Positions 1 through 44,228 of a DNA stretch of 44,228 bases are shown here, piece after piece; position 1 is the stretch's first letter; each line of letters starts with the position of its first letter. The notes below the pieces were generated by a model, which was not told the origin of the DNA, searched no databases, and saw only the letters and a list, made by a program, of their open reading frames with translations. Both the position numbers and the translations under genes were made by a program. The stretch is from Candidatus Woesearchaeota archaeon (GTDB taxonomy: Archaea; Nanobdellota; Nanobdellia; Woesearchaeales; WJIZ01): NCBI GenBank assembly GCA_018221205.1, contig JAAOYF010000010.1, positions 1-44,228 on the forward strand. Direction: 5' to 3'.

Positions 1-336
1 AAAGGCATTCCGACCTTGATTGAAGCAGTTACCTTTAGACAAGGCCCCCATACAACAGCTGACGATCCTAAGAAGTATAGGACTGATGAAGATGTCCAGA
101 AATGGCTCTCAAAAGATCCCATAAAGAGGGTGAAAAGATACTTGGAGAAGAAGAAGCTCTGGGACGAGAAGAAAGAAGCAGCACTCCTAAAAGACTGCGA
201 AGAAAAGATTGAGGCAGCTGTCAAGCATATGGAATCAACAACCTACAATAAAGATGATATTTTCCTGCATCATTATGCAGAACTCTCTCAAGAATTGAAA
301 GAACAGTACGAGGAATTCAAGAAATGGCAAAACTGA
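1..336 (+). CDS. pdhA: Pyruvate/2-oxoacid dehydrogenase E1 alpha subunit, C-terminal part (5' truncated by window edge)
   Basis: Frame is open from base 1 (KGIPTLIEAVTFRQGPHTTADDPKKYR). PxLIEAxTxRxxxHTTxDDP is the E1-alpha motif. Overlaps E1-beta. Confidence 0.9.
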   Translation, partial: KGIPTLIEAVTFRQGPHTTADDPKKYRTDEDVQKWLSKDPIKRVKRYLEKKKLWDEKKEAALLKDCEEKIEAAVKHMESTTYNKDDIFLHHYAELSQELKEQYEEFKKWQN

Positions 337-1289
337 CCATGGTACAGGCCTTGAATCAGGCATTCGATCAAGTCATGGCCAAAGATAAAGATGTTGTGCT
401 CTTAGGAGAGGATATAGGGATAGATGGAGGCGTCTTTAGGGTGACAGATGGCCTCATCAAAAAATATCCCGACAGAGTCTTTGATACTCCGTTAGCAGAA
501 GTAGGCATTATCGGAGCATCTATCGGCATGGCAGTATATGGAATGAAACCTGTAGCAGAGATACAATTCATGGGATTTGTCTATCCTGCCATGAATCAGA
601 TTATATCCCATGCAGCACGCTTCCGCAATAGGACAAGAAGCGCTTTGACAGTTCCTATGGTCATAAGGATGCCCTGTCAGGGAGGCATTCGCGCTTTAGA
701 GCACCATTCAGAATCAACAGAATCCTTGTTTGCGCAGATACCCGGCTTGAAAGTCGTCATGCCCGCAACTCCTTATGATGCCAAAGGTCTGATGATTGCT
801 GCTATCAATGATCCCGATCCAGTTATCTTCTTAGAACCGAAGAAAGTATACCGCTCGATAAAAGAAGAAGTGCCAGAAGAGATCTATGAAGTGCCTATTG
901 GAAAAGCTAACATAATCCAAGAAGGCATTGATCTCACCATCATAACATGGGGGACGTATGTGAAGGAAGTGATGGATGCGATAAGAGACTCAAAAGTCTC
1001 GATTGAACTCATTGATCTAAGGACCATCTCCCCTTTGGACAACGAAACGATCATAAATTCAGCGAAAAAGACCGGAAGGGTGTTGATAATCCATGAAGCG
1101 CCGAAGACCTGCAGTGTAGGGGCAGAGATCTCAGCAAGGATAACAGAGAAGGCATTCTTGAATCTGCAGGCCCCGGTCATGAGATTGGCAGGTTATGATA
1201 TAATCATGCCTCTTGCACAAGGAGAGAATCTTTATCTTGTCTCAAAAGAGAGGATCGATGAAAAAATAAAACAGATGATGGAGTTTTAA
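324..1289 (+). CDS. pdhB: Pyruvate/2-oxoacid dehydrogenase E1 beta subunit
   Basis: Motifs GEDIGxxGGVFRVTDGL, DTPLAE, AEIQF, HHSES and DLRTISPLD. Confidence 0.95.
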   Translation: MAKLTMVQALNQAFDQVMAKDKDVVLLGEDIGIDGGVFRVTDGLIKKYPDRVFDTPLAEVGIIGASIGMAVYGMKPVAEIQFMGFVYPAMNQIISHAARFRNRTRSALTVPMVIRMPCQGGIRALEHHSESTESLFAQIPGLKVVMPATPYDAKGLMIAAINDPDPVIFLEPKKVYRSIKEEVPEEIYEVPIGKANIIQEGIDLTIITWGTYVKEVMDAIRDSKVSIELIDLRTISPLDNETIINSAKKTGRVLIIHEAPKTCSVGAEISARITEKAFLNLQAPVMRLAGYDIIMPLAQGENLYLVSKERIDEKIKQMMEF

Positions 1290-1290
1290 G

Positions 1291-2439
1291 ATGGAATTCA
1301 AACTACCCGATTTAGGAGAAGGCCTCGTCGAAGGCAACTTGATTAAATGGCTTGTCAAAGAAGGTGATGTTGTAAAGAAAGACCAGCCTGTTGTCGAAAT
1401 GGAGACAGACAAAGCTGTTGTTGACATTCCTGTACCTGTCGCAGGGACGATCGAAAAGCTCCTGGCTAAAGAGCAGCAGACAGTCAAAGTAGGGGAGGTC
1501 ATCTTCACCATAAAGACCGATGAGATCATTCCTGAGAAAGATACTGATCAAGGCATTGTCGGAAAGACAGAAGCAGGCGCAGAAGAGATCTCCATAAGGA
1601 GAGAGCCGCAAAAGACTGCCGCAACAAGCCAGGCGCTTGCAACACCTGCAGTGAGAAGGCTTGCCCGTAATCTGGATATTGATCTCTCGACCATAAAAGG
1701 CTCAGGAAAAGATGGAAGGATAACCGAGGAAGATCTCAAAGGAGAGAAGACACAGGAGACTGGAGAGATAGAGAGGATACCTCTGAAAGGGATCAGAAAG
1801 TCGATCTCAGATGCCATGACGAATTCTTTGCATAAACTCGCTCAAGCAACTCATTTTGACAGGGCAGATGTCACAAAACTGGTGGCGTTAAGAGAGCAAA
1901 AGAAAAAACAAGGGAAAAGCATGACCTATCTTCCTTATTTCGTCAAGACTGTTTTACAATTACTGAAGAAATATCCGACATTCAATGCCTCCATGGAAGG
2001 AGAGGAGATTGTCCTGAAAAAATTCTACAATATGGGCATCGCAGTCAATACTGAACATGGTCTGTTGGTTCCCAATATCAAGGATGCTGATAAGAGATCG
2101 TTGCAGGAGCTTGCTGATGATATAGCACAGCTCGCTAAGAATGCAAGAGACAGGAAGCTCACTCGTGAAGACATGAAAAACGGAACATTCACCATAACCA
2201 ATATCGGCAGCTTAGGAGGCATATATTATACACCCATCATCAATTATCCTGAATCAGCTATCCTGGCTATAGGAAAGCTCCAGGACGAGCCCATTGTCAG
2301 GGAAGGCAAAGTAGAGATAAGGAAGATAGCCCATCTTTCTCTCACCTATGATCACCGCCTGATTGATGGTGCAGAAGCCCAATTATTTCTGAATGAGATA
2401 ATCGGTCAGCTGGAATCTCCAGCATCTTTGGATGAATGA
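1291..2439 (+). CDS. pdhC: Dihydrolipoamide acyltransferase E2
   Basis: Single lipoyl domain (ETDKA), E3-binding domain (ATPAVRRLAR...GSGKDGRITEEDL) and catalytic DHRLIDG. Confidence 0.95.
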   Translation: MEFKLPDLGEGLVEGNLIKWLVKEGDVVKKDQPVVEMETDKAVVDIPVPVAGTIEKLLAKEQQTVKVGEVIFTIKTDEIIPEKDTDQGIVGKTEAGAEEISIRREPQKTAATSQALATPAVRRLARNLDIDLSTIKGSGKDGRITEEDLKGEKTQETGEIERIPLKGIRKSISDAMTNSLHKLAQATHFDRADVTKLVALREQKKKQGKSMTYLPYFVKTVLQLLKKYPTFNASMEGEEIVLKKFYNMGIAVNTEHGLLVPNIKDADKRSLQELADDIAQLAKNARDRKLTREDMKNGTFTITNIGSLGGIYYTPIINYPESAILAIGKLQDEPIVREGKVEIRKIAHLSLTYDHRLIDGAEAQLFLNEIIGQLESPASLDE

Positions 2440-3191
2440 TTCATCATTCTGACGAAGAAATAGATCGCTGCGATCACCATAGCGATGCTTAAGTATTGTC
2501 CCATACCTAACCCGAATAACTTTGCTTCTTCTCTCCAGAAATCAGTGAATATCCTGAAGACACCATACCCAAGGACGAATGTCCAGAAGCTCACTCCAGC
2601 CATCTTCTGCTTCTGATAGATCTTGAAGACAACATAGAACAGGATAAGGTGAGTAAGGGCAGCATAGATTTGATAAGGGTGCCTGCAGAAGTTATCGACA
2701 AGAGTAAATTTGACGCACCAAGGGACATTTCCCACAATACCCACCAGTTCTTGATTCGTAAAGTTCGCGATTCGTCCTAAGGTCAATCCCAAAGCAGCAG
2801 GAATGACAGAAGCATCTATGATATTCATCACGCCGATTTTATGTTTCTTGCTGAAAAAATAGACAGCAACGACTGCCCCGATCAAGCCGCCATGGAAACT
2901 CAGGCCGCCTTGCCAGATAAAGAGGAGATCCCAGGGAGTAGAGAATATCACTAAAGGATTGAAGAACACAAAATGGAATATTCTAGCGCCCACGACAATG
3001 CCGATCAAAAGATACAAGATAAGATCGTCTACCTTCTCTAAGGGCAGATTCAGCTTCTCTTCTTTGACATAATAGCGGAAGAATAAGTAGGCGATGACAA
3101 ATCCCAAAGCATAGATAAGGCCATAATACCTGATTTCTAAGAATCCAAGCTTCAATAGGACAGGATTGATATTATTGACGAACATACGCAT
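2406..3191 (-). CDS. lgt: Prolipoprotein diacylglyceryl transferase
   Basis: Lgt motifs RYYGLIY, GARI, WQGGLSFHGG, GRIANFTNQELVG, RHPYQIY and YGVFRIFTDFWR. Multi-pass hydrophobic protein. Confidence 0.92.
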   Translation of the reverse strand: MRMFVNNINPVLLKLGFLEIRYYGLIYALGFVIAYLFFRYYVKEEKLNLPLEKVDDLILYLLIGIVVGARIFHFVFFNPLVIFSTPWDLLFIWQGGLSFHGGLIGAVVAVYFFSKKHKIGVMNIIDASVIPAALGLTLGRIANFTNQELVGIVGNVPWCVKFTLVDNFCRHPYQIYAALTHLILFYVVFKIYQKQKMAGVSFWTFVLGYGVFRIFTDFWREEAKLFGLGMGQYLSIAMVIAAIYFFVRMMNHSSKDAGDSS

Positions 3192-3257
3192 TGTGAAGGC
3201 ATGCCCTATATAAATATTTTTGGAAGTTACATAATCACGTTCTCTTTAGGTTGCCTT

Positions 3258-3319
3258 GGGGAACTTCGGAAAAACGAAGTTCCCCCCCGTGCTCTTTTAC
3301 GAGATTTTCGAAAAATCTC
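3258..3319. repeat. Intergenic double-hairpin element (copy 1)
   Basis: GGGGAACTTCG-GAAAAA-CGAAGTTCCCC (11-bp perfect stem, 3258-3285) and GAGATTTT-CGA-AAAATCTC (3301-3319). Confidence 0.75.
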
Positions 3320-3358
3320 CAGGAAAGATATTTAAAGCTCTCTCAGAGAGATTCCAGC

Positions 3359-3799
3359 ATGGTTGAGAAATCCCTCATAGAATGGGCCTTGTATTATTTC
3401 AAGAGCAAAGACGCATTCCAGAAGAAGATAGTCTCCATAAAGAAACATTTTCCTTATCTCGATATCCAATACAAAGACAAGAAAGAGACAATCATCTGCT
3501 GTCCAGAGCTGGACCAATGCGAGATCAAAGATTATACCATAATAACCCTGAACAGGAGGAAAAACGTCGAATTTCTCCATGATAACTGGAAAAGGCTCTC
3601 CTCACTACCAGAGCTAAAGATATACTTTATAAACCCGTTCTCAACATCAGAGAAGAGATGGATTATTCATCCCTTCACCCATAACAAGATATGCGATGAA
3701 GAAAGTCTAAAAACAGGCCTCTTGGCCATGTTCGAGACAGTCGAGCCCATTACACTTGAATTGTTCAAGAAACGGCAGTACAGAGCCATGGAGGAGTAA
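3359..3799 (+). CDS. Hypothetical protein (soluble, ~146 aa)
   Basis: ATG at 3359 lies ~25 nt after TTTAAA. The longer TTG start at 3251 would run through the hairpins. No family recognised with confidence. Confidence 0.75.
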   Translation: MVEKSLIEWALYYFKSKDAFQKKIVSIKKHFPYLDIQYKDKKETIICCPELDQCEIKDYTIITLNRRKNVEFLHDNWKRLSSLPELKIYFINPFSTSEKRWIIHPFTHNKICDEESLKTGLLAMFETVEPITLELFKKRQYRAMEE

Positions 3800-3928
3800 C
3801 GGGGGTCAACTAACTTACACCGGGCTATGCCCAATACCGTTATCAGATCCGTTAAATTCTTTCATGGCGTATTTTTGCCTTTCTCTATACAACATACCTT
3901 TAAAAATCCATAATCGTTCTTCTCGTGT

Positions 3929-6310
3929 ATGCTTTTAAAACAACGGCCAGATTTGATGGCTCAAATCCGGAAAGGAGTAGCCGAACATCATCCAGGAAGA
4001 CTCGAACAACTAGAAGCCACAATGGCAAGTTATACAGGAGATGCTCATGCACTCGAACAATGGCTTCTTACCTTTGATTCTGATGATCCCTGGATAGCAT
4101 CCGAAAATGCAATTCTGACAGGAGACATCCGCAGAAAAAAAGAGGAAGGGGAGCAACCCATTGCAAAAAGCGATGCCTCAGGCCAGGATGTGTACAGGCA
4201 GCTTTTTGTCTTTCAGTCAAAGACAACTGGATTGACATGGAAAGCAGGAAGTCAAGGCTCCCTGAAAGTGCTCGAGACGTGGGGAACTCCTGAGCTAAGG
4301 GCCAAATATGATCCGGAGCAGAAAGCCCAAACAGCTAAGGAAAAAAAGCAGCAATGGTCCGAAACTATAGGAGATATCCCTTCTACATTAGAAGAGATCC
4401 TACAAGATCCTTCAACAGTGAAGGACGTTTTGACTCTAGAATTACGGAAGCGTTTGTATAAGATACTTGACTTGGAAGAGATCAAAAGCAGATTAAGGGA
4501 TCTTGACCAAACGATCCATGGAGAACTAGCTTTTGTCGATCCTACCAAAACATCAAGTCTTCTATCTATGGCTCCAAATGGAAGGATATTTGGCTGGTTA
4601 CGAAGACAGTATGAGACGCTTCCAGAAGAGATCAAAGACTTGCTAACGAGTGTAGAGAGCAGTATTGTATCCATGAGTGATTCGGATAGGAAATTGAAGA
4701 TGGGGGCATTGATGATTTACGCAGCAAGGGAGATGCCTATTAACAGAGACGCTGCTATCGGTGGATATCTACGCGATTTCGATTATCTAACTGAACTTAC
4801 ACTTGATGATCCTGATAGTGGATATGACCAGCCTAATCTTTATCGGATAAGAGATATCATCCGAAGAGAAGAGATAACCTTGCTTGATATCCCTAGGATC
4901 CTTCAAGCACCGACCTTAGGCAAAAAGAATATCCGTCAAGCACGTATAGAGATTAACAAAAAATATTTTAGCCGATTCAAGAAAGAGATTGCAACAGGAG
5001 TAGGGGAACTCACATCCCTGTTCATGAAAGACGGCAAATGGCTTCCTGATGCTTACCGTCTAGAAGTCCCTGTGAAGAGACTGGAGGATACAGAGTACTG
5101 GACCCCTTTGATGCAGGGTGATTTCAAGGCTGTGATGAGTTATCTAAGGCTTAAGACACTATCGAGGACAGAGCAATACTTCCCCGGAGCACAATCAATA
5201 GTAGAATTCAAAGATACCGTCGACAATATGACACTGACCATAAGGAAAGTGAAGTATTGGAAAGAGGAAGGAAAACCATTACCCAGAGTGAAGAATTATC
5301 GTATCGCAGAGAATTTCAAAGCAAAACACGGAATGTCCATTGATGAATTCATAGGAAGAGCCCAAGATGCCTTGCCTGAGAATAAAGAGTGGAGAAAAAT
5401 CAGTGGAAAAGTTGAAGATGAGAATAAGTTCGGCCTCTATCAGGATACAAAAGAAATTCAAGCAATAGTGACCGAAGCAAGGAAAGCAATAGCGAGTACT
5501 GATATAACAGAGCTTCTCAAAGATACACGATTTGTCCTGACTCATCCTTTAGCTTTCGAAGTCAAGCAAAGTATTCCTGAAAAGCAATATTATACTCCAG
5601 AGGAAGTCCAGCTCATCAAACAAATCGCACCTATAAGCAAAAAATTGCCGAGGGGAGAACTCGATGAAGCAGCTGTACAGCAGCGAAAGGATTATGAAGG
5701 CGCAAACCTCTTTCAAGGGACTTTAACCTCAGTTAAACGTCCACGGTTAGGATTCGGCGATTCAGAGCAGCTAGTGATTGATAGAGAACGGAAAATGTCA
5801 TATCTGGACCCACAGAGATGGCAAGAGCAATTACGAGATTTTAATGATAGATTTGAGAAACCAACCGAAGAATGGGCAAAAAAAGCAGCATATCTAGGCA
5901 GCAATGGCTCCGGATATCTAAAACAAGCTGCACAAGTTGAAACAAATAATACTACCACATTTTTCTTTGGATTGAATACTCAACAGGATTACGTAGAGAA
6001 ATCATTAGTAAAAGAAGTTGAAGAAGCGTACAAAAAACTTGAAGAGCATATTCAAGTACAGAAAACAGTGATGGAAGATTTTGTAAAATTAAGCAAAGCA
6101 CAATTATATGATGCATTTACTGTGCATGTGAAGAATACCTCGCCCCAGGACGGAGGAAGATTTGCCAGGACGTTTGGGAGAAGATTTGAATTCAGAAGAG
6201 ATCACTGGGAATCAAGAAGTCCTATGTCAAAAGGAGAGATTATAGGTCTAACCTATGAATTGCATGATTATAATAAAGAACATAGAAGAGAATTAAGATT
6301 AGAAATTTAG
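3929..6310 (+). CDS. Large hypothetical protein (793 aa; start may be 3956)
   Basis: 2.4-kb uninterrupted ORF with TTTAAAAA upstream. No recognisable motif. Confidence 0.8.
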   Translation: MLLKQRPDLMAQIRKGVAEHHPGRLEQLEATMASYTGDAHALEQWLLTFDSDDPWIASENAILTGDIRRKKEEGEQPIAKSDASGQDVYRQLFVFQSKTTGLTWKAGSQGSLKVLETWGTPELRAKYDPEQKAQTAKEKKQQWSETIGDIPSTLEEILQDPSTVKDVLTLELRKRLYKILDLEEIKSRLRDLDQTIHGELAFVDPTKTSSLLSMAPNGRIFGWLRRQYETLPEEIKDLLTSVESSIVSMSDSDRKLKMGALMIYAAREMPINRDAAIGGYLRDFDYLTELTLDDPDSGYDQPNLYRIRDIIRREEITLLDIPRILQAPTLGKKNIRQARIEINKKYFSRFKKEIATGVGELTSLFMKDGKWLPDAYRLEVPVKRLEDTEYWTPLMQGDFKAVMSYLRLKTLSRTEQYFPGAQSIVEFKDTVDNMTLTIRKVKYWKEEGKPLPRVKNYRIAENFKAKHGMSIDEFIGRAQDALPENKEWRKISGKVEDENKFGLYQDTKEIQAIVTEARKAIASTDITELLKDTRFVLTHPLAFEVKQSIPEKQYYTPEEVQLIKQIAPISKKLPRGELDEAAVQQRKDYEGANLFQGTLTSVKRPRLGFGDSEQLVIDRERKMSYLDPQRWQEQLRDFNDRFEKPTEEWAKKAAYLGSNGSGYLKQAAQVETNNTTTFFFGLNTQQDYVEKSLVKEVEEAYKKLEEHIQVQKTVMEDFVKLSKAQLYDAFTVHVKNTSPQDGGRFARTFGRRFEFRRDHWESRSPMSKGEIIGLTYELHDYNKEHRRELRLEI

Positions 6311-6579
6311 CTTTCTTCCCCGCCTTCTGAATAATTAGGGACTGCAGCCTTGCTGATGATCATCACATCACCGATGCTTTTGACAAGCTGGTGAGGCACG
6401 ATAACACCTTTCGCAGAGCCAAGAACCTTGCTTAAGAAGCTTGTTTTAGATGCCCTTACTCTCCAGCCAAAGACCTTGGTCTGAAGCAGGATGCTTTCTT
6501 CCACATCTCCAAAATAATCGCCAGTATCAGTAAAGACCTTCATATCGTACGTTTCCGAGAGTTTTTTCATTTTTAGCAT
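6307..6579 (-). CDS. PRC-barrel domain protein (archaeal CdpB-like cell-division family candidate)
   Basis: Pattern MKVFTDTGDYFGDVEE...VIVPHQLVKSIGDVMII. Archaeal SD AGGTGA upstream. Confidence 0.8.
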   Translation of the reverse strand: MLKMKKLSETYDMKVFTDTGDYFGDVEESILLQTKVFGWRVRASKTSFLSKVLGSAKGVIVPHQLVKSIGDVMIISKAAVPNYSEGGEES

Positions 6580-6627
6580 AGTATCACCTTTTCATTTTCC
6601 AGTGACGATAATTTATAAATCTTTTGA

Positions 6628-7182
6628 TTAGACCTTTTTATACCGAAAACAGCCCACTTCATGGTCATTCACCATGCCTACAGCCTGCATGAAGGCATAG
6701 CAGATAGTGCTGCCGACAAATTTAAACCCCCTTTTCTTCAGGTCCTTGCTCATCTTATCAGAAAGATCAGTGAAAGCAGGCAATTCCTTCATGGATTTGA
6801 ACGTATTCTTGATAGGCTTATGATTGACAAAGCCCCAGATATACTTGTCAAAGCTGCCAAACTCCTTCTGGATACGCAAAAAAGCCCGTGCATTCAGCAC
6901 AGCAGCATCAACCTTCAATCGATTCCGTATGATGCCTACATCCTGAAGCAATTCTTTCTTTTTCTTCGCATCATACCGAGCGATCTTTCGAGCATCAAAT
7001 TTGTCAAAAGCTTTCCGATAACCCCCTCTTCTTTTCAGAATCGTGCTCCAGCTTAATCCAGCCTGAGCACCCTCAAGAATCAACATCTCAAATAAATGAC
7101 GATCATCATGATTGGGCAATCCCCATTCCTGGTCATGATACTCGATCATGTTCTCATGCGCTCCCCATTGACATCGTTTCAT
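6628..7182 (-). CDS. tag: DNA-3-methyladenine glycosylase I
   Basis: RCQW, YHDQEWG, LEGAQAGLSW, IIRNRLK, GFKFVG and GMVNDH...C. Start taken at MKRC. Confidence 0.95.
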   Translation of the reverse strand: MKRCQWGAHENMIEYHDQEWGLPNHDDRHLFEMLILEGAQAGLSWSTILKRRGGYRKAFDKFDARKIARYDAKKKKELLQDVGIIRNRLKVDAAVLNARAFLRIQKEFGSFDKYIWGFVNHKPIKNTFKSMKELPAFTDLSDKMSKDLKKRGFKFVGSTICYAFMQAVGMVNDHEVGCFRYKKV

Positions 7183-7254
7183 GGAAAAAGTAAGCAAAAA
7201 CACCCTTAAATACCTTTGCAAAACCATTTAAACCTTTTATTATACCCATAAACC

Positions 7255-7962
7255 ATGAACAAATTCGAGAATCTGTACATAATAGGCACTTCCCATATCT
7301 CCAAGCAGTCCATAAAGGAGATCCATGAAGCGTTCTCTAAAATCAAGCCTGATTTTGTGGCTGTAGAGCTTGATAGGAACAGATTATACGCGCTGATGTC
7401 CCCAAAACAAGGCAAACCATCCTTCTATGACATCAGAAGAATCGGCCTGAAAGGCTTCCTTTTTGCGTTGATAGGTTCATGGGCAGCAAAAAAGCTCGGC
7501 AAGATGGTCGGAGTCATGCCCGGAGATGAGATGAAATCAGCCATAATGCTCGCGAAGAAAAATAAGGTAAAAATAGCATTGATAGACCAGCATATCGAAG
7601 TCACATTGAAGAGATTCTCAAAAAAGCTGTCATGGAAAGAGCGATGGCGCCTTTTGGTAGACCTCTTTAAAGGATTCGTTTTAAGGAAGAAGGATCCCTT
7701 GGTAAATTTTGACCTCTCTAAAGTGCCGAGTAATAAATTGATCAGGATGATGCTTGAAAAGATCAAAGAACGCTATCCGAATATCCATAAGGTCCTCATC
7801 GAAGAGAGAAATTATTACATGGCAAGAAAGCTCAAGAGCCTTATGAAGGCACACCAAGACAAAAAGATATTGGCAGTCATAGGGGCAGGCCACGAAGAGG
7901 AAATATTGAGGATATTGAAAGAGCACCAAGGCATCACTTATTCTTTCTCGGTGAAGGCATGA
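7255..7962 (+). CDS. TraB/GumN (pheromone shutdown) family protein
   Basis: IIGTSHIS, VAVELD..R, PGDEM, LID, ERN and VIGAGH. Confidence 0.88.
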   Translation: MNKFENLYIIGTSHISKQSIKEIHEAFSKIKPDFVAVELDRNRLYALMSPKQGKPSFYDIRRIGLKGFLFALIGSWAAKKLGKMVGVMPGDEMKSAIMLAKKNKVKIALIDQHIEVTLKRFSKKLSWKERWRLLVDLFKGFVLRKKDPLVNFDLSKVPSNKLIRMMLEKIKERYPNIHKVLIEERNYYMARKLKSLMKAHQDKKILAVIGAGHEEEILRILKEHQGITYSFSVKA

Positions 7963-8393
7963 AACCTCCACAATATGCACTGCTATTCCTAATTACATTC
8001 AGTCTCTTACATATTTTCTATCCGGTCTGGAAGATCATCTCCTTTCCTTATACCCTCATGGGCATACTGATAACTGTTTTAGGGTTCATCTTCATGATGA
8101 AAGCCCATTCCCTCTTCAGGAAAGCAGGAACAGGAGTTTCTCATGCGCATTCCACAACAACAGTCGTCACAACAGGCCCCTACACCCTGACAAGAAATCC
8201 TATGTATATCGGAATGATAGCCATCTTATTTGGTTTTGCGACCTTTGCAGGATCGCTCATTTCTTTCTTTGCTCCCCTGACGCTTTTCTTCATCCTGAAC
8301 ACATTCTATGTACCAAGAGAGGAGCAGAAGATGGAGAAGCAGTTCGGCAAAAGATACCTCAACTATAAGAAGAAAGTCCGAAGATGGCTATAA
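7959..8393 (+). CDS. Isoprenylcysteine carboxyl methyltransferase / PEMT-like membrane methyltransferase
   Basis: VTTGPY..TRNPMY.G, EE....FG..Y..YK.KV.RW, plus transmembrane segments. Confidence 0.85.
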   Translation: MKPPQYALLFLITFSLLHIFYPVWKIISFPYTLMGILITVLGFIFMMKAHSLFRKAGTGVSHAHSTTTVVTTGPYTLTRNPMYIGMIAILFGFATFAGSLISFFAPLTLFFILNTFYVPREEQKMEKQFGKRYLNYKKKVRRWL

Positions 8394-8428
8394 CAATATT
8401 TATATAGACTGATTCTAGAGGAAGAGCT

Positions 8429-9190
8429 ATGAACTTAACCTTTGATTGGATTGATAAGATAAAGCGCTATAGCAAGTTCTCTGGTAAGGAATTGAGAGGA
8501 GGCTTGATAACGATCCTTGTCCTCGCCTTCATGGTTTCCTTCAATGATTGGGGACCAGGCAACCAGGTTGATATCGGCATTGGCCTGACAAGCTTTCTCG
8601 GAGCTCTTCTGATTGTCGCTATTTCATTTTTCATAAGGCAATGGATACAGAAGATTGTCGCATTAGGGGCAGATTTCCAGGCAGAGTACAAATTATGGTC
8701 TTTCGGCTTGCTAGGCACATTGCTGATAGCAGCCCTCACAAAAGGAAAATTTTGGTTCATCATTCCAGGAGGCATCATCATCCATTATCTGGTGGGGCAC
8801 AGGCTTGGCTGGGTCCGCTATGGATTGAATTATTTTGGCGTTGGAGTCGTCTCGATGGCAGGCCCATTGGCAAACATTGTATTGGCGATGATTTTTCGCA
8901 CCTTGTTTGATTTCACAGGGATTGCGTTCTTCCATACTGCATTCATCTTCAACATTATCTGGGCATTATGGACATCTATCCCTATTCCTCCGACAGATGG
9001 CTCAAGGATGTTCTTCGGCTCACGATTGGTGTATATGTACACCTTAGCAGTCGTTGTCTCATCTGCTATTCTCCTGTATGCAAATTTTAATATATTCCTC
9101 ACTATTTTAGCTTCATTAGCCCTGGCATGGATATGGTGGCTGATCTATTATCTTGCCTGGGAACGATATAATTGGATGGGTCCGTACTGA
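8429..9190 (+). CDS. Site-2-protease (M50)-like membrane protein lacking HExxH
   Basis: AGPLAN and IPIPPTDG motifs are present. RQWIQ sits where HExxH is expected. Confidence 0.7.
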   Translation: MNLTFDWIDKIKRYSKFSGKELRGGLITILVLAFMVSFNDWGPGNQVDIGIGLTSFLGALLIVAISFFIRQWIQKIVALGADFQAEYKLWSFGLLGTLLIAALTKGKFWFIIPGGIIIHYLVGHRLGWVRYGLNYFGVGVVSMAGPLANIVLAMIFRTLFDFTGIAFFHTAFIFNIIWALWTSIPIPPTDGSRMFFGSRLVYMYTLAVVVSSAILLYANFNIFLTILASLALAWIWWLIYYLAWERYNWMGPY

Positions 9191-9543
9191 TGAGAATAAG
9201 ATTGTTGAAGGGCAAGAAAGGTTTTTCCTATCTGGATGACTGGGCAGAGCTCTTCTTCTTCATCCTCTTGTTTACAGGCCTTATCTTCGGCACGCTCTCA
9301 CCAAGTGCCATTATCACTTATTTTATTGCCATCTTATTGGGATTCATGGCCGGAAGGCTGATGTTCTTCAGGAAAGGAACATTGAAAGCACCTTATTTGT
9401 TGATTATCATCGGTTTTGTGATAGGCTATGTCATAGGGACATTCCACGGCGATAAGCGCATCTCATTCCTGCTCTTCATAGTTGGAGCGATAGTCAGCTA
9501 CCGGCTCTATGCAAAAGGCATTATCAAGGATATTCTCTATTAA
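9190..9543 (+). CDS. Small membrane protein (about 4 TM segments)
   Basis: TGATG stop/start overlap with the upstream gene. Hydrophobic segments. Confidence 0.75.
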   Translation: MRIRLLKGKKGFSYLDDWAELFFFILLFTGLIFGTLSPSAIITYFIAILLGFMAGRLMFFRKGTLKAPYLLIIIGFVIGYVIGTFHGDKRISFLLFIVGAIVSYRLYAKGIIKDILY

Positions 9544-9581
9544 ACGTTAGTTTTTTAAGAGCGGATTCTCTCCCTGGAGCA

Positions 9582-10136
9582 ATGGAAAAGCTCGCAGAGA
9601 ACATCTGGAAATTCAAAGGAGTCTCTAATATCTATTATCTTAATCTTCAGAAGAAGATGATAATCGATGCAGGCTTCAAGAATGAGAAGACAAGGCTTGA
9701 GAAAGAGCTTAAAGAGATAGTAGATCCAAAAGAAATCGAGATGGTCATTCTCACCCACCTTCATTACGATCACGTCGGCAATATTGATTTGTTCCCAAAT
9801 GCCAAATTCTATGCTTCTCCAGAAGAGATAGAAGCATTCAAGAAAGACAAGGTCGCAACCATTTTAGATCCAGAGACAGCTGAGAATTTCAAGGTCGAAC
9901 TGCATCCTTTGACAGAACTAGAAGGCTTTGACATCATAACGACTCCAGGCCATACCCATGGAAGCATCTGTTTATTATACAAAAAAGAGAAGATCCTCTT
10001 CTCAGGAGACACACTATTCCATAATGGCATGGGCAGGTTGGACTTGCCTTCTTCTATTCCAGAAAAAATGGACGCAAGCTTGAAGAGATTAGATGAAGTA
10101 GCCTATAAGCTCCTCGCACCAGGTCATGATTACTAA
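9582..10136 (+). CDS. Metallo-beta-lactamase fold hydrolase (glyoxalase II-like)
   Basis: THLHYDHVG, TPGHT.GS, FSGDTLF and PGH. Confidence 0.92.
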   Translation: MEKLAENIWKFKGVSNIYYLNLQKKMIIDAGFKNEKTRLEKELKEIVDPKEIEMVILTHLHYDHVGNIDLFPNAKFYASPEEIEAFKKDKVATILDPETAENFKVELHPLTELEGFDIITTPGHTHGSICLLYKKEKILFSGDTLFHNGMGRLDLPSSIPEKMDASLKRLDEVAYKLLAPGHDY

Positions 10137-10169
10137 ATCTATTTAAATTAAAATCAATTAGCGCTCATA

Positions 10170-12374
10170 ATGATAAAAGGCTTTGAACCAAGACTCTATC
10201 AGCAGACAATATTTGCGTCTGCAGCGAAATATAACACCCTAGTAGTCTTACCGACAGGAATGGGAAAGACAAATATCTTCTTGTTATTGGCAGCTCAACG
10301 ACTAAAACAGTATCCAAAGTCAAAAATTCTTCTCATCGGACCCACAAGGCCTTTGATTGACCAATATTTACGGGTCTTCCAGGATTATTTCGATATGGAT
10401 CATGAAAAATATGCTATCTTTACAGGCCATGTCCAGCCGAAAAAACGTGAAGAGCTCTGGAATACCTGCCAGATCTTCTTTTCCACACCACAAGGCTTGG
10501 AAAATGACATCATTTCAGGACGGATCAAGCTAGAAGAGGTCACCTTGTTGGGGGTAGATGAAGCACATAGAGCAGTTGGCGATTATGCCTATGTCTTTGT
10601 AGCCAAGCAATACATGAAAAAGGCAAGACATCCGAGAATTTTGGGTCTGACAGCCTCTCCAGGTTCAGATATGGAGAAGATAACCGAAGTTGTCCAGAAT
10701 CTCCACATCGAAGAGATTGAAGTGAGGACAGATGAAGATCCTGATGTCAAGCAATACATACAGGAGATCGATGTCAAGTGGGTAAAAGTCAAGCTTCCTC
10801 CGAAATTCCTCGACGTAAAAAAGTATATTGATGATTTTATCAAAGAAAGGCTGAAAAAGCTGAAAGAGTGGGGGATCTTGCATAGGGCAGACACCACTTT
10901 TGTCAGCAAAAAGGATCTGATTGGTCTGCAGGCGCAATTAAGAGGAAGAGCAGCTTCTGGAGAGAAGGATTTTGTGATGTGGAACGCCATCTCTTTGCTT
11001 GCAGAGATCATGAAAGTCCAGCATGCGTTGGAATTATTAGAGACGCAGGGGGTCAAAGCACTCCACACGTACTTGAATAAGCTTGAACGAGAAGCCTATT
11101 CCACAAAAGTGAAAGCAGTGAAGAATCTGGTCAAGGATCTCAATTTCAGGTCTGCCTTGATCAAGTGCCAGACCCTTTTTGATGAACGTGCAGAACATCC
11201 GAAGTTGGTCGAACTGCAGAATATGGTGGATAGAGAGCAGAAGAAGAACAAGGACATCAAGATGATCGTCTTCAACCAATATCGTGACAATGCCCAAGAT
11301 ATCGTCGAGAAACTGAATATCATTCCCGGGATCAAAGCCAACTTGTTCATCGGCCAGCAAAAACGCTCTCAATCAGGACTGTCCCAGAAGAAGCAGAAGG
11401 AGATGCTTGATGAATTTCGAGAAGGAAAGTTCAATGTTCTCGTAGCCACATCCGTAGGAGAAGAAGGACTGGACATTCCGAGAGTAGATTTAGTTATTTT
11501 CTTCGAGCCTATTCCCTCTGCTATCAGACATATCCAAAGAAGAGGCCGTACAGGAAGGCAGGAGAAAGGACGTGTTATCATCCTGATGGCAGAAGACACG
11601 CGAGATGTCGGCTATAAATGGGCTGCCCATCATAAAGAGAAAAGGATGTACAGGAATTTAGGGAGCCTGAAGCAAAAGCTCAAGACTGTCCTTAATGTCC
11701 GCAGAGACACTCCTTTGACAAGATTCGTCCAGGGGGAGAAAGTAAAGATTTTCGTAGACCATAGGGAGAAAGGTTCTCCGGTCATCAAGCAACTGGTAGA
11801 TATGGATGCTGATTTGAAGATAGAACAGATGGATGTCGATTATCTGCTCAGTGAGAGGGTGGCAGTAGAATTCAAGACCGTAGAAGACTTTGCCCAGTCC
11901 ATCATCGACGGCAGATTGATGGAGCAGGTCAGAGAGCTGAAAAAGAAATATGCGCGCCCTCTAATCATCATCGAAGGAAAAGAAGATATCTATTCAGTAC
12001 GAAACATCCATGCAAATGCAATCCGAGGGATGCTCTCGAATATTGTCGTCAGTTACGGTGTTCCTTTGTTACAGACAAAATCCCCTATAGAGACAGCAAA
12101 CTTGCTCTATGTCATCGCTAAACGCGAGCAAGACGATACCTCTAAAGACTTCATGCCTCATACTGGTAAAAGAGTGGCAGATACCAAATGGCTCCAGGAA
12201 TATATCATCTCAGCCCTGCCAGGCATAGGAGCAACATTGGCAAAACCCCTATTAAAGCAATTCAAATCCATTTCCAAGATAGTCAACGCCTCTGTCGACG
12301 AGCTGAAAGAAGTCGAAGGCATAGGCAAAGTCAAAGCTGAAGAGATCAGAAGGATTCTTGATGAAGAATATTAG
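10170..12374 (+). CDS. hef: Hef (FANCM/XPF-like) SF2 helicase fused to ERCC4 nuclease and HhH
   Basis: PRLYQ, LPTGMGKT, DEAH, TASP, EEGLDIP, QRRGRTGR, then DHRE..DY..VEFKT..DF..SIIDGRL and tandem HhH (PGIG, EGIG). Confidence 0.93.
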   Translation: MIKGFEPRLYQQTIFASAAKYNTLVVLPTGMGKTNIFLLLAAQRLKQYPKSKILLIGPTRPLIDQYLRVFQDYFDMDHEKYAIFTGHVQPKKREELWNTCQIFFSTPQGLENDIISGRIKLEEVTLLGVDEAHRAVGDYAYVFVAKQYMKKARHPRILGLTASPGSDMEKITEVVQNLHIEEIEVRTDEDPDVKQYIQEIDVKWVKVKLPPKFLDVKKYIDDFIKERLKKLKEWGILHRADTTFVSKKDLIGLQAQLRGRAASGEKDFVMWNAISLLAEIMKVQHALELLETQGVKALHTYLNKLEREAYSTKVKAVKNLVKDLNFRSALIKCQTLFDERAEHPKLVELQNMVDREQKKNKDIKMIVFNQYRDNAQDIVEKLNIIPGIKANLFIGQQKRSQSGLSQKKQKEMLDEFREGKFNVLVATSVGEEGLDIPRVDLVIFFEPIPSAIRHIQRRGRTGRQEKGRVIILMAEDTRDVGYKWAAHHKEKRMYRNLGSLKQKLKTVLNVRRDTPLTRFVQGEKVKIFVDHREKGSPVIKQLVDMDADLKIEQMDVDYLLSERVAVEFKTVEDFAQSIIDGRLMEQVRELKKKYARPLIIIEGKEDIYSVRNIHANAIRGMLSNIVVSYGVPLLQTKSPIETANLLYVIAKREQDDTSKDFMPHTGKRVADTKWLQEYIISALPGIGATLAKPLLKQFKSISKIVNASVDELKEVEGIGKVKAEEIRRILDEEY

Positions 12375-12751
12375 ATCGACTTTGCTAAGATTTCTAGAGT
12401 AGATAAATGATCTTTTGTGAATTGTATAGCAGTTTCTAATTCAAAGGCTTTGCATGTATAAATATCCACAGTAAACAAGGGGGGATTGGATGGATAACTA
12501 TATACATGTACACCAGAAGTCCTCCAATGTGCCCAACCACCATAACCAAGTTCGTGTGCACTGTAAGCAACGGGCCCGGCAAGAATGTCCATGTTCAACG
12601 CTCTAGCAAGTTCAGTCATATAGTCTTTCATTTCATCCGGTTTAACAATCTCTTGAGTAGTAGCTTCAATTATTGCTCTTTGTCTGAAAATCTCTGGAGC
12701 TAGGTCTCTCCATTCGTTTTCCGTTTGCCCATCAGAATATTTTTCTGGCAT
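12371..12751 (-). CDS. S-adenosylmethionine decarboxylase proenzyme-like protein (divergent SpeD fold)
   Basis: GWAHWRTSGVHVYSYP...TVDIYTCKAF parallels the SpeD pattern ESHxxxHTxP...VDxxTC. Confidence 0.65.
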   Translation of the reverse strand: MPEKYSDGQTENEWRDLAPEIFRQRAIIEATTQEIVKPDEMKDYMTELARALNMDILAGPVAYSAHELGYGGWAHWRTSGVHVYSYPSNPPLFTVDIYTCKAFELETAIQFTKDHLSTLEILAKSI

Positions 12752-12860
12752 ATTAATTACCCATAAGTAGTTAAAAATGTTATCTAATTATTAAAACTTT
12801 CTTCAAAAAAATAAGAGAATAAGCAAAAATTTTATAAAAAACTGTTAATTTTAGTAAAAT

Positions 12861-13799
12861 ATGGATAAAATAAACAGTAAGATATTACAAGTCTTAGATT
12901 GGAATGCAAGAACTCCCATAAGCAAAATAGCAAAATTCGTAAAATCAAATAAAGATGTTGTTGCTTATAGAATAAAAAAATTGGAAGAAGAGGGAATTAT
13001 CACAAATTACTTCCCAATATTAGATATGTATAAATTAGGATATCATACTTCCCGATTGTATTTAGATTTAGAAGAAATAAACGCAGAAGATGAGAAAGAC
13101 CTCATTGAATTCCTAGATAGGGAAATTGGTTGTGGATTAATTTTAAGCATGGATTATCCATATAAATATTGTATATTCCTCTGGAAAAAGTCGATATATG
13201 GGGTTGAGCAATCATTAGTCGAGATCAAGAAATATCTAGGAAAAAAACTAATTAGATATAATCATTCAATAATTTGTACTTTTAGGCAATATCCTAAAGA
13301 TTATCTCTTTGGTAAAAAAATGCATGAGGCATATAGAAGCTTGGAACCAAATAAAGAGATAGAATATGATGATAAAGATTACAGAATACTAAAGGAATTA
13401 GCAAAGAATGCTAGATTCTCAACCGTTAATATTGCAAAAACTTTATCCATTCCTCAAACAACGGTTTCTTCAAAAATAAGAAACTTAGAAAAAAAGAAAA
13501 TAATATTGGGGTATAGGGCACAAATTAATATTTCAAAATTAAAGTATCTAAATTATTTTCTGGAAATCTATCTTGATGAAAATATTAATCTAAAAGAGAT
13601 TGAAGCTTGGACCAATACAAACAAGAATGTTGTCTGGCTTCAGAAAACAATTGGAACATGTGACATAGAGGTTGAAGTTGAAGTGCAAAACAGAAAAGAA
13701 TTGGATGGGTTTATGAACAAACTAAAAACGAAATTTCTCAATATAAGAAAAATAGTCTTTTGGCCGCAGCATTATAAGAAATTAACTTTCTTACCTTAG
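12861..13799 (+). CDS. Lrp/AsnC-family regulator with duplicated HTH + ligand-binding modules
   Basis: Two units: L..NARTPISKIAK...YRIKKLEEEGII and LAKNARFS...IAK...KIRNLEKKKII. Confidence 0.88.
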   Translation: MDKINSKILQVLDWNARTPISKIAKFVKSNKDVVAYRIKKLEEEGIITNYFPILDMYKLGYHTSRLYLDLEEINAEDEKDLIEFLDREIGCGLILSMDYPYKYCIFLWKKSIYGVEQSLVEIKKYLGKKLIRYNHSIICTFRQYPKDYLFGKKMHEAYRSLEPNKEIEYDDKDYRILKELAKNARFSTVNIAKTLSIPQTTVSSKIRNLEKKKIILGYRAQINISKLKYLNYFLEIYLDENINLKEIEAWTNTNKNVVWLQKTIGTCDIEVEVEVQNRKELDGFMNKLKTKFLNIRKIVFWPQHYKKLTFLP

Positions 13800-14659
13800 A
13801 AACCCATTGACCTTAATCTCTTGATCCTTTCTTTCATAGGCGGATGAGTTGAGAATAACTTGACTATGCCTCCTCTCTTGCCGAAAGGGTTTGAGATGAA
13901 CATATGTGCAGTCGTTTCTGAGACAGAACTCGGCTTTAATGGCTTTCGAGCATTATCATGATCTAATTTTTCCAGCGCACTAGCCAGACCAAGGCCAGAA
14001 TGTACGAATTTAGCGCCTGTAGAATCAGCCAAGAACTCTCGTGAACGTGAAATAGCCAGCTGGATCAACGTAGCAAGGATAGGAGTCAGGATCGCCAATA
14101 CCAAAAACTCCATTGCGCTTCCTCCGTCCCTATCTCTACCCCCCATTCCTCCGAAGATCGCTGCCCAGCGCGCCATCATCGCAACATATGAGATGACTCC
14201 AGCAATGGTAGCAGCAATTGAAGAAATCAAGATATCTTTATTCTTGACATGAGCCAATTCATGAGCAGCAACTCCTTTGAGCTCAGAATCATTCAATAAG
14301 GCGATGATTCCTTCGGAAAAAGCGACTGCAGCATGCTTCTGATTTCGTCCAGTAGCAAAAGCATTGCTGTGCTGTGTAGGAAGGACATAGACTTTAGGCA
14401 TAGGTATCCTAGCTAATTGAGAAACTTCCCGTACAAGCTTATACAGCCGAGGATTATCTGTTTCAGTGATGAGTTTAGCCCGATACATCTTAAGAACAAC
14501 TTTATCAGACCACCAATAAGCCCCAAAATTCATCAGGACAGAGAAGATAAGCGCAATAGTCAGGCCTTGCATACCTCCGATTAAGTTGCCTACCCACAAT
14601 AACAATCCAGTAAGCAATCCTAATAGTGCAACAGTCCGAAGTTGATTCCCGATTGACAT
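13796..14659 (-). CDS. htpX: Zinc metalloprotease HtpX
   Basis: NAFATGR, HELAH, SRSREFLAD and FSTHP. Confidence 0.95.
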   Translation of the reverse strand: MSIGNQLRTVALLGLLTGLLLWVGNLIGGMQGLTIALIFSVLMNFGAYWWSDKVVLKMYRAKLITETDNPRLYKLVREVSQLARIPMPKVYVLPTQHSNAFATGRNQKHAAVAFSEGIIALLNDSELKGVAAHELAHVKNKDILISSIAATIAGVISYVAMMARWAAIFGGMGGRDRDGGSAMEFLVLAILTPILATLIQLAISRSREFLADSTGAKFVHSGLGLASALEKLDHDNARKPLKPSSVSETTAHMFISNPFGKRGGIVKLFSTHPPMKERIKRLRSMGF

Positions 14660-14718
14660 GAAAATAAGTAGTTATTTTCTTCTTTTAAAGTTATCCTTTA
14701 AGCTTTTTTCTTTGATTC

Positions 14719-14827
14719 GTAAGACTTCGCGAAGCGAATGTCTTACTTAAGCGCTTTTTACGAGATTTCATGCAAATATTATTTGCATGAATTTCGAACT
14801 TCGTTCGAATTTTTTTGCAAAAATCTC
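14719..14827. repeat. Intergenic multi-hairpin element (copy 2, related to 3258-3319)
   Basis: GTAAGACTTCGC-GAA-GCGAA(T)GTCTTAC, TTCATGCAAAT-ATT-ATTTGCATGAA, TTCGAAC-TTC-GTTCGAA and TTTTTGCAAAAA. Shares CTTTT(T)ACGAGATTT...AAAAATCTC with copy 1. Confidence 0.7.
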
Positions 14828-14828
14828 T

Positions 14829-15899
14829 CTATCCTTTGATGTCAAGGGTTATTTTCTTCGTCTTTCCATCAATACTTTTGACAATCTTATGCCCTTTCAA
14901 TTTTTTCTTGATCTCATCGAATGAATATTTTTCCCGAGCCTTCTTTATTTCCTTCAAGATTTCATCAACTAGCTTGTAATGTTCATAGATAAGTTCCCCT
15001 TTCTTCTGCATATCAGAAGATTTCTTCTTCAAAGCCGTGATATGGTCTTCCTGGGACTTGATTATCCCCACCACCTTATCGATCTGAGCTTGATGTTTTG
15101 AGATGAACTCACTTTTTTTAGCATAACTCTCGATATAAGCATGATCCAATGCTCCATTGAATGATGTAAACTCCTTCCCTTTCTCTTGAGATGCGAAAGC
15201 AAAAGGCAAAACAATCATATTTTCAAGGACCCTTGCTTTGATAGGATGATCAATCACCTTCCTCATGGCTTGAAAGACTTTCTTATCTACTTTTTTCGTC
15301 TTCTTATCGACTGCAGCCAACTGACAGATCTCTTCCGCATATATTCCACCAAGACCGATGTCTTTAGCCAGTGCTGTTACAAGCTCCTTTCCCGAGACGA
15401 GTTTCTCAAACTCACTTTGTTTCAAGGAAAAAGCATCATGTTCTTTTTTAGGAAAGACATACGTCTTGCCTTTTCTGATCTCTCTATCCTTCCATTTCTT
15501 CTGATTCAGCGCATTCAGGATCGTCTCACCATCAGTCACCACAATATTTCCCTGTCCGAACAATTCAATAAAGAGAGACAACTTCTTTTCTTTCTCAAAA
15601 ACAAGCTTTGCTATCCGTTCAGAGCCCACTTGACTGACTTCCCGAAGGCGGGCATTGTCAAGGTGCTTCCGTAAGAACATGCAGAAGCCGCCAGGCTCAT
15701 CATATCGTTCTTTATGCTGAGAAAGAAACATGAATTTCCCAGAAATTATCCGCAGCAACTGCTTTCCCTTGCTCGGAACATGAAATTGTATCAGCAATTC
15801 CTCTTTATGGGGGTGATAGATCTTATCCACTCGTCCACCGACTAAGAAATTCATCTCTTTCAGGAGATAATGCAGATCGACAGAGCTGATAGATTTCAT
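14829..15899 (-). CDS. NFACT-N/HhH/coiled-coil protein (Rqc2/RqcH/NEMF family, short form)
   Basis: S.DL...L.E, F.M.LRK.L, ERI, ELFGQGN, GLGGIYAEE and coiled coil ending GELIYEHY. Confidence 0.82.
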   Translation of the reverse strand: MKSISSVDLHYLLKEMNFLVGGRVDKIYHPHKEELLIQFHVPSKGKQLLRIISGKFMFLSQHKERYDEPGGFCMFLRKHLDNARLREVSQVGSERIAKLVFEKEKKLSLFIELFGQGNIVVTDGETILNALNQKKWKDREIRKGKTYVFPKKEHDAFSLKQSEFEKLVSGKELVTALAKDIGLGGIYAEEICQLAAVDKKTKKVDKKVFQAMRKVIDHPIKARVLENMIVLPFAFASQEKGKEFTSFNGALDHAYIESYAKKSEFISKHQAQIDKVVGIIKSQEDHITALKKKSSDMQKKGELIYEHYKLVDEILKEIKKAREKYSFDEIKKKLKGHKIVKSIDGKTKKITLDIKG

Positions 15900-17713
15900 T
15901 CGAACTTAAATGGACTGATCACATCCCCTAATTTCTTCTGAGCATCCTTCAACCTCTCACGTTGCTGCTCCAGATGATCATGGAACATCTGAGGGATGTC
16001 TTCCTCGACCTTATAGATCTCTTCGATCCTGTCCAATCTCTCCAATAATTTTCCAGTTTTGATCGAGAACTGTTCCTCATAGTTATTTTTTGTATAGGCC
16101 TTCGAGAAGACCATCTCGAACAGCTTCTTGAGATCCTCATACTTCGGAATGAAGCCGATAGGAGTCTCTAATGCGCCGAATTCTTCGTGCACTCTCCCTT
16201 CCATCCACATCAACCATACTTTCTTATCGGTCTTGGCGTTCAGGAACTCACCATCTTCCTTCAGGAAGTAATTCGTCGAAAAGATCAATGGCGGAACATC
16301 AAGACCCTCTCCGAATTTGAGATGATTCTCGATGTATACTCCTAAAGGAACAACTAAAAACTCAACATTCGACATCGGATTATGTTTCCGCACCCCTTCT
16401 TTACCGAGAGCAGCAGCTGTTGTTTCACTTTCGACAGAAGCGCCGATGTAAACACCATGTGCCCAGCTCAAGCTTTGCAATAAAGGAGGATTTGTATCAG
16501 AATCTCTCCCACCATAGATAAAACCCCTGATCCGGACACCCTCTGGATTATGCAGATTCTCGTCGACATTCTCCAATTCGCTTATCCGAAGGCAGAAGCG
16601 GGCATTCTTGTGTGCAGCCAGTACCTCTTTACCATCTACGGTCATGCCTTTCTTCCACTTTCCTATGAAATTAGTCCCTTCTGAAGGGAGATCTTTGCCC
16701 ATATTGAGCCAATAAGGAATATCTTCCTGGACAAGGACATTAGAGAAGATGATTTCTCTTGGACTTGTCAAGGTCTTGTAGATGAGTGGATCATCTTTTG
16801 GATTGACATCAGCGATGATGCCAAAGATACCTTGTTCGACATTCACACCCCGAGCATAGCCTTCTTCATCAGGCCTGATATAAGCAATATCATCTCCGAT
16901 GATCGACTGTCCAGGGATCATCGCAGTGCTGGTCTTGCCGCAAGCACTCGGGAAAGCTCCTGTAAAGTACGTAATTCTTCCTTTCCTCTTAGCCCCCATC
17001 AGGAACATATGTTCACACAACCAATCCTCTTTATTTGCCTTGCTGATAGCTAAGCGTAAAGCTAATTTCTTCAATCCGACGCTGTTTCCAGCATACTGGT
17101 TGTTGACGGTGAAGACTCTTTCCTCATCAAGATCCATATACACTCTTCTTTTATCGATATCAACACAGACACCATTCTCTAACTTGCCGGCAGAATGCAC
17201 GAATAAGAAGAAATCATCAAGTTCCTTGAACATATCAAAGCCCTGCCTATACAGGATATCTTCACTATGAAGGACATAAGCAGAATCTGTTATCTGCATC
17301 GCAGGCAAAGAGAACTTTGAATTGTGTGGACCTAAACAATAGAATTTAACCAGCATCTCTTTTCCTTCCATGATGCCGTCCATGATCTCAAAGACCTCTT
17401 TCAGGCCCTCTTCTCGGTCAGTTGTCTTGATGGCCTTACCCAATTGCACTCCAGGCTTAACTAAGACACGAGTATTCACCAGATCCCTTCCCTGATCCTT
17501 AGGAGAATCATAGTGGATAGTATGCCCCTCCATCTTCAAAGGCTTTTCTTCATTGTTCTTCACTGCCAGCTGCTTGATATACTCCTGATCTTTCTCAGAA
17601 TCATTGAGTATCGTGACAGAAGCAGGTTTTAATAGTGTGATGTACTCGTCTAGAATCTTCTCTACTTTCTTATTCTTCAAAGATGCTAATTTTTCAGAAC
17701 CATTGATATTCAT
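15896..17713 (-). CDS. pckG: Phosphoenolpyruvate carboxykinase (GTP)
   Basis: FPSACGKTSTAM, GDDIAY, QITDS.YV, WLCEHM, H.NARF and YGGRD. Confidence 0.95.
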   Translation of the reverse strand: MNINGSEKLASLKNKKVEKILDEYITLLKPASVTILNDSEKDQEYIKQLAVKNNEEKPLKMEGHTIHYDSPKDQGRDLVNTRVLVKPGVQLGKAIKTTDREEGLKEVFEIMDGIMEGKEMLVKFYCLGPHNSKFSLPAMQITDSAYVLHSEDILYRQGFDMFKELDDFFLFVHSAGKLENGVCVDIDKRRVYMDLDEERVFTVNNQYAGNSVGLKKLALRLAISKANKEDWLCEHMFLMGAKRKGRITYFTGAFPSACGKTSTAMIPGQSIIGDDIAYIRPDEEGYARGVNVEQGIFGIIADVNPKDDPLIYKTLTSPREIIFSNVLVQEDIPYWLNMGKDLPSEGTNFIGKWKKGMTVDGKEVLAAHKNARFCLRISELENVDENLHNPEGVRIRGFIYGGRDSDTNPPLLQSLSWAHGVYIGASVESETTAAALGKEGVRKHNPMSNVEFLVVPLGVYIENHLKFGEGLDVPPLIFSTNYFLKEDGEFLNAKTDKKVWLMWMEGRVHEEFGALETPIGFIPKYEDLKKLFEMVFSKAYTKNNYEEQFSIKTGKLLERLDRIEEIYKVEEDIPQMFHDHLEQQRERLKDAQKKLGDVISPFKFE

Positions 17714-17750
17714 GGTCACACCCCCTCGACCAGAAACAGAGGTATATAGT

Positions 17751-19022
17751 TTATATATTTATCGCTGCCTGATAGATGTTCTCGAATAACTCCTCAATCT
17801 GATCCTCAGCGACAGCAGAGAATGCAATCCGTAATATCTCTGGAATGGCAATGACCCCAGTATCATATTTCTCAAGAAGTACCTGTCTCATCTTCTCAGA
17901 ATCAAGATTTTTCAGCTTGATGCACATGAAATAGCCAGAATTATACGGCAGAGGTTCAAAATACTTGGAAAACTTCTCGTCTGCAAGGACTTTCCGAACT
18001 TTTTCATAGCGCGATTTCAATACATCACATTTTTCTTTCTTTTCTTGGTCATAGCTGCTGGATTCATACGCATGCAGAAGCAATGACTGAGAGATATGTG
18101 CAGCATTTGAGATATTTCCTCTAACTGCACCAGCAGTTTTCGATTCAAGCGCTTCATACAACTCTTTATTGCCATCTTTGATTGCATAAGTGATGAATCC
18201 TGTACGGAATCCCCAGACATAATCCTCTTTTGTAGCGCCATCTATCTTCACCGCGAGAATATTCTCATGGATATGGGCAAGATACGCAAATAAAGACTCT
18301 TTTTCGACTCCTTCCTCATACACCAATCCAAAATAAGCATCATCCAGAACAACCAAGATCTCTTTTTCCTTAGCAGCTTCTGTAAGAATAGAAACAATCT
18401 CTTTTGCTTCCTCCACCGTCGGAGTATATCCTGTAGGATTGTTCGGGAAGTTCAAAAGGACAATCTTTTTTCCTTTCCCGACTAAACTTTCCTTGAATGC
18501 ATCCAGATCAAAACCACCAGCTTTGAAAAGATTGAATTTCTTGAACTTTGCTTGATAACCATTCAAGAAAATAAGATTATAGTTCCCCCAATAGATATCT
18601 GAAAGGATGATCTCATCCCCAGGATTGACAAATAAGTAGCCGATCATGCTCAAACCATGAGTGAGTGCATTGGTCACATTCGGCAGGCTGATCTCTCCTG
18701 AAAGAGAAGGGTTCTTTTCTTTGATCAGGGATTGCCATTTCTCCCGCAACGGCTTGATGCCATAGCTCGGAGCATATGTGAACACTTCTTTAGGATTAAG
18801 GGAAATTTCTTTCTCAATGCTCTTCAATCGCATAGGACTGCCGTCATCCTCGACAGCCATCCCGATAGTCGCATTGATCTTCTTCCCTTTTGCCTCAGCA
18901 GTCTGGGATAGAATGCCCTTCTTAGGAAAAAAGATAGCCTTACCTTTCTCAGAAAGCAACCCATAGACAGGAGCAGCATGTTTCCGTATGGCCTCATTCA
19001 GTTCTTCTGCTTGCGGGTTCAT
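17751..19022 (-). CDS. Class I/II PLP-dependent aminotransferase (aspartate aminotransferase-like)
   Basis: INATIG, NFPNNPTGY, DDAY and PLP-lysine region ATKEDYVWGFR. Confidence 0.9.
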   Translation of the reverse strand: MNPQAEELNEAIRKHAAPVYGLLSEKGKAIFFPKKGILSQTAEAKGKKINATIGMAVEDDGSPMRLKSIEKEISLNPKEVFTYAPSYGIKPLREKWQSLIKEKNPSLSGEISLPNVTNALTHGLSMIGYLFVNPGDEIILSDIYWGNYNLIFLNGYQAKFKKFNLFKAGGFDLDAFKESLVGKGKKIVLLNFPNNPTGYTPTVEEAKEIVSILTEAAKEKEILVVLDDAYFGLVYEEGVEKESLFAYLAHIHENILAVKIDGATKEDYVWGFRTGFITYAIKDGNKELYEALESKTAGAVRGNISNAAHISQSLLLHAYESSSYDQEKKEKCDVLKSRYEKVRKVLADEKFSKYFEPLPYNSGYFMCIKLKNLDSEKMRQVLLEKYDTGVIAIPEILRIAFSAVAEDQIEELFENIYQAAINI

Positions 19023-19080
19023 CTTTTGCCTCGATAACAGCCAGTTTTTCCCTTTAAGATCGACTAGGCTGATCGTCCTT

Positions 19081-19560
19081 TTAATTTCTTTCTTTAATTA
19101 ACCGGTCAATATCTGCTTTCATAAAACCTTTTGTTGAATCTATAGTCAAGACCTTGTGCCCATTCTCCTTAGCCTCGATAAAACACACATCAAATATCTC
19201 AGAATCAAGGTTTTCCCGGACCTTTTCTTTAGAATACTTCCTCTTTTCAAGCCTTTTCTTCAATTCAGGAAGCCCACATTTCGTCACAATGACCAGATCA
19301 ACGCATTTCTTGCTAAGATGATGGCTCAACAATGAATCAATGATCAAATCTTTCTTCTTCTCGATCAGGCCGACCAAAAAACGACCCAATTTATCAGTAT
19401 CGACGACATAGGAATCTCTTTTCTTGTCAAAAGAATCATACAATCTCTCTTTCTCGATCAGATTCTTGACATCAATGTATTCATGATCCAATTTCTCAGC
19501 AAGAATCTTCGCCAAAGTCGTTTTCCCTGTTGCCGGAGTCCCAGTTATACAGATAATCAT
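19081..19560 (-). CDS. Archaeal adenylate kinase, AK6/Fap7 family
   Basis: ITGTPATGKTT, L..RL..R.Y...KV.EN..SEI. Start at MIICITG; the longer ORF overlaps the divergent gene. Confidence 0.88.
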   Translation of the reverse strand: MIICITGTPATGKTTLAKILAEKLDHEYIDVKNLIEKERLYDSFDKKRDSYVVDTDKLGRFLVGLIEKKKDLIIDSLLSHHLSKKCVDLVIVTKCGLPELKKRLEKRKYSKEKVRENLDSEIFDVCFIEAKENGHKVLTIDSTKGFMKADIDRLIKERN

Positions 19561-19633
19561 AAGAAATGTAAGCCTAAACTCTATAAAAATGTATGGAGAA
19601 ACATTAATAAACATGCGCCATCTTAGGGGAGCT

Positions 19634-19951
19634 ATGATAATAACAACCACTCCAGACTTACCCGGAAAAAGGATTACAAAGACACTAGGCCTTGTCAAAG
19701 GAAATATCATCAGGGCGAGGTGGTTCGGCAGAGATATCGCAGCTAGCTTGAAGACGCTCATTGGCGGAGAGATCAAATCCTATACGGATCTCTTGACCAA
19801 AGCAAGAGATGAAGCTATCAGCAGGATGATTGCAGAAGCAAAGAAGATGAAAGCAGATGCAGTCGTGAATGTGCGCTTCTCCACAGCAGATGTCATGCAG
19901 GGCGCAGCTGAAATCTTGGCATATGGAACTGCAGTAAAACTTAAGAAGTGA
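19634..19951 (+). CDS. YbjQ/UPF0145 family protein
   Basis: MIITTT, GGEIKSYT.LL..AR..A..RM, ADAVVNVRF and AYGTAV. Confidence 0.92.
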   Translation: MIITTTPDLPGKRITKTLGLVKGNIIRARWFGRDIAASLKTLIGGEIKSYTDLLTKARDEAISRMIAEAKKMKADAVVNVRFSTADVMQGAAEILAYGTAVKLKK

Positions 19952-20233
19952 TTATTTTGCCTCTTCTAAGCAGCTTTCAAACTCATCTGTTTCTTCCCAG
20001 ACACAATGCCCCAAATCACAGATACAATCCGTCAACTGATAGCATGCATATTCTTCTTTCCATTCACACGTCGTGATGATGTCATCTGCATCAACAGCCT
20101 GAACACATAACTGTCCAGAACACCCGCTCCTTGCACAATCCGTGTCAAATGAGCATTGTACCTCAGTATCACGATAACCTGAATCAGCGCAACCAAGAAG
20201 CAAAAGGCAAAATAAAGAAAGATATGCCCTCAT
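19952..20233 (-). CDS. Eight-cysteine-cluster domain putative lipoprotein
   Basis: Signal peptide ending LLLGC, then C-x5-C-x3-GCSGQLC...TTCEWK..YACY....CIC..GHCVW. Confidence 0.78.
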   Translation of the reverse strand: MRAYLSLFCLLLLGCADSGYRDTEVQCSFDTDCARSGCSGQLCVQAVDADDIITTCEWKEEYACYQLTDCICDLGHCVWEETDEFESCLEEAK

Positions 20234-20817
20234 TTCCTCACCTTATAGATGATATATTCTACCACGATGAACAAAACAACGGTAAAGACAGCACCGATCA
20301 TGAACCAGACAGCAGGATGCAATCCTAAAGGCTGCACTATATTGACAACAGGAGCGATGGCAGCCTCTGCAACAGATTCATCAGCCATAGCACGTGTAGC
20401 AAACGCCTTTGGCTCTGCTATCTGCTGTCCGAAATTAAAGAATGATAGGATATAAGATCCGAGCAAAGCAACAACAAATACAGGAAGGATGCTCCGTAAT
20501 TTCTGTTTTAAGCCAAATGTTGATTTAGGAGCGATGATGATATACTTATTTGCTAAGGTGTAATGCATGACCTCTTTTCCCTTCTTTGAATAATGAAATT
20601 CCTCTGCCTCAACTAATTTTCCCTTCACTAATGCCTGTAGATTATAATGGACTGTAGAAATGGGCACCTTTAATTTTTTTGAAAGCTCAGATTCTGTAGC
20701 TTCTTTATCAGCTAAGTAATCAAGGATCTTCCGTGAGGTATCATTGGCCATCACCTGGGCCAATCTTTTTGACTCATCTTCCTTCAGGCTGACGAGCAAA
20801 AACTTTTCTTTTGCCAT
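20230..20817 (-). CDS. ArsR-like winged-HTH regulator with two C-terminal TM segments
   Basis: SRKILDYL...TESELSKKL.VPISTVHYNL..L...LV, followed by hydrophobic helices. Confidence 0.85.
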   Translation of the reverse strand: MAKEKFLLVSLKEDESKRLAQVMANDTSRKILDYLADKEATESELSKKLKVPISTVHYNLQALVKGKLVEAEEFHYSKKGKEVMHYTLANKYIIIAPKSTFGLKQKLRSILPVFVVALLGSYILSFFNFGQQIAEPKAFATRAMADESVAEAAIAPVVNIVQPLGLHPAVWFMIGAVFTVVLFIVVEYIIYKVRK

Positions 20818-20913
20818 AGTGAAGAAGAAGAAAACTCTATATAAATAACTATCGAAGGCTTCAATCTCGTTAGAAACGAAAAAGTATTAAATCAACCTGG
20901 ACTACCTCAGACC

Positions 20914-21300
20914 ATGGAGATTTCTGTGAAGACCGATGCAAAAGAGGAATTCATAGACATAACCGATAAAGTACAATCGTTAGTATCCTCTTCTGGAGTA
21001 AAACAAGGCATCTGCATCATCCAGTCTCTGCACACCACAGCTGGAATAACTATAAACGAGAATGCAGACCCGGATGTCAAATCAGATATCCTGAAAGCAC
21101 TGAAGATCTTCGATAAGTTCGACTATGATCATGCAGAAGGAAACTCTCCTGCTCACGTGAAGACATCGTTGATAGGACCTTCAACCACAATTATTATTAA
21201 CAATAACAAACTTCAATTAGGTACGTGGCAAGGAATCATATTCGGAGAGTTCGACGGTCCACGGAATAGAAAGGTATCAGTTAAGATAATCAAAGGTTAA
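20914..21300 (+). CDS. YjbQ/UPF0047 family protein
   Basis: HTTAGITINENADPDV..D, HAEGNSPAHVK, LGTWQGI..EFDGPR.R. Confidence 0.93.
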   Translation: MEISVKTDAKEEFIDITDKVQSLVSSSGVKQGICIIQSLHTTAGITINENADPDVKSDILKALKIFDKFDYDHAEGNSPAHVKTSLIGPSTTIIINNNKLQLGTWQGIIFGEFDGPRNRKVSVKIIKG

Positions 21301-21301
21301 T

Positions 21302-21763
21302 ATGGGAGTCTGTGATATGTGCGGTGCTGAAGACAGCTTATTCAAGACAGAGATAGAAGGCTCAACTCTTACTCTCTGCAGGAACTGCGCAAAATTCGGA
21401 AAAGTCATCATGCCGATAAAAGAGAAGCAGGATATCCCTAAGAAAAGGGAATTTCAGCGTGCCCCTTTGCTCTCAAAAGAGGAGATCTCCCAGGAGATCG
21501 TCGAGAATTACTCTGAGATCATAAAGAAAAAGCGAGAATCATTGGACCTCAAGCAGGAGGATTTCGCAAAAAAGATCAATGAGAAAGTAGCATTGATCCA
21601 TAAGATAGAGACAGGCCATTTCAAACCGAATCTTGTTCTTGCAAGAAAGATAGAGCGTTTCCTTAAGGTGAAATTAGTCGAGCAGGTGACAGGTTCTGCA
21701 TCGACTCCGACCGCAACCGAATCAGATTCATTCACTCTCGGAGACTTTATCCAGGAGAAGTAG
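21302..21763 (+). CDS. Archaeal multiprotein bridging factor aMBF1
   Basis: Zn ribbon CDMCG...C..C.KFG, HTH (LKQEDFAKKINEK...IETG) and C-terminal TLGDF. Confidence 0.9.
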   Translation: MGVCDMCGAEDSLFKTEIEGSTLTLCRNCAKFGKVIMPIKEKQDIPKKREFQRAPLLSKEEISQEIVENYSEIIKKKRESLDLKQEDFAKKINEKVALIHKIETGHFKPNLVLARKIERFLKVKLVEQVTGSASTPTATESDSFTLGDFIQEK

Positions 21764-22717
21764 GTCAGCATTCAATTTCTTTGAAAAAATCGCAGCTCCT
21801 TGCCAATGCAGATGGTCAGGATCTGAAAAATAGTCCGGATGGTCGAAATAAAGGGAATAATAGTCAAGATAATGATACTCATCGACAATCTCATTGATCT
21901 TTGAAAAGATGAATCCATAATGATCTTCTTTGACAACACCATTCTCCTCGAGAACATCAGCATAGAAGCTCGAGACAGGATAGGTGATGAAGATGGCCTT
22001 GACATCATGTTTTTCCAACAACCGCAGCGTCCTGATGAAATAAGGGAAGCTGATGTCACTTATCCTGCTCTGATTGACATACACACTCAGATATTTCTGA
22101 TACGTGGCTTCTTTCATATCCTTCGCAGAGAAATTCCTCTCGTCCCTGATCCAGCCTTTATGAAGGATCTCAAGATCAGGCTTCTTGAACAAATAAAGAA
22201 ATTCATCAGTATGTCCAAAGAACGGAAAGTACATCTCGACAAAGAAAAAATTAGTGCTGTTCAGGTCATAGATCCTTCGCAGATCAATGTACGGAACAAA
22301 TTCTTTCACCATATACAGGTCATTCTGCCAATTAGGGTCAGCATCAAAGTTAGTCAGGAAGGTGTGCATATCTAATTCTAATAGCACATACTTTATTTTC
22401 ACTCCACTTTCAAGAATCCGCTTCAATTTGAAGTAGCTCTTCCCATATTTCTCACCATTGGTGGCCAGATTCCAGCTGTTAGGGATGAATTCAGGATTCA
22501 CGTCGACAACAGCATGCGAATCTCCGACGATCAGGAACCCTATTTCACCATCCTCAGCAGCAAAATCCCAAAACAATGCATCTTGCCTGTACACAGTATT
22601 GTAGATCAGCACATGATTGATGTAGATAACATTAATAATTAAGATAAGAAGGGCTAAAACTATCAAAAACACCAGACCCCGAAGTCCAATCTTAAAATTG
22701 GAAGTAGATGAACTCAT
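21728..22717 (-). CDS. Membrane-anchored SGNH-like protein (AlgJ/DltD-like MBOAT partner); start uncertain
   Basis: N-terminal TM, GDSH block and C-terminal D-x-x-H (FSDPDHL...GA). Directly downstream of the MBOAT gene. Confidence 0.7.
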   Translation of the reverse strand: MSSSTSNFKIGLRGLVFLIVLALLILIINVIYINHVLIYNTVYRQDALFWDFAAEDGEIGFLIVGDSHAVVDVNPEFIPNSWNLATNGEKYGKSYFKLKRILESGVKIKYVLLELDMHTFLTNFDADPNWQNDLYMVKEFVPYIDLRRIYDLNSTNFFFVEMYFPFFGHTDEFLYLFKKPDLEILHKGWIRDERNFSAKDMKEATYQKYLSVYVNQSRISDISFPYFIRTLRLLEKHDVKAIFITYPVSSFYADVLEENGVVKEDHYGFIFSKINEIVDEYHYLDYYSLYFDHPDYFSDPDHLHWQGAAIFSKKLNADLLLLDKVSESE

Positions 22718-24131
22718 GTCGACCGAACTCTCCGAATAATATGATGGCTAAGATGATGAAATAGATGACAGCCCACCTCATCCAGGCAGGCTTTTCAGAC
22801 ATGAACTGCCTCATGCCCTGATGACTTTGCATAAGATGCACTATCTCTAAGAAAACAATAGCGAAGATTGCAACCCAAAAATCAAAAACACCCTGTCCAA
22901 GCGTTATTCCCACCAAACTCCAATCAGAGAAGAGATGCGTCACGATATACCACGCTTGACTGATAGACTCTGCTCTGAAGAAGATCCAACCAAAGGTGAC
23001 TAAACTAAAGGTAACAACCACTCTGACCATATGGTGCACAAAAGGCACCTTGACCAATCCAGTCTTCTGCACAAATCTCTCCCTTATTCCCTTTGTCACC
23101 AGAGCAAACACCAGGAAAAACCCATGCAGACCTCCCCACACCAGAAATGTCCAGTTGGCACCGTGCCACAACCCACTCACCAGAAAAACCAATAAGATAT
23201 TCACATACCAGCGAGGAACACTCACTTTATTTCCTCCCAAAGGGATATAGAAATAATCCTTGAACCAGCTTGTCAGAGAGATATGCCATCTCTTCCAGAA
23301 ATCCCTGATGGAAACAGCAGAGTAAGGCCTCTTGAAATTATCCATCAGCCGGAAGCCCATGACTTGAGCAGCACCGATAGCTATGTCGCTATACCCAGAG
23401 AAATCACAATAGATCTGGAATCCAAAGAAGACAGTAGCAAGGATCAGCTGCAGCCCATTAAAACCACCGACATCTCCATATACATGATTGACAAATAATG
23501 CAAGATTGTCAGCGATGACGATCTTCTTGAAGAATCCCCATAGCATCAGCTGCAGCCCTCGGACAATACGCGTGTAATCAAAGGAATGCTTCTCATAAAA
23601 CTGGGGTAAGAGATTTTTCGCACGCTCAATAGGACCGGCGACAAGCTGCGGAAAGTAAGAGACATAGACAGCAAATATCCCAAGATGCCTCTCAGGCCTG
23701 ATTTTTCCCCTGTAGACATCAATAGTATAGCTGAGTGTCTGGAACGTATAGAATGAGATGCCGATAGGAAGCAGCACTTGCAGTGTCAGAGGATTGAACT
23801 GAAAAGAGAACTGCGCGAGGAACTGCCTTGCTTCCTCGCTGAAGAAATTGAAATATTTGAACGCAAATAATAATCCGAGATTGACGGATAGGCTCAGGAC
23901 AAGATACGCCTTTTTGACAGCTTTCTTCGACGCTGAACTCATCCGCAACCCGGCGATATAATCTATCAACGTAGAGATCATGATCAAGATGATATATTCA
24001 GGCTTCCAGCTCATGTAGAAATAATAGCTGCCGAGCAAGAGCAGGATCCACCGGTATTTATGCTTCAGGTTGAAATACAGCAGCACGATTATCGGAAAAA
24101 AGATCAAGAAGTGTATCGAGTTGAATTGCAT
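22692..24131 (-). CDS. MBOAT family O-acyltransferase (AlgI/PatA-like)
   Basis: LPIGISFYTFQ, FPQLVAGPI, DFSGYSD.A.G, FW.RWHISL..W and SGLWHGA.W.F. Confidence 0.95.
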   Translation of the reverse strand: MQFNSIHFLIFFPIIVLLYFNLKHKYRWILLLLGSYYFYMSWKPEYIILIMISTLIDYIAGLRMSSASKKAVKKAYLVLSLSVNLGLLFAFKYFNFFSEEARQFLAQFSFQFNPLTLQVLLPIGISFYTFQTLSYTIDVYRGKIRPERHLGIFAVYVSYFPQLVAGPIERAKNLLPQFYEKHSFDYTRIVRGLQLMLWGFFKKIVIADNLALFVNHVYGDVGGFNGLQLILATVFFGFQIYCDFSGYSDIAIGAAQVMGFRLMDNFKRPYSAVSIRDFWKRWHISLTSWFKDYFYIPLGGNKVSVPRWYVNILLVFLVSGLWHGANWTFLVWGGLHGFFLVFALVTKGIRERFVQKTGLVKVPFVHHMVRVVVTFSLVTFGWIFFRAESISQAWYIVTHLFSDWSLVGITLGQGVFDFWVAIFAIVFLEIVHLMQSHQGMRQFMSEKPAWMRWAVIYFIILAIILFGEFGRHEFIYFQF

Positions 24132-24207
24132 CACGATTCAGATTCTATCAAAATATAAAAACCTTCTCAAAGTAAGTTTTATATATCTCCTCCTTGTCTC
24201 AAATAGA

Positions 24208-24453
24208 ATGGGCACGAACACATTCGCAAAGTTATCATTCATTCTCGCATTTTTCTTCTGGATGCCTATGCTGAACTTCTTCACCAACACCCTGGCTGCT
24301 GTTTTCGGCTTTGTCGCTTTGAAGGAGATGAAGAAGACTAAGCAGAAAGGAAAGTGGATGGCCCTTACAGGCATAACAGTCGGTATTGTCGCGACCGTTC
24401 TTACGCTCATCGGAGGCTTTGTCTATTTCTTCTTTCCAGAGATTCTCGCCTGA
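24208..24453 (+). CDS. Small 2-3 TM protein, DUF4190-like
   Basis: FGFVALKEMKK..QKGKWMALTG..G pattern. ATG ~25 nt after TTTATATA. Confidence 0.65.
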   Translation: MGTNTFAKLSFILAFFFWMPMLNFFTNTLAAVFGFVALKEMKKTKQKGKWMALTGITVGIVATVLTLIGGFVYFFFPEILA

Positions 24454-24505
24454 CCACAATCTTTAAAAATGAACTCAAGACCATATCGACTATAAAGAGA
24501 CTGCT

Positions 24506-25741
24506 ATGGACAACATCATCATGACGATAGGAGGCGTATTCTTCTTAGTTCTCTTTAGTTTTCTGCTCTTTGTCTTTGTGGTGTATCTTATCTCTTTATT
24601 CAAAAAGACGGTCCAGGAAGACTTCCAGCCCGCTGTCACGATAATGATTCCAGCCTACAATGAGGAGAAGAACATCAAAAAATGCCTCGATTCAGTGTTC
24701 GGATCAGGCTATCCGAAAGAAAAGATGGAAGTCCTTGTCATTGATGACGGATCTACAGACAAAACAAGGGAGATTGCTTCAAAATATGATATCACTCTTC
24801 TGAAGCAAGACCATAAAGGGAAGTCAGAGGCCATGAACCTTGCAACAAAACACGCAAAGCATGATTTCCTCCTGACAATAGATGCAGACTCCATATTAGA
24901 GAAGGACTGCATAACACTGATGGTCAGGCCCCTCTTAGATGAGACCATAGGAGCAACAACTGGAACGAGCAAAGTGCAGAACACAAATACTATCTGGGCC
25001 ATATTCCAGAACATAGAGTATCATTATAATAATCTCATACGAAGAAGTTTTACTCAGGTCTTCAAGAACGGTATCTGGTTCTTCGGTGCACTAGCCTGTT
25101 ATAGAAAATCAGTCATAGAGAAGATAGGCTATTTCAAGACAGATACGTTATCAGAAGATATGGATATCGCCTTAGAGATCCATAAGGCCGGCCATAGGAC
25201 ATTGCATGTCCATAATGCCCACTGCCTGACAATAGTGCCTGAGACACTCAAGGCACTCTACAATCAAAGGAAAAGGTGGTGGATGGGCGTCTTACAGGCA
25301 CTCATAAAAAACAAGAATATCTCCAAGAGAAATCCTTCGATAGCTTTTCTCTACATCAATCAGTTCTGGTGGTCGATCTACGCCCTCATCTCATTGCCAT
25401 TGATACTCTATCAGGTGAACTACTGGCTGCCTTATAACACTCAATCATTTTCAGCTCTCTTCGGTTATTTATTCAGATGGTTCAGCTTAGCTGGTCCGTT
25501 CTACGTACTCTATAAGATTCCAGTCTGGGGCATCAATTTCTATTCTGTTTTTGGCGTGTTGTCCGGTTTAATCTCCGCAATTCTGATAATAGCCTCTATA
25601 AAGATGTTTAAGGATAATCTAAGCGTGAAAAACCTCTTTGCACTGTTTTTTTACTTCCCCTATACGATAGTTTTAAATATCATGATTACACTCAGCCTCC
25701 TAACGCATAGTTACGGAAAAAAGAGGTATTTCATAAGGTGA
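24506..25741 (+). CDS. Processive GT2 glycosyltransferase (IcaA/PgaC/cellulose-synthase-like)
   Basis: PAYNE, DDGS, DAD, SED, QRKRW and C-terminal TMs. Confidence 0.9.
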   Translation: MDNIIMTIGGVFFLVLFSFLLFVFVVYLISLFKKTVQEDFQPAVTIMIPAYNEEKNIKKCLDSVFGSGYPKEKMEVLVIDDGSTDKTREIASKYDITLLKQDHKGKSEAMNLATKHAKHDFLLTIDADSILEKDCITLMVRPLLDETIGATTGTSKVQNTNTIWAIFQNIEYHYNNLIRRSFTQVFKNGIWFFGALACYRKSVIEKIGYFKTDTLSEDMDIALEIHKAGHRTLHVHNAHCLTIVPETLKALYNQRKRWWMGVLQALIKNKNISKRNPSIAFLYINQFWWSIYALISLPLILYQVNYWLPYNTQSFSALFGYLFRWFSLAGPFYVLYKIPVWGINFYSVFGVLSGLISAILIIASIKMFKDNLSVKNLFALFFYFPYTIVLNIMITLSLLTHSYGKKRYFIR

Positions 25742-25745
25742 CTCG

Positions 25746-27080
25746 ATGGATATAGCAGATATTGTACAGTTTTACACTGAGATCGGAAGGTCAGTATTCC
25801 GGAGCTATGCACAATTTGGGCGCCCTTTCCTGGATTTTCTTCATGTGATCTTTGACAAACTGTTCTATGTTTTCCTTTTCCTGGCAGTTATTGTCTCTAC
25901 AGCATATTTCGTCATGTCACTCTTTATCATGTTCAAGAATCCTAAACAGAAAGAGAAGAGATTCCAGAAAGAAAAAGCACCCTTCGTCACGATACAGATT
26001 CCTACATACAATGAATTAGCAGCTTTAAGATGTGCAAAGAAATGCCTCGCCTTCGACTATCCTAAAGGCAAGTACGAAATAATCATCGGAGATGATTCCA
26101 ACAATCCAGAAGTTTCTCAAAAGATTGATGAGTTTGCTGCACAGCACAGCCAAGTGAAGGTGACGAGAAGAGGAAGCAACAAAGGCTATAAGGCAGGAAA
26201 TTTAAATCACATGCTCACACGTTCAAAAGGATCTATTTTGGTCTTATTCGATTCTGATTTTGCTCCTGAAAAGGATTTTTTGAGAAGGATTGTCAATCCT
26301 TTCATCGACGATCCAGAGATAGCAGGCGTCCAGGCACGATGGAAATTCATGGAGAAGAACAAGAACCTTGTCTCCATCCTCGGCTCGACGATCATGAGCG
26401 TCTTCCACAGGGTGTGTCTTCCTTTTATCAATAAGAGATCAGAGATATCATTCCTCTGCGGTTCCGCAGAAGCAGTCAGGAAAAAGGACCTTATTGAATC
26501 AGGGAACTGGCAGACAGGTTCTCTCACAGAAGATATTGAATTCTCATTACGCTTACACAAGAAAGGAAAGAAGATTGTCTATCTTGACGAGCTGGAATGC
26601 GCAGGAGAGGTGCCCCATAAGGCAAAGGATCTCTACAAGCAGCAGATGAGGTGGGCCTACGGCGTCATCACAGCGTTCAGGGAACACTTCAGATCGCTCA
26701 TGACCAGCACGAAAGTGACGCTCAAGCAGAAGCTGCACATAACATTCTTCTGCTCTGGCTATCTATTCTCCTTTGTATTGCTGATGCTCTTCGCTACAGG
26801 ATTCCTGAGCTTCGTTACCCATCCACCGGCTCCGGTGGATTTCGCGAGATTCTTCTCAGAGATGGGCAGGAATATCCTACTCACTTCAGGCATCATCATA
26901 ACCAGTATCTTTGCCCTGGCGAAGGATCATAATCTGAGGAAGTTCCTGGCCATGGTAGGCGCCTCCTTTAGTGTCGGGCTCATCGTCACGTATTATGTCA
27001 ATGTAGGCATCATCAAGGTCATCTTCAACAGGCCGATGCGATGGTATATGCTCTCGAAGAAAGGAAACCTCGAAGCATAA
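25746..27080 (+). CDS. Processive GT2 glycosyltransferase (cellulose-synthase-like)
   Basis: QIPTYNE, DDS, YKAGNLN, DSD, TED, QQMRW and TMs. Confidence 0.9.
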   Translation: MDIADIVQFYTEIGRSVFRSYAQFGRPFLDFLHVIFDKLFYVFLFLAVIVSTAYFVMSLFIMFKNPKQKEKRFQKEKAPFVTIQIPTYNELAALRCAKKCLAFDYPKGKYEIIIGDDSNNPEVSQKIDEFAAQHSQVKVTRRGSNKGYKAGNLNHMLTRSKGSILVLFDSDFAPEKDFLRRIVNPFIDDPEIAGVQARWKFMEKNKNLVSILGSTIMSVFHRVCLPFINKRSEISFLCGSAEAVRKKDLIESGNWQTGSLTEDIEFSLRLHKKGKKIVYLDELECAGEVPHKAKDLYKQQMRWAYGVITAFREHFRSLMTSTKVTLKQKLHITFFCSGYLFSFVLLMLFATGFLSFVTHPPAPVDFARFFSEMGRNILLTSGIIITSIFALAKDHNLRKFLAMVGASFSVGLIVTYYVNVGIIKVIFNRPMRWYMLSKKGNLEA

Positions 27081-27111
27081 TTTTTTATAGCAACTTCTCT
27101 TTCCATAATCC

Positions 27112-27789
27112 ATGGATTTCAAGATACCTTCTGGCTCAGACATCATAGATGATTTCCTCGAAGGAGGCTATGAAAAGGATGTCCTCACCACCATATATGG
27201 ACCCTCAGGCTCCGGCAAGACGACGTTATGCATGCTCGCCTCGTTGAATCAGGCTAGAAAAAAGAAGAAAGTCATCTACATCGATTCTGAAGGCGGCTTT
27301 TCCATAGAGCGCTTCAAGCAGCTGGCAGGAGAGGAGTTCCAGGACATCTTGAAGTATATCATGCTCCTCAAGCCAACAAGTTTTGACGGCCAGAATAAGG
27401 CATTAGAAAAGCTGAAATCTCTCATCAATGAGAAGATAGGCCTTATTGTTGTCGACACCCTGACAATCTTCTACCGTCTTGAATTGGCAAAGAAAGAGGA
27501 ATTCAAATCAACAAACAACAAGCTCATCTGGCAGATCTCTTATCTTACCGAAATAGCGAGAAAGCATAATATTCCCATACTGATAACCAACCAGGTCTAT
27601 TCAGATTTCCAGCAAAGAAATAACGTGAAGATGGTCGGTGGAGATATTCTGAAATACCACTCAAAATGCCTTATGAAACTCACCAAGATCAACACAAAGC
27701 GCAAAGCAACATTGATGATCCATAGATCGATTCCAGAGGGAAAAGAGCTGGATTTCGGCATCATAAATGAAGGTATAATTGTCGAATAA
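27112..27789 (+). CDS. radB: DNA repair protein RadB
   Basis: Short RecA-fold without N-terminal domain. GPSGSGKT, YIDSEGGFS.ER, TNQVY, GGDILKY.SK and IHRS.PEG. Confidence 0.9.
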   Translation: MDFKIPSGSDIIDDFLEGGYEKDVLTTIYGPSGSGKTTLCMLASLNQARKKKKVIYIDSEGGFSIERFKQLAGEEFQDILKYIMLLKPTSFDGQNKALEKLKSLINEKIGLIVVDTLTIFYRLELAKKEEFKSTNNKLIWQISYLTEIARKHNIPILITNQVYSDFQQRNNVKMVGGDILKYHSKCLMKLTKINTKRKATLMIHRSIPEGKELDFGIINEGIIVE

Positions 27790-27834
27790 GGCAATAGCAA
27801 CATATATAAAGCAAAATGCATTTTTCTGCCTAAT

Positions 27835-29373
27835 ATGAGTAAGAAGAAACAGCTGAAAGACTATCAGGAAATAAAGAAATCCCATGAATTGTCTAAAGAC
27901 AGGATTAAGTTCCAGCACTCTAAAGGCAAGATGACTGTTTGGGAAAGGCTTGATTTTCTTATGGACAAAGGCTCATTTATCGAGTATGATGAATTCGTCG
28001 AATCAAAAGAACCTTCTTTGAAAGATAAGAGACAGCCGAGAGACGGTGTCGTGACAGGCATAGGAAGGATAGATGGAAAAAAAGTCTGCATCTATGCGCA
28101 GGATTTCACTTTTATAGGAGGATCTATGGGCGAAGGCCATACAAGAAAAGTCGCCAAGATCATGAAACATGCCCTTAAGCTAGGGTGCCCAGTCATAGGT
28201 TTGCTGGATTCAGGCGGCGCTAGGATCCAGGAAGGTGTTTCTGGATTAGATGGAGGAGGAGAGATCTTTCGAACTAACACAAGAGCTTCTGGAGTCATCC
28301 CTCAGATTTCAGCTATCATGGGGCCTTGTGCAGGCATCGCAGTCTATTCTCCAGCTCTTACCGATTTCATCATGATGGTCAATAAGACCTCCAACATGTT
28401 CATCACCGGTCCGCAAGTCATCAAGACAGTGACAGGAGAGGAAATTTCCTTTGATAAATTAGGAGGAGCATCTGTCCATAATGAGCAATCAGGAGTAGCT
28501 CACTTCTACGCAGATAATGAGAAGCAATGTCTCCTGAAGATAAAGAAGCTGGCTTCTTATCTTCCTCAGAACAATCTAGAATCATCTCCAGTCTTGGATA
28601 CGAAGGACAACCCAGACAGGAAAGTACCTAAACTTCTCGAGATCATACCAGAAGATTCTATGCAGGTCTATGATGTCATAGGAGTCATAGATGAGATTGT
28701 CGATAAGAAAAGCTTCTATCAAGTACATGAGAAATATGCACAGAATGCAGTCGTAGGATTTGCACGATTGAACAATAATGTCGTCGGCATTGTCGCAAAC
28801 CAACCTCAGGTATTGGCAGGCTGTTTAGACATCAATTCATCTGATAAGATCGCAAGATTCGTACGTTTCTGTGACAGTTTCAATATTCCTTTGATCAATC
28901 TCGTCGACGTGACTGGATATCTGCCCGGAGTAGAGCAGGAACATGGCGGCATCATAAGACATGGTGCAAAGATCCTGTTTGCCTATTCCGAAGCCACGGT
29001 TCCTAAGATTTCTTTAGTCATGAGAAAAGCCTATGGTGGAGCATATATTGCCCTGGTTTCAAAAGACATGGGCTTCGACAAGGTCATTGCCTGGCCCACT
29101 GCTGAGATCGCAGTCATGGGCGCTGAAGGCGCTGTCAATATCCTCAATCGGAAAGAGCTTGCCAAGGAAAAGAATCCGGCAAAATTAAGAAAGAAGCTTA
29201 TCGAAGAATACGAGGAGAAATTCCTCAATCCATACATTGCTGCAAGGCAAGGCAAGGTAGATATGATCATCGACATGCAAGACACGAGAAAAACCCTCAT
29301 TGATGTTCTAGAGTCTTTGATTACAAAGAGAGAAAAGCTTCCTCCGAAGAAACACGCTAACATCCCTCTCTAA
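27835..29373 (+). CDS. Acyl-CoA carboxylase carboxyltransferase subunit (PccB/AccD-type)
   Basis: DGVVTG, QDFT..GGS, DSGGARIQEG, GPCAG, RFCD.FNIP, RKAYGGAY and KKH.NIPL. Confidence 0.95.
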   Translation: MSKKKQLKDYQEIKKSHELSKDRIKFQHSKGKMTVWERLDFLMDKGSFIEYDEFVESKEPSLKDKRQPRDGVVTGIGRIDGKKVCIYAQDFTFIGGSMGEGHTRKVAKIMKHALKLGCPVIGLLDSGGARIQEGVSGLDGGGEIFRTNTRASGVIPQISAIMGPCAGIAVYSPALTDFIMMVNKTSNMFITGPQVIKTVTGEEISFDKLGGASVHNEQSGVAHFYADNEKQCLLKIKKLASYLPQNNLESSPVLDTKDNPDRKVPKLLEIIPEDSMQVYDVIGVIDEIVDKKSFYQVHEKYAQNAVVGFARLNNNVVGIVANQPQVLAGCLDINSSDKIARFVRFCDSFNIPLINLVDVTGYLPGVEQEHGGIIRHGAKILFAYSEATVPKISLVMRKAYGGAYIALVSKDMGFDKVIAWPTAEIAVMGAEGAVNILNRKELAKEKNPAKLRKKLIEEYEEKFLNPYIAARQGKVDMIIDMQDTRKTLIDVLESLITKREKLPPKKHANIPL

Positions 29374-29374
29374 G

Positions 29375-29755
29375 ATGGAAGAAATAAAAGTCAATATCGA
29401 CGGCAAAGAGCAAGTTGTCAAGATAGAAGAAGAAGGAAATTCTCTGAAAGTGCATTTAGATGGTAAGGTCTACACCGTCGAGACAGGTCTGAAGAATGAA
29501 CAGAAAGATTTCGACCTAGAAGAATCCTCAGATTCCTCTGCAGGCGGCTCAATAAGGGCCCATCTGCCTGGAGTTATCTTCTCCATCGATATTAAGCAAG
29601 GAGATAAGGTAAAGAAAGGCCAGAAATTATGTTCTTTGGTTGCCATGAAGATGGAGAACCAGATCAAAGCACCGATAGCCGGAAAGATAAAGAAAATCAA
29701 TGTTAAAAAGAACGATAAAGTCAACAAAGGCGATATATTATTAATTATTGAATAA
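29375..29755 (+). CDS. Biotin carboxyl carrier protein
   Basis: AMKMEN biotinylation motif. Starts 1 nt after the CT stop. Confidence 0.93.
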   Translation: MEEIKVNIDGKEQVVKIEEEGNSLKVHLDGKVYTVETGLKNEQKDFDLEESSDSSAGGSIRAHLPGVIFSIDIKQGDKVKKGQKLCSLVAMKMENQIKAPIAGKIKKINVKKNDKVNKGDILLIIE

Positions 29756-29759
29756 GATA

Positions 29760-30047
29760 TTAATATCTAATCAAGCTCTGTCCACTTAGATTGACATAAT
29801 GACTTTTTAATTCTTTACCAGGTTCATTCCAAATAAGATCCAGTATTTGTTCATATGCATCCCATATTGTATCGGGTTTGCTTCCCTCACTTGCTGCACT
29901 ATACATGAGTGTTATTACAATCAAGGCAATGGGAGTGTACGCTGCTTTTCCAGCAATAATCGAAATATCTTTTGCTTTCGCGCTTACAACTCCGACCTGC
30001 TCCTCTAAAGTCAGCCCAGGTTTTGGATCTTCTGGCTTAAATAACAT
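29760..30047 (-). CDS. Hypothetical protein with one hydrophobic segment
   Basis: ATG-initiated ORF that fills the gap, with a TATA-like TTATAAA upstream. No homology recognised. Confidence 0.5.
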   Translation of the reverse strand: MLFKPEDPKPGLTLEEQVGVVSAKAKDISIIAGKAAYTPIALIVITLMYSAASEGSKPDTIWDAYEQILDLIWNEPGKELKSHYVNLSGQSLIRY

Positions 30048-30095
30048 GAATTATCTAAATCAGTTACAATTTATAAGAATTATTGTACTAGAGAG

Positions 30096-30326
30096 CTATT
30101 TCTTACCGTTTCCAGCACGGCCAAAAAGAATACCTGCGAGAACATTCAATGCCCATGCTTGAAGAACACTTATCTTATAGAGCGCTCCGAACACAAAGTT
30201 CCACAGCCACATGACTGGAAAAGCAAGGATCAGGCCGATGATTGCCGATATGAGGATGACCAGAAGCATAGTATAGGCTAGGTCTATTAATCTACCTAAT
30301 ATTGGAATGTTTGTCAATACCCCCAT
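30096..30326 (-). CDS. Small membrane protein
   Basis: 76-aa hydrophobic ORF (PVMWLWN...I...QAW.L) with TTTAAAAA upstream. Confidence 0.65.
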   Translation of the reverse strand: MGVLTNIPILGRLIDLAYTMLLVILISAIIGLILAFPVMWLWNFVFGALYKISVLQAWALNVLAGILFGRAGNGKK

Positions 30327-30381
30327 AGGAAAAACAGGTATTTATCAGTTTTTAAATCTTCCGGCTGTTTAAAGAACAGAA

Positions 30382-31050
30382 TTAGAGAAGAGTGACATCC
30401 CCTTCTTGCACAACTAAAGGCCCTTCTTCAGTCTGTACAACCAAATGGCCTTCATCATTGATATCAACAGCCTCTCCAGAGATAGTCTTATCCAATGATT
30501 TTACCGTAACGTTCTTGCCGAGCATGCCGCATTTCTCTTTGAACATTCGCAGTATATCAGAATGATCCAATGTCAGCAACTCTTCATATCTCTTAAGAAT
30601 TTTCCCTAATAACTCATTCAGGTCGCTTTCTTTCCCCGTCACTTCTTTCAGTGAAACAGCAATCTTTGTTATGTCAGAAAGCTCATTGTTCACATTCAGC
30701 CCAATGCCCACAACAACTTTCTCTGCTTCATTCCCAGAAAACTCAACCTCTGAAAGGATTCCGCAGATCTTCTTTCCCTCAACGAGAATATCATTAGGCC
30801 ATTTCGTTTCTCCCGTACCAATACTCTCGAGAACAGCCAATGCTCCGATAAAAGTATACTCAAACAATCTCTTCCCAGGTTCCAACACCAGGCTGAACCA
30901 CAATCCACCTTTCGAAGAGACCCATTTCCTTCCGAAACGTCCTCTGCCACGGATCTGTTCCTCAGCGACGATCACATTATTGGCAGGATACTTCTTAGCA
31001 ACCTCATTCGTAGAATCAACCTCTGGAAAAGTATGGATATGGAACATCAT
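30382..31050 (-). CDS. birA: Biotin--[acetyl-CoA carboxylase] ligase (no HTH domain)
   Basis: DSTN, Q..GRGRFGR.W.S, KWPND, KICGIL.E and GIGLNVN. Confidence 0.95.
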   Translation of the reverse strand: MMFHIHTFPEVDSTNEVAKKYPANNVIVAEEQIRGRGRFGRKWVSSKGGLWFSLVLEPGKRLFEYTFIGALAVLESIGTGETKWPNDILVEGKKICGILSEVEFSGNEAEKVVVGIGLNVNNELSDITKIAVSLKEVTGKESDLNELLGKILKRYEELLTLDHSDILRMFKEKCGMLGKNVTVKSLDKTISGEAVDINDEGHLVVQTEEGPLVVQEGDVTLL

Positions 31051-32915
31051 TCATGGAAGATGGCTTCTTGTCTGGCAGTATGCACCCACATGCTGTTCTT
31101 GTCATTGAAACGATTTTTTTTCTTCATATACTCTGTTACAGCAGTCGAGATGATGATTGCTTTTTCATCTTTTGACAATGTTTTCTTCTTCTTGAATTCC
31201 TTCCGGATCCTCTCCATGATCTGATTCTTCTCGATGAAAGAGGTGGTTATGGTCCCCTTCTGGAACGCATCAGTGTTCAAGACAACCTTATGGAATGGGA
31301 TGGTAGTATCCACTCCCTCGATGATGAATTCTTCTAATGCCCTTTTCATCCTCTCGATAGCTTCTGCTCGTGTCTTGCCGCCGCACATCAATTTAGCCAA
31401 AAGAGAATCATAATGAGGACTCACAACTTGCCCGGCATGCGAACCAGAACACACTCGGATGCCCGGACCTCCTGGAGGAAGATAATTCACGATCGTTCCT
31501 GTTTCAGGACAGAACCCATCATGGACACATTCCGTATTTATACGGCATTCAATGGCCCACCCATCCATCTTGATATCTTCCTGTTTGAAGGCAAGCTCAG
31601 CTCCTGCCGCTATTTTAATCTGCTCTTTCACCAGGTCGATGCCGGTTATCATCTCAGTTATACCATGCTCGACTTGGATTCGAGTATTCATCTCCATGAA
31701 ATAGAAAGTTCCTTGTTTATCGATGAGAAACTCGACCGTACCAGCTCCCTCATAGTTGATTGAAGAGACAACTTTCAACGCTGCCCTCCCCATCTTCTCT
31801 CTCATCTCAGGAGTCAGTGCAGGACTGGGAGCTTCCTCGATCAATTTTTGATGCCGTCTCTGGATAGAACAATCTCTCTCACCCAGATGGATGATATTTC
31901 CTTTTCTATCGGCCAAGATCTGGAACTCGATATGCTTAGGATCTTCAATATACTTCTCGATAAAGACATCGTTGTTGCCGAATGCACTATGAGCTTCTGT
32001 CTGGCACGATATGAAATTCTCCTCGAAGCTTTCTCTGTTATGGACAATCCTCATGCCTTTGCCTCCTCCCCCAGCAGCTGCTTTGATGATGATTGGAAAG
32101 CCGATATGGCTGGCAACTTGTTTCCCTTCCTCGACATCCAGGATAGAGTGTCCAGTTCCTTCAAGGACAGGAACCCCTGCCTGACTGATCAATTGTTTGG
32201 CATTGATCTTATCTCCCATCGCTTCAATAGCCTTAGAGGAAGGCCCGATGAATTTGATGCCGTTCTTTTTGCACAGCTTCGCAAATTCAGCGTTCTCAGC
32301 CAAAAAACCATAACCCGGATGCACTGCATCCACTTTACATTTCTTGGCTACTTTGATGATCTTGTTCATATTGAGATAATCAGATGCCTTATTCCCTAAC
32401 TTGATCGCCCGATTTGCAAATTTCACCCCTAGACTTTTCTCATCCTGCTTTGTATACACCTGGACAGATTCGATGCTCAGCTCACGACAAGCTCTGATGA
32501 CTCTCAAAGCGATCTCTCCCCTGTTCGCAACCAAGATTCTCTTGAACAGTCTTCCTTTCTTGATTTTGGTATAATCCTTCATCTCACCCAAAGCAAGACC
32601 CTTGGTCAGGATATCCAGAAAGCCCGCAGAGTCCTTTTCCCTGACAATCTGCTTCAGCTTATCCTCGCTCATATGGGGCAATTTACTTGCAATTTCAGAA
32701 GTGATGACCTCAGTCAATTTACTGAAGCCAGGATCTTCTTGCAGCTTCCTGCTCGTTTCAAAACTGATCAGATGGTTCTTCAGGAAGCTTTCAAGCTCAT
32801 GGAATACATCCGGCACTTTCTTTCTCAGGCCCCTGACACCTTTCTTAAGGCCCATATAACCCTTTTCTAAAGGCTTCAGTGCATTATTGATGAACTTTGC
32901 AGTCTTCTTTTTCAT
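31047..32915 (-). CDS. accC: Biotin carboxylase with N- and C-terminal extensions
   Basis: ANRGEIA, HPGYGFLAEN, KAAAGGGGKGMR, ERDCSIQRRHQK, EMNTRIQVEH and YDSLLAKL. Confidence 0.93.
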   Translation of the reverse strand: MKKKTAKFINNALKPLEKGYMGLKKGVRGLRKKVPDVFHELESFLKNHLISFETSRKLQEDPGFSKLTEVITSEIASKLPHMSEDKLKQIVREKDSAGFLDILTKGLALGEMKDYTKIKKGRLFKRILVANRGEIALRVIRACRELSIESVQVYTKQDEKSLGVKFANRAIKLGNKASDYLNMNKIIKVAKKCKVDAVHPGYGFLAENAEFAKLCKKNGIKFIGPSSKAIEAMGDKINAKQLISQAGVPVLEGTGHSILDVEEGKQVASHIGFPIIIKAAAGGGGKGMRIVHNRESFEENFISCQTEAHSAFGNNDVFIEKYIEDPKHIEFQILADRKGNIIHLGERDCSIQRRHQKLIEEAPSPALTPEMREKMGRAALKVVSSINYEGAGTVEFLIDKQGTFYFMEMNTRIQVEHGITEMITGIDLVKEQIKIAAGAELAFKQEDIKMDGWAIECRINTECVHDGFCPETGTIVNYLPPGGPGIRVCSGSHAGQVVSPHYDSLLAKLMCGGKTRAEAIERMKRALEEFIIEGVDTTIPFHKVVLNTDAFQKGTITTSFIEKNQIMERIRKEFKKKKTLSKDEKAIIISTAVTEYMKKKNRFNDKNSMWVHTARQEAIFHE

Positions 32916-33072
32916 ATTGACTAGAAGCTCTATTTTGCTTTTTAAACGTTTCCAAAAACAGTTTATAAAGTCTATATTTGCTCAAAAATAGCTCTTTCAG
33001 GCCTTAAATCACCCATATTTAGGCATCGAAAGCTATATAAATTAACATGAGTTATTCCGGAGAGTGATACCT
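32916..33072. promoter_or_regulatory. Divergent archaeal promoter region (accC-birA / fabZ operon)
   Basis: Minus strand TTTAAAAA (32946-32939) ~24 nt before the accC ATG. Plus strand CGAAAG-C-TATATAAA (BRE/TATA-like, TATA 33034-33041) and SD-like GGAGAGTGA before the fabZ ATG. Confidence 0.55.
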
Positions 33073-33555
33073 ATGGACGAAATAGAAAAACTCAAAAAAG
33101 ATGGACAATTGGATAAGGAAGCGATAATGAAGATCATTCCTTATAATGAGCACTTTCTCATGATTGATAAAGTGACCGAGCTTGAAAAGAAGAAGATCGT
33201 AGCAACAAAAGAGATAACTGGCGATGAAGACTACTTGAAAGGACATTTCGCCGGCTTCCCTATAATGCCCGGAGCGCTTATGGTGGAAGGCATGGGCCAA
33301 GCAGCAACATTATTGATGCGCTATAATGTCGAGAATCATCAGGAAAAAGAGATTCTCGCATACAAGATAAAAGATGCGAAATTTTCTAAGCCGACCTTTC
33401 CCCCTGCAGTCCTCACCTATGAGGCAGAGATGCAGGGCATGGATAACCGAGGTGCGTTGCTGACCAGTAAGGCCATGGTGGATGGGCAGAAAGTGGCTGA
33501 AGCAACCCTGATGCTGGCTATGGTCGATCGAAAGCAATTCCGCTCCCAATCATGA
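33073..33555 (+). CDS. fabZ: 3-hydroxyacyl-thioester dehydratase, FabZ-like hotdog
   Basis: IPY...FLMIDKV, GHF.GFPIMPGALMVEGMGQ (catalytic His and Glu retained) and KF.KP.FP. Confidence 0.88.
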   Translation: MDEIEKLKKDGQLDKEAIMKIIPYNEHFLMIDKVTELEKKKIVATKEITGDEDYLKGHFAGFPIMPGALMVEGMGQAATLLMRYNVENHQEKEILAYKIKDAKFSKPTFPPAVLTYEAEMQGMDNRGALLTSKAMVDGQKVAEATLMLAMVDRKQFRSQS

Positions 33556-34682
33556 TCATGCAGAGATACATCCATGGAGTAGGTATGACTAAGTTTGGGA
33601 TAGAGGATATCTCAGCTCCAGACCTCGCAAGAGAGGCCATCGTGCAGGCATTGAAAGGCTCCAGCATGTCTCCAAACGACATTGATGCGATTGTCCTTTC
33701 TAATGCCGATACCAAACTATCACCGGAACGGCAGCGCGATCTGACTCCTATGCTCGCTTCCATCTTGAAAAGAAAACTCCCTATAGTCAGGATTCCTGCA
33801 GTCTGTGGCGGCGGAGGAGCAGCGATGTGGTCTGCACTGAAGCTGAAGTACAATAATATCTTGGTTATCGCTGTCGAAAAGATAGCTTCTACCTCTACTC
33901 AGATGATAACAAAAGAGATCATGCATGCAAGCGATAATTTCCACGAGCAGGATGAGGGTTTGATCTTTCCTGCAGTCAATGCAATGGTCGCGCAGGCACA
34001 CATGCTAAAATTCGGCACCACCCATGACGATCTTGCGCTGATCTCCTACAAGAACCATCATCATGGCAGTCTCAATCCGAAAGCACGCTTCTACAGGAAG
34101 AATATCTCCCTGGACACCATTAAGAACGCGCCAATAATCTGTTCTCCTTTTACATTATATGACTGTTCCATCAGCGTCAACGGCGCAGCAGCAGCAATAA
34201 TCTCAAATGATAGATCAGACATCAAAGTGAAAGGCTCTTCATTGGCAGCAGATTATCTTGCTCCCTTTGAAAGAGATGAGCTCACGACCTGGACAGGGAC
34301 AGTGAAATCAGGGAAGGAAGCGTTCCAGCAGGCTGACTTAAATCCATCTGACATCAATGTCGCGGAATTGCATGACGCCTTTTCGATTGTTGAACTCCTT
34401 GCCTATGAAGATCTGGGTTTCTGCAAGAAAGGAGAAGGAAAAAACTTTATCCGGGACGGCCATCCGAATCTCGACGGAAAAGTGCCTATAAACACATCCG
34501 GCGGCCTTAAGGCGCGCGGTCATCCTATCTCACCGACAGGGATGGCACAGATAGTCGAGATAGCCGATCAGCTGCGAGGGAGATGCGGAGACAGGCAGGT
34601 GACGAATCCTAAATACGGTTTAGCGCATAATATTGGAGGTGCAGGAGGCACGACAACGTGCCATATCCTACAAAAATGGTAA
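33552..34682 (+). CDS. Archaeal/SCP2-type thiolase (paralog 1)
   Basis: GVGMTKFG, AVCGGGG (nucleophile Cys), ELHDAF, NTSGGLKARGHP and HNIGG. Confidence 0.9.
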   Translation: MIMQRYIHGVGMTKFGIEDISAPDLAREAIVQALKGSSMSPNDIDAIVLSNADTKLSPERQRDLTPMLASILKRKLPIVRIPAVCGGGGAAMWSALKLKYNNILVIAVEKIASTSTQMITKEIMHASDNFHEQDEGLIFPAVNAMVAQAHMLKFGTTHDDLALISYKNHHHGSLNPKARFYRKNISLDTIKNAPIICSPFTLYDCSISVNGAAAAIISNDRSDIKVKGSSLAADYLAPFERDELTTWTGTVKSGKEAFQQADLNPSDINVAELHDAFSIVELLAYEDLGFCKKGEGKNFIRDGHPNLDGKVPINTSGGLKARGHPISPTGMAQIVEIADQLRGRCGDRQVTNPKYGLAHNIGGAGGTTTCHILQKW

Positions 34683-35797
34683 AGACAATTCGTTGGAAAT
34701 GTGAAGCATGCGATCTGACATGGATCCACCCTATTGAGACATGCTTATACTGCGATAAGCAGGTGAAAAAGATCATCGGAACAAAGCATAAGGTCATCGG
34801 AATAACTGAAGTGCATATTCCTAATCCGTTGCACCCTATTGTGCCCTATAATGTCCTTCTTCTTCAGGACGAGCATGGCAACAAGATGCCTAAGAAGACC
34901 ATGAAGAAGTACGGGGTTGGAGATACGTATGAGGATAAGCCGAATGACTCTGAAAGAGCGATCTCCTCAATTAAAATAAAGTATGATTTCTATGAGGCTG
35001 TCAAGGAAGCATTGGAATTGATAGGAGATATCGATGCAAAAGGGAAAAAAGTGCTGCTCAAACCGAATCTCAGCATTCCAGCCTATCCTTATCTCGGCCT
35101 CTCGACAAATCCTAAAGTATTGGATGCATTGATACAGATTTTGAAGGAAAAAGGCGCTGCAAAGATAGCCATAGCAGAGCAGAGCTTCTTTGTTCCCACT
35201 GAAAAAGCAGTGGCAAAATCAGGACTGGCAGAGCTTATGAAAAAACATGATATAGAGTTCATTGACATAGCCGAGACTGAATTTGAAGAGAAGAAGCAAA
35301 GGGAATTTACGTTCAAGGTCTCAAAGATAGTGGATGATTTTGATCTGCTCATCAACGTTCCGGTCATCAAGACCGATATGGTGCTCGGAATGGACGGTGC
35401 GTTTGAGAACCTGACAAGGTTCCTGGCAAAAGAGACATTCGATGATCTTGCGAAAGATCCCCAGAAAGCTGCATTGGCATTGGCAGCTCTCCTGAACATC
35501 TTTCCAAAATTCCTCACTATAGGTGATGCTTCCATAGGCACACAAGGAAACGGTCCTGCACAGCACGGCGAACCAGGTTTTTACGGTTTGATCTTCGCAG
35601 CCCGCAACCCAGTCGTCCATGATACAGCTGTCCAGGAAGTGTTCTGTCTGAGAAAACTTCCTTATGTCCAGATGGCAGGAAAACTCGGAATGGGAGAATA
35701 CGATTATAACAAGATTGAATTCGTCGGCAATGAGCTGGATGCTCTCAGGAAAGACATCAAGCAGCCGATAGGATCAAAATTGCTCAAGAAAGGTTAA
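34676..35797 (+). CDS. DUF35-like Zn-ribbon/OB-fold fused to a DUF362-like domain
   Basis: N-term CEAC...P...CLYC plus V.GITEV.......PY.V.L (DUF35). C-term KKVLLKPN, TNP.V..A.I..L...GA, INVPVIKT and NPV..D (DUF362). Confidence 0.75.
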   Translation: MVKTIRWKCEACDLTWIHPIETCLYCDKQVKKIIGTKHKVIGITEVHIPNPLHPIVPYNVLLLQDEHGNKMPKKTMKKYGVGDTYEDKPNDSERAISSIKIKYDFYEAVKEALELIGDIDAKGKKVLLKPNLSIPAYPYLGLSTNPKVLDALIQILKEKGAAKIAIAEQSFFVPTEKAVAKSGLAELMKKHDIEFIDIAETEFEEKKQREFTFKVSKIVDDFDLLINVPVIKTDMVLGMDGAFENLTRFLAKETFDDLAKDPQKAALALAALLNIFPKFLTIGDASIGTQGNGPAQHGEPGFYGLIFAARNPVVHDTAVQEVFCLRKLPYVQMAGKLGMGEYDYNKIEFVGNELDALRKDIKQPIGSKLLKKG

Positions 35798-35798
35798 G

Positions 35799-36926
35799 AT
35801 GTATATCAAAGGAACAGGCATGACGAAATTCGGGACATCTGATAAGTTCTCACACCAGCTCGCTTATCAGGCTACCCAAGATGCCTTGAAAGACGCAGAT
35901 ACGAAATTCAAGGACATAGACGCAGTCATCTGCTCTTCTTTGGAGTTCTTCTCCTCGATTGAGAAGCAACGGCATTTTGCTTCGATGCTTTCATCGATGT
36001 TCAAGACCAACAAGCCGATCATCAGGGTGCCTGCTGCCTGCGCCGGAGGAGGAAATGCAGTGTGGTTCGCAAATCAGCTCGGCTATGACAAGGTCTTGGT
36101 GGTGGGTGCTGAAAAGCTCATGACTATGAAATCCTCGACCATAACAGATGAATTCATGATGGCAGCCGAGCCTTTTTACGAGCAGCCAGAAGGCCTTAAT
36201 TTTCCTGCCCAGAATGCAGCAGTCGCACAGGAATACATGTTCAAATATCCCGAGACAACCCATGATCATCTCGCTCTTATCGCACATAAGAACCACCATA
36301 ATGGTTTCCTCAATCCAAAGGCCAAGTTCTTCGGTAAGAAAGTATCTTTGGAGACGATAAAGAACGCTCCTATGGTATGCTCCCCCCTACGATTATACGA
36401 CTGTTCCATCAGCGTCGACGGAGCAGCAGCCCTTGTCCTGACAAAGGACAAGACAGATATTGAGATCGCAGGCTCAGACATGTGCAATGATTTCCTCCCT
36501 TCTTTTGAGAGGGCAGATAATACTTCTTGGGATGCGACGAAGATAGCCTCAAAGAATGCCTATGGGCAGGCAAAGCTCACTCCCGAAGACATCAATATTG
36601 CAGAGGTCCATGATGCCTTCACCAGTGTTGAATTGATCGCATATGAAGATTTAGGTTTTGCCAAGCCCGGAACAGCATATAAGAAGATCGAAGCAGGCTA
36701 TTTCAATCTCGACGGTAAGCTTCCCGTAAATACATCAGGTGGCCTGAAAGCAAAAGGTCATCCTATTTCAGCGACAGGGGTTGCCCAGATGGTTGAGATA
36801 ACGCAGCAGCTGAGGAATCAGGCAGGAGATAGGCAGGTCACTGGTGCAAAGATCGGACTGTGCCAGAACATCGGAGGAGCAGGAGCCATTATTGCTACTC
36901 ATATTCTGAAAAAGATTGGAGGCTAA
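35799..36926 (+). CDS. Archaeal/SCP2-type thiolase (paralog 2)
   Basis: GTGMTKFG, AACAGGG, DGAAA, EVHDAF, NTSGGLKAKGHP and QNIGG. Confidence 0.9.
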   Translation: MYIKGTGMTKFGTSDKFSHQLAYQATQDALKDADTKFKDIDAVICSSLEFFSSIEKQRHFASMLSSMFKTNKPIIRVPAACAGGGNAVWFANQLGYDKVLVVGAEKLMTMKSSTITDEFMMAAEPFYEQPEGLNFPAQNAAVAQEYMFKYPETTHDHLALIAHKNHHNGFLNPKAKFFGKKVSLETIKNAPMVCSPLRLYDCSISVDGAAALVLTKDKTDIEIAGSDMCNDFLPSFERADNTSWDATKIASKNAYGQAKLTPEDINIAEVHDAFTSVELIAYEDLGFAKPGTAYKKIEAGYFNLDGKLPVNTSGGLKAKGHPISATGVAQMVEITQQLRNQAGDRQVTGAKIGLCQNIGGAGAIIATHILKKIGG

Positions 36927-36970
36927 AATGAAAATTCAAAAATTAAAAATTTTTGAAATTCATTTTTTTA

Positions 36971-36976
36971 GGAGGT
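36971..36976 (+). promoter_or_regulatory. Shine-Dalgarno GGAGGT for fabG
   Basis: GGAGGT-AAAAAA-ATG. Confidence 0.7.
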
Positions 36977-36982
36977 AAAAAA

Positions 36983-37717
36983 ATGAAAGGAAAAAACGCA
37001 CTTATTACAGGTTCAGCTCGAGGTTTGGGAAAGGAGATGGCCCTTACATTAGCAAAAGAAGGAGTAAATATCATCATCAATGATATCCCTCAGATGAAGG
37101 AAGAAGCAGAGAAGACCGTCGAGGAATTAACAAAGCTTGGAGTGAAATCAGAATTCCTCCCAGGAGATGTCTCAGATTTCGATTCCTGCAAGAAACTGGC
37201 AGAAGAGATAAAGAAGAAGTTCGAGAAGCTCGACATCCTCATCAATAATGCAGGAATAACAAAGGATAGAACGCTAAAGAAGATGACTAAAGAAGAATGG
37301 TATCCAGTTATCAGCGTCAATCTCAATTCCCTCTATAATGTGACTCATAATGTCATGGAATTGATCCCAGAAGGAGGAAGGATAGTCAATATCTCATCGA
37401 TAGCTGGTACGGCAGGCAATTTCGGCCAGACCAATTACTCAGCGACAAAAGCAGGCGTCATCGGCTTCACCAAATCATTGGCAAAAGAATTAGGAAAGAA
37501 TAAGATAACCGTCAACGCCGTCGCTCCAGGTTTCATCAAGTCAGCAATGACCGATAAGATCCCCTTGCAGATGCTGGCAAATATTCTTGAGTTAATCCCC
37601 ATGAAGACGACCGGAGAGCCGGAAGATGTCGCCAATGCAGTGAAATTCCTCTGCTCAGACGACGCTAAGTACATAACAGGAATAACGTTAGGAGTAGATG
37701 GAGGATTGAGTTTTTAA
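36983..37717 (+). CDS. fabG: 3-oxoacyl-thioester reductase (FabG/PhaB-like SDR)
   Basis: TGSARGLG, NNAGITKD, NISS, GQTNYSATKAG and VAPGFI. Confidence 0.88.
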   Translation: MKGKNALITGSARGLGKEMALTLAKEGVNIIINDIPQMKEEAEKTVEELTKLGVKSEFLPGDVSDFDSCKKLAEEIKKKFEKLDILINNAGITKDRTLKKMTKEEWYPVISVNLNSLYNVTHNVMELIPEGGRIVNISSIAGTAGNFGQTNYSATKAGVIGFTKSLAKELGKNKITVNAVAPGFIKSAMTDKIPLQMLANILELIPMKTTGEPEDVANAVKFLCSDDAKYITGITLGVDGGLSF

Positions 37718-37758
37718 TTTTTCATTACTATTATATAGCCTAAAATATCTCTCAACCT

Positions 37759-38445
37759 ATGAAAGGCACATTCATCATCGTGGATGGCATCGACGGCTCC
37801 GGGAAAGGAGAGGTCATGCGCGTTTTTCAGGATCAGCATGAACATGTCTTTGACCTTGATAAATATACACAAGATCATAGAAGATTCCCGAAGATTGAAG
37901 AGATAAACCAAGAAGTCATTCTTTCTGCCGAGCCAACTCATGTCTATGCCGGCGCAGCCTTAAGAGAAGAGATTTTAGCAGGAGAAAGAAAATATTCTGC
38001 ATTAACCACTGCCCATGGGTTTGCGTTAGACAGAGAGATTCTCTATAACCGTTTCATCATACCTGCGTTGAAAGCAGGAAAGACCATCATCCAGGAAAGA
38101 GGGATTGCCTCATCATTGGTCTATCAGCCAGTGCAGATGGAAAAACTCTCTCTGAGGGATATCATGAACATCTCCGGCAACAGATTGGCAATTAAGAACG
38201 CCCCAAATTTCCTCATCATCGTCAAGGCAGATGCAGACGTCATCTCCAAGCGAATTAAAGGAAGAAAAGGCATCTTCGACAGCCTCTTTTTCCAGAGAAA
38301 GATTGAAGAACGGTTTGAATCAGAATGGCTCAAGCAGGTCTTTGAAAGATTCGGCTCGAAAGTCATCTATATCGACGGAAACCTTCCTTTAGAAGAAGTA
38401 AAAGAAAATGCATTGAAAATCTATAATGATCATTTGAAGAGGTAA
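37759..38445 (+). CDS. tmk: Thymidylate kinase
   Basis: FI.VDGIDGSGKG, EPT, F..DR, QER...SSLVYQ and P. Confidence 0.82.
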   Translation: MKGTFIIVDGIDGSGKGEVMRVFQDQHEHVFDLDKYTQDHRRFPKIEEINQEVILSAEPTHVYAGAALREEILAGERKYSALTTAHGFALDREILYNRFIIPALKAGKTIIQERGIASSLVYQPVQMEKLSLRDIMNISGNRLAIKNAPNFLIIVKADADVISKRIKGRKGIFDSLFFQRKIEERFESEWLKQVFERFGSKVIYIDGNLPLEEVKENALKIYNDHLKR

Positions 38446-38693
38446 TGCTTTCTCACTTTTTTGTTGATCTTCCAGGTGCATTTCATTCCTTTAGGAAAAA
38501 CCACATAATCGCCTTTCTCAAAATGAGATACTTCTCCTTCTTCATTCGTCACATCGACATCTCCCTCTAGAAGCAGGCAATGCTCTTCCTGGCTGTATTC
38601 CCAAGGGAATTCACTTTCCTCTTTCTCCCAGATCCCCCAATCTTTGACTTTCTCCCTATCTTCTTCAGTCGCCTTATGTATGGTCGGTTTCAT
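38430..38693 (-). CDS. Cupin, DUF861/EutQ-like
   Basis: WGIWEKE.SEFPW.Y...E.C..LEG.V, GD.V.FPKG..C.W and KHY.F. Start at MKPT. Confidence 0.88.
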   Translation of the reverse strand: MKPTIHKATEEDREKVKDWGIWEKEESEFPWEYSQEEHCLLLEGDVDVTNEEGEVSHFEKGDYVVFPKGMKCTWKINKKVRKHYLFK

Positions 38694-38775
38694 GAGGGTA
38701 TTGAATCGAGAAGCGTATATATTACTTTCTCTGGAAATAGTGACATTTATATAGTTTTCAAGAGCAATCTTACCA

Positions 38776-39417
38776 ATGGTACACGCAATCGCACGCCACA
38801 CAATCATCTTTTTTACGAGTCTCTATATAAAGAAGATTGAAGGGATAAAGAATCTTCCTGAAGGCCCGTTTATCTTCGCCGCAAATCACGCATCCTATAT
38901 AGATGATTTTGTCATTCCCCTCTTGAGCTTTTCCTATCTCAAAAAGAAAGTAGTCATATTTGTCAACTCATTGTATCATAAATATCCTTTCCTGAGGAGC
39001 TACCTCCTCCACTATAATTGCATCCCCCTTGCTGTGAGAAAGTATGTGAAGGATGCAAGGAAGAGGAAAGCGACCAACAAAAAAGCATTCGCATTCGCGA
39101 AAAAAGGCTTGAAAGAAGGAAAACTTATCGGCATTTTTCCAGAAGGGACAAGGAGCAAGGACGGGAAACTGCAAAAAGCTAAGATAGGCGTCGCTCAGCT
39201 AGCGTTAGAAGCAGGTGTCCCAGTAGTGCCGATCGGGATAAAAGGCTCTTTTGATATCCTGCCTCCAGGAAGATTTTTCCCTCGTTTCAAGAGATGCACG
39301 GTAAAAATCGGCAAACCTCTCTATTTCAAAGAAAAGAAGAAAGATTATAAAACACTCGAAAGAGTGACTACTAAAATCATGAAAGAGATTGCAAAACTCA
39401 TCGATCAGAGCTACTAA
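38776..39417 (+). CDS. plsC: Lysophospholipid/G3P acyltransferase, PlsC family (paralog 1)
   Basis: NHASYID (HxxxxD), FPEGTRS and VPVVPIGI. Confidence 0.9.
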   Translation: MVHAIARHTIIFFTSLYIKKIEGIKNLPEGPFIFAANHASYIDDFVIPLLSFSYLKKKVVIFVNSLYHKYPFLRSYLLHYNCIPLAVRKYVKDARKRKATNKKAFAFAKKGLKEGKLIGIFPEGTRSKDGKLQKAKIGVAQLALEAGVPVVPIGIKGSFDILPPGRFFPRFKRCTVKIGKPLYFKEKKKDYKTLERVTTKIMKEIAKLIDQSY

Positions 39418-39418
39418 A

Positions 39419-40051
39419 ATGGTCTATCCGATAGCACGCATCATCATTTCCGCATTGTTGAGCCCATGGATGGGAAAATGTACGGGTATAGAGAATGTTC
39501 CCAAGAAAAAAGGAGCGCTTTTGGCAGCAAATCACGCTTCTTATCTGGATCATTTTGTCATCGGCACAAAAGTCGTTCCTCACACAAACAAAGTTCTTCA
39601 TTTCCTCGCTAAGCAAGAACATTTTGATTCCCCACACCAATGGTTATGGCATAAATATCTGAGAGCAATACCTCTAGATAGGAAAGCAGGTGGAAAAACA
39701 GGATTGTCAAAAGCAGTCAAACATCTGAAGAAGGGAGACCTCATCATGATCTACCCTGAAGGTACGAGAACATTAGATGGTAAGATGAACAAAGCCAAGA
39801 CAGGTGTGGCAAGATTGGCATTGGCAGCGCATGTTCCGGTCATCCCCATGGGAATAACCAACACTTTTAGGATTCTTCCGAAGAAAAAGCGCTTTCCTCG
39901 AAGAGGAAAAGCAGATTTAAATATAGGGAAGCCGCTCTATTTTACACAGTACTATGGCAAGGGAAGTGACAAGAAAGTGCTGAGAAAGGTGACTAACATC
40001 ATAATGAAAGAGATTGCAAGATTATCAAAGCAAGAATATCCACACAGATGA
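39419..40051 (+). CDS. plsC: Lysophospholipid/G3P acyltransferase, PlsC family (paralog 2)
   Basis: NHASYLD, FLAK.E.F, IPLDR, YPEGTRT and VPVIP. Confidence 0.92.
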   Translation: MVYPIARIIISALLSPWMGKCTGIENVPKKKGALLAANHASYLDHFVIGTKVVPHTNKVLHFLAKQEHFDSPHQWLWHKYLRAIPLDRKAGGKTGLSKAVKHLKKGDLIMIYPEGTRTLDGKMNKAKTGVARLALAAHVPVIPMGITNTFRILPKKKRFPRRGKADLNIGKPLYFTQYYGKGSDKKVLRKVTNIIMKEIARLSKQEYPHR

Positions 40052-41016
40052 TATCAGTAATAGGCGCAGGAACATGGGGCACAACGTTGGCGAATGTGCT
40101 TGCAGAGAATAATCCAGATGAGCAGATAATGCTCTGGGCCCGCGAGAAGGAAGTAGTCGATTTCATAAACAATGAAAACAAGAACATACTTTTCCTTCCC
40201 GAGATAAGGCTTGCAAAGAATATCAAAGCAACAGCCAATATAGAAGAAGCAGTTGCAGATATAATCATAACAGCGATTCCTGCACAATTTTTAAGAGAGA
40301 ACATCAAGAAGATAAGCGATAAGATAAAAACAGCAACTATAGTGAACGTGGCAAAAGGACTTGAGATCCATACCTTCAAGCGTATGTCAGAGGTTCTGAA
40401 AGAAGAGCTTCCAGACGCGAAGATTGCGGTCTTATCAGGTCCTAATCATGCCGAGGAAGTCGCAAGGAAGATCCCGACAGCGACAGTCATCGCTTCAAAA
40501 GATGCTGATTTAGAACATCTAAAGAGACTCTTCGAGGCAGACCATTTCAAGGTCTATTCTCATGATGATGTTATTGGAGTAGAGATCTGTGCTGCAGTGA
40601 AGAATATAACAGCAATCGCAACCGGAGTGATAGCAGCATTAGGATTGGGAGATAACGCAAACGGCTCCATCATAACGCTTGGCCTGAGAGAGATGGTCGA
40701 ATTAGGAAGAAATTTTGGAGCGAATGAAAAGACCTGCTACGGCCTGGCAGGAGTAGGGGATCTGGTCGCTACATGCACATCAACACACTCCCGAAACCGA
40801 AAAGCAGGTGCCTTAGTTGCCAAAGGCATGGATTTTGACGCGATAAAGAAAGAGATGCACGGTATGGTCGCTGAAGGCATATGGACCTGCAAAGCTGTGC
40901 ATGAATATGCAGAAAAAAATAACCTTAATCTGCCTCTAACGAGCCAAATCTACAAAGTCCTCTATGAAAAAAAAGAATTAAGACATGCCATAGAGGATTT
41001 GAAAAAGTTAATTTAG
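40048..41016 (+). CDS. gpsA: NAD(P)H-dependent sn-glycerol-3-phosphate dehydrogenase
   Basis: GAGTWGT, AKGLE, LSGPNHA.EV, KNI.AI..G, GLAGVGDL..TC.S..SRN and AEG. ATGA overlap with plsC. Confidence 0.95.
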   Translation: MISVIGAGTWGTTLANVLAENNPDEQIMLWAREKEVVDFINNENKNILFLPEIRLAKNIKATANIEEAVADIIITAIPAQFLRENIKKISDKIKTATIVNVAKGLEIHTFKRMSEVLKEELPDAKIAVLSGPNHAEEVARKIPTATVIASKDADLEHLKRLFEADHFKVYSHDDVIGVEICAAVKNITAIATGVIAALGLGDNANGSIITLGLREMVELGRNFGANEKTCYGLAGVGDLVATCTSTHSRNRKAGALVAKGMDFDAIKKEMHGMVAEGIWTCKAVHEYAEKNNLNLPLTSQIYKVLYEKKELRHAIEDLKKLI

Positions 41017-41019
41017 ACG

Positions 41020-41895
41020 TTATATTATCAAAATCACTCCTATAACAAGCATTGATACAGCAATGAATTTCTGAATCAGAACAGGTTTGGAGAATTTCTC
41101 CTTTATGATCTTAGGAAAAAATAAGCTTAATAATAACGTTATGAGAAAAACAAATAATAAATCAAGCCTTCCAATTGCTGCAACCAACGCAGCAGGACCA
41201 GCAGTGAGAGCAAAGGTAAAAAAGACAAAGCCCACGACATTCAAAGTTGTGCCTAGCAGCAAATGCTTAACCCCCCTTTTAGCTTTCTGGAGAAGATGAG
41301 GATGATGAAAAGCAAATAACACGACACCAACTATTCCCTGCCCAACACTAATCCAGAATATAATCGACCATATGTTGCCCTGAAAGGTCACGAACTTGAT
41401 TATGACGGTACGAAGAGCAAAGAGGATTGCAGTAAACAGGGCAAAATAAAACGCAGTGTTGAAGTGTACCTTGAATGAAGCTTTTTCCATAGAGATGAGA
41501 AAGGCACTCATTGCGATTAACACTATCCCCACATATATCGCTGTAGTATAAGATTCACCCAGGAAAAGGAGAGCAAACAGAAGGACAAATAATGATTCTG
41601 TAGCCAGCACCGGAATAACTCGTGAGACTTCTCCTCTTTTAATGGCGAAAAAATAAATCAGAATAGCCAAACGGTAAATAATGCCAGCGAGAACTGCAGT
41701 ACCGATGACAACTAAAGGTAAAAAAATGCCCCCTAATATAACAGAAATAATCCCTAAGAGGAGGAAAGTATAGATGCCAGTAACAGCAGGAGCCAAGACA
41801 GGATCCTTGAGTTCCTTTCCGATAATAAACTTATCCTGGACATCAACAACTGCAAATATAAATGCAGCAGCCATAGCCAAAAGTACCCAAACCAT
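41020..41895 (-). CDS. EamA/DMT family transporter
   Basis: Two 5-TM repeats with G.VSRV.P and LFLGE. Confidence 0.85.
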   Translation of the reverse strand: MVWVLLAMAAAFIFAVVDVQDKFIIGKELKDPVLAPAVTGIYTFLLLGIISVILGGIFLPLVVIGTAVLAGIIYRLAILIYFFAIKRGEVSRVIPVLATESLFVLLFALLFLGESYTTAIYVGIVLIAMSAFLISMEKASFKVHFNTAFYFALFTAILFALRTVIIKFVTFQGNIWSIIFWISVGQGIVGVVLFAFHHPHLLQKAKRGVKHLLLGTTLNVVGFVFFTFALTAGPAALVAAIGRLDLLFVFLITLLLSLFFPKIIKEKFSKPVLIQKFIAVSMLVIGVILII

Positions 41896-42021
41896 TATTC
41901 CCTTTTTTGATGAGAGGGGTTAATAAATGTTGCGGAGCATTGCCTTCGTGCAGCTAGGATTACTTAGAAATATTTTATTAATGCAACTTACAAAACACCA
42001 ATGAGGTATATATTCCACCCG

Positions 42022-42264
42022 CTATCTTTGATGAGCATTATTCTTTACAAAGAAATTCGGATTATTTTTAGCTGCTTCTGTATTCCAGTACTTCTCCCTG
42101 TTAGAATCTTGCGTAACTCCCAAACCTTCTCTGTACATTTCTCCAACCAAATATTGAGCTTCAAGATGGCCTGCTCGTGCAGCTTTTTCTAAGTGAGTAA
42201 ATGCTTCTAGGTAATCTCTGCCTTCATAAAAGAGTAAACCTAATCTCCATTGGGCTTTGTAACC
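42022..42264 (-). pseudogene. Sel1-like repeat protein remnant (not in ORF track)
   Basis: Manual translation gives GYKAQWRLGLLFYEGRDYLEAFTHLEKAARAGHLEAQYLVGEMYREGLGVTQDSNREKYWNTEAAK...*. An in-frame TAG lies immediately upstream and there is no start codon before the first repeat. Confidence 0.7.
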
Positions 42265-42393
42265 CTATCTTCCAATGGTACACGTTCCTCACCCGAGCCA
42301 AGAATTAACGCCACAAGCACCCAAGATGCCGTCTCATACCTATGAGTATACGTATAATTTTATAAATTTTTCAGTGTAATTCATGAAAGAAAA

Positions 42394-42993
42394 TTATTCC
42401 TCCGTAAAATCGTCGACACTCTCTTTAAGATCTTCTTTCGGCTTCAGTTTTCCTATCTTGCGCAGATATTCTCGTGCAAGCAGCCAAAAGAACAATCCGA
42501 GGCTTTTCTTTCCCTTGTTGTTGCAAGGTATAACGAGATCGATGAAATTGCTCTGGTTGTTGGTATCACAAAGGGCAATGACAGGGATGCCGATCTTCAT
42601 CGCATCCTGGATAGCGTTTCGGTCAGGCCAGGAATCAGTGACAAAGACGATCTTTGCCTCGACATATCTCTTCAATTCAGGATTGGTCAATACCCCAGGC
42701 AGATATCTGCCTGCAAAGGTCTTGCAGCCAGTTACCTTTCCGAACATCTTGACAGGCTTCCACGAATTCTCTCTTCTGGATGAGATCAAGATGTCTTCAG
42801 GCTCGAATTGAGCAAGCAGATTTGCTGCAAGCTTGATACGTTCATCGATTTTCTGTAGATTGAGAACAGAAAGTCCATCAGGACGTGTTTTGTAAATAAA
42901 ATCAGCCATGTATTTTGTCTTGAATTTAGTACCGATATGGATACCACTCTTCAAATATTCTTCTTGTGCGATTAAAAATCCTTCTTCTGCCAT
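42394..42993 (-). CDS. rps2: 30S ribosomal protein uS2 (archaeal type)
   Basis: YL.SGIHIGTK, R.DGL.VL, GRY.PG.LTNP, D..AI.DA, CDTN and IPCNNKG..SL. Confidence 0.96.
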   Translation of the reverse strand: MAEEGFLIAQEEYLKSGIHIGTKFKTKYMADFIYKTRPDGLSVLNLQKIDERIKLAANLLAQFEPEDILISSRRENSWKPVKMFGKVTGCKTFAGRYLPGVLTNPELKRYVEAKIVFVTDSWPDRNAIQDAMKIGIPVIALCDTNNQSNFIDLVIPCNNKGKKSLGLFFWLLAREYLRKIGKLKPKEDLKESVDDFTEE

Positions 42994-43150
42994 TTTTTTC
43001 CTCTCCCCGCATTTTTATGACCTCAGCAGGGCCTTGATAACGCATCAAGTATCAACGTTATCGTCGGTATTAAAGAAAAGAGATATTCACCCCTTTTTAA
43101 AGGTATTTGTTATGGAAAAGTTATTAAAGTCCAACGCTGAAGATGGACCT

Positions 43151-43609
43151 ATGAAGTTATTTGCTAAATGGTGGTTCTGGTTGATTGTTTTAACTCTTTT
43201 CATCTTTATATCGAAGGTTTACTGCATTTCCTGGAATTCTGATGTTTTTATTCCCGATAGATGTGACGGCTCTGATGATTTTGCCTGTATGGATAAAGCA
43301 CTGATCTATGACGATGGAAAAGTAACTATTGTCGTCAGAAACGAAATTGGAGATATTCAGATTCAAAATGTTGAAACATCTAGAAACTGCATTAATGGAA
43401 AGTTGATTTCAGTAGAAGAATTTGAACATCCAACCATCATCACGGACGATTGGTTAGAAATTACATTTCAATGTGAAAAAATAACAGAATCTTATTTTGA
43501 CTGCCCTCCCTCTGATTTCAGAACAGATGCTAAGATCAGGTTCCTGAAAGATGGTGTAGAGGATTCTCGTTCTGTATTCATAGCAGGATCGATATTACCC
43601 TATGAATAA
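43151..43609 (+). CDS. Single-TM exported protein, pilin-like ectodomain (start may be 43112)
   Basis: N-terminal hydrophobic helix (WWFWLIVLTLFIFIS), then PDRC....FACMD...IVVRNEIG.I.I. The longer ORF overlaps rps2. Confidence 0.6.
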   Translation: MKLFAKWWFWLIVLTLFIFISKVYCISWNSDVFIPDRCDGSDDFACMDKALIYDDGKVTIVVRNEIGDIQIQNVETSRNCINGKLISVEEFEHPTIITDDWLEITFQCEKITESYFDCPPSDFRTDAKIRFLKDGVEDSRSVFIAGSILPYE

Positions 43610-43616
43610 TCTAACC

Positions 43617-44096
43617 CTATACCAATGGAAAAGAAGCTAGTTTCTCATACACAGGCCCTTCAGGAGTCAATGTACTCTTATACAGAATAAAAGAATCAAC
43701 CTTAAATTCTTCTTTCTCAACATCAAAACCAACTTTTATCTCTTCTTTAGATCGAGCTAATGTGACATGAGCCTTGAAATCCCTTTTTTCTCTAGGGAAA
43801 ATATCCTCTAAAGCCTTCTCAATCTCTCCCTGCAGCTGTTTAAGCTCTTCACATTCATCAAATCCCACCCAGACAACATGAGGAAAGCTGCCGATATGAG
43901 AAGCATGAAGAGAGAACGGTTTGAATGCTATTGTTCCAAGCCTTTCTTTGATATCTTCCAACTGAGAATCAGCTACTTCCCCTAAAAACTTCAGAGTTAG
44001 ATGAAAATCATGAGCAAACCGTAGAGTAGAATCAAGTTTCTGTTGAAGAGAAAGAAAAAAAGAATGAGAAAAAAGTATCGCTACAAACAGTCTCAT
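43617..44096 (-). CDS. thpR: RNA 2',3'-cyclic phosphodiesterase (2H family, ThpR/LigT)
   Basis: MRLFVAI, HLTLKFLGE, HVTLAR and S.LTP.GP.Y. Confidence 0.93.
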   Translation of the reverse strand: MRLFVAILFSHSFFLSLQQKLDSTLRFAHDFHLTLKFLGEVADSQLEDIKERLGTIAFKPFSLHASHIGSFPHVVWVGFDECEELKQLQGEIEKALEDIFPREKRDFKAHVTLARSKEEIKVGFDVEKEEFKVDSFILYKSTLTPEGPVYEKLASFPLV

Positions 44097-44227
44097 GCGT
44101 CTGTTTTTTCGTCTTCAGCTGGCTCTTCGGATTTCTCCTCTTTTGCAGCATCCTCTGCTTTGTCCTCAGTTTCAGCTTCTTCAGCTGGCTCTTCGGTCTC
44201 TTCAGCAGGAGCTTCCTCAGCATCCTC
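44093..44227 (-). CDS. Acidic low-complexity C-terminal tail of a gene beginning outside the window
   Basis: Frame reads EDAEEAPAEETEEPAEEAETEDKAEDAAKEEKSEEPAEDEKTDA*. Its TGA overlaps the thpR ATG (ATGA). Confidence 0.8.
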   Translation of the reverse strand, partial: EDAEEAPAEETEEPAEEAETEDKAEDAAKEEKSEEPAEDEKTDA

Positions 44228-44228
44228 T

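Follow-up and report, generated by a model that had tools for sequence, protein, structure and literature searches.

A predicted CoA-based route from acetyl-CoA to glycerol-3-phosphate ester phospholipids in a Woesearchaeales (DPANN) archaeon

Introduction

The window considered here is a stretch of 44,228 nucleotides from Candidatus Woesearchaeota archaeon (GCA_018221205.1 JAAOYF010000010.1:1-44228). Within it, positions 27835..41016 hold genes for a carboxylase, a thiolase/DUF35 module, FabZ, FabG, two PlsC-family acyltransferases, and GpsA. Judged from their sequences, these observed genes probably specify a CoA-based, carrier-protein-free fatty-acid synthesis that feeds glycerol-3-phosphate (G3P) ester phospholipids, in an archaeon in which no genes for the ether-lipid backbone were found. 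Given the predicted bacterial-type lipids and the failure to find those backbone genes, the source organism, though an archaeon, would fall on the bacterial side of the lipid divide. A more far-reaching version, which we put forward only tentatively, is that a DPANN clade has crossed the divide fully. In this version, the clade would make a G3P ester membrane de novo by means of a fatty-acid synthase of novel construction, with archaeal thiolases that depend on malonyl-CoA and work on CoA without ACP/KAS, two PlsC proteins carrying out both acylations, and a CarS retuned to phosphatidic acid. If true, the clade would offer a natural case of an archaeon that has changed over to bacterial-type lipids, the same change that eukaryogenesis required.

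In the proposed pathway, pyruvate dehydrogenase or acetate-CoA ligase would supply acetyl-CoA, which biotin carboxylase (BC), biotin carboxyl carrier protein (BCCP), and carboxyltransferase (CT) would carboxylate. The DUF35 domain would hold two enzymes of thiolase fold, which would condense an acyl-CoA with a C2 unit; FabG would reduce the product, FabZ would dehydrate it, and FabI, encoded on contig C29, would reduce it again, a step that would fall to acyl-CoA dehydrogenase (ACAD)/ETF in ten other sampled genomes. GpsA would provide G3P, the two PlsC paralogues would add two acyl chains, and archaeal CarS would stand in for CdsA in activating phosphatidic acid. PgsA-, PssA-, and Psd-type enzymes would then yield PG/cardiolipin-type, PS, and PE lipids; the PG would in turn serve Lgt in the lipidation of proteins. 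A first-pass annotation had proposed the portion from acetyl-CoA to acyl-G3P, and the evidence below fits that proposal well enough for us to regard it as supported, with activities predicted from sequence.

FabG, FabI, and FabZ have been reported in several DPANN MAGs, GpsA and PlsC are patchy in archaea, and a bacterial-like lipid potential has been suggested for Woesearchaeota (Zhang 2024 PMC10936187, Castelle 2021 PMC8204110, Coleman 2019 PMC6431249, Environ Microbiol 2025 PMC11868695). Coleman 2019 judged a membrane role unlikely, and Environ Microbiol 2025 argues that Woesearchaeia alter the lipids of their hosts and are unable to produce the building blocks. The G3P dehydrogenase family of Castelle 2021 is FAD-type, and the available supplement text has no match for the KEGG numbers of GpsA, FabZ, PlsC, FabG, or FabI. 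In the accessible portions of these four papers, the operon, the thiolase/DUF35 module, the link to a carboxylase, and the absence of ACP are not described. Single genes of this kind are known in DPANN (Zhang 2024, Coleman 2019, Castelle 2021), and no paper describing the operon was found.

The locus and its archaeal setting

Profile matches and coordinates place every gene named in the first-pass annotation in the block, and the catalytic motifs it noted are conserved across relatives. The clustering it described holds as to distance, with the genes within about 13 kb, but the block is not a single transcript, BirA-BC lying on the minus strand; a dTMP kinase, a cupin, and two small ORFs also fall within it. 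The annotated archaeal flanks are RadB (27112..27789, plus strand; TIGR02237 above cut-off) and an archaeal/eukaryotic-type uS2 (42394..42993, minus strand; TIGR01012 above cut-off), and radB and rps2 flank the block in many relatives as well. The contig belongs to a small, 94.8%-complete Woesearchaeales (DPANN) genome and bears no sign of chimerism: composition and depth are even along it, the 13-kb block ranks 28 among 62 genome chunks by tetranucleotide distance, and read depth is 2.8-6.9 over all 30 bins in one sequencing run, which is probably that of the source sample, so that the depth check is not independent. Together with the recurrence of the gene order in relatives, the tetranucleotide rank and the depth make chance or chimera unlikely.

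Gene order around the DUF35 fusion is conserved at 78 loci. The individual counts, taken within a 10-kb flank and hence lower bounds, with loci long enough as denominators, place FabZ upstream of the fusion in 60/61 cases and a thiolase both upstream (61/61) and downstream (61/61); the counts for the other genes are FabG 46/48, BC 42/53, CT 32/46, PlsC 28/37, and GpsA 25/37. The plsC-plsC-gpsA linkage is kept in both orientations. The cluster FabZ occurs in 14 of the 151 genomes of the order, from 10 families, when a 15th genome with a weak, partial match is left out; one of the 14 (G125) is unpublished. The same 14 genomes have full-length CT, which is found in none of the other 137 (one partial match in another genome being left out), and each of the 14 also carries GpsA together with two or more PlsC. 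Because these genomes are kin, the counts do not represent independent events. Furthermore, CarS (72/151), PlsC (66/151), and GpsA (38/151) are widespread in the order, many in genomes without the cluster, and consequently are alone no proof of synthesis.

The carboxylase and the condensing module

The carboxylase genes comprise a PCC-beta-type CT (27835..29373, plus strand; PF01039, E 1e-188), BCCP (29375..29755, plus strand; PF00364), with an AMKM-type motif in 33/33 copies, the biotin-protein ligase BirA (30382..31050, minus strand; TIGR00121 above cut-off), and a BC with an N-terminal extension of ~120 aa (31047..32915, minus strand; TIGR00514 above cut-off). At the position corresponding to Streptomyces PccB D422, in an alignment registered to 1XNW/1XNY, CT has Ile, as do 32/32 complete copies (2 partial copies were unscored). 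Ile at this site marks the acetyl-CoA-accepting type (PMC7835884), and by this residue CT would be of that type rather than the propionyl-specific type with Asp.

Thiolase 1 (33552..34682, plus strand), a candidate condensing enzyme of archaeal/SCP2 type (Cys85, HDAF, GHP), resembles 6ET9/6ESQ in fold (TM 0.90-0.91) at 33% identity, and thiolase 2 (35799..36926, plus strand) is 54% identical to it, with the same catalytic motifs. Between them lies the fusion (34658..35797, plus strand; likely start ATG 34676), in which a model (pLDDT 89.6) and Foldseek point to a DUF35-fold (Zn-ribbon/OB) domain joined to a DUF362, LarA-like domain. The original designation of a DUF35 fusion stands for the N-terminal ~105 residues, which match solved DUF35 chains (6OK1_D, 7PXP_E, 6ESQ_E) by fold; Pfam at E 1e-3 returned no DUF35 match, only DUF362, and the remainder matches the lactate racemase LarA (2YJG/8EZF) at a TM of about 0.36-0.40 and 12-17% identity, a likeness of fold only. 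Thiolase 1 is predicted to bind the fusion through residues 48-109, with a score of 0.86 (best control 0.00), at least 97% of contacts agreeing between runs, and partner pLDDT of at least 87; the mark applied to this score was reached by 116/157 solved pairs and 2/215 mismatched pairs. Since similar thiolase/DUF35 complexes have already been solved, this prediction shows likeness to them. The HDAF motif, which lacks the acid/base Cys, is present in 43/150 of the nearest thiolase relatives as well as in 7YVY and BbsB and, being so common, is not diagnostic.

The thiolase/DUF35 module is the only condensing candidate, and it possibly uses malonyl-CoA. As the C2 unit, malonyl-CoA seems slightly favored over acetyl-CoA; the strict co-occurrence with the carboxylase points away from acetyl-CoA as extender.

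Reduction, dehydration, and the enoyl step

FabG, FabZ, and FabI are enzymes of the synthetic direction. The block encodes a FabZ-type (R)-3-hydroxyacyl dehydratase (33064..33555, plus strand; PF07977, and NF000582 at 112.8 bits, below its cut-off of 113), whose His/Glu motif is conserved among relatives, and a FabG/PhaB-type 3-oxoacyl reductase (36953..37717, plus strand; likely start ATG 36983; TIGR01830 at 297.4 bits, below its cut-off of 297.75, with PDB matches). The enoyl reductase that had been suggested as something to look for in the genome proved to be a FabI (SDR) on the other contig mentioned above. FabI occurs in 4/151 genomes of the order, all among the 14 with the cluster and including the source genome, while a close ACAD orthologue (70-100% identity) is present in exactly the other 10, inside the cluster and adjoining ETF where inspected. 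No cluster genome (0/14) has both, a mutual exclusion that is what a synthetic cycle would predict.

Acyltransferases, head groups, and genes not found

The two PlsC-family proteins (both PF01553) are the only such proteins in the source genome, and both are short. The distal one (38776..39417, plus strand), which has a non-canonical second motif and forms a separate subfamily by gene position, is a candidate G3P acyltransferase from its sequence; the gpsA-proximal one (39389..40051, plus strand), with a FLAK-type motif and a TIGR00530 match below cut-off, is likewise a candidate lyso-PA acyltransferase. The distal subfamily is the candidate substitute for PlsB or PlsX/PlsY as first acyltransferase, and there is precedent in mycobacterial PlsM, a PlsC-family enzyme described as acylating G3P from acyl-CoA (PMC10593935). 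GpsA, an NAD(P)H-dependent G3P dehydrogenase (40048..41016, plus strand), scores above the NF000942 cut-off.

The search of the genome for head-group genes, also suggested at the outset, revealed pssA-carS-pgsA/pgsA and psd (TIGR00560 and TIGR00473 above cut-off; PF02666), so that PgsA-, PssA-, and Psd-type enzymes are predicted to form head groups; archaea have related enzymes of their own. A separate CdsA was not found in the source genome, in which the sole PF01148 match is the CarS gene. Purified A. fulgidus CarS is reported to prefer DGGGP strongly over phosphatidic acid, and E. coli cdsA could not be complemented with it (PMC9385802). The source genome yielded no PGP phosphatase. The window also encodes Lgt (2406..3191, minus strand; TIGR00544 above cut-off), and a pattern scan gave 16 lipobox-like ORFs in the genome. 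Bacterial Lgt consumes phosphatidylglycerol.

The wider search of the source genome that had been proposed did not find ACP (0/5 family genomes), FabB/F (KAS), FabH, HMG-CoA synthase, or FabD, under searches for ACP, FabD, FabH, and FabB/F whose controls matched in 10-14 of 14 reference genomes; among the cluster genomes, 10/14 have no ACP match and 4/14 have an ACP-like domain. PlsY was found in 0/5 genomes, the source genome included, a check by motif alone gave no PlsX, and no long PlsB-type protein was found in the source genome. For ether lipids, that genome, at 94.8% completeness, yielded no G1PDH (its best Fe-ADH match is 3-dehydroquinate synthase), no GGGPS, and no DGGGPS or other UbiA-family prenyltransferase (UbiA at 1e-15). 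Among the cluster genomes, 7/14 have a UbiA-family gene of some kind and 8/14 have weak, partial PcrB matches. The MEP marker DXR is present in the source genome.

Alternative explanations

The cluster might instead be a fermentative electron sink, forming short acids (C4-C8) by non-decarboxylative condensation, with PlsC/GpsA forming an independent module for the re-acylation of scavenged lipids. Some loci do carry ACAD+ETF (12/78), 2-oxoacid:ferredoxin oxidoreductase (11-12/78), thioesterase (22/78), or CoA-transferase (13/78), a set similar to that of clostridial chain elongation, and the S. acidocaldarius system yields short chains. However, none of these five is present in the source genome, which has FabI instead, and an ATP-consuming carboxylase tracks the cluster; these results, the plsC-plsC-gpsA linkage, and the failure to find a long-chain acyl-CoA ligase to feed PlsC (the sole AMP-forming ligase is AcsA) make a sink unlikely. 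The failure to detect such a ligase, or a 3-hydroxyacyl-CoA dehydrogenase, in the source genome also weighs against degradation or remodelling of host-derived acyl chains by (R)-specific beta-oxidation, with the carboxylase acting on propionyl/branched intermediates. Thiolase/DUF35 pairs are catabolic in BbsAB and Ltp2-ChsH2, ACAD/ETF can oxidize, enoyl-CoA hydratase lies at 6/78 loci, and modification of host lipids has been argued for Woesearchaeia (PMC11868695). Nevertheless, FabI stands in ACAD's place in 4/14 genomes, enoyl reduction is strongly exergonic (bioRxiv 2024.07.05.601840), the CT residue is Ile rather than Asp, and the nucleophile Cys85 is kept in 123/123 thiolases, unlike aldolases; degradation is consequently quite improbable.

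We give slightly less credence still to the idea that only minor acyl products are made (octanoyl for lipoate, a pimelate-type biotin precursor, or donors for protein lipidation), with the bulk membrane coming from the host. It would account for the pyruvate dehydrogenase with a lipoyl domain encoded in the window and the methyltransferase at 27/78 loci, which in some cases is joined to a second FabG, and S. acidocaldarius fatty acids are trace components. Yet the BioY importer, at 16/78 loci and encoded elsewhere in the source genome, indicates biotin uptake, and making cofactors does not call for a pair of acyltransferases, GpsA, and a complete set of head-group enzymes. Finally, several genes are of bacterial type, and the sequencing run may be no independent witness, as would suit a chimeric assembly or misbinned bacterial fragment. 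This explanation is refuted in practice by the radB and rps2 flanks, the even composition and depth, cluster protein distances that track uS2/RadB distances (Spearman 0.34-0.73), and an archaeal setting that is conserved across dozens of independent assemblies.

Comparison with known systems

The ACP-independent fatty acid synthase of S. acidocaldarius consists of ketothiolase/DUF35, an SDR reductase, a MaoC dehydratase, and an MDR enoyl-CoA reductase (bioRxiv 10.1101/2024.07.05.601840). Further marks of this type are the use of acetyl-CoA rather than malonyl-CoA as extender and a stable complex of KT, DUF35, reductase, and dehydratase. Its thiolase/DUF35 products are C4-C6 only in vitro and C8-C12 in cells; according to that study, a decarboxylating thiolase was not found and the use of malonyl was disproved for the one thiolase that was assayed, and the words "DPANN" and "acyltransferase" are absent from its available text (bioRxiv 2024.07.05.601840). 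The Woesearchaeales cluster shares with it a thiolase with nucleophile Cys plus DUF35, an SDR ketoacyl reductase, a hot-dog-fold (R)-specific dehydratase, and the lack of ACP. It differs in having FabZ rather than MaoC, FabI (SDR), or ACAD/ETF in ten sampled relatives, in the role of the MDR enzyme, two thiolases, a fusion of DUF35 with DUF362, a carboxylase whose occurrence follows that of the cluster, and direct plsC-plsC-gpsA linkage, in a genome without detected ether-lipid backbone genes. Homologues of the carboxylase, FabG, FabZ, FabI, GpsA, PlsC, PgsA, PssA, Psd, and Lgt recall the bacterial FAS II/phospholipid pathway; in contrast to it, ACP, FabD, FabH, FabB/F, PlsY, and a long PlsB-type protein were not found in the source genome, CT is a single-chain PCC-type carboxyltransferase, and archaeal CarS occurs where CdsA would be. 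The archaeal acetoacetyl-CoA thiolase/DUF35/HMG-CoA synthase complex (6ESQ, 6ET9) is closest in fold to thiolase 1 and the DUF35 domain, but the source genome lacks a detected HMG-CoA synthase and the thiolase has HDAF, not HDCF. Where relatives have HMG-CoA synthase, it comes with its own thiolase and DUF35.

Two further features of the cluster may be added. A fatty-acid desaturase lies inside it at 2/78 loci, which favors the proposed synthesis. In addition, a conserved hydrophobic protein of 76 aa without a Pfam match (30096..30326, minus strand) has a homologue at 36/78 loci.

The cluster and its conservation

The twelve genes named by the first-pass annotation within positions 27835..41016 of the window (CT, BCCP, BirA, BC, FabZ, thiolase 1, a central fusion, thiolase 2, FabG, two PlsC and GpsA, with CT, BCCP and BC as carboxylase parts) were confirmed at the coordinates it gave them, with archaeal radB on one side and an rps2 of archaeal type on the other. 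The window is one entire contig (C33), and its source genome of 1.28 Mb is 94.78% complete and 0.59% contaminated; the composition of the cluster block is ordinary for it (rank 28 of 62 chunks), and the nearest named homologues of the fusion come from Woesearchaeota/Nanoarchaeota. Read coverage, whose uniformity that annotation had wanted confirmed, is even in one run, probably of the source sample. Synteny among relatives, also raised there, holds around the fusion. A scan of species genomes with an alignment of the fusion gave 78 loci, and positions were counted in those long enough: a thiolase lies upstream in 61 of 61 and a thiolase downstream in 61 of 61, with FabZ upstream in 60/61, FabG present in 46/48, BC in 42/53, CT in 32/46, PlsC in 28/37 and GpsA in 25/37. 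The plsC-plsC-gpsA block remains near the cluster, in both orientations. The cluster is real and conserved, and the chance that it is a chimeric assembly artefact is negligible. Furthermore, distances between cluster proteins parallel those of uS2 and RadB (rho 0.34-0.73) and so fit long vertical descent.

By label, 51 of the 78 loci are Woesearchaeota, Nanoarchaeota or Nanoarchaeia, 26 are 'uncultured Methanosarcinales', and one, a 4.3-kb contig, is Nitrospinota; the thiolases of differently labelled loci are intermixed in one tree, and these labels were not used as a guide to taxonomy. Variant loci carry extra genes for an ACAD (acyl-CoA dehydrogenase) with ETF, 2-oxoacid oxidoreductase, thioesterase, BioY, CoA-transferase, enoyl-CoA hydratase or desaturase. 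In 27/78 there is a methyltransferase, either by itself or in fusion with a second FabG (e.g., L024:7795-8760, L027:5466-7157 and L028:14040-15752), and the source genome lacks it; polyketide C-methyltransferases methyl-branch chains, and by analogy this enzyme could do so with acyl chains. In seven of the 78 (L034, L056, L058, L069, L083, L092, L104), the region downstream of the fusion carries an inserted module of HMG-CoA synthase and thiolase, or of these with a DUF35 protein. Because Asp occupies the nucleophile-Cys site of the inserted thiolase in 6/7 of them, that protein may be a scaffold, with acetoacetyl-CoA supplied by the cluster thiolases.

Distribution within the order

In a single sample from the order (151 genomes, each at least 85% complete), the cluster FabZ (at least 55% identity) was found in 14, spread over ten families, with one weak partial match excluded; the cluster genomes are related, so counts are given without a statistical test, and G125, among the 14, is unpublished. 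Full-length carboxyltransferase occurs in the same 14 and no other, even where it lies on a separate contig (one partial match was excluded). GpsA and at least two PlsC are present in 14/14, and CarS in 13/14. FabI was found in 4/151, all within the 14 and including the source genome, and a close orthologue of ACAD is found in the remaining 10 and nowhere else in the sample; four distant ACADs (26-39%) sit in other genomes. Thus, two unrelated enzymes alternate in one slot, as expected of a cycle that needs enoyl-CoA reduction. No ketoacyl synthase (KAS) above the cut-off was found in the 14, and 10 of them gave no ACP match. A gene-complete route is present in about one in eleven sampled genomes (14/151).

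FabF-like ketoacyl synthases are encoded in Woesearchaeales that lack the cluster (L168-L173, in G152, G074, G155, G127, G097 and G144). That of G144 adjoins a GpsA match and has a PlsC match nearby, and that of G074 adjoins FabH; these genes possibly represent another pathway to bacterial-type lipids, distinct from that of the cluster. In addition, ORFs of ~560-1040 aa that combine ACP-like and PlsC-like matches, resembling Aas-type fusions for lipid scavenging or repair, were seen in G007, G025, G057, G068, G098, G099, G111, G124, G127, G130, G135, G136, G152 and G156.

The fusion and the thiolases

The fusion (34658..35797, + strand) matches only DUF362 in Pfam, and its DUF35 assignment rests on fold. 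In a model with a pLDDT of 89.6, the N-terminal domain is similar to DUF35 chains in the structures 6OK1, 7PXP and 6ESQ, and the C-terminal domain resembles lactate racemase. A search for short, unfused proteins related to its DUF35 part gave three unnamed ones of ~100 aa, and no literature found on DUF362 treats a DUF35-DUF362 fusion. Binding of thiolase 1 to the DUF35 domain is predicted with a score of 0.86, against 0.00 for the best control (the score mark was reached by 116/157 solved pairs and 2/215 mismatched pairs), although like complexes have been solved, so the prediction may reproduce those known structures. The runs share at least 97% of contacts, the pLDDT of the partners is at least 87, and the predicted interface lies almost wholly outside the DUF362 domain.

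The two cluster thiolases are the only thiolase-fold proteins found in the source genome. Across the loci, Cys85 and HDAF are kept in 123/123 cluster thiolases and His324 in 122/123; KAS I/II have a similar Cys-His-His set. HDAF was considered as a marker of decarboxylating thiolases and rejected, being present in 43 of the 150 nearest relatives; no literature was found joining this motif and thiolase. An HDAF thiolase (cluster P0258) named from Njordarchaeia/Korarchaeota genomes is among the nearest relatives outside the clade. The same gene set in CPR bacteria was also considered and not confirmed: in a small test, 10 clusters of closely related thiolases were looked up, of which one has taxon names (Njordarchaeia/Korarchaeota) and none names a CPR lineage.

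The carboxylase and the extender unit

The CT residue at the PccB D422 site is Ile in 32/32 complete copies, and Ile at this site admits acetyl-CoA, according to the accessible part of PMC7835884. With no KAS present, the thiolase pair would be the simplest consumer of malonyl-CoA. The cluster thiolases lack the acid/base Cys of the HDCF motif (PMC12329534). Use of malonyl-CoA by the pair is weakened as a proposal by three points: HDAF is common in related thiolases, the accessible text of Schmerling 2024 reports no decarboxylating thiolase found in Sulfolobus, and TbSLP, which shows the only malonyl activity found cited for the thiolase fold, decarboxylates malonyl very slowly (PMC12329534). 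On balance, such use is slightly more likely than not.

Acylation, head groups and other lipid genes

The PlsC genes fall into two subfamilies according to their position, each with its own second motif, a split that would suit first versus second acylation. Mycobacterial PlsM is a PlsC-family enzyme that acylates G3P from acyl-CoA (accessible part of PMC10593935). The annotation had called for a genome search for missing pathway genes, and several were located on other contigs: FabI (C29), pssA-carS-pgsA/pgsA (C38), a further CDP-alcohol transferase (C65) and psd (C34). AcsA, BioY, DXR and pyruvate dehydrogenase subunits are encoded as well. CarS is the weakest link in the proposed pathway because tested CarS enzymes prefer DGGGP (accessible part of PMC9385802) and because CarS is common in cluster-free genomes.

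Searches of the source genome gave no ACP, FabB/F, FabH, FabD, HMG-CoA synthase, PlsY, 3-hydroxyacyl-CoA dehydrogenase or long-chain acyl-CoA ligase, and no G1PDH, GGGPS or UbiA (at 1e-15) for an ether-lipid backbone; single absences are no proof here, as 5% of markers are missing. ACP, KAS, FabH, FabD, PlsY and the dehydrogenase were also not found in the four relatives searched alongside this genome for each of these proteins, except for ACP-like matches in G021 and G136. An Fe-ADH_2 match considered as G1PDH is 3-dehydroquinate synthase; a PF01148 match considered as CdsA is CarS, and a separate CdsA was not found in this genome. Two other SDRs (C19, C26) were ruled out by profile as enoyl reductases, a PLD-motif ORF (C66) matches no NCBIfam family at 1e-15, and a motif scan of the genome, a weak test, gave no LspA, PgpA, PAP2 or cfa. 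In six cluster genomes (L135, L137, L139, L144, L145 and L151, two of them profile-checked), a PHP-type gene lies beside or near carS and is a candidate phosphatidylglycerophosphate phosphatase; no homologue was found in the source genome.

Interpretation

Genes, motifs and co-occurrence are observed, and from them we infer all catalytic steps of the cluster enzymes. Most likely, the cluster works like the Sulfolobus thiolase/DUF35 synthase, characterized in Schmerling 2024 (accessible text), with a glycerophospholipid pathway of bacterial kind attached. It does not belong to FAS II, and it differs from the Sulfolobus synthase in its own reductase, dehydratase and carboxylase link. Alternatively, the same enzymes might serve short-chain fermentation, or they might degrade or remodel host lipids. 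The link to the carboxylase, the alternation of FabI with ACAD and the failure to find an uptake ligase all argue against both; fermentation is unlikely and the use of host lipids more unlikely still. Synthesis on the scale of a cofactor is, by a shade, the least probable of these three functions.

To our knowledge, no archaeon has been shown to have a membrane of self-made ester lipids. Synthesis of G3P ester phospholipids from CoA-bound acyl chains would be relevant to the ways in which archaea can exchange one membrane chemistry for another and to the use of fatty acids as biomarkers of bacteria. It would also raise the questions of whether the dependence of some DPANN on hosts has been overestimated and whether a thiolase can serve as a decarboxylating condensing enzyme. 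In the accessible parts of earlier papers, FabG, FabI and FabZ are noted in several DPANN MAGs and termed ACP-pathway genes (Zhang 2024), one sentence places bacterial fatty-acid genes near MEP genes (Castelle 2021), GpsA and PlsC are recorded in scattered archaea, with a membrane role doubted (Coleman 2019), and Woesearchaeia are described as unable to make lipid building blocks (a 2025 paper, PMC11868695). No published description of the operon was found in a search of openly available papers and bioRxiv main texts.

Other genes of the window

A bacterial-type Lgt is encoded in this archaeon at 2406-3191 (-), and the genome has 16 lipobox-like ORFs. A 793-aa ORF at 3929-6310 (+) has no Pfam match. 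Possible acetyl-CoA sources are encoded at 324-2439 (+) and 15896-17719 (-), namely E1-beta and E2 subunits of the pyruvate dehydrogenase type and a PEP carboxykinase that depends on GTP. Just upstream of the cluster, at 21728-24134 (-) and 24506-27080 (+), lie genes for an MBOAT acyltransferase, a DUF1574 protein and two GT2 glycosyltransferases, which likely function in surface-glycan synthesis and acylation; GT2 genes are also found upstream of radB in relatives.

Follow-up and report, generated by a model that had tools for sequence, protein, structure and literature searches.

What takes the place of a ketoacyl synthase when two thiolase genes and a gene with a DUF35 domain lie between FabZ-type and FabG-type genes, where such a synthase would be expected? 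The arrangement occurs on contig JAAOYF010000010.1 of a Candidatus Woesearchaeota archaeon (assembly GCA_018221205.1), and the window that we analyzed is the 44,228-nucleotide stretch at positions 1 to 44,228 of that contig. With a rough probability of 0.58, we read the block as encoding an ACP-free fatty acid synthase whose substrates are CoA thioesters and which has thiolases in the condensing slot, is probably driven by malonyl-CoA and feeds bacterial-type G3P ester lipids. Gene content, synteny, motifs, phylogeny, co-occurrence and conversion tracts were established directly, in a survey of 301 genomes of the order (27 with the thiolase pair and 274 without), with finer gene-content counts from 24 of the 27 cluster genomes, synteny counts from 62 loci and thiolase comparisons from 40 pairs.

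Organization and conservation of the gene block

The operon is real and is larger than a preliminary description had it. Its five-gene core is flanked by an acyl-CoA carboxylase (CT, BCCP, BC and BirA) and by PlsC-PlsC-GpsA, as follows:

27835..29373, + strand: acyl-CoA carboxylase, carboxyltransferase subunit of the fused alpha/beta type (PF01039, E 1e-188)
29375..29755, + strand: biotin carboxyl carrier protein (PF00364)
30096..30326, - strand: hydrophobic 76-aa protein that matches no known family, among the carboxylase genes and conserved in 25/36 loci with enough flank
30382..31050, - strand: biotin protein ligase BirA (TIGR00121, above cut-off)
31047..32915, - strand: biotin carboxylase with a ~120-aa N-terminal extension, divergent from FabZ (TIGR00514 accC, above cut-off)
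33073..33555, + strand: FabZ-type hot-dog 3-hydroxyacyl dehydratase (PF07977; TIGR01750 at 110.7 bits, not reaching the cut-off of 155)
33552..34682, + strand: thiolase 1, SCP2/archaeal type (Cys, HDAF, GHP)
34676..35797, + strand: DUF35 (zinc ribbon and OB) fused to DUF362 (LarA N-terminal fold), a likely scaffold
35799..36926, + strand: thiolase 2 (Cys81, His271 of HDAF, His321 of GHP)
36983..37717, + strand: FabG-type 3-ketoacyl reductase (TIGR01830 at 297.4 bits against a cut-off of 297.75; FabG/PhaB matches in the PDB)
38776..39417, + strand: PlsC-family acyltransferase 1 (PF01553; HxxxxD motif intact)
39389..40051, + strand: PlsC-family acyltransferase 2 (PF01553; HxxxxD motif intact)
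40048..41016, + strand: GpsA, NAD(P)H-dependent sn-glycerol-3-phosphate dehydrogenase (NF000942, above cut-off)

The tight coupling described earlier is seen in the ATGA overlap of FabZ with thiolase 1, the 7-nt overlap of thiolase 1 with the next gene (ATG at 34676) and the 1-nt gap before thiolase 2, but the FabG junction is loose, its ATG at 36983 lying 56 nt after thiolase 2. Among the loci with enough flank in each case, synteny is kept for FabZ in 48/50, for FabG in 33/34, for the biotin carboxylase in 39/46 and for PlsC/GpsA in 26/34. The catalytic His/Glu motif of FabZ aligns, and all 21 of its 21 PDB matches are FabZ-type. An Lgt gene also lies within the window, and in genome G200 it sits inside the operon. 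The Atlas matches of the 76-aa protein are all below 0.9, and a homologue has no Pfam match; the possibility that this reading frame is a hidden ACP was ruled out, as the protein is hydrophobic and has no PP-binding match. One sequencing run, probably of DNA and possibly of the source sample, spans 30 of 30 bins of window positions 27000-43000 with no joints, and says nothing about expression.

The middle gene had been described as a DUF35 scaffold. A DUF35-fold domain is indeed present at approximately residues 1-90, but the protein is not a plain DUF35 and is instead a 373-aa fusion with DUF362. The DUF35 domain was missed by the Pfam search and was recognized from its fold in a predicted model (pLDDT 86), where it matches 6esq_E, 7pxp and 6ok1_D; DUF35 chains give Z scores of 6-7 and LarA 16-18, and a four-Cys zinc motif is found in 32/34 homologues. 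The DUF362 domain, which shares a Pfam clan with LarA, matches the LarA N-terminal fold at an rmsd of 2.6-3.1 A over ~210 residues and aligns to only about half of LarA. In one relative, DUF35-DUF362 is fused to FabG (L040:7478-9709). The protein is likely a scaffold.

Divergence and relationships of the two thiolases

Alignment bears out that both thiolases retain the nucleophile Cys, HDAF and GHP. They are 54% identical as proteins and 61% as genes, and the near-identical DNA that they were thought to share comes down to a single 18-nt match, at 34161 and 36399 with no other copy in the genome, that encodes a conserved motif; over the 40 pairs, the median longest shared stretch is 28 nt. The residue differences proposed as markers fare little better. 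The H/Q difference before NIGG varies over the 40 pairs (QQ 10, HH 8, HQ 8, QH 8, other 6), and the N/D difference is seen in 26/40 (ND 22, DN 4) but is not a family-wide marker, with 13 pairs N/N and one S/D.

Nevertheless, distinct roles for the two copies are supported by their N-terminal 122 residues. In thiolase 2 numbering, the thiolase 1 type has Asp-Thr at 49/50, Val80 and Ile119, and the thiolase 2 type has Glu-aromatic at 49/50, Ala80 and Phe119. Gene-conversion tracts between the copies occur at 10/40 loci and are confined to residues 123-372, never entering residues 1-122, where orthologues have identities of 0.59-0.72 and paralogues of 0.40-0.52. This resistance to conversion supports two distinct jobs, and because the difference lies in the N-terminal 122 residues, the sequences suggest that thiolases 1 and 2 likely form a heterodimer or divide short from long chains.

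In a tree of the thiolases from the loci compared here, with no further outgroups, the HDAF clade (support 100/99) stands apart from 10 mevalonate thiolases of the same order with a split of 100/100, and it has lost the second Cys of their HDCF motif. Some observations on the thiolases weigh against our reading. In structure comparison, the predicted model reaches Z 48-55 with thiolases but just Z 27 with KAS, so that its fold is much nearer to the former. HDAF is also present in the Pyrococcus thiolase 7yvy and in thiolytic BbsB, and therefore HDAF alone does not show decarboxylation. In three genomes of family f86 (64-76% complete), FabZ, FabG and Bcd accompany just one HDAF thiolase, and at that completeness no carboxyltransferase or GpsA match was obtained.

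BbsAB, the Ltp2/Sal aldolases and PhlABC/MucABC likewise combine a thiolase fold and a zinc partner of the DUF35 type, and BbsB shares Cys-HDAF-GHP. However, the thiolases here score 185 and 145 on the BbsB model, for which the cut-off is 750, and the gene context is unrelated. The catalytic Tyr of the Ltp2/Sal aldolases lies in YDHF/YDCY (PMC12329534); it is absent here, and both copies have HDAF and the nucleophile Cys.

Genome content and the predicted pathway

No ACP, KAS or FabH/HMG-CoA synthase was found in the source genome, which is 94.8% complete. The absence of HMG-CoA synthase noted for the window thus extends genome-wide, and HMG-CoA reductase and the mevalonate genes were not found either. 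Across the 24 cluster genomes, KAS is absent from 24/24 and HMGS/FabH from 21/24, and five have some PP-binding domain elsewhere. The acetyl-CoA carboxylase (its substrate being predicted), FabG, FabZ and FabI of bacterial FAS II are all present in the source genome, and all four steps of the elongation cycle are encoded. FabZ, FabG and FabI all score under their NCBIfam equivalog cut-offs; the usual substrates of these enzymes are ACP thioesters, which counts against our proposal, as does the possibility that the carboxylase prefers propionyl-CoA. The carboxyltransferase is found in 27 of the 301 genomes, the same 27 that have the thiolase pair, and in 0/274 of the others, a pattern that is partly due to linkage and common descent. 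No other malonyl or methylmalonyl sink was found in the source genome, which gave neither KAS nor methylmalonyl-CoA mutase.

The enoyl-reductase slot is filled by FabI (G000:C29:5223-6080) in the source genome. Among the 24 cluster genomes, nine have FabI, 13 have Bcd, none has both and two have neither, one of which (G216) is 96% complete. The swap between FabI and Bcd happens within families f1 and f119, and the naive hypergeometric P of 4e-5 for their exclusivity is inflated by kin. Searches of the source genome detected no Bcd, Etf, POR or thioesterase (tblastn; Bcd-EtfAB also by genome search), and a PF00107 search for an MDR enoyl-CoA reductase gave one sub-cut-off match, an SDR. A PF03060 match, considered as FabK, is dihydroorotate dehydrogenase.

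On the lipid side, GpsA is present in 27/27 cluster genomes and PlsY in 0/24; with PlsY missing, two PlsC copies fit acylation at sn-1 and sn-2. No full-length GGGP synthase was found in any cluster genome; several of them gave short PcrB matches (E 1e-4 to 1e-6 over ~45-110 positions), which we interpreted as TIM barrels of other families. The source genome has MEP genes and no G1PDH, the one candidate, an Fe-ADH_2 match, reading by sequence and context as AroB in a shikimate operon. Also present are PgsA, PssA, a CarS-family enzyme (147.4 bits against a cut-off of 148), and LipA (above cut-off) adjoining an LplA/LipM-type gene, these last two implying a need for octanoyl groups. The sole AMP-binding enzyme found reads as acetyl-CoA synthetase, so that no long-chain activating enzyme is evident.

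We infer every reaction of the following scheme, its direction, the malonyl extender, the chain length and the complex. Acetyl-CoA would come from pyruvate dehydrogenase or acetyl-CoA synthetase, or in many relatives from pyruvate:ferredoxin oxidoreductase, and malonyl-CoA from the adjoining biotin carboxylase. The Cys-His-His thiolase pair, held by the DUF35 domain, would bind the acyl chain through Cys and join it to malonyl-CoA by decarboxylative condensation, replacing FabH/FabF. The product would be reduced by FabG, probably tethered via the DUF362 domain, dehydrated by FabZ, and reduced again at the enoyl-CoA stage by FabI or, in other genomes, Bcd-EtfAB. The two PlsC paralogues may then acylate GpsA-made G3P, with head groups added by CarS/PgsA/PssA-family enzymes.

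Among the closest published systems is the Sulfolobus acidocaldarius fatty acid synthase complex, comprising KT Saci_1121/DUF35 Saci_1120, SDR Saci_1104, MaoC Saci_1085 and MDR Saci_1115. The study that describes it, whose main text is silent on Woesearchaeota and DPANN, tested another thiolase, Saci_1114, for use of malonyl and found none, a point against our reading (bioRxiv 10.1101/2024.07.05.601840). Both systems lack ACP and have a thiolase adjoining DUF35, a FabG-like reductase and a hot-dog dehydratase, but in place of MaoC and MDR the cluster described here has a FabZ-type enzyme, with FabI as enoyl reductase, and the adjoining carboxylase indicates malonyl-CoA, unlike the Sulfolobus system. 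The Methanothermococcus thiolase/DUF35/HMGS complex (PDB 6esq) is the top Foldseek match of the thiolase 2 model (TM 0.94) and likewise has a DUF35 partner; however, it has HDCF rather than HDAF, the source genome lacks HMGS and mevalonate genes, and the mevalonate thiolases of the order form a separate clade. Carboxylase, FabG, FabZ, FabI, GpsA, PlsC, PgsA, PssA and Lgt recall bacterial FAS II and the Kennedy pathway, whereas ACP, FabB/F, FabH and PlsY were not found here, the condensing slot is held by thiolases, the carboxyltransferase is an archaeal single chain and a CarS-family enzyme replaces CdsA. Clostridial reverse beta-oxidation (Thl-Hbd-Crt-Bcd/Etf) differs in that the cluster has FabG/FabZ and the source genome lacks Bcd-EtfAB, with Bcd present in 13/24 cluster genomes.

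Alternative readings and significance

The same lipid-feeding route might instead condense acetyl-CoA without decarboxylation, with channelling as the driving force and the carboxylase in a side role, such as supplying methylmalonyl extenders or primers. The Sulfolobus KT/DUF35 enzyme runs on acetyl-CoA, HDAF thiolases occur in Pyrococcus and, with no carboxylase match, in family f86, and the thiolase 2 model is a plain thiolase fold. Nevertheless, we consider this reading unlikely, as it leaves the carboxylase with no sink despite the 27/27 versus 0/274 pattern and the divergent linkage of biotin carboxylase to FabZ. Less likely still is a short-chain or energy route, either the making of butyrate/caproate by reverse beta-oxidation, in which Bcd-Etf would bifurcate electrons, or synthesis of octanoyl for lipoate alone, with membrane lipids scavenged. 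POR, Bcd, EtfAB and thioesterase genes do lie inside many loci, the POR and Etf of Bcd-type loci fit fermentation too, LipA is present in the source genome, and the reconstituted Sulfolobus cascade gave hexanoyl-CoA in vitro, while Sulfolobus cells contained mainly C8-C10 acids. However, the source genome uses FabI and gave no tblastn match to Bcd, Etf, POR or thioesterase, an ATP-costly carboxylase would be senseless in a fermentation, and the operon continues into PlsC-PlsC-GpsA.

A role in elongating or remodelling scavenged host fatty acids, with no chain initiation, would suit the symbiotic way of life that is usually proposed for DPANN and the CoA-transferase III and methyltransferase genes at some loci; it is very unlikely given that no long-chain activating enzyme is evident. 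Finally, at 7/62 loci the gene after thiolase 2 or FabG encodes an HMG-CoA synthase, 3/24 cluster genomes have this enzyme, and the source genome is not closed, so that the thiolases might serve such an enzyme, or FabZ/FabG an ACP/KAS system on missing contigs. This explanation is already largely refuted and barely credible, since those HMGS genes bring their own divergent thiolase, usually with DUF35, and both the gene absences across cluster genomes and the 100/100 split in the tree stand against it. Genome content and co-occurrence lend good support to the core of the preliminary description, a CoA-based synthase that needs no ACP and whose thiolases, unrelated to HMG-CoA synthase, replace the ketoacyl synthase; what that description overlooked was the DUF362 fusion, the adjoining carboxylase, the FabI/Bcd reductase and the PlsC-PlsC-GpsA genes that follow.

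We found no description of this cluster in the literature, which covers single genes (FabG/Z/I, G3PDH) and the Sulfolobus thiolase/DUF35 synthase. In the portions of two earlier studies drawn on here, Woesearchaeota are reported to have G3PDH, the MEP pathway and FabG/FabI/FabZ, along with genes for "bacterial fatty acid synthesis", and those portions do not identify the condensing step, the absence of ACP/KAS, the connection to a carboxylase or the paired thiolases (Castelle 2021, PMC8204110; Zhang 2024, PMC10936187). DPANN are still described as unable to make lipid building blocks (PMC11868695). With about a dozen genes, the cluster is compact and open to expression and assay, residues 1-122 as the site of the thiolase difference allow well-defined swap experiments, and our reading predicts a malonyl-CoA-using thiolase of the kind sought without success in the Sulfolobus study. 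More tentatively, and with the odds somewhat against it, an archaeal thiolase heterodimer may have turned into a malonyl-CoA-dependent decarboxylating condensing enzyme, a ketosynthase invented independently and without ACP, perhaps with a division of labour like that of KS and chain-length factor, and the whole membrane may consist of fatty acyl esters on G3P, the lipid divide having been fully crossed. We know of no archaeon with a membrane of self-made fatty acyl ester lipids, and eukaryotes must have undergone such a lipid switch, starting from an archaeal host.

Gene content of the block and its genome

The window corresponds to contig C33 in a genome of 1.28 Mb (G000, 94.8% complete). 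Genes for RadB, a uS2 and a Hef-like helicase-nuclease lie on it, and almost every named homologue of the middle gene is labeled Woesearchaeota or Nanoarchaeota. The preliminary description proposed a tightly coupled operon of FabZ, thiolase 1, DUF35, thiolase 2 and FabG (33073-37717). All five genes are indeed intact and their coupling matches that description, apart from a gap of 56 nt between thiolase 2 and the FabG start. They form the core of a 13-kb block, listed here with other window genes.

Left flank of core: carboxyltransferase, BCCP, 76-aa hydrophobic ORF, BirA, biotin carboxylase (divergent)
Right flank of core: Tmk-like gene, two PlsC paralogues, GpsA
30096-30326, minus strand: 76-aa hydrophobic protein, no family match
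37759-38445, plus strand: Tmk-like gene, within the operon
2406-3191, minus strand: Lgt (prolipoprotein diacylglyceryl transferase), in an archaeal genome
7959-8393, plus strand: PEMT, phospholipid-methyltransferase-like protein
21728-24134, minus strand: MBOAT/DUF1574 pair, then two GT2 glycosyltransferases

The 76-aa protein is retained among the carboxylase genes at 25 of 36 loci and is possibly a membrane anchor. A Tmk-like gene inside the operon is seen only in G000, which has a second, distant one on contig C2. In another genome, G200, Lgt (L100:4641-5390) lies within the operon, directly ahead of PlsC-PlsC-GpsA.

The middle gene is not the lone DUF35 first proposed, and instead encodes a 373-aa protein combining DUF362, its sole match in a Pfam search, with a DUF35 fold. 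In its AlphaFold model (pLDDT 86), residues ~1-100 are predicted to resemble the DUF35 chains of 6esq, 7pxp, 6ok1 and 5m3k (Z 6-7), and residues 95-360 the N-terminal domain of LarA racemases (Z 16-18). One DUF362 paper, in its accessible text, places DUF362 in the LarA clan, and none of the DUF362 papers listed was tied to fatty acid synthesis. In a single genome, G103, one open frame spans both DUF35-DUF362 and FabG (743 aa in all), a hint that FabG may be tethered to this protein.

G000 also encodes FabI, DXR, IspE, acetyl-CoA synthetase, LipA, a cluster of PssA, a CarS-family enzyme and a double PgsA, and two 2-oxoacid dehydrogenase clusters (window 16-2439; G000:C1:31653-35497), one of which may supply branched-chain primers. 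In this unclosed, 94.8% complete genome we found no HMG-CoA synthase, HMG-CoA reductase or other mevalonate enzymes, no ACP, KAS or FabH, no PlsY or GGGP synthase, and no methylmalonyl-CoA mutase, and tblastn gave no match for Bcd, Etf, POR or thioesterase.

Conservation and distribution of the cluster

Searching the GTDB collection gave at least 78 loci. Among the matches listed, the full fusion occurs in records titled Woesearchaeota, Nanoarchaeota/Nanoarchaeia or "uncultured Methanosarcinales", in a single Iainarchaeum and on one short Nitrospinota contig; titles of the "Methanosarcinales" kind are probably wrong, because their thiolase genes nest among Woesearchaeota genes in our tree. Removal of nine single-thiolase, HDCF-type or unrelated loci from 71 unique DUF35-DUF362 loci left 62 for synteny, and where the flank was long enough to judge, FabZ is found at 48/50, biotin carboxylase is present at 39/46, FabG at 33/34, PlsC or GpsA at 26/34, and at least two thiolase ORFs at 31/31 (including fragments and HMG-CoA synthase-linked copies). 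At Bcd-type loci, POR subunits are often inserted and Bcd-EtfB-EtfA leads directly into PlsC-PlsC-GpsA.

Cluster variants (L034, L045-L047 and several of L136-L170) recurrently carry a SAM methyltransferase, sometimes fused with a second FabG, a family III CoA-transferase, E3 and BioY; neither this type of methyltransferase nor the CoA-transferase was found in G000. Within or beside the cluster at nine loci (L068, L069, L100, L125, L148, L163, L168, L171, L177) is a second module, similar in layout to PhlABC/MucABC, of HMG-CoA synthase, a thiolase-like protein whose catalytic motifs are degenerate, and usually DUF35, joined at three loci by four additional conserved unknown genes.

Across a sample of 301 genomes of the order, thiolase 2 has matches in 47, and 27 hold the cluster type (24 without the unpublished G132, G208 and G210), with two copies in 26 and only contig-end fragments in G144. 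The carboxyltransferase is found in 27/27 cluster genomes and 0/274 others, a pattern due partly to linkage and counted over non-independent kin. GpsA is likewise in all 27 (79/301 overall), and full-length PcrB matches occur in three of the 301, none of them cluster genomes.

A hand-picked panel of 49 comprised 24 cluster genomes, three single-thiolase genomes of family f86, G141, two with HDCF thiolase and DUF35-DUF362, 11 mevalonate-type and eight GpsA-only genomes. Among its 24 cluster genomes, nine have FabI, 13 Bcd, none both and two neither (G111, 56% complete; G216, 96%). No KAS was found in these 24; HMGS/FabH family members occur in three, and HMG-CoA reductase in two, each time fused downstream of a PP-binding domain. 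Any PP-binding domain is present in five, never inside the cluster (one in G015 is ~9 kb off). Near GpsA/PlsC in G144 is an AMP-binding, PP-binding and HMG-CoA reductase fusion of 1035 aa (L099:795-3902), and a similar PP-binding-reductase frame is seen in G104 (L119).

Two thiolases of one lineage

In an IQ-TREE phylogeny of 61 of 122 unique thiolases, the HDAF thiolases (n = 44) form a single clade (support 100/99) whose sister is two HDCF thiolases, likewise with a DUF35-DUF362 neighbor, and together these split from 10 mevalonate-operon thiolases (100/100). The sister group, perhaps the origin of the fatty-acid clade, comes from L049 (G239) and L050 (G264), where a single HDCF thiolase and DUF35-DUF362 sit amid radical SAM, epimerase and aminotransferase genes. 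Thiolases flanking DUF35-DUF362 were scored as HDAF in 91 cases, HDCF in two and unscored or divergent in eight, and 11 HMG-CoA synthase-adjacent thiolases scored HDCF. The Cys of HDCF is a proposed acid/base in SCP2 thiolases, and decarboxylating KAS I/II use Cys-His-His. In the HDAF thiolases, loss of that Cys leaves a Cys-His-His set as in those enzymes, a likeness that is suggestive only, since HDAF occurs in 7yvy and BbsB as well. HDCF is named as a motif of SCP2 thiolases in the accessible part of PMC12329534. The thiolase 2 model is predicted to adopt a thiolase fold (6esq, TM 0.94; SCP2-type, Z 48-55; KAS, Z 27). The f86 genomes (64-76% complete) have one HDAF thiolase and no carboxylase or GpsA match; therefore, the carboxylase follows thiolase duplication rather than the HDAF motif.

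The residues initially put forward to tell thiolase 1 from 2, H/Q before NIGG and N/D before GAAA, fail across loci. A stronger signal comes from 10 of the 40 loci that carry both copies in full, where tracts of at least 15 codons, and up to 750 nt, are identical between the paralogues; all lie inside residues 123-372, and in six loci a tract starts at 123-135. With tracts merged over one indel, the chance of this under uniform placement is 4e-5; that model is naive, because the N-terminus is more divergent to begin with and four of the 10 loci are closely related. Over residues 1-122, identity is 0.59-0.72 between orthologues and 0.40-0.52 between paralogues, and over residues 123-372 it is 0.65-0.81 and 0.59-0.79, respectively. 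L148 retains two N-terminal types though its copies are 85% identical overall. In the model, residues 1-122 contain the loop of the nucleophile together with strands 2-105 and helix 112-121, elements that in thiolases make up the dimer interface and acyl pocket, and differences fixed across 22 loci of the window's clade include positions 49/50, 60, 80, 105 and 119. From these sequence comparisons, we read that selection may maintain two N-terminal domains, as a heterodimer or a short/long split. Thiolase ORFs split or internally shortened, with no N gaps, at L047, L068, L146, L147, L150, L158, L163 and L165 are probably assembly errors at repeats common to both copies.

Relation to known fatty acid synthesis

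A thiolase/DUF35 complex is described for Sulfolobus (Schmerling 2024, bioRxiv 10.1101/2024.07.05.601840), and the accessible texts report fatty-acid genes in Woesearchaeota (Castelle 2021, PMC8204110; Zhang 2024, PMC10936187), sporadic GpsA/PlsC in DPANN (Coleman 2019, PMC6431249), atoB (Liu 2018, PMC5994134) and DPANN lacking building-block capacity (Boukhchtaber 2025, PMC11868695). No prior account of the cluster was found in the literature covered, which left out most subscription journals; Schmerling Figs S32-S36 might cover these genomes, and Castelle Supplementary Table 4 these genes.

We put at about 0.8 the probability that the cluster is an anabolic pathway feeding lipids, whether its extender is malonyl- or acetyl-CoA. 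Its malonyl-driven version, an ACP-free, CoA-based synthase supplying G3P ester lipids, is somewhat favored. The cluster is real and conserved, a previously undescribed form of thiolase/DUF35 fatty acid synthesis tied to a carboxylase and G3P acylation.
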